Part shown: positions 1 to 64,000 of the stretch, piece by piece | Numbering within the stretch: the stretch's first letter is position 1 | Layout of the letters: every line of letters starts with the position of its first letter | Assembly (NCBI GenBank): GCA_050084515.1 | Contig: CM114271.1 | Span: 36,208,001 to 36,272,000 of the forward strand | DNA length: 64,000 bases | Reading direction: 5' to 3' | From: Blasia pusilla | Taxonomy: Eukaryota | Program-made: the position numbers and the translations under genes | Notes under the pieces: model-generated | The model's database searches: none | What the model was told of the DNA's origin: nothing | What the model saw: the letters and a program-made list of their open reading frames with translations, nothing else

Positions 1-2289
1 GAAAAAAGCAAGGTCTCGCCGTAGCTTTGCAGATTCGACGGATGTGAATTGGGATAAGGAGGAGAGTGGTGAATACCATGGCCTGGAGGTGACTCCTTTT
101 TAGGAAAGACATTTGCCCCGCATCAATACTCTCTGTGCCATTGAACTAAATAATGCTGAAGTTGCCATAACTCAATCACATTTTAGCCAAGTACATGTAG
201 TGGAAGTTTTGCAGAGCATGGACACCGATGGGGATGAATGATATTAAGATCTTAGCAATTAGATCAGGATCTCATCGATTAGATAAACTAGAAGTCCATA
301 GTTGTGCCTCTTGTGTGTATGTGTTTTTTAGTTCTTGTGGGGTTGAACCATTTGATAAACATGTTTTTCCTTCATACAACTTAAGAGCTATATTTGTGTA
401 GGGATATAGAGCCAGCTGTTTCAGAGAGTGATTATTCCAATAGACAAGGTGAAGTAGGAGTCCAATGTGAGAAGAACCAAAAATCTAGTGTGTATAGTCA
501 TGAGAAGACAAAGGGAGTTGAGGCCTCAAGAGACTCCAACCATGAGGTCCATGATGTAGATGCTCCCATTGATAATGAGGTGGAGGATACTAGCATGGCC
601 TACGAGAAGAATCGTGAACGTAACATTCAGAGAAGGAAAGAGATGGAGAGAGTTATTTTTCAAAACTGCCAATTGACGTATGTTTTCTTGGCCTAGAGTA
701 TATGGTTGGGGGATCCTTTAGTGGCTTTAAGTCAGTACAAGTAAATTTCATAGTGATTGTTGGTGAAATGAGGAGTACACATGATTACTCATGGCGTGGA
801 ATGAATCATTTCATGTTTATTGAACTAATTGTGAAACATGGATAGTAATGGAGCAATTCAAAAAAAGAGGCAACTAGCAACAAAGATTCATGTTGCTCCA
901 AATATGATAAGCCTTCGCTGACAAAGTGCACGCCTTAAGAAGACCCTAAATATTCCAGATTTCTCAGATAGGAAATCTGAGAAGGAACCAATGGGATATA
1001 CATCAGATGAAGACAATGTGGCCCGTTTGGATTCACCTGATCCTATAAGTATTGAATTATGGGATTATCCATATTATTCAATCGATTGACATTGATTTTT
1101 AGTGGGAGATACTTAATATGAGTATTATTCCTATGATCCTACCTTGTTTGCTAATTAAATTGAGCTCTTTATTGTGTATAGGGATGAGAATATATGAAAG
1201 GAGTCCATGGTGATAGTGTAGAGAGACAAAGATCCCAAGGCCAACAAAATATTGTTAAAGATGGGATGCATATACAGGGTTTAGGGTTTAGACCCCTCCA
1301 CGCTTAGACAGGGACAATATGTCCCATGAACCTCCATGGGAAACTCAGAGTTGGAGAGGAGGCCACTTGTGGGGTGGTTCTCCTTAGTGTGGATGGTACA
1401 ACCAACCCCCTCCCAATGTGTATGGAAGATCTCGAGAGTAGGACTCTCAACCCATGGATGAGAGAGATCTCCATGCAAGAGATGCAGAGAGGTACGTTGG
1501 AGGCATGTCAAGAGATAGATGTATGTGGGACCATTCATCCCCTTGGGGTAAATCACAGAGACCAGGTTCCTACAACCATGTACCATGTGTTGTAGTAGAA
1601 GATTGGAGGCATGGAGAGCACGGATATCCCCTTGTGAGTCGCCCTCAATGACATTCAGTGAGTACTTAATTTGATTCATTTTTTGAAATTTCACATGCCT
1701 TTACCATGTCTGAATGTATTTGTGATTTATTCTCCTCTAATATTCCTTTGCATAAACAGGTTCCACCTCTAAGAGAATTAGAAGGGCCTTCGGTAAGGTG
1801 TTGAATTCGGTATCTTTGCCATAACCTGTCATTGGTTATGATTTCAGATATATTCCATTCAATTGTAGATTTCAGATATCTCCAATGGCTTCTTCTTGTG
1901 CAAATGTTTAAGGGTCCACCGAGTAGAAGTCAATCATGTATGATTGCCACTGCACCAGAAAACACTCCATCTATAGGTGGCGGGATTCACACTTCTGGAG
2001 GTGGGGATTAAGATATCTTGTTCTACATTTCTGAATTTTCTTGAAGATATTAAGTGGATGTTGATTCCCATCTCCCCTTGAACCTCTCCTTCCCACAGTG
2101 AATTTTTATAAATAAACTTCTCCTAAGTATCTAGTATCATAGAGTCCTAACATCTTTCTAATTATATGATGAGTGTTCTGATGTGAAAGAAGAGAAGCAA
2201 GAATCTGGCCCATTGTCGTACAAAGCGTGACCTTTGGAACAAAGAGGCCTCAGAGCGGAACAAGGCCCATCTTTGACCTAGATTTGAGT

Positions 2290-5200
2290 TATTGGAGACT
2301 GGATGGGCCAATAATGAGGCCCCTGGTTATGAGGCAAGGTTCAGTGATGTAAAGGTATGGACGATGCGTTACTTAGATATCTCATGTGTGGATATAGATA
2401 AACAATCGTACGGTGAAATATCACCCCCTTGCTCTTGAAGTAAGTCTTCAGTATGTATCTCTCAATCTTCAGTAAAGAAGACATCTTCTTCCTTAAGCAA
2501 TCCGGGTTTAACCTGGATGCACCAACATACTCCCAAGCCATGTCAATATGATTGTAGACGGTGGCCATGCAAGTAATATCTTGTTTATCTATATCCACAC
2601 ATGAGATATCTAAGTAACGCATCGTCCATACCTTTACATCACTGAACCTTGTCTCATCGTACGGTGAAATATCACCCCGATCATAAGCCTGTAGAATGGG
2701 AACGCCTCGTAGACTACTGGTTGTCCGACGCAACCAAGATGAAAGTTGAAGTAATGAAATTGGCAAGGGGCAAGGTGGAGAATCCGAATCCCAATGGACG
2801 GTCAGATGTTCAGGGTGTGAGGATTGGGGTTGTAAGTGTAGTGATGCAACTCCTTATTTGAGATGATGTTCCTTACTTCCACTATAATCTTATTGTTAAT
2901 CTACTTCAACACACAACTATGGGTGCATTCATTCCAACCAAATAGAGTAAAGAAAGATAAAACATGTACTTTTTTTTTACATTAGGTATATTTCTTAGGA
3001 TTCTTACAATGTTGAGTTGGCTTGTAGGACGGGGAAAGAACAAAAACTCAGAATGAGAAGGAGTTGCAAAGTACTACACGTTTCAGTGGGGGCTCAAAGG
3101 TAAGGTCCATCCTTTAGTGGTATAGCATAGAACATGAAGCATTCATCTTACTTGGAAGTATTTCTTTAAACCTGCTTGTACATTGATAGGCTAAATCATT
3201 ATACCCTCTTCACTATGTCTTTGTGTTTTGCAGAATGCCGTGGACTCACAAGTTACCAATCAACTAGAGGTGCAAGAGCAACGATGGGTAGAGGATGTAA
3301 GGCTTTAAAACATGAGTCAAGTTCCACCATAGCTGAATTAAGTGGACAGATTGCAAATCTGGTCCAAATAGTTGCAGATCTTGCACAGAGGACAGTAGGG
3401 TAGAGGCTTCCAATGCCCACTCAACACCATGCATGACGAAGTCTAAAGTGCAAGAAGGTATGTCCATTTGTAAGAAATCATTATATGCTTGGGCAAATCC
3501 TCATTTGAGTATTTGTTATTGTCTTATTTACTTCAATACACAACTATATGTGCAATCCTTCCAATCGGAAGGTAATTTCTTAGTGTTATTTCCATGCTCT
3601 TGTGCTAGCCTTGAATTTAGCAATGTAGTTGATTTATAAACTGTGTATGAAGATGTGGGTGTGGGTATGACAGGAAGGAGACAAGTTCCGTTACAAAATG
3701 TAGATCCACTAAGTGGCGGCTTAAGTGATGGAGAGACCACACATAAGGGCCCAGATACAATATGGTTAGGAAATTCAAGTAATCAGATATCTCCAATTCT
3801 TAGATTTCAGGTTAGTTATTGAGATTTCAGATTACTTAATTAGGTTTGTTACTTAAGATGGACTTCACATATTGTTACAGGGAATCAAAAGATATTTGCT
3901 CCCTCCATCAAGTTAGGTAGAGAGGCAAGCTCAATCCGCCAAGGTATTTCCTAAACTTTCCTAGTCATAGGGATTTTGAAATGTAGCTCAAAATTAATGG
4001 CAGCTTCATATTTATAGCAAGAATGTGCTCTAGTTCATTGAGAGAAACTAATAAGGATTTATATGTGTGTAGGAGTGCGCATTGTAACAACTCCTTCGAT
4101 TCATGTGTCTCCTAAAGGTATGTAGTGTGGATACTGGTGCTTGAATTTGTTTTCTACCTTTCCTTTATTCAAGTATGATACCAAATAATGGTTACGATGC
4201 TTCATCTTATGTGACTTCATATTCAATTGATTGGACATGAAGGAAAGACAGACACTATGCCTACATTCAAAGATCCTTTGAGTGGCTGCTCAAGTGATAG
4301 AGAGGCCACATTGGGTCAGAAAGATATCCTAAACTCTTACCTTAGTGCATGTTTTCTCACCGTATCTTTAAAGCCAAAGTGGGAGTGGAAAGCCTACTCA
4401 TAAATGAGAATATTGATATTGCTGCAATTTGAAGTTGTCCATGGATTTTTTTTCACTTTCTTCTAATGCTATTCAATGTTTTCCAATAGGAAATGAGAAG
4501 ATTAAGGGCCCCCCCAATAAAGCCGGGTGGAGAGGTAAATTCAACCATAAGGGTAAGTTTTCTTCTACATGCTCTCTTACAAAAATTGGTTAGAGTTTAA
4601 GGTTCTCCTTGATGGATGCTTGTTTAAGGTTTTAGTAATCTGATCTTTTTAGGGTGGAAAATAGCATGTATTCAGGTCTTGAGGTATTTTCTCATTGCTG
4701 TAAAAGAATTTCAGATCTTGATCGTTGTAAAAAGAGTTCAGATCTTTCAAATATGATCATTGTCTTGTATGATTAAATTTGGAAAAAAAATGTATGTAGG
4801 GGCACAAAAGAAGAGGACTCAAGGGATTATGCTGGAAAAGAATCTTGAAGATGGTTTGCTAGTGAAACCATGTCCAATGAAGAAGAAGTCTAAATCCAAA
4901 GTGCACTCGGATTTTGGAAGTAAAGGACGTGCCAGCGAGCCTAAGTTGAGTGGGGGGAGGCAAAAAAAAAAGGTAATAGCCAATGCTCATGTCATTTTCA
5001 AGTATTAGTATTGTTTGTAAGCTTGCAACTTGTTTTTTATATGACATGTGAAGACATGTGTGATATTCCCCATTCAAGTTAGAATTTGGTTGGGAACCAT
5101 TTAATCATACTTTGATCATGCAATTGTAGACAGGCAATGATGTCTCCTTCATAGAACATAGAAATCCTCGCCATGTACTTGCTCATGGAGTGATAACAGG

Positions 5201-5392
5201 GATATCCGGTCGTGATAAAGACAAAGACATTCTAGATGGGGTTATGCGGGTCACAATCTAGAGTGTCTTTGAGCCGGAGTATGCGTTATGGCAAACCAAT
5301 GAGGGGGACAATCCCCCTCAACGAGTATTAGGGGATGCAATAGGAACTAATGTACTCTGGCCTGAATTGAACTTGAAGAAACGGGTAGATTA
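2290..5392 (+). pseudogene. Decayed multi-exon CACTA accessory (TnpA/Ptta-En/Spm-like) gene
   Basis: Peptides HPDHKPVEWERLVDYWLSDATKMKVEVMKLARGKVENPNPNGRS (2649-2830) and a terminal exon ...VLAHGVITG...MRVTI*SVFEPEYALWQTNEGDNPPQRVLGDAIGTNVLWPELNLK (~5130-5390) resemble CACTA ORF2 domains. Many GT..AG-bounded short exons and internal stops. Confidence 0.55.
2329..2657. repeat. 77-bp inverted repeat (2329-2405 / 2581-2657, one mismatch) enclosing an inverted piece of the CACTA ORF
   Basis: Direct base-by-base comparison of the two arms. Confidence 0.95.
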
Positions 5393-5929
5393 AGGCTTTT
5401 TGTTGTTTCCTTCATGTTCTTGGAAATAGTGGTAGCAAAGGAGATTTTGTGATCCATGAAGCATTTTAAATATCACCTATTCTTCCAAAAGTGAGATCAA
5501 CTCATATGCTTTGTGGTCAGATTTTGTGATCAGATATAATATGGTCACATTTTGTGATCAGATGTTAGTAAAATGTGGTTCCTTGAAATTTGATTCCAAG
5601 TTTTATGGGTGTTAATAGTATTGCTTCTTTTATACTTTGGACTTCAAGATGAAAAGTAGTATATACAGATACTAAAAGAGTTCAGATTTGAGTCTACATA
5701 TCATAAAACTTTACCTATAAACTTATGGATACTACACTGATTTGTTCCCATATCAGAAAACTGAGTCTTAAAACTTCACATATCAGAGAACTTCAAATGG
5801 AAGTGCATTTTGTGCACTTACATATTTGAACTCTTTCAGTTTTATAGATGTGAACTCTTTTCGTAAGACCCATTGTATGACTTCTAAGCATAGGACAAAA
5901 GAACATGCAATCATTGAGCAGAAATGACT

Positions 5930-6492
5930 CACATTGTATGACTGTCACAATCATTTGATTTAATAATAGGAATTCCATTTACAACTCAAACCATGACTTG
6001 GAATGACTGGTCATGACTTATCATTACTCACTTCTATATCTTGGCTATCATCGACTACATATAATGTTATGGCTCCATTGTTCAAATAATGACTTGGCCT
6101 GATTAGTGATGACTTGCAACCACTGACCATGACTCATCTTTAATGACTTGCCATGTAAAAATATAGATTATTCCATGACTCATGAACTACCACTTATGAC
6201 TCCAGCATCACTACAACACAATAAATTATGACTCTCGCTATAACTACGCTCATGACTCAAGCAAGTCGTTCTTTATGTATCAAATATGATTACATTATTC
6301 AATTAATGAATTGGATTGACTAGTCATGACCTATGATGATTGATCATGACTAATCATGACTTAACTTTAATGACTAGCCATCTAAAAATATTGAATGCTT
6401 TTTGACCCATAGACTACCACTTACGACTCCAACATGACTACAAAACAAAAACCAATGACTCATGCCATGTCAAAGCACATGACTCAAGCTAG
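5930..6492. repeat. CACTA subterminal repeat array (ATGACT/ATGACTC), including a ~140-bp internal duplication
   Basis: Many atgact motifs; ~6130-6265 resembles ~6350-6490. Confidence 0.8.
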
Positions 6493-6494
6493 TG

Positions 6495-7085
6495 CTGACA
6501 TCTTCTTCTTCGGTTTTTTCCGCCAACATTATGAAAAGCTTGTCCTCCAAATTCTCATCAGCCGCCTCAAGGAATAAATCAATTTTCCTCAAGTCTAGAG
6601 TTGCTCTTTCGGAAGAAGAAAGCTGAAAAAATTGCTTCTCAAACTCACGCAACAATTCATTTAGAGTCATTCCCTTCCCTGGACGTCGCTTCATCCATTC
6701 TAGAAAACTCCTCTTAGTCACCTGATCCACATCATCATCGGAGAATTTTCCTTTCAGAAACTGCTCATACTCCTCCCACGAGGTTGTATTTTCTGCTCTC
6801 CACTTCTTTACTTGACTATGGTATTACAGCTAACTCAAAACTTGACACCATGTCACCTCCGGGTACACGGTTTACCTCCATCTCACAAACCTACTCGCAA
6901 ACATACTTTGTGATGTTCCTACCATCAAATCTCCCCAACTTCTTTACAATCGCTTGGAGAACCCTTGTTGATCTTTGCTCTCTTATATGAACTCCTCCTT
7001 GCTGGTTCAACAGTGTTGTCAAAGTTCGGAGAAGATCCTCAGCTCCCTCAATTTCCATTGATGAAGTACTCCCAAAAGTAGTCAT
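6495..7085 (-). pseudogene. Truncated Ty3/gypsy-like gag fragment
   Basis: Joined ORFs ...VLQAIVKKLGRFDGRNITKYVCE...MEV...SSFEL... and ...KRSFLEWMKRRPGKGMTLNELLREFEKQFFQLS..., lying directly downstream (minus strand) of a PBS and LTR. Confidence 0.7.
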
Positions 7086-7131
7086 CTTGATAAGACTTCA
7101 ACTTGCAAACATAATCTACTGCCTCAAAGAT

Positions 7132-7149
7132 CTCTTAGTGGAAGCACCA
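7132..7149 (-). promoter_or_regulatory. Primer-binding site, resembling the complement of a tRNA-Thr 3' end
   Basis: Minus strand reads LTR end ...GACACGACA + AA + TGGTGCTTCCACTAAGAG. TGG start two nt after CA is the canonical PBS arrangement. The tRNA assignment is from recall. Confidence 0.6.
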
Positions 7150-7151
7150 TT

Positions 7152-8200
7152 TGTCGTGTCGAGAGTTTTTCTTCGAGTAAGGGCGGGCCTTCTAGTTACG
7201 GCAGATATGGTCGATGTAAGGTGAACTCTCTAAGAAGTTCTTCTTTTTCAATAAAAAATTATTATGTATACTCTCCATTCTCTCACGATAGGTATCACAA
7301 ATGAAAGTGCCGAGACGATCACTTCTTTGTAATATCCGATCCTAAAATTCCTAACTATAAATTCCCTATAAACTATTTTACGCTTGTACACGAGGAAGAT
7401 AGCATAACTAGTGTTAAACCCTACTTGAGCAGGCCTATTGATATCCATGGATTGCTATATAAGGACAAACAAAGTACAATCCCATGTTCTTCCATATGTG
7501 ATGATAGGAAGAATCACCGGAGTTGGAGATTGCATGACCTGGTTCATGAATGCCTCTCTAAAGTGATAAACTAAATAGCGAGTGAATCATTGCCTATGTA
7601 CAAAGAATACCTTGACATGATTAGGATTTAGGAAAGGAAATTCGGGCATAACTTGTGCTCCATCCCTATCCATGCTTGACAGACATTCTCTACTCCCCTC
7701 AAGAATGAATTTTGGCATAATTATTCTCGTAAGAGGGGTAATCCACTCTCATTTGGAAAATAAGAAGCCAAAAATTCACTATTTTAGTATAACTAAACTC
7801 CTCTCAAGTTATAAGCCTCTAATCTCCACACACACACCACACTTTAGAAACCTCTTGAAGAATAGACTATGGTCAAGTTTCTCTCCCAAGAGGGATGATC
7901 CACTCTCATTGGAAGAGCAAGCAATCCCAAAGCCATACACTAAAGAGTGACATGAGAGACTCAAGATGTGAAATAGAAGGTGATGAACCTTTAAAGGTCC
8001 CTCCTCTTTATATACCCATAGGAGATCCACTAGAGTACGAAATAGAGCTAATCTTATCTTGTGCCACATGACTTCCTCTCAAGGCATAGCCAATCACATT
8101 TTGACACAAGTAGATTTCCTCTCATCTCTTCCAAAATATCCTCTTTTACCCACTTGATATTTTCCAAGTTATTCCAACTACCCTAGCCACCAACCAAGAC
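7152..8200 (-). mobile_element. LTR of the gypsy-like element; far boundary uncertain, may extend towards ~9530
   Basis: Begins TGTCGTGTC next to the PBS; colinear similarity over ~1 kb to 47436-48430. Confidence 0.7.
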
Positions 8201-9539
8201 TACTTTTGCTTTTCATTAAACCACCAACCTCATTACTTTACTCTTATAAAGTCATCTTTTATTTCTTACCTCTTTTTATAAAGTTGGGCCCGTATAAAAG
8301 AGGCACCATAAAGAGGTTTAAACATGGGAATTTCCTTTTCCTAGGCTAATTTACTTAATACTAATAAAACTCTATCTAGCACTTAATGAGGAAGGAGTTT
8401 ACACACTGGCTGATTTTACTATACGATAACGGAAAGAATGCCAATGGAGACGTTACGCATCCGCACAAAAATAGAGCGCCAAAATTGAGGCACGAAGAGA
8501 TCGAAGCAGCCATTTACCGAAGTGTAATCGAGACGACACCATTTACTTACATGAAGGATCAACTACGTACCCGAGATAATGTCTGTGGCTCCCTGACTGG
8601 ATCCAGAAAATTCTGAAGACGAGGGTGAATTCAGCAACTGCACAAGAAATGTTGGGAGAGTATTCAAGACGGTTACCTTGGTTGGGAGAGAGATCGTCTC
8701 TAGGTTACACATGAAGAGATTTTCCTTGAGGAGAAACTACGAGGGCAAGCCCAATGAAGAACTCTTCTTTGTAGCTCAATCACGAAGGAGAGGCCACCAC
8801 ATATTAGAACACTTCTTACCTGAACTCACCATAAGCTTCTCAACGTTGGAACACATGGAATCAACTCAGTCATTTGCCATGGAAAATTGTCAAACATTCA
8901 GATCCGCTTTCTTTGTGAAATGTGACAGCTTCACTTCTTTACAGCATATCTTATACCAATCTCACTCTAAGCGACCGGAAAGGTCCGAACAAACGGATGA
9001 AGAAGTGGAATAACTCACGATTCTGGGAATGTGGCTCACGATGAGACCAATCTTCTACTAGCATAATGAGGTTGCACTATTGTAGATAGCTCACTAGAGG
9101 CACAATCGAGGGCAGAGTAGAGTCAAGCAAGGTAAAACTTGTACACATGCACCATAAACTAGACTCGGGAGAGAGAGAGATGGAAAAGGCTTCCGAATAC
9201 TAAACCGGAAGATTTTTGGGAGCTGGTGTTCGTTATGGATGGAACCAACTAGTGTTCAATTGAGCGCGTTCACCTCAAGAGCGACTGAAGCAAGAGTGGA
9301 CCTGGACATGACGGTGACCAGCTCCAACCGATCAAGAGAGTTGTTTGCGTCCACACCTCCAGAGCGGCTTCCCAAATTCGCATTCAAGTGCATCTTGGTT
9401 TCACAGCAATCGCGCCCTCTCTCACTCTCCTCTCTCGTGTTTGCTCCCACGCCCTATCTCACTCTCCTCTCTCGTGTTTGTTGCCCCGCCCTCTCGGCCG
9501 ATCACTAGGAGGAGCAATGACAAACTTTGAACACAATAC

Positions 9540-10229
9540 ATGATCTAGTAATAAAACACAACTGATAGAAAAATCAATTGTGTCATAAAAATGGCTAATC
9601 TGGTCATAATAATAACTCATGTAGTAAACACAATGACTCAAATGGTTAGGAAATATGATTCCTACAATCATGAATGACTCGAGATAAATGACTCAAACCA
9701 TCAATATAATGTCGCAGTGAGTTATAAAATATGACTATACACATTTAAGGTGACTAAAATAGTTGTAATTGCGAACCCACCCAATCATAATTAATGACTC
9801 ATGTAGTCATAGGAAATGACGTTGTTCCTAAATATAACTCAGTCATTTCAACAACGTGTCACTCCGTCATTCGTTCATATCATTACACATGTCATCATCT
9901 AATTGAGCCTAAAAAGTCCAGCGTTCCCAAGTATGGCACGTGGCAATATAGTAGTTGATGCTCATTTTGCCACGTCATTTCTTATTTCCATGTCATACGC
10001 CAACTTGGCACTCTGAAGTGTCGCTCACACGTGCCATCTTAGTCATATATCAATGACTGAGTATCTAATGACTTGAGTCATTTACCAATATGGTAGGGAG
10101 AGTCGTATCATGTATATGACTTTGTTTATATGACTCTAATGGTTACGAGTCATCGTGAGTCATTTACCGTGAACAATGACTCAACCTAGTCATTTATTAG
10201 AGTCATATAATTGGAAATTTTTTCTAGTG
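9540..10229. repeat. CACTA right subterminal repeat array and terminal inverted repeat
   Basis: atgactc/gagtcat repeats in both orientations, ending in TAGTG. Confidence 0.8.
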
Positions 10230-13200
10230 ATAGAGACAAAATATAATGGTTTTCACCGAGGGTTTTTTTAGATCACCTCCCTCATTGAGTGTCCTCTTGT
10301 TGGCTGGAATATGCCTCAACCCACCATAGCCGACGCTGATCGTATATCCAGGCTTATCAGCAAGTAATTTTAGTAAACCTTTATGTGAATGATCTTTATT
10401 CACAATACATACCATTGATAGAACTTCTTGAAACTACATGTGGTCTTGTTGTCTTTCCATGTGATTGTGTAGATAGTATTGTAAAATCTTGTCGAGAAAA
10501 GGGTCAGTTGATGCATAGCATGGCAACCGATCCATATAGCACGGAGTTAAATGTTCTCCAAGACATCCAATACTCTCTACTTGTAAGAAATAGGCCTTCC
10601 TATGACATTTTCCACAATGGCAATATTTTTCTCAAGGAGGTAGCCAACTGCAAGGAACATTTCTTCAGCAACAGTAACGGTATTTCACCAAATAGTAGAC
10701 TAACTATTGAAACTGGTATTTTTCCATTCTTATTCCCCTACCAACGAGGATATTTCATTGGAAAAAAAGTCTTTATTGACTATATCTATGCCCGAATACA
10801 ACAGCTGTTTACAGTTTTCACTCTTTATAAACCATATATTCTTGTTATGCACCAATTAAAACAAGCTATTGCATTAGCTTCCTCTATCCGTATGTGCATA
10901 TTAAGCAGAGAGCTAGACCTGATTAAAAAAACCATCCTGACTTGGCCAAAGGGTAGCCGTATTCTTGTTTATCCAAATATAGTTTCATCTCACAAATTCC
11001 AAGAAGTTCTTCTTGGCACATACAACACTTTCGGGACCTTCAGGCAATGGTAAACAAATGGGGGATGCGGAGTTTTTTCCTCACCCTTACTTCAGATGAG
11101 GTATCTAACAGCAAATGACCAAAAATTGATGACATAGAGTTCATTGTTAAAAAATTGAATCCTACCTTTACATGGAGAGATGCTCATATAGAATGTGTTT
11201 TTCTATTTCATACTCGTCTTAAGATGTTTCTTTGTAAAACTATGTTCTTAGTGGCCCTCAAATTCTTGGTCGTGTCCAAAACTATCTTATAAGGTACAAT
11301 GTTTAGAATAGAGGTAGTATTCACGCCCACATTATTTTGTGGGTCCATACCACAGACGTAGATCAAACCACAAATGAAATCTCTTGTTAGATTCCTTCTG
11401 CATAGTCTGTAACTCCACCTGATTGAGTTCATTCTAATGAACTATGAGTCCTCCACCATTATATTGAAACCAAACAAATTCACAAGTGCAAGACGGGTCT
11501 CTATATCATTGGAAGAACTGTAGACCACCCACCCTACTGCCGGATGGGATTTCCTTTCTCACCCACCTATCAGCTGTATGCATCTATAGACCCACTTACG
11601 TTCAAATGGATGTATTACAGACCGGGAGACCACCACATAAACGTTATACCCTACCATCCCGCTATTCTTTTACTTATGGGAGCCCATATGAACCTACAAC
11701 GTGTAACAAATGTCCAATGGTCTGTACCTTCTGAAGTATGCACTCAAATCTGAGCCCAAGGGCTGTTTGAATATAACTATAGAGTGTGCAAGATAACTTA
11801 GACTTGACGGCCTAGATGAGGTGAGACTCAAAATCGTGTCGGGATTTGTATTAAATAGGTCAATATCTTCAACCACTTTAGGTGAGAGGTCGATTAAGAA
11901 GCTCCTTATCATGGATATGGTCATACCTTCATGAATGCATATATAGGGGTATATTCACATATATAGACTCCATTTTTAAAGAGATAAGAAGGTATGTTGT
12001 GTCGAATCTATGGTACAAGGTGCATGCAAAGGAAACTATCTCCAAAGTTCTAGATGTTCTTCGGCCAAAACTTGAATTTTGGAATATCCCCCACTACGTA
12101 CATTCCTGATATACAACACGATCATAATATCGATCATGATCATGTTTCAACAAGCTCTAATACACTCTACCTTGATGTTCTTATAACCGAACAACTTTCC
12201 TTATTTCATCAGCTTCAATCGACAACAACAGGCCTTGTCTTGATCAGTGGGCCACCAGGATGTGGCAAAACTTTTTTTTATCAATTTCATTCGTAGATTT
12301 TAGGAATCTAATTCTTTCAAGTAATTATTGACTGCCACTACTGCGATTGCTACTGTTGGCCTTCATTCATCTGCCACAACTGTCCAGAGATCTCCTGCTT
12401 AGCACCAGATCTACATCATCGTGATAGATAAGTGCTCCATGCTGACTCCAAGGCTACTGCAAATTATTGCAATGAGACTTTATCAGGTCTTTGTACATCC
12501 AACCTCTAATCCTTTTTCAGAAAAATTGATAATCCTTGTTGGTGATCTCTGTCAACTACCACCAATGTGCCGTCGTGACTCTGCCAGCTTATGCATGTTA
12601 TGTCATATTTCATCATCTCCATTCTTTCCTACACTCCCCAAGTACAACCTCACTTTAAGGTTGAGACACAGTTTTGATCCCCTATTTCTACAATTCCTCT
12701 ATAATGCCAGAACAACTCTGTCTACTCAAACTGATATAAACCAATGTCTTGGCAATTTTTTTGTTGATGAAAATTCTGCTACCGACTTCCTCGATGAATA
12801 TACATAAACATCTGTTCTCACCGTTGCGATATACATCTTTTCAATGTCATCGCAATCAAAAGATTGTTTGGTGATGTTGACATGATTCCTGTCCCATTCA
12901 TATCAAATGAACTGCAGATCCACAATTTTAGAAATAGATTCATGATCAAGACTTCCATTAGCTCTTGTTTATTGCAATTGGATGAAAGATCATGCTCACG
13001 AGCAATGTTGACATATTCATACAAGCAATCAATGGGACATTTTCCATTATTGTAGATTGTGTATTTGTTTCCGGTCAGATGAAAACAATAATTCTTAGGA
13101 TTATTTGCATTACAAGAATGAACTTCTCTACTCTCAAACATGGGCCTGGCCAAAAATATCAAAACAAAACTTTTCCACTTATTCTTGCTTATGCAATGAC

Positions 13201-13408
13201 AACTCACAAAAGTCAAGGCATGACAATAGATACAAAGTGTCTCCTTGTTATAAAAGCAACATTTGTTCCTGGCCTTGTTTACGTAATGCTCTCTAGGATG
13301 AAGACAAGGGAGAACCTCCGAATCCTTGGATCAATCTGCCCATTGGACTTATGTGTTTTTGGCGAGAGGAATATAGATATAACCAAGCTGTTATTGCGGA
13401 CAATATGA
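10230..13408 (+). pseudogene. Helitron Rep-helicase (HUH replication initiator + PIF1-like SF1 helicase), multiply frameshifted
   Basis: FPFLFPYQRG; WGMRSFFLTLTS; HUH-like (GSI)HAHIILW at ~11310-11345; Walker A GPPGCGKT (~12250); IDKCSML; LVGDLCQLPP; FPLILAYAMTTHKSQGMTI and GLVYVMLSR. Confidence 0.9.
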
Positions 13409-16400
13409 CTGGGTTTAGCATTGCAAGCAACGATAGCTCTGCAAAGGGTCGGGGAAGGAGACAGCCTGTTCCTGTTGTTTCGAATAATGTTGCAGAAAGA
13501 ACACCTATACCAACTGCACATCAAGGTGGAACAATTTTCTTAAGTGACAGCAGCTCCGATGAAAAGTAAAAAGTAATGCCTACTCAACCTCCGCTACCAC
13601 AACAACATGACCAGCATGCACAAAACACCAATCAGGTTTGTATAAACTCATTACCTGTCAATAGCGTAAGTCTTTAAATGACTATCGCTAACTTAACTCA
13701 ATCAGGTACCAAGATCATATCTTGATTTTGCCAAGATGATACTCAATGACATGCCTGAAGGCCCATAGGACAACCCTCCTCAGATTGTTCCACCGACAGA
13801 TGCCCAATTAAAGTATATTGGGTTGTTGGCATACGCCCAGTACGATTCATCAATGGTACTGGGTAGGAGATATCTCAAGTCGACAAATGGGCTGACTCAT
13901 TGATCAGCAAAAATCTTGGGCAATTCTTTTGAGAGAGAAGAAGAAACAACCACCTGCAACAGGCCAGCAGTGCATACTACTTTTTTGTGTTGTTTATGTG
14001 CAACATTACGTTAGTGTTTCACTATAAGTTATAATTCTTATCCTACTCTGTGTTTAGGAATTCAGAAAGAGATCATGACTTTCAAGGGAGTTCCATTTGA
14101 TGAATCTATCCTTCAAGGCAGAAGGCTTCTACCCACTATGCTAGGCTCACAAGTGGCATAAAGTCAGATCAATTCAAGAAACTGAGACTTATGATGAAGC
14201 TTCCCATTGACTCCTTATGGACCTCTCATTTGCTAAGGCTATGCACTTGTTGTCGAAACTTTGAGATGCACGAGAAGATGGAGTGCTCTCTGTTACTCCT
14301 GATAGTGACTAGCATAGCATTGCTGAGGGCCAATTCTTAAAGCATTTGGAAATTCGTACATGGTTGGCGCTACTGCAACTCGTGCATCGTTTGTGAACAT
14401 ACAAACCCCTAGTAGATCTTATGAGGGACCACTTTTGCCCGAGTCACCAAAGAAGAGGAAGTGTACTTGATGTTGGTACTCCAGTATGTCGATTGCCCTC
14501 AGCATGTTGCTTTACTACAGATTTTATTCAAGAACGTCTTCTTGACTAATTTTCTTGGCTGTGAACATGCAAGGCCAACATCCTCGATGTCCTGAACTAC
14601 CTGCTTCTCTAATGTTGTATAAGTAGTAAAATTTTGTGCTCGGCTCTTCACCTATCATTTTAACTAAGCCATTATAGCTATGTTTCATCCCGAGTAGTAT
14701 AACTACTATCCACTTGCAGTAGTGTACTAGCACTACCTTCTTCATAATCTTCTCTTTCCAATTATGCAGCACTCCCGAAGTTTTCTTCCTCTGTGTACAA
14801 CCTTCCTTTTTGTGGGCATTATAGATCTACTTAATATCTTCCACCTGTTTCATTGAGTATCTATTTCAATCTATCTGCTACAAATTCTCTTGGTCATTTA
14901 CTGCTGGTTTATATGTGAATTATATCAATGCTTGATATTTAAACTGACATTTTTCTTAACCTTGGTTATCACTTGTCTCAATGTTACGAATTTTCTCCTT
15001 TACGACAATGATTATGCTTATTGCTTTTCCTGATGTAGTCTATTATTGTATCATCAACTTATGAATTTGCACTCTGATTGCGCTCATCATACTTGGCTCT
15101 CTCTGAACTTTCTATTCCTTTCACTTGTTGTTCATTCTGCACCCCTACTTGTACATATGTTTCCTCTTCTGTAGTTAGTCCTTGTGCAGACTTGTGTTAT
15201 TCTAAACCCGCCTTTGAATTTCTCTTCTTTTATGTTGCAGAAAAATAAGTAGGCTTGCTCTACAACGAGTGACTATCGCTCGCTGGCCAACAACATGGTT
15301 AAGTCTTCTCCTGCCAGATCCAGGAAGTAGCTATATGTACATCATGATGTCAATCACGAGACAATTGACAAGGAAGCCCGGTCGTCGACAATGGTTCCAT
15401 TGTCTGTGTTCAATACAACAATCAAGAACATCAAGATTCTGCAAGAATAGATCTCCAAAATAGATATTAGGAATAAGACTCTTAATCACGTCTTACGTTC
15501 CATAAGTGAAGATCAGGGTCCCAACTTCGCCACTATACTTATTTTACAAGGAAAAATCAATGAAATGAATGAGGTGATTCGTCTTGTAGCGAGTTATTTT
15601 TCGCGACAGGTATCCAAATGATAACATGCTCACTGCACACATTCTCAATCTAGAAACAATTTTCTCTGCAAAGTAGGTTCAGTGTCCACATGCTTGCCCA
15701 ATAAACTCTTCTTGCTCAGCATCAATTTTTGGCTTAGTTTGACTATTTAAGATGTGTTTTTTTTTTTACCGAGTGATTGTGTCTTCATACACTTACTCCG
15801 CTGTAGTTGATACATCTTATTCTATGTGAACTTTCATCATTAAATTGTTGTAATCTTTTCCACATTTCACTTTGCCTGTCATTTTGAAACTTCATACTGA
15901 CTCTAACTTTAAGTTAACACATTTTTATCTTTTGCAAAACACACACTTATCATTGTTTCTGTGTATTCCTCCATGCACAATTTTTCATTTTTTAACGTAA
16001 AACTTTTTGTCGACAGTTAATACTTGCACTTTGTTAGCTATAGACCGGTAACATAGGGTTTCTCTTCTCTTGGCCACATTCTTGTTGTCACTTCATTAGA
16101 ATTCTTACTTCTTGCCATTCATCTATCATCATATTTCCAAAGATATTGTTGTTGTATGTCAATAACAACCTATATGGTATGGAGAACCTTGCACGCACAT
16201 TCTTGGTCCGACGTGTCTCACAAAATTCAATAGTTATTTCAATTATTCTGCTAGCAAAATTATTTTGTGCACTTTTATTTCGACTATGTTCCTTGTGCAT
16301 GAACTTGCATTACTTTAATTCAGACCTTGGTTGTTCAATATTCACTTCTCATCAACTACTCTTCTCGGTATGTTCGGTTCGTTTGAAATAGTTTCCAAGT

Positions 16401-16676
16401 TATCCTGATAGTGTCCATCATCCAAAGCAAAGGTATCTGAATAAGCTTACTCTCCTATTAAGGCTCCCAGCCTTTTCAAACACATACCACCAAGAGTTAC
16501 AGACAATTTGGATTGTATTAATCAAACCACAATGCTCAGCCACATCAAAATGTGAACGCAACTTAATGTTTATGCAATGGCGAGACCAGCTAAGATTCGT
16601 ACACTATACACATTGATGCTTGATCTATTTTGAATTCTTCTATGCACATCCTAGCATAGCTAGGCTTACACACTAC
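10230..16676 (+). mobile_element. Helitron, 5'-truncated at the CACTA junction, with a putative 3' end at ~16676
   Basis: Rep-Hel remnant plus hairpin CCTAGC-ata-GCTAGG (16650-16664), an 8-nt spacer and CTAC|T. The canonical end is CTRR|T, so one mismatch. Confidence 0.55.
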
Positions 16677-16999
16677 TACAAGGCTATCTTACGTAGGGAA
16701 CTCTGGTAACCCTGAATGGCGGACGCAGACAAGAAGTCGCGGAAACGGAGGCGTAACAGTGCCACATGGTTATTTTCAACTTAGTTGGTACATCTCAGCC
16801 CATTGGCTCATTTTCCATTTCCTATTTTCATACTACTATATTATTGCAACTACTTTTGACTTGTCATAGATCCCCACATATTTACATGTTAGGGATACAC
16901 CTACAATGATGTGACAGTAATTTTTTTGTTCTCACTTTTTACCGAACGACCCTTCTCAACATGTTCACAACTTGATGACGGCTTTTCAGGGCCGCATTC

Positions 17000-18990
17000 T
17001 TGTTGAGGTTCTGCACTTTGGTAGGTGTAAAATTTGAGGGAGGAAAAGAGGGCACATTTGAAACTTGTTGGAGTCTCATAGGGGAGTAGTCATAAAAGGG
17101 AAGATTTCCTTGCTACTAACCCCAAGGAGAGAAGGATTTGAGCATGAGAATGACTCAAATCCTCCCCTGCATGATAAGGGTGATGACAAGCATGCCTACT
17201 GCCCATGAGATAATTGATGAGTTCCCTTACGAGGTCATGGAGGATTTCCTCCATGATCATTTCTGTGTACTCAAGGCCAATGCGTGAGGAGAGCATTTGA
17301 ACAAGTTTCATTATATCTTGGCGCTTAGATATCTCGTTGTATGGAGCTTCTTCTGAACATACAAGTCGATTCTATGTCTTAAAATTGTCCCCTGATCGTA
17401 AATGTGTTGTTCCATGTACATCATGATAGATTGGTACAAGAGGGAAATACTTCCCCGAACTCCACATCAGCCGCCTGACAGTTATTGACTCGTATTGAGC
17501 CATATGGGACTATAGTATGAGGTTAAACATGCATGCCCTTGCAACCAATTCCTACATTGTAGACATAGTGTCATCCTTGAGGTTATTCCCATATTGTAAA
17601 GCCACACGATATCACAAAAATATGCAAGGAGATGTCCCTCAAAAGGTTCTTCACCAATCTCCCATCATTCCATGATCATTGCATATGTACATAGTATGGT
17701 AATTGAAAAATTTGATGGTATAGCAAGGGCAAAACCAATGAACTAATGGTGGTGTACACTTGGTGGTGCCTATTTGACCCTCTCGCATGTACATAGCACA
17801 TACTTGGAATAGTGAGCAGAGTCTCGAAATGTGCAATCGGGTCTTGCAAGTGATAGAATGTCCCCATATGGCCTTACACAATGTTCCTATTCATGTTAGT
17901 GAACTATAACATTCCACCTTGGTTTTCCATGAAAAGGGGTTTTCTAATTCTAGGATTGATCATTCCACTCACAAGTTCTATATTGTTTCCTTTTTGTAGC
18001 ATAAGACTTGATATTTAGCTCCATATGTCATTGATATATTTGTTTCACTTACTACCAAACACTTTGCTCATACATGGTTAATGCATTATTTACATTCTAG
18101 GGCCAAAGATGACTTGTTATCTAAACACTTACCTTGAGTTTCTTTTAGAAGATCTCTTCACCATATAAGGGAGATTATATCATGAATAGAACATTGATTG
18201 CCTTGAAGAGACGAGGGTCTTTAGACTCTAGCATGGGCCATACTAATATCGAAAATTCATGATACATCTAGTAATGCAACTTGCACCATCGGATTTGAGT
18301 AGGGTGGAACACCAAATTTTATGCAAATATCTTGCATTTGCTTGGCCTTGGATGCCCATTGGATAATTGCAATCGGACTTTCAAGATGATGATGTCAGTA
18401 GTTGGGTTACCGGTAAGGAAACAAAGACCCAATGGTCTGACCTCCATTGATTGATGAATGAAATGTTATACATAAAACACACTTGTAGGCATCAATTGAA
18501 CTTAGGGCAACCACATACAAGTTGTTGGCCTATTTAGAGTAATGGGCACCAGAAAAATGAAGAAATGAGGACCCTAAGTATTAATGCAATTCTAGGAAAC
18601 TAATATGCTTTTCAAACCTTGTTTGGGTCTTCATGGATAGATGGATGTGTAGCAAGGAGATATATGTCTTAAGGATTAATTTTGTATGGAGGAGGAAGTT
18701 TTTGTGGTTATCACATAGTTGGAGAGGGTTTTTCCAACTTCATTCATGATCATGAAGAGCCATTTCGCATCCATTTGGCTATATACGTTAGCATAGCCAT
18801 ACCTGTGCATTGTAGATGGAAATATTTTGTCAAGCGTTACATGTACCAACTTAGGGGCCTAATTTGAAACTTGGCTTGAGTAGAGGGGGAGTATGGTAGA
18901 GGGCTACATCTTGGACGAGGCCATATTCTACACATCCAAGTTTTTGGGTTCATTTAAGATCGCCGCACTAATGGCTCAAAAATCTCAGAT
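17000..18990 (-). mobile_element. Highly decayed transposon-like coding remnant, family uncertain (possibly MULE/SWIM-type)
   Basis: Short Cys/His-rich minus-strand ORF fragments in CpG-poor sequence between TEs; no decisive motif recognised. Confidence 0.25.
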
Positions 18991-19031
18991 AATAGATGAT
19001 GAGGGCAGTGAAGATGACAATGATTAGACAG

Positions 19032-19748
19032 TGTCAAATGCCTATTCCCTTGAATTTTGGCCTTAAGTTTCATGGAAGCTTACGTTCAAAAGGTCACATT
19101 CTCCTTACAGATATACACCCAAATACACTCATATTAGCCATAGTTTGGGTCAACCACCTTGGATCTGCCGAGTCCTGGTCTCGGGCCATCCCTCAAGCTT
19201 AACTAATCTATATGGAATCATATACCAACCTAAACCCTCACTTCCCAACACAGACAAGTCTTTCAAGACTTGGAATAGAATTTCTTGATATTAGTCTAGG
19301 AACCTAAAATGGCACTAGCGTGGTTGGCAGTCCCATGACCAACTACCAAATGGATGTGGAACAAGTCTCTAACCAATACTCAATATCTGAGCCACGGATC
19401 AAGATCCAAGGTTGGTATCCATAGCTAGCCCACTTGGAATTGACTTGATGTCTAAACCCCAAAGCCAATATCTCAATCCATTTCGTGTCATTGGTTCACC
19501 CTCATGGTTCCCAAGGTGGAGTTTAGGTTCCAAGCAAGGTTTTAGTTTCCTTGGCATCCACCTCTTATGGGACTTAGACTCTTCTCAAGTTTGGTCTTGT
19601 TCTGCTAGGTGATGACCTTCATCATTTGAGACACCCATCAAGGCTTATATCTCACTCATGAGACTCTAACACGCTTTCATCCTAGTGTGAGCAGACTAGA
19701 GTTGTGATGTTCTACGTTGACACGCACTTGGTTGTGAGGGTTGCGACA
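19032..19748. mobile_element. Solo-LTR-like repeat, same family as 58897-59915 and ~42390-42890
   Basis: Starts TGTCAAATGCCTATTCCCTTGAA (cf. TGTCGTGCGCCTACTCTCCTTGAA at 58897) and ends GTGAGGGTTGCGACA (cf. ATAAGGGTCGCAACA); shared internal actcatattagcca...ccctcaag block. No clean TSD. Confidence 0.65.
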
Positions 19749-22029
19749 CTCACATTTGTTTAGATAGTTTGATGCCCTCATAAACACAAATATTTTAATA
19801 TCAAGTCTTTTGGGAAGCTAACCCCTCGACATTGAATTATGTTTTAGTAGGTAATCTGCAATTCCTCTTTTGGCTTAAGTTTTAGGTTGTCGCATGCACC
19901 ACTTAAAAAAATTTAGCTATTCATTCTTAAGTAACCCTAGATTAGCTTCCTTAAGTTAACCTAAGCTATCCTAATAAGCTAAATAACTAAGCATGCTACC
20001 TAAGACTTCACTTGTTCACAATAGGTAATTAAATATCCCACATGTTTAGAAGATCCGCAAGAGGCATTACTTTTGGATAACTATTGAATTTTACTTAGGC
20101 GTGTTACTGAATTTACTACTGACTTCACAATTAAGATCATCCCAAGCCTCAAGACAAAGTAACATGCCTTGCCGATGCTAGGGCAAGCCCAACTGTTGGT
20201 CTTCCAACATTTGTTCTTGTTCTAGATGCGTATCTTACATTGATCACCATCTCTTTATGGGTAGAATTGTGTTGCAGCAGCATATATACTTAGAAGTAGA
20301 TAGATCTTGCAGAAAGTAGATTTTATGCATCATGATTTGGAATGAAAAGCTTAACATATTTCGTGAATATCACACGTTTTGATTACAATCCAATGGATGA
20401 TTCGCATGTGAAATTAACTAAGTCCCTAACTTGTCCCTAACTTATCAGATATGCATATGGTCCTCAAATTGAATCTGTTTAAACGTAGATAAGTTGGTCT
20501 AATTTTCTCTATTTGTATATGCACTTCCTCGTAGATTGAGTCTATCATGAGCTCTCTCGAGTCCACAACGATTGGCTCAACAAAAAAACTCCTTAAAGGC
20601 TTGAGGCTCTTCAGTATTAAGCACTTACTCCCTCTTTTTCAACTTTTCCTTATGCTCTTAGGTTCAAAGTCTTCTAGCCTAGTGCTCGATATCAAAAGGA
20701 AACCCACTATTAATTTGTATGTTGAGGGATCCTTAGATCTTTTAGAAGATACTACGGTCGGCGTCCAAACTTCATTTTTTTTGCATACAAGTGACTCTAG
20801 GCCTCTTGCCAAAGGAACCAAAAAAAAACATAAACCCTTGCAGGTCATTGCATGATTTCACTCCCGAGTCCCAACCAACCATGTCCCCTTCTTGACTCTT
20901 TGAGGTATTCCCCATCTCCCTTGTCATTGAGCAAGACTTCTCAAGCACAAAATGAGGAACCTGTCTTTCTCAAAGTGTCTTTTATGAGGAATAAAATATG
21001 ACTTTGCATATTTGTGACTCCCAACAGTCCATTCCAAAACCATTGTGACTCCATTGCAAGTCCCAAAAGCCATCATTTGTGAGTCCTTTGCGAGTATAAC
21101 TCACAATCATATTTGCAGCTCTATTTCTTTCCCAATGCGAGTCTTCGTAGTTGCAATGGCACAATGGTTGTTGCAATGGTACTCACAAATCAATCACAAC
21201 TAGTAATGGAGTTGCACAAAGAGCAATTGCAAATTGGACTTTGTGTCTCGATGCCTCTATCCATACTAGTGTTGGAAATTGAAATTGACATCATGGAGAT
21301 TTAAGGGCCTTTTTTTGGTCATCCCTTTGTGGTTAAGATGTTAAGGACAAGTAATCTCAAGCTAGCCACATCAAGTGGACCCGGGGAGCGTGCACTCTCC
21401 CAACATCCTCTAAATTTCACGTGAATTGGTCTCATAGATCTCATAAGGAACAAAATTCTCCTGTTGAGAAGAATCTCCTCTTCCTTAAAGCTCTAATACT
21501 ATGTGAAAATTAGTACTAGTATTGATTTTCTTGGGAGGTGTGGGAATCGAATACATCTCCACCATAAGCTTTTTTTAGGAGTGGGGCTTTGCTTGCCCTG
21601 ATTATGATGTCAAGGTTTCTCCAAGGAGATACACCTATCTTGATGGATCATGTGATCAACCCATATAGAAGAGTGGGATCTATTATTCCAGCAACCATTG
21701 GGATCTACCTGAGCGCTTCTCCTCTTTGCTACACAAGCAATTCTACCCCCTTTAAGTCCTTTGATTACAAAAGGGCTTGATCGACTTCAATAACTTATTT
21801 TTGAGCATTTGCACCAATCAACTTTTCCACTATTCTCTCTAAGGCATCTTCTGACACTCATTGAGCTCCTCTATATTCATGTGGGGATGTAGGAGCGGGG
21901 ATATGGCTTACTAAAATCCTCTTAAGTTTCCACTTCATCTTCCTCAGAGTATATTCTCAACAACTTTGGTGACACCCCTTCGACTTCATCATCCTTCTCT
22001 ACCAAGAGTGCAAAATTTTGTATAGATAG

Positions 22030-22410
22030 AGCCCCTTGATGCCTAGGGTATTCATATTTTTGATGTGCACATGGTGGAGAACAAACAACTATCCATAATG
22101 TGATTAAAGAGAAGGTAGTATCAATGGCTCATATTGCAGTGTACATTGTTGGTGACGTTGGGCAAGAGAAACTTCTATCTATGTTCTACCTTCTACCATA
22201 CAAGCAACCTCTCGTTAAAGAATTAATCTTTTTATGTCTCTTGATGGCTTTTATTTATTGGATAATGTGATTTTTGCTAATCCAACACCTTGTGACTTGG
22301 TATGCTGGGCTATATATACCAAAGCGTTGGCTTGTCACCATTTTCTTTTTGCATTTCATGAGGCTTTCTCTTCTCGACATGTTCTTACATTTGTTGGTTC
22401 TCTTTTAAGG
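22030..22410 (+). mobile_element. Decayed 3' fragment of a CRE/R2-type (restriction-like endonuclease) non-LTR retrotransposon
   Basis: Translates approximately to CAHGGEQTTIHNVIKE...VLPSTIQATSR*RINLFMSLDGFYLLDNVIFANPTPCDLV, matching the zinc-knuckle plus R-x-D...D-V-x-x-A-D-P endonuclease pattern. Confidence 0.55.
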
Positions 22411-22713
22411 TAAAATGTGCCTAAATCCTTAGGCACATTTTACCCATAATTTTTACATTTCACAAGCTTCCACTAGTGATATTTAATCTCAATAGAAACT
22501 AAAATTATGAAAAAGACACAATATCAATAATAAATATAATAACCCACAGAGGAGCATACAAATATCAACAACGTAACATTTGAGGTCAAATTGCCAATCC
22601 TTACATATTGGTCTTCTTTGTCCTCAAGATCTATGTTTGGTTACGACCCCTATAAGCGTCCCTTTTTTTCTCTCCATCTTCCATCTACACAATCCATGTG
22701 CCATAATTATACA

Positions 22714-22745
22714 CTAGTGCAAGCTGGTGCAATGCATAGGTTTAA
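22714..22745 (-). mobile_element. Helitron-like 3' terminus on the minus strand
   Basis: Minus strand reads AACCTATGCATTGCACCAGCTTGCA-CTAG|T: an imperfect hairpin followed by CTAG-T. Confidence 0.45.
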
Positions 22746-23641
22746 ATAACCTCCCATAATTAACTCTCAAAATTTTAAAGTGTTATTTTGGATTAATTTC
22801 TAACAATCCTATTGATTCAAAAAATAAACGACTTTCTTAATTGAAAATGCCAATAATAAAAAAGAGAGGTGTTTGAAAAAAAGAGATGTTTGCAAAATAA
22901 AAATAATATAGATTCCTTTGGTTAAAAATTCCAATGATTAAAAATGTTTAAAAAACTCTTTCCAGTAATAATATAAATTCTTCCCTCCCGGAAATGCCGG
23001 GGCCTTTTCTTTTCCCGTCCAAATTTTGAGCTTCACTCTTGGAGTCCTTTTTATAACTCATGTGGTTCCCCCAATCACGCTTTTCATTCATGCTTTCTAT
23101 TCCCTGTCTCCAAAGGGCCACAAGCTGGTTTCGCTCCCATTCACGGATTCCTTCTTAATAAATCGCGTAACGTTGCTCTGTACGCAGAGTTATCTTGCGT
23201 ACAATGCTTGAAGTGGACTATGTTGGCGATCGCATACGATTACAAGAGCGCTCAGCACAGGTCCACAACTGGGTGGGCGTGTACTACACTAGTTGGCCAT
23301 TTGGAGTCATCTGACTACGATCGAGACTTGGACCGGAGTGGTGAACCCTTTGTCGCGAACCCAGGTCTCTGACCTACAGTCAGCGGGCGCTGCAGCGAGC
23401 TTCGTTCGACTGTTGGCTCATTGCATCGTGGTAATTCTCTCTCGATCGATGGCGCATTTGTGTGTGATTTAGGGGTGGTTTTGTGGCGGGGATCTGCAGG
23501 AGAGGAGGGAGTGCGATTGGGTGTTGAAAGTTGGAGGAAAGGAAACGATCTTCGACAGCTGCGAGCGCAGGGAGGGGATTAGATCTGTGCTGGGAAGGAA
23601 GAAGGCGCCGTGGTGTCAGGAGAGAAGACGGTGAAGTGCGC

Positions 23642-24590
23642 ATGGGACTCGTGAGGCTAAGGTTGGCCCGCTTCGGGCGACGGAATCTGCCTTTTTATCG
23701 AATTACTGCGGCGGATTCGCGTTGTCCTCGTGATGGGAGGCACTTAGAGGTGGTCGGACACTACAATCCTATGCCAGGTGCGAGGTTAACGGGTTTCTGA
23801 TCCTCGGCTCTTCTGAGGTTTGGGACTCCAGCGCGTCGAGTCGTTGGTTTCCGGTTTGTGGCGTGGATTTCCACCTGATTGAGTTTCTGACGGTATGATG
23901 TTCTCATTTTAGAAGATAAATCGTAGTTTAGTGAGTGTCACGAGAGAAGCTGATAGTAGCAAGTGGTTCCACGCAGTAATACCTTCTTAGTTTCATCAGA
24001 GAAGCTGTATGTGCTCACAGCTGGTTGGGAGTAGAATGGTGGATACTTGATCTGGATTAAAATATGTCGAGGCGTTTTGCACTATTTCGAGGGAGAAATT
24101 TATCTCAATTCGATTTCTCTGTTTTTACTATTTCCGGTGATTGATCGTCTGTCCTATCTTTTCATTACAGGTAAGGATGGCCTCAAGCGTATTGGAATCA
24201 ATTCTGAGAGGATTAAGTAAGTTCCAATTCACAGTTCCCAACCCTTTCCTTGGACGTTGAAACGGCGAAACACATTCTTCCATCATTGTTTTCTTGGGCT
24301 TGTTCATGATCCCGTCATGGATATTACGAAATGTAAGTCATTTGCAACCATGGGAGCTTCCCCTGTGCATAGTTTGGTCGTAAGCTTCTAACGTGCCGTA
24401 CTTCATGAGAAGTAGCTCCAAAACTCAAATGCCCAACTTCCCGTGCAGGTACTGGCTTTCTGTTGGAGCACAACCCTCAGACACTGTAGCGAGATTGCTA
24501 CACCTAGCAGGATTGATGCCAAAGCCTCCTGTATCGCATGCTGTGAAGAAGGGGCCTCCTCCCTCAAAGATAGTAAATGAAGGGTCATAG
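23642..24590 (+). CDS. RPS16: Nuclear-encoded organellar 30S ribosomal protein S16 (mitochondrial-type), 107 aa; exons 23642-23777, 24171-24216, 24449-24590
   Basis: Spliced translation [78 protein letters not shown]...; GT-AG introns; frame conserved (136+46+142 = 324 nt). Confidence 0.95.
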
Positions 24591-27500
24591 AATGGATTTC
24601 TTCACCAATATCCACACGAATGGCGTTTTCTTCAGAGTGACGAAGAATGTTCGCAGTTTGGCAATGCGGTGTTCTGGTACGTAAACTCAGCATCCTGAAG
24701 TTACGTCAAACACTCATGCTGTGCTGAGTTGGTTGATGTGGATTAGCAGAGAAGGCCCTTGCACCGTGAATGTTTGACACTGGAGAAAGGATATAATTTA
24801 CTACCCTCACAGTCAAGGAATGTGAGAGGAACTTTGTGCTGCACTGTTGAACGTATTCCTATCTTAAGCTGAAAGTCTTAAAACCATGATTTCATCAGTC
24901 GGTAATTGGCTTCTGTGTTTGGCATAACAATTTTGCGAAGGTTGGTGGCTAACTGAAGATGGCTTCTGTGAACCAGATATTTGCAAGGAAAGCAAGAAAT
25001 TAATCCACACGGTTAAATCACTTCGCGTGTGATTTAGATACTAGCAAGAAAGGCGAGACTTACCATCATTGTGCCAGAGGTCACTTTATACTTGTTCCTA
25101 GTCAGAATCCAGATGTAAAGGTTCAAGTTAACGGACTTTTGGCTGAAAAGTTGCCCAATATCATTATGGATGGAATGCTTGGAAGAATGTCCTGTATGTT
25201 TGTCTACTTGGTTAAATCTCCTGGAGCTTGGTTCATTGGAACAGTCTTAAGTTCATGTCATATTTCCACCATCTGGGAACCCATACGGGGTTACTGTCTG
25301 GCTTGATTTGTAATTCGACACATGGAACAATTCTATCCCAATCAATCCAACAAACCAAACGTCTGAAGTTTACCGAACTTCGTCATTTCACATGACCTGG
25401 ACCAATCTGAAATATGTGAGGTTCATGCCATAAACCTTAAATTTTTAACAAGATCCCATACAAACAGGATGTCTTCCATCTATCTTGCCAGAAACGCCAA
25501 GGGGGAGTTGTTTTAAATGGACTTATCTTCCGGAACTTCGCATTGCGAGACATGAAAGTCATTACCCAGCCACATGGCAGAAACACCTTGCAAAAGGTGC
25601 TGGGAACAGAGAACGGAAAGTCCTTGTGGGGTGCAAAATTTCGGCTACATCCTAGGAAATTCTCAAACGCCCTCAAACACCAGATCATTGAGACACAATG
25701 GCCACATTGTCACTGCAACGTCATCCACCTATTTACTGGACGTTACTGAACCACAAGTTACTTTCAGCCAGGTTTGGCATGGCACAGTCCTCAGCGTTGT
25801 ACAATTTTATTTCATCCCTATGATTTGATCGAGGCCATCACGCGAATTGCACCAGTCTGAATCTCTCCATCTTACGTTACCCTCTCAACATGCTTATGGA
25901 GGGGATTTGACAACCCGTGTCCCATCTCCAACATGTGAAGTGGAGCTCAAGTATTTCGAGGCTCATACAGAATGACGAACAAATCACTACACGCGGGGTC
26001 ACTTGGAGCCGTAGTGGACAAGAAACACAAAATGTGTAGAAGCTGTATCAGCACATTATCAGGGGACATGGCCTTGTGAAAATAAATATAGACCTCAACT
26101 GCATACATGATTCGTATCCTGGAGACACTTGCGCCATAGAAGCTCCTAAACAAAATGGCGGCCCTTCGGAATCCGGATGCCCCCATACACGTTAAAATGA
26201 AGAAAGTGGGTGCATGGGCCCTTGTGTGGGGTACAACAGCAGAAGCCATCCCAGAGGAAAAGTGACAGCTGAAAATGAAACTAGCACAAGACACTGAGCA
26301 TTTTCTTGGCACTCTACTCATGAGTCAGAGATTGGCAGAAGTCTAAACAAAGGAAGCTCTTGCCATCCGAGGCAGGCTCACTTGTACAATATGAAATGGC
26401 CTGGAATCCTTCAACTTGTGCTCCTCTGCACGCTAACATCTGTGGGATAACTTTCTGAGTAGTGAAATGATCAGGACTGAGGAAAATGACATTCGTTGAT
26501 CGGTTGATTCAGACATTCTATTTCTGTACAAAGTGGTTCATGATATCTATGAAGAGCTTTCCAGTTACTCAGACTGTTACGGAGATGATTTCTGCAGAGT
26601 CATAGGATAGTCTGTAAGCACTAGGCAAATGTCGGACACCATATACTAATAGCTGCCTACACTGTCTCGAAAAGCCCACTGCACAGGGATTTCAGTTGCA
26701 GCTATCTTGAATCGAACTTGACATGGGTGAAGTTGTGTGTTATATCTGGACTACTTGAAATTACTACCCTGAAAAGATTGGTTGAAGTTGTGTTCAACTA
26801 AGCAATCTGACTGAGTTGGAATTGTAATTGATCACAATAGATGGACCCTGGCTATGGTTTTGGGGAGACTGGTTTTCCTAAAATATCTAGCTACCTGAAG
26901 GGGGCAGGAAGACCTCTCTCTCCCCCCTGTGCTAGAGTCAGGAAAGCCTTAGACGTTGTCCTGGATATACGGTCCTTTGGTGGCATACCTGCAAGAAACA
27001 CTTGGTTTTATGAGACAAGTTTATTGTTGGAAGTCGTCAGTGCATTCCATCAACTTTCCTTTTACTTGCGTCCAGAAAAGCACAATTGGAGAATAAATTA
27101 TATTTGCAGTTTTTCTTTCCTTAGTATCCCTTCATAAATCAGAAGGCTTATCTTCCTTCTTCTGTTCAGATACTGCATTCTCAATCTGATTGTCCAGAGT
27201 TTCTCTCTCTCTCTTCTCCAGGCAGAGACAAACTTGACTGATCTTCCACAAAGTCAACGTCTTGCTCTGGCTCTCCTACCTCCAGCATCAAAGTCTTCTC
27301 CAGAGCTTATGTATCGGCATACTCAAGAAAATCCATCAGCCCTTCTTCTGTAGTTGTATTCTTCAAGTCCCCCCTCATCCCATCTTTCTTCTCTTGCCCG
27401 GGAATTCCAGCTTGGAAGACTCACGTCCACTGCTTGGCCTATCAAATCTGGAGGTTTCCCTTCAAGCAATCGTTTCGGTCTTGTTATACATTCTTGTTCT

Positions 27501-28567
27501 CAGAGGGAAACTCCAAAGCTCGATAAAACCATTAGTTAGCTTACACATCCAACCAAGCCACTAGCCAGTCTGCAGAAATTGAGGTCTAATAGACCTCATA
27601 GACATCTACACCTGCTCCTTGTGTTCATCACAGAAGTACTTTCAAGTACATCAGAATCGGGCTTTGGCAACTCCAAAATCAACAATGGGCATAAACACAG
27701 CTAAAATTACTCAATCAAGACAGCAATTTCTTCTCTTCAAGGGAAGGCTATATATACCTTTTACACATACAAATTCATGTTATTCTGCAGTCATGACCGC
27801 GCATTTGACAGATCAGAAGCAGATCGATTGGCCAAAAACCTCATGGGAATTGTACAGTAGCAAAGATGGTATGCACAAAAGCTTGAGTACTGACGATTTC
27901 ACATAGCTAATGAACTATTTGTTCATGAACAGCTATTCTCTTTTATTTTCTTTCTTCGATTGTCTGCCACGTGAGCCAAAAGGCGACTTCTTCAATTTAA
28001 GAAATAATCACTTTGTAAGACGGATTATAGCATTCACCTGGGTGTCTTGCAGGCAGTTCCACGGCCTCCAGCACTGCAGTTTACAAACCAACCACTCGTC
28101 ATTAATTCCTGATACTTTCAGACTAAAAGCCATCTAAACTACTCACCTTAAACCAAGGTGTTGGCCACTGGATTCCCTTCTTCCGAGCCTATTTTATGAG
28201 ATGGTCAGTGGCAATGTCGCAGAAAATAGTATGATACTGCTTCCTTGGCTGATGCAAAAAGTCTCGTATCCTTGTACAATCATTGCCATGGGACGGCTGT
28301 AGGAAAGGATTTCTTGCAGGAACTCTGACCAATAGACTTCTGAAACAAGCTTGACAGTGAATGAAGCCAACTCTTACCCGTACAAGGAGTCGTCCTTGAC
28401 GCGTAACAAACAACTATTTTCAACCCCACATGTGTCTACATACAGACCAGTTATTAAGATGAGGTCTATGTCATTTTCCCAGAGAACTTGGAGCTTTGCT
28501 TTTGAAGGTAACTATTGGAGGATGTATGTGACGTGACCGCTCCCGCTTCGGATAGCATGGTTAAGTA

Positions 28568-28627
28568 GAGTTCTAAGCCAACGATGGACTATAACTCTAC
28601 TTATAGTCCATCGTTGGCTTAGAACTC
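28568..28627. repeat. Perfect 27-bp inverted repeat with a 6-nt loop
   Basis: GAGTTCTAAGCCAACGATGGACTATAA-ctctac-TTATAGTCCATCGTTGGCTTAGAACTC. Confidence 0.95.
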
Positions 28628-29865
28628 GACCGCCGTATCCAAGAAGGAAGTGTGGTTTTCTGATTGCTGTTGTGCTAGCATTTTTTCGTAATTTCTCTGG
28701 GCATCCATGAAGAAGCATCCATTTGAGATCAGACAGATGGGTCAGGGGTTTTAGACAATTATCGCAAGCGCTGTCAAAGCGGTGATCGAAGGAAGTGGCA
28801 AAGTTGAACGCGTTTAAAAGTAAGAGAATTCCGTCTTTAGAACCGATTAGTGCTCTCGGTCCTCCAATATAGGCCCCTCACATGTGCATCATTCTCTTCA
28901 ATCACGTTGGGTATCTAATTTTTGGGTAAGATTACGTCCTCCTGACTACGACGTGAATTTCTTTCAGTCAGTCCCACACGGAGAGAGCACACACAATCGG
29001 AAAACCGCAACGGTAGCAAAGCGTCTTGAGCTTCTAGTTGTGCGACCTCCATCGACCTTCTTTGCATAAAGAAAAGTCACGATCACGAAAGAGACTTGAA
29101 AGCTTACGACTTTGAATGTTCACGATAAGGCCGCGTTTCGTGTTGTTCATACAATGGCCATATCTTTCCTGCCTGTCCTAGTCATAAGCGAAACCAACCT
29201 GATCTGAAGTTACAGCCCCTGACCTGTCCTCAAATGAAATCTGACCTACCCCCAAAAGACAACTGACTTATGTTTACTCGCATATTATGGAGCACTACAG
29301 TCTACAAGTTCCTGGGAGCTTTTCCTCTTTCATGGTTCTCGAATAGCCGGTTAACACGTTTCAAGGAGAGTTCGAAAATTGGAATAGCCAATCGCTAGGA
29401 GAGAGCTTTTTGATTAAATCGGCAAATGTCTTTTTTTTCGGTATCCATTCCGATCTCTTTCAATTCATTCTGTGTCCACATCATATCTTATCTTGCTGCC
29501 TTAATCCTCCCCTTTCAATACTGCTGTTCACGATTCCATGAATATCGTAAGAAAATTTCAAATTCCTTAGTTACGAAAGGGTGAAGAAAGACTGCATTAG
29601 AGGGTGATGGGGAAACAATCGGAACCATTCGTGACGATAATTTAATTCACACGGATAACGCCCGTAGTAAATTTCACTATCATATGCAACACCTACGTTA
29701 CGTATACGTAGGTGCTGCGTTTTCGTCTTCTGATTCCATTTGTTGGCATTGAACTAGTTACGGCCTTTACAAGTAGGTTTTCATGTGTTCTTGGTAGGGA
29801 CGGCTCCACATACTCATTTTTTTTCCTGGGCAAGCAGGACATCCAACTCTTACCATTCACCTAAT

Positions 29866-29997
29866 TTTTTATTATTATCATATGAGAGTGTGTATCAAAG
29901 AGGTGGACCAGTTGCTCGTGTTTATTATTTTTTTTTCATATGAGAGTGTGGACCGGTTGCCCTTTTCTTTATTACTGCATAGAGGGTGGACCAGCTC
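29866..29997. repeat. Degenerate tandem repeat, three units (tttatt...catatgagagtgtg...gtggaccag)
   Basis: Visible unit similarity. Confidence 0.6.
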
Positions 29998-30367
29998 CGT
30001 TTGAACTATGATTGTGTTTGTGCATTGTTAGCCCCTAGTTATTTTAGACTCCCGCGCAATGGTTTATTTGCCAGGTGATGTAGGCCTATGGTTGATATGC
30101 TTACCGTCGTGCCAAATGGTCTAGTAAGCACTCGTGTTCATCATTTCATGTTTACATCGCAGGTTCTAGTCAAACTATAATGTCTTTGCAGTCTGTGCAA
30201 AGTGTCAAAGAACATGGGACACGATCTGGTTCCCTCGCTCTATCCTAGGTGATTGTACCGTGGAATGGTATGTTAGTATTCGTTTGATCTATACGAAATG
30301 ATTTAGTGCTTGTTTCTTGTGATCTTCGCTACTTTGTTTGGCGCTTTTGATATGATGTTGTACCATG

Positions 30368-30416
30368 TCTTGTACACCCAGGCTTGTGGCGTCGCCACAA
30401 GCCTGGGTGTACAAGA
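30368..30416. repeat. 49-bp palindrome with 24-bp perfect arms and a 1-nt centre
   Basis: TCTTGTACACCCAGGCTTGTGGCG-t-CGCCACAAGCCTGGGTGTACAAGA. Confidence 0.97.
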
Positions 30417-30639
30417 AACCGACTAGTCGGTTGAAGGTGTTCAAAAAAGATATTCCTTCAAGGTGTCGAACCGGACTTGCTTTTCCGTCTCGTTTCATTT
30501 CTCTTCTACTCTGGAACTCCTAGCTATGTGTGGTGAGTCTTATAGGTAGAGGGATTTCCCACATCATGATAGAGGGTCGGGGGCGCCTCTGATTCTTTAG
30601 GAGGCACCTAGGATTAGCGGATATATGAGCTAGACAAGC

Positions 30640-30835
30640 GATAGAGTGAGCCATGGTGGAACCAGGTGTGGTGTTGTTGGACAGATGGAGTGGCATGTTC
30701 TACTTAGTTGGTCCTATAGGTATGATGTACCATCCGCCTTGCGTCTTACTTGATTTGGAAGCACAACCCTTGATGTTAGGGAAGGCAATGTGTTTGGCAT
30801 TAGGGTTACAGAAAGGTGACATTAAGCCTTGCCCT
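30640..30835 (+). pseudogene. Retrotransposon aspartic-protease fragment
   Basis: VVLLDRWSGMFYLVGP...PCVLLDLEAQPLMLGKAMCLALGL...IKPCP; LLD(S/L)(G/E)A corresponds to a decayed D-S-G-A retroviral-type protease active site. Confidence 0.6.
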
Positions 30836-31359
30836 CCCATCTCAAAATTTGGACTACATACGTCAATTATGTCAACTTTCTTGGATTACACCAAGGAACG
30901 GGGAGATCCGAGGTTACGAGTAATCTTGGTGGCCATTTTGGATATTTTTTACTGTAGAAAATATTTCCCGGTTGGGTTTCTGGTGGGTTCGAGACAAGTT
31001 TCGGTTGTCTACATGAATGGGATTGCATGTCGAATTTGGCCTGGATACCGCCATAGCCTAAATGGAAGTTGGTGTTGGGTCGTGAAAGACATCAGATGAG
31101 ATTTTTATGGCAACGAAGAGTCTCCGAAAGATTTCCAAGAGGTTGTCCCACTCCCGAAAAACCGAGAGGCTAGGATCATAGAATCTTGGAATCTCGGAAT
31201 CTCGGCCGTCCATGTAAAGTTGTAAACTACCGTTACTACCCTAAAGTGCATTTAGAGAAGATGCTATGGGGGGAATCCCGAGAGAGGGGGGCCCAAGGGG
31301 GTTCTAGGGTTGGCGGAGGCTTGGCTGAGATTCGCAGTCAATAAAGTAAGATCCAATCC

Positions 31360-31690
31360 CTCTCTACACCATCTCACACCATAGCTCTCAAAGGTGTGCA
31401 CTCTCTCTCATGTCAAACCAAACTCACTTTCCTAATGAGAGGCTTGGGTTACACTCACAAGGCAAGAGACTATAGCTCCGCCTCCTCATGCCAAGAGGTT
31501 CAACGAGAGAGAATGAGCTCTCAAGCTCTCTCTCCTTGAGGTATACCCCTCCCCTCTTCCAAACTCTCTCCATGGTAACCTATTCTCCCAAGTCACTTCC
31601 TTGGCTCTTGATCTGATATAGGAGGTCAAGGGCCACTTACCAAAAATAAAGTCGATCATATATTCAAAATGGTATTTACCTAAAATAGTT
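31360..31690 (-). repeat. Dispersed LTR-like repeat; other copies at ~53690-54035 (same orientation) and ~41700-41990 (inverted)
   Basis: Long colinear similarity, e.g. tgtcaaaccaaac...ctaatgagaggcttgg...ccaagaggttcaac...cacttaccaaaaata...tacctaaaatag. Confidence 0.9.
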
Positions 31691-31694
31691 GTAA

Positions 31695-33520
31695 GATTTG
31701 TAGGATATACAAAGGCAAGAGTGTCTTTGCCGGGATGGTGCCATAAATTGTAAGGTGCATATTCCTTTACGAAGGAGGCCAAGCCTTTCTTAAAGTTCAA
31801 AGGTATGTGTAAGTTGATGCTTTCTGTGAATGGACCTATTACTAGAGATCTTTACCAATATGAGAAAAGTTGCAGTGAGTTGTGTTTTCTATAAGTCATG
31901 CCTTGCTCAAAAGGACCCTTGCTAGGGCTCAAGCGTAACCATTCTTTGGATTTATGACTGATGAATCTACTGATATATCCATGACAGGTCATCTGGTATT
32001 CTTTGCAACCTTCATAGAAGATGGTCAAGCACTATGTTGTTTTTTAGGATTGCTTCGTTGTGAGTTTAAGTGTTCTAATGCCTTCTTAGATAGTTTGCTG
32101 GAATTACTAAAAGATAGGGGGTTAGACTTTTCTAGAATGGCAACTTTTGGGTCTAATGGAGCCTCCTCTACGGTAGGGAGCCAAAACGGGATGGCTTCAC
32201 AATTGAAATCCATTCATTCTTTCAGTGCATCGTGTTGCTCATAGGATAAACCTTGCAGCTCTCACAACTGCTAAAGCAAGTAATTGCAAATCCATTTACA
32301 TAGAAATAGATTCCATTCTAAATGCAATAGCAAGATACTTCAAGAGGTCTTCCAAGAGAAAAGTTGTTCTATCTTCTCTGCAAGAGAAAATGAATAACTC
32401 TCAAAGAGACATGAAACGATATCATAAGATCCGCTGGTTGTCATGATGGCAAGCTATAGCCACCTTATGTGATTCAATACAATCTCTTTTAATCTACTTT
32501 AGGGACATTTCACCTTTAGAAGATGATGGGAATGCTGCAAACTTGTATGACAAGTTAAGATCATTCCACATGATCTTTCAATTTTACTTCTTGGCTGGCA
32601 TTCTTTCTATATTGGAAAACTTGAGCAAGATTTTTCAGTAGAAATTTGTTGATGTAAGTACTATTCGTAGCATTGTTCTTTTTTTGAGATTGCTGCTATT
32701 ACTATAAATTTCATGATGGAAACACATGATTTGAATGCATCTACTTTTTCAGAGGATACAAGTTGTCACATTCTACCAGACTTTGGACCTCCAAATGGCT
32801 ATCTGAGACGATTACAATCTGAAATTAGAGGGAGGAAGTTCCATAGTATCGACATGATTAGGGATCGCACACGCGGGGATTTGGGAGCTGCTTTGTTGTT
32901 CCAGAAGAGTTATTATGAGAGTGTTTGTATAGCGCTGCATGCAAGATACATTTAGAGACAATAATCTTATAGATCCAATGAGAATCATGAACCCCTTGCA
33001 CATGCCTTCTAGACAAGTAGGACTCATAAGTTGGGGATGTAAGGGTATAGAAGAGTTTTGTGCACATTTTGGATTTGAGTTACCATTGAAGGGGCATTTG
33101 CAACCTTCTGTCATAAATTTTTCTTTTGTCAAGCAAGAACTCCAATCCTTCAAGTTGATGGCGACAACTGAGTGGAAGCACCGTAATTTCAAGGATCTAT
33201 GGGCAATAGTGAGTTGGAGTCCATCTTTACAATGTAAGTTTGCAAACTTGCTGGTGTTGGCTAATGTTGCAAGGGTTCAACGTGTAAGCACTGCAATTTG
33301 TAAGGGAGCATTCTCAATTCATAACATGATAAAGACCAAGTGTAGGAATGGACTAGGTAGTAAGCTTTTGGATGTTGTTCTCGGAATTTCTTTAGAAGAC
33401 CCTCCTATTGACTATGAGGACATGCTTTCTAAATCTGTAGTTCTCTGTAAAACCTTTGCTAGCTTTAGGTACCTCTATGCTAATCCAAGAAGATATCTTT
33501 GCCCTCAAGTAGAAGCATAA
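31695..33520 (+). pseudogene. hAT-family transposase (ZNF862/DUF4371-like), disrupted
   Basis: MTDESTDIS (first catalytic D), FGSNGASSTVG, HRVAHRINLA (CxxH box), KIRWLS, and the C-terminal dimerisation motif VSTAICKGAFSIHNMIKTKCRNGL; frameshifts and stops. Confidence 0.88.
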
Positions 33521-33779
33521 GTTGATGTTGTTACACTTTCTATTGACTTGTCTTCTTGAAATGATATTTGCACTTTGTCTTAGATTTAGAGCTCCTTCCG
33601 AATACTTGGATGCTTGAGAGCTCCAAGTATTATGAAGGGGCAAAATCCTTGGCTCCCAACTGGTTAGGAGGCATGGCCAGGTTCAACTCCTGAATGTGAT
33701 GTTTGGTTTAGAACATGGAACATTTGCACAACTCTCATCTTGTTTGCAAGCAAGAAGAGAGCGGTCATACAAGAAAAGA

Positions 33780-34420
33780 TTGGAAAACAAGAATAAGGAA
33801 AATAAAATTTTTTATGGTCGGACGGAAACGAAATTTTTTTATCGGTAGTTCTAAAAGCAGCCGGTTATTAGCCGGAGCACTTCTCGGATCGCCGGAAGAA
33901 CCGCATAAAATTAGAAGTTATGCATTTTCATTCGGTGAAAAAAAATTACCCTTATTTTTACTCCTCCTTTTAAATATTTCCAGTCACCACTGTATCGGAT
34001 CTTATAATATCTGGATATTATCTGAACAAGAAAAAAAAACTCCCCTCTCATTCTCGGATTACACTAAGTCAATTCAATGCCACTAATAACCATCTCCATA
34101 CCTAAGTTATGATATTTTGCATACAACTACACATGCTCACAATTCTTCATCTAACCATTCAACGTACCGAATTTTTCTATTAATAGCACATGCCATTAAG
34201 CCAAAAGTCTCGGCTGGTCCGGACAACCAACACCCATAATATTGAATGGCGGGTATGCCACACAGCTCACTTTCACTTTTCGTATGAAATACCTTATTTT
34301 ATAAGTTTTGCAAATTGCCATCCGTCGTCTTTCGGATACTACAATATTTCTATCGGATCTCTACATAGACTGGCCACATATATTAGTTGATTCATATCCA
34401 AATTTATTTCTTTATAGTTA
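33780..34420. repeat. Probable hAT subterminal region with dispersed CGGA/CCGG motifs in AT-rich sequence; a similar block lies at ~30840-31215
   Basis: Repeated tcgga/ccgga/tccga motifs flanking the transposase; terminal inverted repeats not resolved. Confidence 0.4.
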
Positions 34421-34877
34421 TTTTTAGAGGGATTAGAATTCTCGTGTGGCCTCGAGTCCTCGACTTTCGGGAGAAATTCTCTGTACGGAAACATCAAATA
34501 TAAAAGTAATGCTATTTTACGTAATGTTAAATAATGTTTAATTTTCGTTTTCTTTTTTATACTTCACTTTCCTCCGAAGAAAAAAAGATGCACTTCGATA
34601 AAAACGAGTGATGGAAAACCCATCGGAAGTACAAAAGAGAGGACTCAAAGAGTCAAAACATGAAAGAAGGCCACAACAAGACCAGAAGAGGAAGAAGGGG
34701 GCATTCCCGCCGAAGGCTGCCTCCCTCCCGTGGTAGTGTTCCCGCAGCGCCTATGGTCGCGAGGATTTGCGCGTCGGGAACTGCCCACGAGAAATTCATA
34801 ATGTCAGATTCTCTTGTCCTCCACTAATCTCACCGGTATCTGGTACCTTCGCATGGACACGACGGTCCCAGATTATG

Positions 34878-34960
34878 CCGGCTGCGTTGTGAACGCTTGT
34901 CAAGAACGAATAATCCGGTTGCGTTGTGAATGCTTGCCATAACTAATCCGATTGCGTTGT
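34878..34960. repeat. Short tandem repeat, ~2.5 units of ccggttgcgttgtgaa(c/t)gcttg...taat
   Basis: Direct reading. Confidence 0.75.
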
Positions 34961-36823
34961 TATTGACACTTTGGGGCACATATCCAACGGTTTCCAAGCA
35001 CATCCACGGTACTACATAATGATTGTTCGTTGGACTTCTGTGGAATCGGGTCTCATGGCGTTGAACTGTCCAACGGCAAAGTTTAGAGCCCGGCGAAAAT
35101 TAAAGCTGCACCGATAATACAGCCCAGAAAAATCGGTTCATTTAGAAGGAAGTATCCAAAGACTACAGAAAATACAGTCTGCGAAGGAGCGTAGGCAGCG
35201 ACAAGAAGCGGACCGCATTTCTGAGTCGCCCACGTCTGGAGAGTGAAGTTCATTGCTGACGCAATTGCGCCCTGAAAAATGTGAAAATGATGTGTCAGAT
35301 TATACCCGAGCGGACTGAATAACCACTACTGCAAGATTTACGGCATCAGCGCGTTCTACTTGCAATTTACTCGGAACAAACAGCACCGCAGCTCAACAGC
35401 GGTGAAGTTCTTCATCGCCCAATGATTCGAATAAGATTGGCCATCCAACAGAGACAGTACTTGCACGCCGCGAAAACTGCCTGGGAACAAAGCGTATCTT
35501 GCGACTGATTCGCCATCCCCAATGAGAACAGCAACAGCCAAAGTTGCTACAGTATTTCCTCGCGGAACGAAATCAGCGGTCGTGCTCGCGTGTGAAACGA
35601 TCCGGAAAGGGAAGGGAATGTAGCCAAGTGATCGAGCGTCACAAAGTCTCGCGGAAGTTCTGGACAAAGTCGGGAGGGCTGCAACTGTATCGGTCAAAAT
35701 TCGGGATTGGGTTGGACACAACGTACGTACGGGGGTGGATGTGGATCTCAGCTCAGATGGCCACGAGATTATCAGGGCTACTTGAATCCGAAGTTCCGAA
35801 CTAGAATGCCGCGCTTACTGTTCGAAGCAATGAGCAACTATTTTCCAAACGACGTTTCAATAGGGACGTCCGAAAGAGGTTTTTTTCTGTTTCGGATGAG
35901 CCCATGGGTTTTACGACGGGTTCAAAAGGTAAGACGTCAGCATGAGAGTCGTTGGTGGTTTTGGCCATCAAGTACTCAACTCGTTTAAAAATGAAAAATC
36001 GATCCTTGAGGAAGTTTTTTAAAATCTTTTCTTTTCGGATGATTTTTTTATTTTGTATTTTGTAAAAATTGTAAAAATCATTATTATGAAACGAGGGCCT
36101 TCGATTTTTACCCTCCCCGATCTTCTTCCCCGAATCGAGTAGAATGGACGGGCTTCTGCCTCATTGAATGGCAAGGGGTGACGATCGCATGGAAGGGTGT
36201 TGATGGATGGCAACGACACCAGACGCTTGAGTGGCGGTCCGTAGTTCGGCTGTGGAGCGGTGCGGTCAGATTGAGAGTCACAGTGAGCTAGATGCATGAA
36301 CCAACAGATCACCATTCGGCTGCTAAGATGGTGCTTCCGTCGCTCCGGTTCTCTCAGCATTGTGGAAGTAGAATGCACATTTGAAAGTTGATTGCCGCGG
36401 GGTTTTCTTTACAGAGGAGTGAAGTCTCTGCCTCAAAGGTAGCTGGAATGACAGCAATGTGAGAACAGTCTGAAGCCATCCTTCTACAACATTTCTTTCC
36501 ATAGCATTTTCCGACGGCCGATGGAAGAAAACGACGAAAGAGGGAGAAATTCAACCGGAGCTCTAATGTGATCATTTTTTCATAGAATTGTACTCGCAAT
36601 CGGGAAACTCGTCTAGTTAGAATCTGATACTTATCTTGCGACTTTGAGGTGTGTATCCTGTTATAAAATGGAACCATTTAAGGTCCAAAAAAGGTCTGAC
36701 ACATGGACATCTCGTCCAAATCTCAGAAACCAAAATCAATTGACGCTGGGATGCCGATGAATTTACATACACGAACATTTCCGCGAGTTTAGAACTCGGC
36801 AGGTGCTTGCTGCTGCGTTTCCT

Positions 36824-38948
36824 TCACGCTTTCAAGGTATCATTGAAGAAAATCTGCAAGTTTCTCTGCGTCGTGCCTCCCTCTGCCACAGTCGCAGCAA
36901 GGGCATTGGCCAACTCGAGCGAGTTTTTCCTTATCCGCTGTCCTTCCTCCTCGATCATGAGGCACCTCACCGCCCTTGCGATTCTGTCCTTGTCGACCTT
37001 GCTGTCATCCGCTCCGTTTGTGACAGCTACACCCACCTTCTTCACATCCACGATGAATCTGTACTCCGAAACAGACCAAGCGCTAAAGATCAGAGCGGAG
37101 TTCCAAGATGGGGACCGTCGATCATGAAGGAATACGTCACAAACAGCGATCGGTACTACAAGAATTTAATATGCAGTCCGAGAGTTTCTTGACTGAGCTC
37201 CTCGGGAGGTTGAGCTGCAGCTCACATTTGGCACTGAACTCGTAGACTTGCGAGGAAATGCGCGACAGGAAATAGTTGGAGCCTAATCTTACCTCGCATT
37301 GAAAGGTTGATCGGCACACAAAGGCCATGTGATCATGGGAATCCCCGCACACAAGCTCTCCAAGGTGGAGTTCCACCCGCAGTGCGTCAAGAAGGCACCG
37401 GTGGCACGGTGCTTCAAGATCCTGGACTGCGGTGCCCAGCCCGTTTCGATATAGGCTCGATCTTTCACTCGTTCTAGAAAGCCAGGGGGGAGCACCGATT
37501 CGAGGAGGTGGGGTGGGACTTTGAGAACCCACAAGAAAGGAACTCCACTCTCCTCCAGCCCTAGAGCCAGAGTAGACATGACTCCTTGGCTCACATTCCC
37601 CAAGCTTCCGAAGGCGATGTACAGTACGTTTCTCTCAGGCTGCTTGTCCAACCATCTCAAGCACTCGGATGGTGAGTCTTTTAAGCCGTATAGGACCCCG
37701 AAACCTGGAAATTGCACCGAGGGACCGAAAGGCAAGACCTTCGTCACCTGTAGAGAATGATCCGAAGTGGCACTGTTAGAACACTAATCCTCATGCGTCA
37801 TCCACTCTAGCGGAATGCGACAGCACCCTACCGCTGGCCTTTGAGAAATCTCTCTATCCGCAGTGAGACAGACCACATTGTTAGGAAGGATTGCTTCGAA
37901 AAGAGATCGCAGCAGCGTTCATGGAGCCAATTAGCAGTGGAAAGCTTCTTCCTGGTCCTCAATCAGACGTAGGATCCAGTGTCGTGATAATACCTTGCCA
38001 TCATCGGCTTGGGCCCTCTGCTGCACCAGGTCTCGGATGTGATCTAGCGAGCCGGTTCCGACAGCCATTTCTTCAGCACAGTTGACCAAAATCCCCGATG
38101 CCTTCAGCGAGCGATCGGAAACAAGCGCATAAAATTCGTGAAACTGGAGAACCTCGTGGGGAATGTCCCGTATTTCTCCAAAACCGACTCCTGGGATGGG
38201 AACTTTCTCGCTCAAGTCGGGCCAGGTCTCGGGATTCAATCCCTCCTTGTGAAGTCTGGGGCCTTCCAAACAGAAGACTCCAAACCATGGGCCCGTTGAG
38301 TACAGAACGTACCAAGGGATTGACAACTCATCCGCGAGGTCCTGCGCGTATGTCAACGACGAGGGAATCATGTGAGTCAGAAGCTCATTTACCTTGTGGC
38401 AGTCACGCAGAAACATTTGTCACTGCACAGAGTAGTAGTGCAGTATTCACACCAAATTCTGCCGTTAGCGTTGCAAACAGAGATTCGTCATGTGCTTCCA
38501 CTACTGCAGGTATAGACTGTGGTCTACCGTTCACATCTCCAGGCTAGATTGAGGGACCACGAACCTTTGTCCACCACAAGAACATGTCCGCGACGATACA
38601 CGAAGGTGCTCCGACATCATTCTTGCGTTCGATCAACCTCTCCTTGACGGTGGCGAACTCAATCTGATTGGCGTCGCTAGAAAGTGCAGCCCGGACTGGG
38701 AACTTCGGGTCCGCTTTGTACACTGGAGGCTCACCAAAGACTGATTCCAAATGTAGGTCCATACCTTCGAAATCACCCCTCTGTTGTAGTTCGGAAAGTT
38801 CGGCTATGCGTTTCCCATTCCCTATAACCGTCAGAGTGAAATTCTGGAAGCGGCGCATTTGGTATATGAGTTGGACGAACGGAGCGAAGTGCCCTGGAAA
38901 TGCCATGGTGATCATCAGCACATGAGGCCGACTCCTGATTTCCACCAT
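36824..38948 (-). CDS. Family-1 UDP-glycosyltransferase, 473 aa; exons 38948-38565, 38341-37994, 37747-37293, 37058-36824
   Basis: N-terminal PHVLMITMAFPGHFAP (catalytic His), SCIVADMFLWW (Asp), VLYIAFGS, and a full PSPG box WAPQSRILKHRATGAFLTHCGWNSTLESLCAGIPMITWPLCADQ; GT-AG introns; frame intact (1422 nt). Confidence 0.95.
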
Positions 38949-41479
38949 CTTGCGAACTACAAATGTCACCCTCGCTCTGCGGGGACTCTACCCAAGCCCT
39001 TGCAATCGTTAACAATCCCCAAGAATCACCTGCGCGACCTCCAAGCCCTTCTCTCTTCTCAGGACGATCAGAAGAATAGAGACGCAGCCAGTGGACACCC
39101 GATTACGCTCCCTACTCCCTTGCGTCTGTGTGTGTGAGGGCGCGCGCGCACATGTTATATGCCGTCGACTCCCTTTTCCTATCGCCCTTACCGGATGCAA
39201 ATCGCGATCCGGCCTACAAGCATAGGGATGCGCCTTAAAGTGCCTTTCCCTGCGTTCCCACTGCGATTCCTCCCGCGTCGACTGCCGGTCCACCCTCACG
39301 ACTAATCACATCCTCCTAAAGCAGTGTTGATTTGATCGTCGAGAAGCCAGGGACGCGAGGGAAACAATCACCTCCTTCTACACAGCTGCGCATACAGGGA
39401 AACAAAACAGTCCTCGGAAAGTCCAAAACCGTTCCATCGTAGAGCTAGCTACCTACCTGCACCCACCAGCGCTTCTGCCAAGTGCGAGGTCGAATCTCGC
39501 GGTTCCTTGCGAACTTCATCAACTACTTACCCTGCCCAATTCACGACGACGGAGACTTTATAGAGCAGCGGAGAATCTGGCAGTTCTCGCCCCACAGGTC
39601 CATTCCATTCCTGCCCCACATGGTCTGCTGTTCCGGGTGCTGTGCTCGTCGTGGTGACAAGATCGAGCATTCTTCACTTTGTTGACCTCAAACTCCAAGT
39701 CTCCAAATCGAAGGATTGGGGGCGTGTGGGATGTGAACTGGAAGAATCGGAAGTGGAGTTTTAGCGATGAATGGCGACCTGTTACTGTTAAAGTAGGGTT
39801 ATAGTTTAGTGTGAATGTTTCTATGTTGCTGTCGATGTAAGCCAACTTTTAGGAGGATATAATTAGTGGGTTGTCCCAAAAGGATGGTGGTAGGTTTGGT
39901 TGTGGGTAAAACGAAGAACATTGTCTTTAGGTGCGTTGTCCCAAAAAAAGACGGGTGTACATAGTCTTAAGCATACCGAGAAAAGATATCGATGAGGTTT
40001 CAAGAAATAAAAAATCAAATTCCTAAGGGTCTTCTAATTTACGCATATATTTCTCTAGATAACTGACTTGATTTCCTCATTTGGGACTAGAGTCACACAA
40101 ATTGTTTCCTCTTTGAAATTATTTCTTTCTTCTCTCGAGACAAACGATCTTTTTTTTCACTCGTAGTTTATTATGCCCCAACTACGATCACTTCTAGTTT
40201 ATTATGCTTCAGCCATGATCCCCAAACGCCTTTGGAGGCCTCCCACGCAGATCGTGTCCTCCCCCACGCAGGGTCACACGTGTTCACTTGGAATGCCATT
40301 TCCTCTCCCAAAGTCCCACTTCCACAACAACGACAATGATCGCAGTCGGCAAGCAAACAAATCTAGATTTTTTTTTATTTTTATTTTTTTTTCCAACATA
40401 ATACCATCAAGCACGACCCCCGTGTCCGCGTTTGGCGTCGATCTCCTTGCCAGGCTACTCTTCCAGCAAAGTTTGTCTCGTGTGACGTAGGCCTCGCAAG
40501 ATTCGTCGGTCCCATGTGCGCTAATGTTCGTGTCGCTGAGCTTTTCGCGAGTTCGTGAATTGGAAAGGAGAATGATAAACTTCAATAAAAACGCTTGATG
40601 GGAAACCCATCGAAGATGCAAAAGAGAGCCAAAAACATCTTTCTTCTGAAAGGAAAGAAGGCGGGGCCTTTCCCCCTATCGACCAAACTCGGAAAAGGAA
40701 GCTACCGATCGATCCGATCCCATCCATGGAGTTTCTCATGCGGACTCTTTTTGTTTTGCTTGATGGCCTCCGTAATGCCCTGGGTTACGCTCGCAATCCA
40801 GTTTGCATTGGACTGGAGGAGCCCCAATTAATAGCGAGTTTTCGGGGTACTATGCGGTCCTCTAAATATCTCTCTATAGTATAGAAAAGTTTGTGGGTCT
40901 GTCAAGATCCGGATTCTCAGAATACGCTGAGTTCGTTTCCCGAGCCATTGAACCCCGACGGGTTTACAACACAACACTCCAAGAGCAAGTTCAGATCTGG
41001 CACGGTGCGAGCGAGCCTGTGGTGGATGACGTGGAAGTTGAAGCCAATAGGGACCCTACGGAGAGGCAGGGAATGTCGGAAAGGTAGTGGGCTACAACGA
41101 CGTAAGGGAAGTCCTCATGCTGGAGGAACAGGGATAGGGAGATCCCTAGGGAGAGGGCACAAGGTCGCGGATAGCAATAGTGCTCCGAGATATTTTTAAT
41201 GTGTATTTATGCGTTGTGTGATCTTCTTTTGTGATTTTATGATGCATTTATGTGTTATGCATTTACAACCGGAATCTAATGGTAATGCTTTCAGGAAAAC
41301 AAATCATGTGGGGCTTCGATATTAGGTGAGACTTGCGTTAGTTATCTTGGAGAATACCTTAGAAATCGTATACATTATAGATGTTAATTTTTATATTCCA
41401 TCGTACCAGAATAAAGGTCTTCGTCACGTTTTATGTAGTGGAGTGGAGAATATATGCATACGTATAGGGGGAGGTAAGA

Positions 41480-42340
41480 TCTTGGTGCAAGTAGGTTGAG
41501 GATGACTTGGTGACGGGATGGGTAACTCTATCGTGTGTACGTTACCCCTATTATGAGCTTATTTGGAACGATTTTTAGAAACTTATCATTTTGGTAAAGT
41601 CTCTATTTTGTGCTTGAGTGTTCGTTCCCCCTATTATGAGTTTATTTGGAGCGATTTTTAGGAACTTATCATTTCGGGAAAGTTCTCTATTTCGTGGTGG
41701 AAACTGCACCTTGACCTACTATTGCATGTTAGCGTTGAGATGATAGTTTATTTGCACAAGTTACCATGGAGAGACCTTGGGTAAGGGAGAGAGGATGCAT
41801 CCAAGTAGGGACAACATGGAGAGCACATCGTCACTTTCTTAAACCTCCTTCCATGAGGTGACAGAGATATTGTGCTCCTTTTCTTATGAGTAATACATGC
41901 CTCTCACTATGAGAATGAGTTTGGTTTGACTCTAGAGAGCATTTTGGAATGTGAGTGTGTGCTTTGATATGAGAGAGAGAGAATTGAGAATTCATTTCTA
42001 GTCGACGGAAAACCCAATTGGCATGTGTGATATCGACGTCACATTTGACAAACAACTTCACATCAAGATTTTCAAACATTCAAACATTTCTATTTGAGAT
42101 TCTCATGGAGGATTTTTTTTTCAATTAAGGCTTAGATTTTTTTTCTAAATTCGTGACAAGTCACCCACATATGAAAGGCACATAAGGCGTACTCTCTCTC
42201 AAGCATGGATCATCCATGCCCTTGGTAGGGGACGCCCTTACCTTAGGGTTCATACCAGACCCTAGTGTCCAAGGGAAGAGTTGAACCGCATACCTCTTTG
42301 AGAGGATCTTAAGTTAGTGTAGCTAACATCCTCGTCATCT
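41480..42340 (+). mobile_element. Inverted copy of the 3' region/LTR of the methyltransferase-bearing element, with an internal ~80-bp tandem duplication at ~41540-41700
   Basis: agtaggttgaggatgac (~41490) matches the reverse complement of ~54115-54131; 41700-41990 matches the reverse complement of 53690-53975. Confidence 0.6.
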
Positions 42341-42389
42341 ACTGCTTGATTGATTGATAGATAGGTAGATCTAAAATTAAGGTTGCAGT

Positions 42390-42890
42390 TATTGTACACC
42401 CATTATCTTCAAGATTATTGTTAGATAGCGCGGAAGCTTGTATTTTGCAAGTTTAAGTCTCATTATTCATTTTTATCCAAACACACTCATATTAGCCAAT
42501 CTATTATGGATCAACTACCTTGGCGTCTCTCCAGTCTAGGTTTCAAGTCATCCCTCAAGTTTAAAAATTAGACGAGGTTAGATATTTACCTAATTCCTTA
42601 CTCCCCAATTAACAGAGGCAAGCCATCCAAGATAGTCTAGGGATATAAAATAATGTTTGTAGGCTTGGTTGTCCTAACTTCCCAATGGACCTCAAACAAG
42701 TCTCTAATTGGAACTCAATCTCTAAGTCTCAAGATAAGATCCAACTTGAAGGTTAGGATCTAAAATTGGAATACCTAGTCTTGGCTAGCTTGGAGTCAAA
42801 ACCCCAATGCCAATCTTTTAATCCACCCTATGCCCTTAGTTCAACCCCTATGGTTCTATTAGTCATTCAAGGTGCCCATTTAGACTTACA
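42390..42890. mobile_element. Truncated LTR-like repeat of the 19032/58897 family
   Basis: Shared block acactcatattagcca...caactaccttgg...catccctcaag...aacaagtctctaa...aagatccaa. Confidence 0.6.
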
Positions 42891-44613
42891 TTTCACTTGT
42901 AAATCCCGTATCTCACTCGTGGGACTTTAACAAGTTTCGATCCTAGTGTAGATATGCTATAATTTTGATGTTTCGTAGTCGCATACATTTTGTTTTGAAG
43001 GTGGAAAAAATGGGATGCGTAAACACTACCATAAGTAGCGACTTGAAGTGTCAATAAGAGTGTTGAAGATACAACATTCATTTCCATAGGCAACCCTAGG
43101 TCACGCTTGACCTTTCAAAAATTTGAAGATAGTTAGCCTTGGTGCAACCACATACCTACTCCTCAATAACCCAACTTTCTTTACTTGACAATACCTATGC
43201 ACTTCTTGGTTAATGTTACCCCCTTCCAATGGCTACAAATTTTAGCCTAAATATTTTTTCTTCCTCATCATTATGCATCCCTCCTCTCAATTTTTTTTAA
43301 TTTCCTTTCTGCAACATGTAAACATGAGAGTTGCTCTCCCCATGTCCTCACAATTCTACAACTTTCCCTTCGTACATTAGTCCACCACCACTCAATCCTA
43401 TGGAAAATTAGGCATCGCTTTTGGGCACGACCATCTCCTTTTTTTTGGGAAAAATATAAAAATACATCCAATGGGGTCTTTAATGAGGAAACTCAGCTAC
43501 CCTCCAATCCCGACCTGCATACAACCAATCTTGGCCCCCTTCCCCCACTCGCATCTTTCTCAATTAAAATCAAAGTAAAAATGACACATATGGATTACAC
43601 TCTTGAATCTACATACTGTCATCAAGCCACATCCATCTTCACGTACGAGAGAATTCCAAACTACAATGCCCAATCTCCTACCAAACCCTAGAAAGAAGAT
43701 TGTTTCCTAGGCTTAACGTGAGAAAATGAACCTAGTCTTGAAAACATCTTTAGTGGATTTGATCCAAATAGGATAGAAAGGGTAAGGACGTATCCTCTCC
43801 ATTCCTTTGTAGCAAAGAGTTATGGAAAAGATAAATATTGAAATTGAGTTGGTGCTGCGAGTAATTCAGGGAGGTCAAATGACCCAACGTTCTCTCTCTC
43901 CATGGGATTGGTTGGAATAGAAAGAAGTCCCTCCCTATCTTCGTAAGAACTAAAAGATACAAATCTTATGGAAGAGATGAGGTCTCCCTAGCCCTATGGA
44001 TAGAAGGGGCGCAGAAGTTCAATGTAGTACGTGAAGGTATATAAACATTCATGCACTCATAAACCATTGATATATTAGTTTTAAGGAAAGAGATGTGCGT
44101 ACAATTTGCCAAAAAAATTATTATTTTGAAAGACAAGATATAATTCGCCTTGGAAATTTCTTGCTACATAAAATCCATAAAAATTATCCGAAAAGAAAAT
44201 TTTGACTTTTAAATTTTATGTCGAAATGATACCAAAATGAGTGATTTCGTGACGCGTACAAAATTTTCATAAGGTCTTATATTAGAAAAGATGATATTCT
44301 TTCAATTATTACATTTCAAAAATGAAAGATAACAATGATCATAAAATTTGAAACTTTGAGCGTGAAAAGAATAGGAGGGCTCAAGGCGTACCTACTGGCG
44401 CGAGTCACCGTCAAGGTGACAAGGACCTGTTTCGTCTCGGCCACCGGAAAGTCATGGGCCCACCGTCGTCGTGGAAAAAGTACTGTCCTGCGTCCCAGGA
44501 GTCCAAGTCGCGGGTCCACGGGGTACACTGCGATCAAAGTACCACGTCGTACGCCGTCAGGTGAGCATGGATCACGCGGACAGGCTTTCATATCTTCATT
44601 TGCTTGCTTAAAG

Positions 44614-44717
44614 ATCAAGCAAGCAAGTACAAGTATGCGGCCTCCACTACTTATTCGATCAAGCAAGGCACAAGAACAAAAATCGAATGAGTAGTGGAGG
44701 CCGTCTACTTGCTTGAT
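44614..44717. ncRNA. Candidate MIRNA-like hairpin
   Basis: 30-bp stem 44630-44659 / 44682-44711 with a 2-nt internal mismatch and one G:U pair, a 22-nt loop and a possible basal extension; not in a recognisable TE. Confidence 0.35.
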
Positions 44718-44999
44718 TATTATTTTATGGCTGGACAGAACTGACGTTTTTCTCGTTTTCTTAGAAGGTTTCATTTGGGGTTAATGCCATGATATTGAAA
44801 AAAAAAAACAAATAGTAATATTTTTAGTGAACGTACTCCAATTTAATTAACGTTTGTTTTATGACCGTTGCCGAGTCGAACCTTGTTTGCACTTTAGCCC
44901 AGTAACGGACATTGCAGGTCACATTTGCTGATTTCGCAAGGTTGTAGGAGAAATTGTTAAGGATCGAACGGATGTGCGGGATACGAGGCCGCACTGCAA

Positions 45000-47430
45000 G
45001 TGTAAAGATTACACGTGGGTCAATGCAAGTCCTGCATGGGCTAGTATGTGCTCAATGGAGGCCATTGGGTGCTAGAAAATGGGTGGCAACTATGCCAACA
45101 CCTGGCGGCGGATCACTGGGCTTGGGTGCAGGTAGGCTGAGTTCGGGTTTATATTGAGGGCATGGCGCGACAAACCTTGGTAAGGAGACAAGGCCAAGTG
45201 AGGATTGGGGTGTGAATGTAGATACAAGAAACTCCAAGAAGTCAGAAGCTAGACAAGAGGCACGTAGCAAGTATATAAGAGGTACAAGGGTTGCAAGAAT
45301 TGAGGGGTCGAGGGCTAGGTATGACATTGAGGGCCGTACAGATCCAAGTGAGGGAAGAGAGAGCCATTGGGGGTAGGGATCAAGCTTGGGTGGAGAGAGA
45401 GAATGGGTTTGGAGCCCTAAGTGGCCAGGCGTCCACAAAGTTGGACACGAATATAGGAAGGACGGAGTTGGAGCCGTGGTGAGGATTAGTTGGGTCACGT
45501 GGTAGGAGGTGGTAAGTTGGGTTGAACGTGGTTGATCCAAGCTACATGGTATCTAGGCTTGGATGTGATTGTAGGCATGCTACATAATCAATTGAGGGCT
45601 ATGGCCGTGATAGGGTAAAAGGAGCCACATAACCTCCAAGGTGAAAGGAGGTGGTTGTGAGAGACTTGCTTCAATTCATGGGATTTGAAGTTTCTGAATG
45701 GGACGTTGATTCATGACGAGATGCGCCAACCCTGTGAGAGTTATTGATAGTATTTTGAATCATTATTACGGTGCCAATCGAGGTTGAGATGGATGATATG
45801 CATCCACTATTTGCAACGAAGTGCTAGAGATGGAAACATACGTGCTAATGCCGATGGGTAGTCCGAATCTATTGAAGGGAGGTTCGATGTGTGTTTTGAG
45901 GAGATTGTCATATTGGAGAGATTTCTGCATCACATTGAGTAATCAATGTTGATTGTGCATTAGAGTGATGGTATGCGCGTTTAGATTATCCATTCGAGTC
46001 CCTTTTTCCGTGCTTGTCTTATTTCATTTAGGGTGTTAGGTATCACCTAGAGCTGGTCCTAGATGGATGTAGGATGATGTCGAGAATAGACTTCTTACAC
46101 GTGTAGCATGTTTGTGGATACAATGCAGTTTCTTGAGTAGGGATCTTGTGTATGACCTGAAGTTGTTGATATGCTCAAGTAAGTTAGTAAGAAATGCTCA
46201 AGGGTGAGCTCAAGTGATTGAATATGCATAAGGTCGGGTATATCATGAGGGGATTAGCATTAGCATTAGCATTAGTGAGCTAGTGAGGAGTGTGGGAGAC
46301 TCTGGTGAGACTATGGTGAGTCAGAGTCAGGCAAGATTGTTATCATGAAATTCTTCTAGGGTTCAAAAGAACGGGGTAGTTCGAACAGTGGTAGTAGTAT
46401 TACGCAGAATGGAGTAAGATACTGAGGGATTTTGAGTGAGGAACCACCTTGACTTCCATCTGTGGCTGGATCGCTATCATTAGATAGTGGGTGATATCAT
46501 GAGATTGCAGATAGAGAGACATTGTGACGTGGGGAAAGATGGACGACATGAGTCACAAAGGCATGCGTCGCTACTCAAGTGCAACAAGCACCATTCATCT
46601 CGATGACTTCATCTAGGATTTTGATATATGGTGTGACTTCCAAGAGATGTGAGCCCCCACATCATTCGACCCTTTCATGGTGTGGAAGGGTTTGTTCGCG
46701 TCAAGTAGTACGACGTCCATAGAGTTGGACATAAATATAGGAAGGACGGAGTTAGGGTCGTGGTGAGGGTTAGTTGGGAGACTAGAATGTGATGTTTGGA
46801 GGGTGTATTGGGCTCTAGGATATATGCCCACTAGTGGTTGTGAGGCATATAATGGAGTAGTGAGAGTAGTTAGGCCCACACCATTAGCCTAGGGATTAGA
46901 TGGAGATGATAGAAGTTATGGCGGTGAGGTGGGAAAGATCTTGGCTGATAGAGGGTCATCTAGTTTTTTTCCTACAATGGAGTTCTTCCAAGAGTTGGGG
47001 AGGTGCCACCCGTGCATGTGAATTGACAAGCTAAAGAATCTACAAGAGTTTCACTTGAGATGAGGTGAGAGTATACGAGAGGTGTTCATGTCCATGCGCC
47101 GATTGATCATTCCTACTCACGAAGTAATTGAGTATTAGTACAAGGTTCTAGATGAAGAGCTGCAAAGGAGAGTTTGGGATGGGATGTTGCTTCACATGGT
47201 GAAGCCTACTTTGAAGGGGGTTTTCCAATAGTCTAAGTAGATTGAGCTTCCTATGAGTGAGGAGCATGTGGTGACCACAAGATTTCCACAAGAGTCAAGG
47301 AATCCACGGGTATCAATGGTCCTATAGGTGCCCGAGAGCCACAAGCGCAAGGCGGTGTTCCCAAAGAGTAGGGAAATTATCCTAATCCCATGAGGAAATG
47401 GCTCGTAATGAGATATGTTGGCCAACAAAG
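45000..47430 (+). mobile_element. Decayed retrotransposon 5' region with a gag remnant (~46950-47300) and an internal ~60-bp direct repeat (~45430-45495 / ~46715-46778)
   Basis: IDKLKNLQEFHLR*GESIREVFMSMRRLI...VLDEELQRRVWDGMLLHMVKPTLKGVF resembles a retrotransposon gag helix region. Confidence 0.55.
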
Positions 47431-47435
47431 ATTGA

Positions 47436-48520
47436 TGTTGTGTTGAGAGTCTTTCTCATAGTAAGGATGGACCTTCTAGATACGATAGTTATTGATGTAA
47501 GAAGAATTATGTATCAATTTTTTCCTTATTCAGTATAGAATCACGATATACACTATCCATTCTCTAACGATAGGGATCACATATGCCTGTGCCAAGGCAA
47601 TCACTTCTCCGTAGCACCTAATCCCAAAATTCCTACTTATAAAATCTTTATAAACCACTTTACGTTTGTATACTAGGAAAATTGCATAATCAGTATGAGA
47701 AAAAACTTGCGGAATTTTTACATCCACAGGTTGCTAAATGAGGACATACAATGTACAAACCAAAGTCTTTCTGTATGTGATAATTGAGAATATCTCAGGA
47801 GTTGGTAATTTTTTGAATTGGTTCATAAGTATTCTCCAAAGTGATCGACTAGATAGCAAATAAATCAATGCTTATCTACAAATGATCTTGACGTGGTATG
47901 GATTAAGGAAGGGAAAATCACGTACCACTCTCTCTCTTCATCTTTATTTATACTTGATAGCCATCCTCTATCCTCCTCTCTCTCTCTCCCTACACAATTT
48001 AAGGTTATGGGCAAGTGCTATATATATTCCCTTTAACTCATGAATGAAAGGTTTCCCAAAATCATTCTACATTCTTCAATCTCTAAGGCTCCCTAAAAAA
48101 TGAATTATGGTTGAATTATTCTCCCAAGAGGGATAATCAATTTTCATTTGAAGAGCAACCAAATCCAATACCATTGTTTTAAGAATGATAAAGACAATTC
48201 GAGAAAATGAAATTCAAAAGAGTGAACACTTGAAGGTCCCTCCTCTTTACATACGCATAAGGGATCCATAAGGATAAAATATAAGGTCAATTTTATCTTG
48301 TGCCACATGGTCTTCTTTGAAGCCTTTGCCAATCTCCTTTGGAAACAAGTAACTTATTATCTATATTTTCCTAAAGTATCATCATAAAACCACTATATAT
48401 TCTCCCAACCATCCCAATCATCCTAACCTTGAATTCTTTACTAACCATGATTACAATAGTTTTAATTTCGTTACCACTTCAAGCCAACAATTTACTTTCA
48501 TGTTTCCCGTGTTTGCCACA
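47436..48520 (-). mobile_element. Solo-LTR-like copy of the LTR at 7152
   Basis: Starts TGTTGTGTTGAGAGT; colinear with 7152-8190; possible CA end at 48520; no clean TSD. Confidence 0.7.
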
Positions 48521-49671
48521 TTAGTCAACAATGTTTAGGTTCTGAAGTTTACATTCTACTAAATACTGTAATTCTGTGATTCCATGGTTCATAAGAGTCA
48601 AATGAGAACCAGGAAACCATGTTGTCGAGGAAGATTTAATCCAATCAATGTTGGGAAAGCATGGGCATACTTCAACAACAGGTTGATGCACATCCCATAG
48701 AAAGAAATGACTCCTCCACACGACTTGCACTCCCATTGCAGGTATAGCAGAATGCATGCACAACATTGAGTCAGGCTAAAGAAAAAATCTGAACAATTAT
48801 CTAGACGCATACAAACACTTACGCGCCTATTAGATTCAACTTATGATAGATATGCTTCTAGCATGTTAGATTACATGTCTCTCAAACAGAAATTGAAAAA
48901 TGCAGAATACGAATTTGCTGACTTCACCAAAGATATTGAACACTTACTTTACGATTATCCTAAGCTTAAAATGAAGATGTTGACAATTCGATCTATATTA
49001 CATCTGTAGTTTTGCACCTGAAATACATGTGACTTAAATTCAAGACATTCATGTTATTTCCCAGTAATACATTTTCATTTAAAGATTTGGACAACTTACC
49101 AGATGGCCAACACCCAATTACTACTGCCCACTCCACTTATTTTATTGAGAAATTGGAGCATGAATGTGTTCGTCATTATTCACAATTTATAGAATGTTAT
49201 TTTCAAATACTTTCAATAGACTTGCATATTTTCAAGCTTGTATCAATTCTATATTTTCCAGATTTCTTCTTCAAAAACTGATTGCAGCAAATCATTAAAA
49301 TCACTATCCACTCTTCATCTCAGTGGTTCATTTATATTGCAAATGAAGTTCAATACAGAATTATCCAACATAAACATTATGATATTAATGTTTTACACTT
49401 ACCGTATGAAACTACTCGCATCTGCCAATGACAACATACAAGAAAATATCTTCATTTCCAAATTGAATGACTTAGAATTTACAAAACTTGGTTCACTCGA
49501 GAACAAACTCTTATTTGTACACTTACTAACCATACTATAATTTCACCCCTTATACCTGTTTTACGCATCTTTGGTTCTCTACTATTTTATCAGTTCACTC
49601 TTTACAACTACCTGTTTTATAATCTTTCCACCCTATTAATACTTTATTACACTCACCAAATCTGTTCAGGC

Positions 49672-49707
49672 CGCATACTTGTTCACTTTAAGTTGAACAA
49701 GTATGCG
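49672..49707. repeat. 14-bp perfect inverted repeat at an AT-rich/CpG-rich boundary
   Basis: CGCATACTTGTTCA-ctttaagt-TGAACAAGTATGCG. Confidence 0.9.
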
Positions 49708-52199
49708 AAAGTGAGCGCTCGGTTTAGAAGTGAATATGCTTTAGGATGAAAATATCCGAAACCCTCTCAGCATCGGTGGTTCGTGGACATTCGTAGGAGG
49801 ACGAAGTATCACGAGATCTAGATAGGAGCAGTCTTTGCCCCAGAGAAAAAAACATCTATTTTAGGAATAATTTTCTGGGTGAATTTCTCGTACGTTTCGG
49901 TAGCTCGTTTACTGGTCATCCCTACGTGCATCTACAACTGATTTTTGGCATTCGCATCTGCAGCTTGCCCTCAGAGTCGACATCCCCGAGTGCATGAACC
50001 ACATCGAGTGGTCCAAATTATCCCATACACGATGCAGCTAGGGTAGGTCAGATGGCCTTTTTCCAATGACCTCGCTTGCTTTCCGACGACGCTCACAAGT
50101 AGAGCGTAAGTCTACTTGTGAGCGTCGTCGGAATGGAATTCGCAGCTTTCTAATTCAGCTTTCAAGCTTCCCGCAACGCAAAGCAAACAAGTTCAACTCT
50201 TCGCTTTGCAGGATTGAGTTCAAATTTTCGTCGAGAAGGGTCTCACAGTGGAATGACTGCGAGCCAAGCATTCCGGCGTCCATCAACTATCCAAGTTGAA
50301 TCCACGCACTTTCCGAGAGACTAGAAGGACTACATATTGTCGCCCGAGTTTCCGTCGACACAGTAACAGCTTGACCCCGTGCTTCGGTGAGTACAGAGAA
50401 CCAGCTTCGTGACGTTTTCTGTGTCAGTGCCATAACGGCCGCAAAGCGAAGGAAGAAAAATCGCACGAGAAATTGATCCAGATAGGTTTCAAACTGTTCT
50501 TCGCCTCCACCACCACCTCGTAAGAAAGCGCAGCGCATGTACGGATCGCTAGAACTCAGAATTCTTCCTATAAATGTCATAACGTTCGTCAAGTAGGCGT
50601 GATGCCGACAGCATGCGCTCTGTTGTGATGACTACCTTTGACGCACATGCACATCTCAGTGTGTAGGCAGTCCACCCTTATTCGCGTGGTCGGAGAACTC
50701 GTGCAAGCACTTATGTGGCGTGCCCCGCCTATGAATTTGCGCCATCCAGCTTGAAAGGAAGCTCGAATCAACTGGGAGCACAATCAGCGTTTGGATCTCC
50801 ATACACTACGCTCTGGGTCTCCAAGACGATGTAACGACTCGACTCACTTCCCCATGCCCCATTGTGCTTCAAGTCCACGAAATGCAAGGTCCAGCAGCGG
50901 CCACAGTTGTTGACAGACGAAAAGACCAGTGGAGCAGTTTGCCAGGGATTAAGGAGAAAGAAAGAGACCCCCCAGCTCACAGGGTCCACATGGCCGGGAA
51001 GACCTCTCGACCGCGAGAAAGACCCTGAGGCGATTTAATTACACCGATGAATGGTCCGAGAGTGTACATGTTACCAACTTACCATCCTTGCACTAGCATC
51101 TAAATCGGACCATCCGTACGCGCAGACACGAACCGTCGAATTGAAGAAATCACTGCTGTGGTACCTACTACCCCGAGATACATGTACTCCCTAAATCAAT
51201 CAACATGTAGTGCCAGCCTGCGAGAGACGACCGAAATTTGGTCAGGAGTTCCAACTGCGAAACTTGTGGCCGCTGCTGGCAGATGGACCGACGGAAAGTG
51301 CATGATGAGACGAAAACTTGCAGAATGATGAGCTGCTGATGGACGAGGTGGTGCCGGAGCATTAATATTATATCCACCTTTCTGCAATCGCAACCTCCAT
51401 CGTTTGACACCTTCTAAAACCTATCAATGCAGGCAGGGTTTGTGAGACCCGTGAAACTTCAACGCCACTGTCCTATGGACTCAAGTATTAACCTCAAACT
51501 ATCAACATGCGCACTTTGATTTTCTCCTCTGAATCGCTGATGGAAGTAGACGTATTCATGTTCTCAACTCCATTTCTGTAGAAGCTCGCGGAACACGACG
51601 TCCTTGCGGTTCTTCTGGGTAACTACGCACAAACTATCGACACTTTCATGCGTGCACGCTGATCATTGGAAATTGAAGGATCTCGTAACTGCAGAAGCAT
51701 TTTCTCCAAACATTTGAAGGATTCGACAAACAAGTAAACTTAGCAACTTTCTCTCAACAACTCCAAAAATGCATTCGATTCTAACGCTATAAAAAATTTC
51801 ATGAGAATCATAAAAACGATTCATCTTCAACTTTGCGGCGATACCTTTCGGCTGGCATAACATGTACTCAAAACAATGATGGAACTTAGACGTGATTCTC
51901 TAACGATTGGCAAATTAATTAGTGGTACCACTAAGTTTTGGCCACATTCCTCTCCATTCCTAGGAACACTTTTTGTTGACCACACTTTCCGCAACCATAC
52001 ACAACGTTTTTTTTTATCTAACCAAAGTTTTCACTAATCTCTACAAAAGAATACCGCAATGCGGAAGTAGTGGTAATGACAAAATGAATATAAAAATTAT
52101 CAGGAAAATTTGACATTGCGGCGGATATTAGCTTGTTTTATACCACTCTTCTATATTGTTTTTCTTCCTTGTTCATGCTGATCTTTATATGACGCAAGA

Positions 52200-52770
52200 G
52201 GCTGAGGTGGAGGTAGCGGATGTTGTAGTGACGGATCTTAGGCGGGAGGTTGTGCGATCCCAAGTGGTGGCACAAGGGAGATTGCAACAACGAGCAGCAG
52301 CGGCGGCGATGACGAAGTCCAATATCTATAGTCGACTCCACGACCGAAATCCATTTATTCCCCTAGCCGTAGAGATGTAGTGGGCTATGGGGGAGAGGTT
52401 TGACTCGTTCCTTACAGACTGCGCTCATGATCTCCAGTCGAGAAAATGGTTGTCCTTAGCTACTGCGATTCTTTATCATAGGCAACAGGTCTCCATAGCT
52501 TTGCAGCGTGCCCAAGCCAATGGGATTTTGCGCCGTGCTCAAGTTGTGGGAGACGCCGGCGCTAGAAGCTCACTTAGTAGTAGTCATATTTCTCTAGGAG
52601 TTGTTGACATTGTCTCTGCTGTTGGTGAGTTTAGGCGATAGGGGGAATGGCGGAATGCCCCCTTCTGCTTTCTCAAAGCTAGTTGTGGCCTTTGGATACT
52701 TGACTCTTTGAGTCCCCCTCTTTTCTTTTCTGATGGGTTTTCCATCATGCATATTTATTGATGTTCATCA
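52200..52770 (+). mobile_element. 5'-truncated CRE/R2-type non-LTR retrotransposon: restriction-like endonuclease C-terminus and 3' UTR
   Basis: VADVVVTD...AAAAAMTKSNIY...FIPLAVEM*WAMGERFDSFL...RQQVSIALQRAQANGI; the K..Y, F.PLA.E and S.ALQR motifs typify this clade. Confidence 0.75.
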
Positions 52771-53367
52771 TTTTTTTCATGGTAGGAGTGTCAATTGCTT
52801 CAAGTTTCCAAGTGTTATAAACTAATCATCTACAATCTCTTACTCCATGACATTTCAAGAGCAAAGATCATTCATACTCCAATACATGTAGCCACCAAGG
52901 CTTTGCTAAGTGACCTATACTAAGATTTTGATGTCACATGTTTACAACATGCCAATAAAAAAATGTACGATGTTTCATGTTGCTAAGTATTCTTGACTAA
53001 ACAATATGCAATCTCTTACTATCTACATCAAACAATCAAGAACAAATATCAATCATTTGCAAGCTCTAACTTCCAAGTACACACAATGTCAACTAGCATT
53101 ATTACAAAGAAGTACACGAGAGGAAAAAGGTAGATTCACAAAGTTTAAGGAACTCCAAAATTAAAAGAGGACGACAGAAAATTAAAGCCTTTTGTCAAGA
53201 AATCAAGAGATCAACTCTTTACACAAATAAGAAACGTCTCTAAAAGAACCAACCAAAAAAGCTCATGTTACCACACCATTCCTCTTACGAGAAAAAGAAA
53301 TGAGAGTAGAGAATTTTTCTTATACCAAAAATTTATGTGTTAATGTGGGAAATATTGAGCTTGAGGA

Positions 53368-56100
53368 TGTCTCGTGGACAAGCTAACTCATGATTACCAC
53401 ACCCTTCTCATTACCCTCCTAAATTCCTAGTCGGGCGCCACATGGGGATAAGGTACTCATGCACCATGGCCCCGTGAGTGTCAAAGCCTAGATCAAAAGT
53501 GCCAAAGCCAAGACTTTGATAGTAGTGAACAAGAAGATGCGAGTATCTATATTGCTTCCAAAAGAAAAAACTAATAAACCTAGATATTCTGGACATGCTA
53601 AACCTTTTCCTTGCACCTCCAACCCCTCTTCCACTCTCCGCCTATCCCTATCCCTATCCCCCATTACCAATTACTCTAATTTGTCACCCATCACAACTCA
53701 TTTCACAACACCATAGTTCTCACATGTGCGCACTCTCACATGTTTCTCTAAATGTCAAACCAAACCCAGTCTCCTAATGAGAGGCTTGGATTACACACAC
53801 AAGGCAAGCAAGACCATAGCTCTGTCGCCTTATGCCAAGAGGTTCAACAAAGAGAGAATGAGCTTTCAAGCTCTCTCTCCTTGAAGTATACCCCTCCCCT
53901 CTCCCAAGCTCTCTCCATGGTAACTTATGCTCCCAAGTCACCTCCTTGGCTCTTGACCTGATGTAGGAGGTCAAAGTCCACTTACCAAAAATAGAAAATC
54001 GACCATATACTCAAAATGGTACTTACCTAAAATAGTAAGTTCCTCAATATGGCTCCAAATGAGCCAAAACGAAGGGGAAACCTGCTCTCTCAAGTTTCCC
54101 AGGACCTCAGCAGGTCATCCTCAACCTACTGAGCATGTCCTCCACTACTCACAAAGGCACTCTACTAGATCTCACCGATCTATCCTAAAAGACGTGACAG
54201 ATCTCCTCGGATCTCATCACCTACCATTGCCAATATTGTCTAGATACGCACGAGACTAACAAGTATAATAGACATGACTTATTGCAACCGTATCCGAGGT
54301 TGCTTAGCTACTCCCAAGCTAAGAATCCATGTCAAGAAGTTCAAGTCCAGTGCCTAACCCAAGACATGACATCGAGAAGCCTATGATAGTAATAATATTT
54401 TTGTTACTCCCGTGAGGAATCCCATCACACCCTAAATGCCCTCCCTCATCAATGTTGGGCTCCATCAACCATTGTGCCTAGTCATCCCAAACCAAGCCAA
54501 AATTGGCCTCCTTATATACATAGGAAGCGAGGAAATTCACAAAGGTGTGAAAGGCTGTCCGTGGCATGTCAACCCTGTTGATCACTATCAATAGAGGTCC
54601 ATCATTGTGCCTTATTGCTTCTGATGGAGGTCCACAATCCAGAATGGAATCCATCAAAAAATTGGAGGGACATTGCATTCTTGCATACATCCTCCTCAAA
54701 ACCTTATGTGGCACTAAGTCAGTCCACCACAAACGGGGACAGTGTACTTATGAACCTACACTTGCCATATTAAAAAAACACTGTTGGGTTTATCTATGCA
54801 CCAACCTCATATATACTTGTCACAACTTGTACCCAAAAATCATCCAAGATTAGTACATTCTCCATAATGTAAGTTGGAGAATAGGATTGATGTTCTCTTG
54901 CAAGTTTTGCAAGATCCTCATCATCTCCCAAAATAACATAGACCTATAGAGTCAACTAAACTATCACCTCGTCTAGCACTCAACTACTTCACAAGGCCAA
55001 ATTTCTTCGACCAAATCAATGATCCGCATTGATCCAAATCCTATGCCCCCAAATACAATAAGGAAATGTTCCTCGATAAGGAACTATAGTAACCTTGTAT
55101 GGCCAACGTGGGTAACAAGTTGGGAAAAAGAAGGCACAAGTGCTCCAAAAATTGGAGTGAGACATGCCTCGTAACCTCATCACGCTCCATAGAGAAATCC
55201 CAATGGGCACTCACTCCTACATACAATATAGCGACCAAACTAGTGCTGATCCCTCCAAAGAGAGATTGATGTATCCATCTATTGTCTTGCTATACTGCAG
55301 CTAACCTCCATGTCGATCCCTCCAAAGAGATCTTACACTCTCGCACCCTTCTCTAGACGTTTCCATATAATAAGTGTGGTATCCTAGGATATCAAGTCCC
55401 CACTCTAAGAGCAAAATTTTCACTTGACTTTATTTGCTCTGGTGACTCCACGCTTGCCTCACGAGCTTGTCTATACTTCTTTGCATGTCAATGCTCATAT
55501 GCTCAATGTTGAAGTGGTCTCTGCACCATGGGAATAGTTACCCACATGGCAACGATTGATGGCATGTGCGTCTCCATGGGGGATGCCCGTGCGGGCCAAC
55601 CGCGGGCCCCAAGGATACCTTCTATGGGCCTTGCGGGTTGGGTGCGAGCTTGGAACCCCCAATGCGGGCCTATCTCAAGCCCTCTACAAGCCACTGCGGG
55701 ATGGATACAAGCCTACATGGACTTAGTGTAGACCTGACTAGCCCTTATATACCACACACCCGTTCGATCTGTGCCCACACTCGTTCCCGTATCTCGAGCC
55801 CATGAGGGCGATTCAGGTACCAAAATTAAAAAACTTGGGCGGAGGACTCGTTGGGCATGCATCCCATGGATGGAAAAGTCCATTTTCATGAAACCTTGCA
55901 TGCATATGGCATGTCTCTCCATAGGAGTATCGCCTATCCACTATCGACATGTCCTCTTTATATGTGCTCCCCTCTAGAAACTTCCTTACTAGCTACTCAG
56001 TACCTATGAATATTGCCAACGTGGTCACGACATCACTTCGTGAACTGCCACCACGCCCTACAAACCACATATGTAAATGGCTCACTTATCCATGACCTAA
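53368..56100 (-). mobile_element. 3' portion of a retrotransposon-like element carrying a C5 cytosine methyltransferase domain; boundaries approximate
   Basis: Intronless methyltransferase remnant followed by the multi-copy LTR-like repeat (54035-53690) and a candidate ...GAGACA end at 53368. Confidence 0.6.
54279..55270 (-). pseudogene. C5 DNA cytosine methyltransferase domain (DNMT3-like), complete motif set, disrupted by stops and frameshifts
   Basis: Motif I LFGGISTSL (55262-55236); II MERD; IV IDLVEEIWPCE (WPC 54999-54991); V RSMLFWEMMRIL; VI TYIMENV (ENV 54862-54854); VIII ASVGS*VHCPRLWWTDL; IX EPNIDE...MGFLTGVT; X VLG*ALDLN (54362-54339). Order and spacing are canonical. Confidence 0.88.
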
Positions 56101-56299
56101 CCGCCATCCTAGTCAATAAGCAACCATTTTCTCTCAGAAATTGAGGATAAAACCAAGTGGATGGGCTACAACTTCGAACTACTTACCAACACATCATAAG
56201 ACTTTGACGGTGTTGTAATTGCATGAGTGCATACCATTGCACCCTCTAAGAACTCTAATTTAAGTGTAACAACTACCTTTTGTTGAGTCATGAACTGTA

Positions 56300-57050
56300 T
56301 GGGTGACATGGCCTCAATAGAGGTCTATATGTGAAAAAAACATTTTTGCAAGTGGAAGTACCAATAAAATTCGAAAGGTGACTGTGATTGGAGTTATTAG
56401 CGTAATGAGCATTCTTTAACATATGAGACAACAGGTACTATGGGAAGTGTGAAAAAGCATCCATATGAGGCGAGACTAAACATTGATCATCCCATAAAGA
56501 ATTTTCCCAATCTGGAATCCCGATGTATGGCCTAGAGTTGGATGCAAAATGGATGAAAATGTTCCTAGCATGAAGGTCAGTGTAAAGAACCCCACGCTTG
56601 TGGATAGTCTGCATGGTAATAAGTAGAGTAACCACAAGTTGGATGATATTTGATGCCATTGCAAGACATCTGATCTTCTGCAACTCTCCTAAACTTGGCC
56701 CTCCGTTCAAGGTATGGCATGCTTGCATCCAATTTTCAAGATGCCCACCATTCTACTATGGATAGATGGCACGCGGTGGATTTTCAATCATTCTTCCCAC
56801 TATGAGAACCATCCCTCAATGTAAAATAGTTGCAAACATCTCTTCATGCATCATTGATTATCTTGAATATAACCAAGATGCTTCCTTAAACACCTTCACG
56901 CAATAGTAAATATCTTCACTAAATCCAAGGGTTTGGTTTACTTTAAAACGATACATGGTTCCGAATAAAACTGAGCCTAAAGTATCCTCAAGATCATGTC
57001 CTAGTACTACATCCTTCTTAAAAATCCACATATATCCATGTGGCACTACC
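56300..57050 (-). pseudogene. Decayed intronless protein kinase domain
   Basis: LGSVLFGTMY (Gly loop), YYCVKVFK (VAIK), NGGHL, IHKRGVLYTDLHARNIF (catalytic loop), IGIPDW (DFG equivalent); internal stops. Confidence 0.75.
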
Positions 57051-57649
57051 TATATCGTCCCCACCAAACTATCACATCACTTAAAAAGAGGTTGAGCATT
57101 TTTTTATTCTACACTAAATATTTCTAGTAGAGTTGTCTCTGCAATAGTGGGCTTCTCCTTCTTATACGTCTTAAGATCCATATACGCTCTCTCCAAGTAA
57201 ATACCTTGTTGGGCACCAAATGCACTTAACCTCTCCGCCTCTTTGGTGTAGAAAACTGCTAAAGAAGCATAACTGGTGGGAAACGGCCCTCACACTCACA
57301 CCACCGTGGAGAACGAAATTTTACAATGAGAGAATGAGTGGAGGTTGGTCCCTTTCTCAATTATATAGGGTATGTACAAGCAACCCTAATCCTAATCTTA
57401 ACCATAATCTCAAGTTAGACTTAGTGTGATTAACTAACCCTAGTTAAGATAATCACGATTAACTGACTAACCAAGATTAAGATTCCCTACTTTATGTGAG
57501 AACCAAATGTAGCAGTTCAGGTGTTTCATGAGTTTGATTGTAATTCAATCTTCAATACTCCCCCTCAAGCTCATATCGATATCTCTAACACCTAAATTAT
57601 TTCTAAATATCTCAAACTTATCTCTAGAAAAACTTTTTTAAAGATGTCA

Positions 57650-58834
57650 TGTGATACCCACAATTTTGTACTCTTGAAGAATATATCTTTTTATTCAACA
57701 AAGACTCTTGTATATTCTGATTTTGATTATGATTATTTATTATTATGAAGAAGAATGAGTGAATCACGAAGCTCCTGGGACAAGGCAGAGAGATGGAAGA
57801 TCAAGGATTTGCCTTAGAGGAGAGGAAAACGCAATAACGAAGCTCAACGAAGATGTACGAAGCTCTGTCTTTGAAGTGCTTCGCTACATAACGAAGCATC
57901 ACGAAGAAAAGAAGAAAGAAGTACTTCGCTCTTGTACGAAGTACGAAGCACGAAGCACAGGAAGTAAGAACGAAGCATGGAGTACTTCGTCCTCATGAAG
58001 TCCAGCGAAGCGAAGCTAAGAAGGACTGTGATTTCAAGCGACACATGTTAGAACAGTTAAACTAGGAAAGGGCGCGACCCTTTGTATCAAATTGGTAGTT
58101 AGAACAGTTTTGTACCGCGGATTCACAGGGATCGTAGGAAAAGCTAAGAGAACCATTGACCTAGGTAGTTAGAAATAGTGAAGAGACACTAGCTTCATCA
58201 AGAACGTTTCGAATCTTTCGATCACTTCCACTCCAGCGAATATTTAAGAAGCAAAGCAGAAGCCATAATCATCATTCTCTTACGAAGTCCTTATGTTGTA
58301 GGAATGGTCCGAGCAAGAGAGTAGTACCCTCTCGAGCTTGTATACACTTTGAAGCTTTCTTGTTCTTGATGGAGTAGTAAAGCAATCATTCATTCATTCT
58401 GATGTGCGATGCTTATGTCTGAGTATTCTTTTTGGGTCTGCAGAATGAAGAGTGAATCAGACGAACCTTTCTCATCGGTGAAATAATCAACATGAATTGT
58501 AGGAAATCTGTTTGAGAGAGAGTAGCCTGCCGAGACGGATTGAGTTCCGAAAGTAGGAGAAGTCAGCTTTTGTGTTGAGGTCTCTGTGAGGTTTCTTGAT
58601 GTCAAGAGGAAAATCTACCTAAACATGCTGTCAATTCCACTAGAGAGAATCGAGAAAAGATCCTTTGGTATTAAGAAAGATCAATTGATAAGACATTGAA
58701 TATAATTCATCCACATTTAAATACAATTATTACAACAGAATTGTAATTCCGAACACTCTTTTCATCAAAAAATGATCCTCTTGGGGATCGAACTTATTAA
58801 AACGACTATAAACTAGAAACACTTGTACATTACA
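57650..58834. mobile_element. Solo LTR (1185 bp) inserted in the copia RNase H
   Basis: TGTGAT...ATTACA termini; perfect 5-bp TSD TGTCA (57645-57649 and 58835-58839); removing it rejoins the copia sequence. Confidence 0.9.
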
Positions 58835-58896
58835 TGTCATCAATTTGCTGATCTCTACCTATATACACAAGATCAATTTCTCCTGCAAGTACTTTC

Positions 58897-59915
58897 TGTC
58901 GTGCGCCTACTCTCCTTGAAAACATTAATCTTTGTTGTAGCGGAAGCGTGCGTTCAGTAGGTCATGCTCTCAACGTTGATCTGCATCGAAACACGCACTC
59001 TGGTTAGTCAGAGCTGGATCAATCAGCGGGCTAACTTTCCGAGTTCTTGTCTTGGTCTCTCATCAAGCTCAACCTTCCTAGTTTGGCAGTTTACAACACA
59101 TACAAGTCTTGAAAGACTTAGGACAGACTTTCTGGTCGGTTTAAGAACCTCAAACGGCGTTTCGCGCCTGGCGGTTTTAATTTTCCGATGGACATCCAAT
59201 TAGTCCCTAATCGAGACTCACACAAAATGAATCACAGGTCAGAATCCAAGTGTGGCATACAAAGTCCACTCCCTTGGATGAGGTTTGGGTTTCGAGTTCC
59301 AACGCGAAACTCCCGTTCCATCCCGTGCCCTTGAGACGCCGTTTGGTACTCAGAGTGGGGTTCGTGTTCCAAGAGAGACTCTCCCTTATGAGTACTTCTG
59401 GGGATCTCCGGGTCTCCCTAACTTTAGGGAAAGACAGTCGGGCCCCTCAAATTGGCCCTCAATCCGATTGCTCTCACAGTCATTTTCGGCCAATATCTCA
59501 CTCTGTACTCATGCGTTTTCTGAGATCTTTGGTGCATTGGAAGCGTCTCAAGATAAGCTTTCCAACCTGCCCTTATTTTTTTTAACGCATCTTGAGGCTA
59601 AACATTATGTTCCGAAACAAAATCAACTTCCCCAAACGCTAGTCGTGTTCCAAAATTGGTTCTCACCTCTTTGGCAACCAACCTTCCAAGACTCAACTCA
59701 TCTCAAGTCTTGCTTCGCATTTGATCTAGGTTTCCTGGTCGCGACCACTAACGCATGAAACGCACAACTTTGTTCTGCGTTTCATCTCTTGGACTTTTCC
59801 AAGAGACCTTCCCAAAGCCTCTCCAAAGCGCGATCATCGCATCGTGAGTCCACTTGAGTTCTGATGTTTTGCTTGGTGCCTATTTGGTTTTTGTTTGGTT
59901 ATAAGGGTCGCAACA
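58897..59915. mobile_element. Solo LTR (1019 bp) inserted in the copia RNase H
   Basis: TGTCG...CAACA termini; perfect 5-bp TSD CTTTC (58892-58896 and 59916-59920); removing it restores FFREKVLAGEIDLVY. Confidence 0.9.
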
Positions 59916-62900
59916 CTTTCTCTCTGAAGAAATGATAGTGTACCTCAACATGCTTTGTACGAGCATGAAACATAGGGTTATTATCAAGTTTGATGCTACT
60001 AATATTGTCTGCATATATTATACTAGGTCCTAAGTTACTAACACCAATCTCAACAAGTAATCGATGAAGCCACAACGCCTCACATGCTGCATTGATTGCT
60101 CCTCTGTTTTCAACCTCTGTTGAAGATAAAGCAATTTTAGGTTGCTTCTTTGAAGCCCAACTTATAACTACGCTTTCAAAGTAAATGAATAACTAGATGT
60201 GGAGTGTCGATCAGACACGCTTCCTGCCCAATCAGCATCTATGAATCCTTATAATTGTAAACTCACATAAAGTTCAAATTGAAGCCCGAATTGAAGAGAA
60301 TTTCACATACCGCAAAATCCTCCTCACAGCATCAAGGTAAGGTTTTCAAGGTGCTTGCATAAATTGGCTCACAAGGCCAACTACATAGCTCAAATCTGGC
60401 CTGGTTATAGTCAGATAGATCAAACTTCAAACCATGAGCTTGTACATATTAGAATCTGCAAGCAACTCTCATTCATCCACTCTTAGCTTCACACTCTGGT
60501 CCAACGGTATAGAGATTGGCTTACAAGCCGTCATACCATATTTTGAAAGCATGTGAAGAGCATATTATCGTTGTAGTAACCACATGCTCTCTCCAACCTT
60601 GATAAACTCAACACCAAGGAAGTACTTGAGTTCTCCCAAGTCCTTCATATCAAATTATGCTTGTAATTTTAGCTTGACTTGTTGTACTATATCCTCAGTA
60701 CTCCCAGTAATCAAGATATTGTCAACATACAACACAATGATATCCGTATGATCTTTTCCTCTCAAGACATATAATGAGGAGTCAGAATCACATACCCTTA
60801 CATCCAACTCTTGTAGGACGTATGTAATCTTGCAATACCAAGCTCTTGGAGCTTCTTTGAGCCCGTATAGAGATTTCTTCAACCTGCATACGCGAAATGG
60901 AAACTCGGGAAGCTCATATCCAGTTGATTGAGTCATATAAAACTCCTCATATAGATCTCCATTCAAGAAGGCATTCTTGACGTCCATGTAAAGTAATCTC
61001 CACTTTTTACTTACTACAACTGCAACCATTGTTCTCATAGTCGCCATCTTTGTAATAGGGCTAAATATTTCCTCATAATCGATGCCATATTATTGTGCAT
61101 AGCCCTTAGCCACCAATCTTGCTTTGTACCTGTTAACTGCACCATCTAAATTGCGCTTGATTTTGTAAACCTATTTACAACCAATAGCTTCCTTACCGGA
61201 AGGTATATCAACCATCTCCTAGGTCTGTTGATGTCTTAATACAACAAGCTCTTCCTCCACAACTTCAATCCATTCAACTTTCCTTGCGACACATCATATA
61301 TGCATGTTATGTCGCAAGAAAACCTTCATTTATGAATCTATGAATAGGATGTGTGACTCGATTTGATCTAAAAAGTTATTGTTCAAAGATAGATGCCTCT
61401 CACACTTGACTCGAGCTCTAACTAGTGTCAACACACTGAATATGTACTCTTCTTGTCCATGAACTCATACATTTAACTGAAGAATCTATGACCTCTCCTA
61501 ATCCTATACTAGTGCTTAGAGAATCTGAAGGCAATATCTGTTGGTTTACAATCATATTCTCTCCCTCAATAGACGAGTTTAGATATGGAATAGGCTCAGA
61601 TGGAGCATACCATGACTTTAGTTTATGAAAGATAATATCGCGACTAATAATAAGCTACTTAGAGGATGGAATTTAGCACTTATATCCCTTAGTTCCATCA
61701 GCGTAGCCAATGAATAAACATCGTAGGAAATTCACTTGACGTTGGATGCCATTCTGACGTAAATAGTCATCAAACTCTGTTGAAAGATATTCTCCTCCTC
61801 CATAACAACGCAATTTCAGAATATGTTCTCCAGTCTGCTTCTCTACTAGAACTCTTAATGTTTGGAACACTGAGAATACCTCTGACTTGGCTTTCACAAA
61901 GTATACCCATATCTAGAGAAGTCATCAATAAATGAAACAAAGTATTGGCAACCACTAAGGCTATGTTGTGATGTTGTCTATACATCATTGTGGATTAACT
62001 CCAATATCTTGGATGATCTTCTATCTTGCTTTTGAAAAGAAAATCTAACTTGTTTTCCAAATTGGCAGCAGGACATACCTCTAATGTAGCAGGGCTCGCT
62101 AATTTAGGAAGTCATATTACTATATTAGATGATAAAAGACTATGTAATCTTTGAAGATTCATATGTCTAATTCTCTTATGCCAGACATTTAGATCTGTGA
62201 CTTGTTGGTCGGTTAGACCATACATTGCTGTTTGAATCTCTAGCATAGAAACATCTAATTTGAACATTGTGCCAGATCTAGTTCCTTTGGCTATCGCAGT
62301 CTGGTCATCCATTGTTTTAATGAAACAACCATCTATGTTAAACTTCACTTGATAACCCTGTTCTTCTATTTGTTCTACAGAGATCAAGTTTCTTGCAATG
62401 GTAGGAACATAGAGAACATTTCCAAGAGCACAAAGACCATCTGATGCTATTGGAACTTTACTGGTATGCGTGATATGATGGTGAGTGTCATCTCTTGTGA
62501 GCACAATTGCAGGATCTTTCTCTAGCTCCATACTACTCAACCATTTAGCTTGAAAGGTCATGTGATTTGATGCACCACAGTCAATATACCAATTTGTTTT
62601 CGAGTCTTTCTTGACCATTGCTCCCATATGATAAGTCATCACCAAGAGATACTCAGTTTGTGAATGTTGTTGTTCTTGGTACTGTCCTTGGTGTTGTTGC
62701 TCCACATAGTTTTTTTGTTGTAAGGCTCATATTCTCATATCTGCCTTCTTCTTGAAGCAAAATTTTGCATAGTGATCCTTTATCCCATAGTATTTGTAAG
62801 ATCCAAGGACTCTCTGTTGTTGACCTTGATCCCAATGGTTTCCACCATGACCACCTTGTGATTGTGTCTGGTACTGATTCGTAGTTGATTGAGTGACATT

Positions 62901-64000
62901 GTATTGAGTGCCTCTTCCTCCATATCTTTGATATCCATCACGACCACCAAAGCTTCTACCACGACCCCTACCTCTATTTGATCCACAACCTGCAAATAGC
63001 GCATTCTCTTGTAGGCTAGACAAGCTACCACTGCCTACTAGGCACATCTCTTCACTGATTAATAGTGGGACTTACTCTTGAAAGATTGGATACTTCTCTC
63101 TCAAATAAATAGAGGTCTCAAAGGATTTATAATCCTTTGGAAGGCCTTAAAGAGTGAAAAAAATCATATCATCATCTTCCATTATCACTCCAATGCTATT
63201 CAATTGATCAACAATATGTCAGATGCTCAAAATATAATCATTGATGCTCTACGATCCTTTCCTCACTTCGTTCAATTATTGTTTCATTTGAAGATTTTAG
63301 CCTTCTTAGATCTCTGGAACAGCTTTTCCAATGCATCCGAGGCTTCTTTTGGAGTATCAAAATCTTGAATATAACCTATCATTGGTGAACTCATCGTTAT
63401 TGAAATGTAGTGGATTACTTGCCTTGCACGTTTGTTCCAAGCGCGAACATTCAAGTTTGTTGAGTGACCTTCTAGCTTGGCCTCATCTCCTGTGACAAGC
63501 TCCCATAGTTCTTGACCCATGCAAAATTTTTTCAAACAAAACTTCTAAACATTGTAATTCTGCTTATCTAGCTTCTCGCTTTTGATTGTTGTTGAGGAAC
63601 ACTCCAAAACAAACGATTTCACTCACAAAAACGTAATTTCAGATTCCCCACTGCTCCAATTGAAGCATAGACCGCACCTACATAGAAATCGACCTAAAAT
63701 TTGCCAAAATTGATCAATTGTATGAAAGAACTAGTCGACATTGGCCCATAGAGAGCAAACTGCACAACTTTTCTTCACTAATTGCACTTTCTTACAGTGA
63801 AACTACTACTGCATGAACTCAGAATGTCATAATCAAGCGATTTTGGATACGTTGGAAAGCTCTCGACGAGCTCTAGAAGATGGATTTTAAAGACTTTGAC
63901 ATCATTTTGACATATACGGACCCAAATGGCTAAATCGACCGGGAAAGCCCTCAAAAATGCCTCCAAAGTTTTATCATCGTCAAGGCTCCACCTAAAATCT

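What the first reader, a model, noticed from the sequence alone, without database searches (positions are those of the whole stretch)
54279..55270. Cryptic, complete C5 DNA methyltransferase domain embedded in a retrotransposon-like element
Seen: translating the minus strand through stops and frameshifts gives, in canonical order within ~1 kb and without introns, LFGGIS (SAM-binding motif I), E-x-D, IDLV...WPC (catalytic Pro-Cys), RS-LFWE, YIMENV, GS-x-x-H-x-PRLWWT, EPN-x-DE...MGF and LG-x-ALDLN. The ORF track shows only two anonymous fragments of it. It is followed downstream by a repeat found three times in the window. Established: this motif set defines C5 DNA methyltransferases, and the WPC / H-x-PR-x-W / LG-x-A-x-D pattern is DNMT3-like rather than MET1, CMT or the permuted DRM. 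Retrotransposon-borne DNMTs have been reported from dinoflagellates and charophyte algae. Inference: this land-plant genome hosted a retrotransposon family encoding its own cytosine methyltransferase, possibly to self-methylate new copies or modulate host silencing. This copy is dead, and whether the family is already described in this lineage cannot be judged here.
Basis: partly seen in the sequence, partly recalled or inferred. Interest (0 to 1): 0.88.

Follow-up and report, generated by a model that had tools for sequence, protein, structure and literature searches.

The report
Dead methyltransferase relic of a retrotransposon
A liverwort-like plant genome holds the decayed remains of a jumping gene that once carried its own DNMT3-type DNA cytosine methyltransferase, a kind of element so far described in a charophyte alga and in dinoflagellates.

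Summary
On the minus strand, 55265-54300, a whole C5 DNA methyltransferase domain (motifs I to X, in the normal order, no introns) can be read in five pieces. It is broken by four frame changes and eight stop codons.

Pfam does not see the pieces. A profile of relatives hits them at E 3.6e-32, and the X-joined read-through aligns end to end with uninterrupted relatives at E 6e-74.

Those relatives sit inside Ty3/gypsy-type elements ordered gag, protease, DNMT, RT/RNase H, integrase, PHD. One is a Klebsormidium nitens protein with the same gag-protease-DNMT order. By sequence profile and by fold the domain is DNMT3-like.

In the window, half a protease lies upstream on the same strand. Separate gag and protease relics lie at 46.6 and 30.6 kb. 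No RT or integrase of this family is left.

The nearest named relatives are liverwort proteins, and the neighbouring UGT gene is most like liverwort UGTs.

The downstream repeat is real but is not shown to belong to the element.

Verdict: a dead relic of a Gypsy-DNMT3 retrotransposon, a new member of a known kind. I found no report of it in land plants.

The parts
54300..55265 (-). Decayed DNMT3-type C5 methyltransferase domain, motifs I to X. It reads in five segments with 4 frame changes and 8 stops.
   Evidence: The X-joined read-through aligns over residues 2-312 with L017 at 43.7% identity, E 6e-74.
55300..55383 (-). The linker just before the DNMT plus a duplicated motif I (a second LFGGI string). 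It is a short internal duplication.
   Evidence: tblastn with the L029 ORF, residues 60-87, E 0.007. It is collinear with the main hit. The three-frame translation also shows it.
56133..56363 (-). C-terminal half of a retropepsin-like protease, upstream of the DNMT on the same strand. It contains a stop.
   Evidence: The protease profile hits it at E 1.5e-6 for the domain. The L005 ORF, residues 127-205, gives E 1e-6. P0115 gives 7e-5.
30629..30901 (+). N-terminal half of the same kind of protease. It is a separate relic on the other strand.
   Evidence: L029 and L005 ORFs, 47% identity, E 1e-19. The protease profile gives 5e-9 for the domain. It overlaps the 56.3 kb piece by about 30 residues in query coordinates, so the two are different copies.
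46617..47294 (+). Gag relic of the same element family, with several stops.
   Evidence: L007 gag-region ORF, residues 1-205, 30% identity, E 5e-23.
16703..16780 (-). Tiny piece resembling the stretch after DNMT motif I. Marginal.
   Evidence: L029 ORF, residues 111-136, 58% over 26 residues, E 7e-5. Eight ORFs hit this bin.
53708..54130 (.). Dispersed repeat R just downstream of the DNMT relic. Other copies lie at 31376-31689 and 41490-41938. It is not shown to belong to the element.
   Evidence: blastn self-comparison and alignment A3. There is no tblastx or blastn match to the 80 related loci.

Best explanation
This is a pseudogenised fragment of about 2 kb (56363-54282, minus strand) of a Ty3/gypsy-type retrotransposon of the 'Gypsy-DNMT3' kind.

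In intact relatives the gene order is gag (CCHC knuckles), aspartic protease, DNMT3-like methyltransferase, reverse transcriptase/RNase H, integrase, PHD finger. The termini are split direct repeats (A1 ... B1-A2-B2). The methyltransferase is therefore made as part of the Gag-protease product. It would presumably methylate the element's own cDNA or DNA near the insertion. That last step is inferred, not shown.

The window's copy keeps only half of the protease, the linker and the whole DNMT domain, all riddled with stops and frameshifts. It has lost RT, RNase H and integrase, so it does nothing today. Further gag and protease relics in the same 64 kb show the family once had several copies in this liverwort-like genome.
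For: Shown by calls:
- The relic matches the family profile only at this place (E 3.6e-32 and 6.7e-16). It aligns end to end with uninterrupted relatives (E 6e-74).
- Of 19 hits scanned with Pfam, 16 carry PF00145 at E<=0.001, 15 of them above Pfam's cut-off. The long ones also carry RT, RNase H, integrase and PHD.
- In 80 related metagenome loci the protease precedes the DNMT in 66 and RT/RNase H follows it in 61. Most of the rest are cut by contig ends, and 1 has RT before the DNMT.
- L001 is intact. Its first ORF of 1369 aa has protease and PF00145 at 51 bits. Its next ORF of 1047 aa has RT, RNase H, integrase and PHD.
- In the window a protease half lies upstream on the same strand, as in the family. 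Gag and a second protease relic lie elsewhere.
- In a tree of 91 DNMT domains the relic groups with Calypogeia fissa and Marchantia polymorpha proteins (support 1.0), inside the protease-DNMT type (0.99).
- The Marchantia fragment is 66-70% identical to DNMTs flanked by protease and RT in the loci.
- A K. nitens protein (GAQ93235.1) has CCHC, protease and DNMT in the same order. It aligns with the read-through over 319 residues at 27% identity, E 2.5e-24.
- DNMT3-likeness is supported.
- CpG observed/expected is 0.32 in the DNMT part against 0.61 for the window. This fits past methylation, though 966 bases is a small sample.
Against: - No RT, RNase H, integrase or terminal repeat of this family is detectable anywhere in the window. 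The retrotransposon context here rests on the protease half and on relatives.
- Pfam does not recognise the window's pieces.
- No host DNMT3 of a plant was available for the tree. The separation from host DNMT3 is therefore argued from context, not from a rooted phylogeny.
- Methyltransferase activity of Gypsy-DNMT3 has not been demonstrated. The K. nitens domain gave no methylation in yeast, which the authors call inconclusive (PMC5890265, section 10).
- Most relatives are dead too. Only 8 of 72 full-length DNMT matches in the loci are free of stops.
Confidence: 0.9

Rival explanations
1. It is a processed pseudogene of the host's own DNMT3 gene, retro-copied and decayed, with no link to a transposon.
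For: It has no introns and is DNMT3-like. Land plants outside the angiosperms are said to keep DNMT3 (passage in PMC12344493 citing Yaari 2019).
Against: - It is closest to DNMTs embedded between protease and RT.
- The stretch just upstream of motif I and the protease half match the transposon polyprotein in the right order and strand.
- The family-specific strings shared with the relic are those of the transposon clade.
Confidence: 0.03
2. It is a decayed copy of a host gene that had been domesticated from a transposon DNMT. That is, the liverwort clade would be a co-opted gene family rather than transposon debris.
For: The Calypogeia (258 aa) and Marchantia (406 aa) relatives are annotated as open proteins. 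They cover motifs VI to X without stops.
Against: - Both lack the N-terminal half of the domain, including the catalytic Pro-Cys motif, and have no Pfam hit. They look like fragments.
- The window's copy still has protease sequence upstream.
- Gag and protease relics lie nearby.
Confidence: 0.04
3. The fragment did not decay in place. It is a piece of a Gypsy-DNMT3 element that was moved or reshuffled by another element or by rearrangement, for example an inversion that split one copy into the 30.6 kb and 56.3 kb protease halves.
For: The two protease halves nearly abut in the protein coordinates of distant relatives and lie on opposite strands. A PIF1-helicase (Helitron-like) relic and a copia element are in the window.
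Against: - With closer relatives the two halves overlap by about 30 residues, so they are two copies.
- The gag relic at 46.6 kb does not fit a single inversion.
- No shared flanks were found.
Confidence: 0.05
4. The motifs are a chance pattern found by reading three frames through stops.
For: Pfam finds nothing in the pieces.
Against: E-values from 5e-24 to 6e-74 in independent searches, with hits only at this place in the window.
Confidence: 0.005

Closest known systems
KnitGypsy-Dnmt3 of the charophyte Klebsormidium nitens (de Mendoza et al. 2018, PMC5890265; I read the abstract and sections 9, 10 and 11)
   Same: - Both are intronless DNMT3-related domains inside the polyprotein of a gypsy-type element.
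- A K. nitens protein among my hits (GAQ93235.1) has CCHC, protease and DNMT in the order seen around the relic.
- Relatives of the relic have split direct repeats. The paper describes DIRS-like repeats on an element with gypsy domains (legend of Fig. 4).
   Different: - Only 27% identity to the K. nitens protein.
- In the tree the K. nitens sequence sits in another branch of the protease-DNMT group.
- The host here is liverwort-like, and this copy is dead and truncated.
- I could not confirm that GAQ93235.1 is one of the published copies, because the supplements are closed.
Unnamed gypsy elements of chlorophyte algae with RT, RNase H, DNMT, integrase and PHD (proteins of Haematococcus lacustris, Scenedesmus sp., Monoraphidium neglectum)
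   Same: They have a homologous DNMT3-like domain and the same RT/RNase H, integrase and PHD set.
   Different: The DNMT sits after RNase H rather than after the protease. Identity to the read-through is 23-26%. They fall in a separate part of the tree, though that split has weak support (0.42).
SymbioDIRS-Dnmt3 of Symbiodinium (PMC5890265)
   Same: A retrotransposon-borne DNMT3-type domain. It is the only case with shown de novo CG methylation (section 10).
   Different: It sits on a tyrosine-recombinase (DIRS) element in dinoflagellates and is an independent capture according to the paper. It was not compared by sequence here.
Host DNMT3 enzymes (DNMT3A/3B/3C of mammals as solved structures)
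   Same: They are the best profile matches (E 1e-19 to 1e-20). They are also the best fold matches (E 1e-18, TM-score 0.75-0.80 normalised to the target). The motif order is not permuted.
   Different: About 22-24% identity. No PWWP or ADD domains are present. The domain is fused to gag-protease instead.
DRM (plant domains-rearranged methyltransferases)
   Same: They are second-best in the profile search.
   Different: The DRM matches cover only part of the profile (positions 99-237). The relic has the unpermuted order I to X.

Membership tests
C5 cytosine DNA methyltransferase (Pfam PF00145) | Conserved motifs I, IV (Pro-Cys), VI (Glu-Asn-Val), VIII, IX and X in one domain | tested here: met
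   All are readable on the minus strand in order, across three frames. They align column by column with relatives.
C5 cytosine DNA methyltransferase (Pfam PF00145) | Significant PF00145 score | tested here: not met
   For the window's own pieces: 0 of 5 open fragments and 0 of 3 frames read with X. Relatives pass: 15 of 19 are above the cut-off, and L001 ORF1 scores 51 bits. The five-piece read-through could not be given to Pfam.
C5 cytosine DNA methyltransferase (Pfam PF00145) | An open reading frame that could make an enzyme | tested here: not met
   4 frame changes and 8 stops in 312 positions.
DNMT3 family | Closer to DNMT3 than to DNMT1/MET1, CMT, DNMT2 or bacterial enzymes | tested here: met
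   At family level, DNMT3A/B/C score E 1e-19 to 1e-20, DRM 8e-12 to 1e-8, HhaI/HaeIII about 1e-7, DNMT2 above 0.3, and no DNMT1 or CMT chain appears at E<=1. Every fold match shown through rank 49 is DNMT3.
DNMT3 family | Unpermuted motif order, unlike DRM | tested here: met
   Order I to X along the strand.
DNMT3 family | Placement inside the DNMT3 clade in a phylogeny with host enzymes | not tested
   No plant or animal host DNMT3 sequence was available as a stored protein. PMC5890265 (section 9) reports this placement for the K. nitens copies.
Ty3/gypsy-type LTR retrotransposon | Gag with zinc knuckle, aspartic protease, then RT, RNase H, integrase in that order | tested here: inconclusive
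   Met in relatives. In the window only a protease half lies next to the DNMT, with gag and protease relics elsewhere and no RT, RNase H or integrase.
Ty3/gypsy-type LTR retrotransposon | Two identical long terminal repeats | tested here: not met
   The window has none around the relic. Relatives have about 300-base repeats 8.4-9.8 kb apart in 7 loci. With a second repeat pair these form A1 ... B1-A2-B2 in 4 of the 7, and the 3' end alone is seen in 4 more loci. So the termini are split direct repeats rather than plain LTRs.
KnitGypsy-Dnmt3 lineage | DNMT3 domain within a gypsy polyprotein, with homology to K. nitens copies | tested here: met
   K. nitens GAQ93235.1 has CCHC, protease and PF00145 at 58 bits. 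It aligns with the read-through over 319 residues, E 2.5e-24.
KnitGypsy-Dnmt3 lineage | Same domain order as the published element (Fig. 4c) | not testable with these tools
   Figures and supplements are not held. Only the legend was read.

The most novel reading that the evidence does not exclude
The Gypsy-DNMT3 lineage was not confined to charophyte algae. It came onto land with the first embryophytes, or entered them early, and bryophytes carried retrotransposons that delivered a de novo DNMT3-type methyltransferase fused to Gag-protease. The few intact metagenomic copies may still be active in living bryophytes. These copies are 66-70% identical to the Marchantia fragment. In a few of them RT-integrase lies behind a single in-frame TAG. 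If so, transposon-encoded de novo methylation would be directly testable in a land-plant model group.
Probability: 0.3. Interest if true: 0.65.

Novelty: new member of a known kind. Interest (0 to 1): 0.45.

Why it matters
Retrotransposons that carry their own cytosine methyltransferase turn the usual host-silences-transposon picture around. In the papers I could search they are reported from dinoflagellates, one charophyte alga and, with a different DNMT type, Cymbomonas and Euglena.

This relic, together with liverwort proteins that nobody seems to have flagged, places the charophyte-type element in land plants. The search also showed that the family is large in green algae and in environmental DNA, with two different positions of the DNMT in the polyprotein.

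The copy in this window is dead, so the value is evolutionary. It marks a lineage to look for in bryophyte genomes. It also points to natural intact copies in which the still unproven activity of Gypsy-DNMT3 could be tested.

Tried and rejected
- **Pfam on the window's pieces.** Nothing relevant was found. The domain is too fragmented, so this is not evidence of absence.
- **Whole-genome census.** No genome is held for this window, so copy number could not be counted beyond the 64 kb.
- **Earlier scan notes.** There are none for this genome or this sequence.
- **Inversion idea.** With distant relatives the protease halves at 30.6 kb (+) and 56.3 kb (-) seemed to abut at one residue. That suggested one copy split by a 25 kb inversion. 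Closer relatives show an overlap of about 30 residues, the flanks share nothing, and the gag relic does not fit. Rejected in favour of separate relics.
- **Downstream repeat as an LTR.** It has no match to 80 related elements, one of the three copies is inverted, and its ORF has no Pfam hit. Membership of the element is not supported, and what the repeat is stays open.
- **TAG read-through as the family's rule.** It is present in L001 but in only 4 of 60 linkers. It is a feature of a subgroup only.
- **Nucleotide-level kinship between the window and the loci.** There is only one 168-base match, inside the DNMT, so the hosts of the loci stay unknown.
- **Names for relatives.** 30 proteins were looked up and 3 carried an organism name.
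- **Literature on land-plant copies.** Six searches and passages of five papers gave none.
Full report
**What is in the sequence**

The best path through the frames has five segments:
- 55265-55044 in frame -2
- 55035-54892 in frame -1
- 54883-54797 in frame -0
- 54786-54445 in frame -1
- 54428-54300 in frame -2

It contains four frame changes and eight in-frame stops, and no gap that would call for an intron. A second copy of motif I, with the residues that precede it, lies at 55383-55300. It is a short internal duplication.

Pfam does not recognise the pieces. None of five open fragments and none of three whole frames read with X at stops hits PF00145.

**Is it more than chance?**

Yes.
- One frame (54319-55083, X at stops) searched with phmmer against 1.84 billion representative proteins gave 106 hits at E<=1e-3 and 17 at E<=1e-10. 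The best was 5.3e-24.
- A profile of 15 shorter relatives (A1) hits the six-frame window only here: frame -1 at 3.6e-32 and frame -2 at 6.7e-16.
- tblastn with the relative P0006 gives three collinear pieces covering its residues 1294-1609, joint E 5e-28.
- After related DNA was fetched, the read-through with X at each break aligned over residues 2-312 with single stretches of metagenome loci. The best is L017, 43.7% identity, E 6e-74.

**What the relatives are**

Of 19 hits scanned with Pfam, 16 carry PF00145 at E<=0.001, 15 of them above Pfam's cut-off. The three without it are short fragments.

The long relatives are polyproteins of two layouts:
- RT, RNase H, DNMT, integrase, PHD (for example P0030, P0050).
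- Zinc knuckle, protease, DNMT, RT, RNase H, integrase (P0099).

I classed the 237 proteins stored by then with my own probes. That gave 105 as RT-DNMT-IN, 18 as PR-DNMT, 2 as PR-DNMT-RT-IN and 1 as PR-DNMT-RT. The rest are partial.

A profile search for longer proteins found 188 at E<=1e-5 among 7997 scored. The named ones are from the green algae Haematococcus lacustris, Scenedesmus sp. and Monoraphidium neglectum.

Of these, 310 encode a relative and 80 loci were kept.

In those 80 loci the protease precedes the DNMT in 66 and RT/RNase H follows it in 61. Most others are cut by contig ends, and one has RT before the DNMT.

L001 is intact. Its first ORF of 1369 aa has a protease and PF00145 at 51 bits. 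After one in-frame TAG comes an ORF of 1047 aa with RT, RNase H, integrase and a PHD finger.

Most copies are themselves dead. Only 8 of 72 full-length DNMT matches in the loci lack stops.

Seven loci have repeats of about 300 bases lying 8.4-9.8 kb apart around the element. In four of them a second pair gives the arrangement A1 ... B1-A2-B2, and four more loci show the 3' part alone. From memory, this is the 'split direct repeat' layout of some DIRS-like elements. de Mendoza et al. say of the K. nitens element that its repeats are like those of DIRS while its domains are those of Gypsy (PMC5890265, legend of Fig. 4).

**Which kind of methyltransferase**

The family profile finds DNMT3A, 3B and 3C chains at E 1e-19 to 1e-20. 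DRM enzymes come at 8e-12 to 1e-8 and only over part of the profile. HhaI and HaeIII come at about 1e-7 and DNMT2 above 0.3. No DNMT1 or chromomethylase chain appears at E<=1.

An AlphaFold model of relative P0011 (mean pLDDT 90.7) matches DNMT3A/B/C catalytic domains in every row shown through rank 49. The values are E about 1e-18, TM-score 0.75-0.80 normalised to the target, and 22-24% identity.

I had no plant host DNMT3 sequence to root a tree.

**The local context**

Upstream on the same strand, 56363-56133 matches the C-terminal half of the family's protease. The protease profile gives E 1.5e-6 and an L005 ORF gives E 1e-6. The residues just before motif I also match the polyprotein.

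The spacing from protease to DNMT is about 840 bases, against about 300 in relatives. Something has been inserted, or that stretch has drifted.

Downstream, where RT should start, there is no similarity to RT, RNase H or integrase of this family. None is found anywhere else in the window either.

Other relics of the family do exist:
- a gag piece at 46617-47294 (+), E 5e-23, with stops
- the N-terminal half of a protease at 30629-30901 (+), E 1e-19
- a marginal 26-residue piece at 16703-16780 (-)

I first thought the two protease halves were one copy split by an inversion, because distant relatives aligned to them end to end. With closer relatives they overlap by about 30 residues, and the gag piece does not fit. 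They are separate relics.

The repeat after the DNMT is real but has no counterpart in the 80 related loci. I do not count it as part of the element.

CpG observed/expected is 0.32 in the DNMT part against 0.61 for the window. This fits a history of methylation, but the stretch is short.

**Host and nearest relatives**

Of 30 relatives looked up, three carry an organism name:
- CAM6104272.1 of the liverwort Calypogeia fissa
- OAE24016.1 of Marchantia polymorpha
- GAQ93235.1 of Klebsormidium nitens

I built a FastTree of 91 DNMT domains. It started from 161 sequences, and 70 were dropped by a 60% identity filter. The read-through groups with the two liverwort proteins and three unnamed ones with support 1.0. 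That clade sits with protease-DNMT proteins with support 0.99.

The relic's branch is long, as expected for a pseudogene. The tree has no host DNMT3.

The Marchantia fragment is 66-70% identical to DNMTs that lie between protease and RT in the loci, so it too is transposon-derived.

The K. nitens protein has a zinc knuckle, a protease and PF00145 at 58 bits in that order. It aligns with the read-through over 319 residues at 27% identity, E 2.5e-24.

The UGT gene fragment at 37289-37783 is 59-65% identical to liverwort UGTs (Riccia, Marchantia paleacea, Plagiochasma, Calypogeia) and 38-55% to angiosperm ones. The window is thus from a liverwort-like land plant. I went no further in identifying it.

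**How it most likely worked**

Shown: the gene order in relatives, the DNMT3-type fold, and the conserved catalytic strings in most relatives. The Pro-Cys motif is found in 60 and Glu-Asn-Val in 60 of 72 full-length matches.

Inferred: the enzyme is made as the C-terminal part of Gag-protease and methylates the element's cDNA or its surroundings.

Published tests showed de novo CG methylation for the Symbiodinium DIRS version. They showed none for the K. nitens Gypsy version, which the authors call inconclusive (PMC5890265, section 10). For this window's copy the answer is simple: it is dead.

**Comparison with what is known**

The kind is known.
- de Mendoza et al. 2018 reported it (I read the abstract and sections 9-11).
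- A 2026 preprint lists the transposon DNMTs as Symbiodiniaceae, streptophyte Gypsy-DNMT3 and new DNMT4-like cases in Cymbomonas and Euglena (passages in 10.64898/2026.05.21.726589).

None of the passages I saw mentions land plants. Six full-text searches found no such report. The supplements are closed and may list some.

Noticed in passing
L001:5080-5095 (also L004 and two other loci): In the intact relative L001, the gag-protease-DNMT ORF and the RT-RNase H-integrase-PHD ORF are in the same frame, separated by a single TAG followed by CAG TTA. From memory, this resembles the leaky-stop context of tobamoviruses (TAG CAR YYA). Only 4 of 60 DNMT-to-RT linkers examined have it. Other relatives have one continuous ORF.
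   Followed up: partly
L022:6183-6475, 15215-15837 (similar in L049, L063, L073): Relatives with gypsy-type integrase have split direct repeats (A1 ... B1-A2-B2) instead of plain LTRs. This is an odd pairing of termini and enzyme. The 2018 paper also noted it for the K. nitens element.
   Followed up: partly
proteins P0030, P0050, P0167, P0171, P0173, P0183, P0199, P0237 and about 100 others (no window coordinates): A large set of gypsy polyproteins carries the same DNMT3-like domain between RNase H and integrase, plus a C-terminal PHD finger. The named ones are from Haematococcus, Scenedesmus and Monoraphidium. I saw no paper describing them in the searches I made.
   Followed up: partly
window 53708-54130, 31376-31689, 41490-41938: A dispersed repeat of about 330-450 bases occurs three times, once inverted, at 75-86% identity. 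It has no Pfam hit and no match to the DNMT elements. Its nature is unknown.
   Followed up: partly
window 56438-56752 (-): An open stretch of 104 aa lies directly upstream of the protease relic. It has a weak protein-kinase-like match (PF00069, E 6.5e-4, below Pfam's cut-off). It may be a pseudogene fragment that marks where the element is truncated.
   Followed up: no
window 12403-12807 (+) and neighbours 10340-13408: PIF1-like helicase pieces (PF05970, E 4e-6) in several frames. This looks like a decayed Helitron-type element.
   Followed up: no
window 60655-63071 (-): Copia-type element pieces: RVT_2 (E 1e-36), the Pol beta-barrel domain and the gag-pre-integrase domain. The ORFs are fairly long, so it is younger than the DNMT relic.
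   Followed up: no
window 37289-38987 (-): A UDP-glycosyltransferase gene lies in three open pieces in different frames (PF00201 on the last piece). It is either interrupted by introns or itself a pseudogene. Its closest matches are liverwort UGTs at 59-65% identity.
   Followed up: partly
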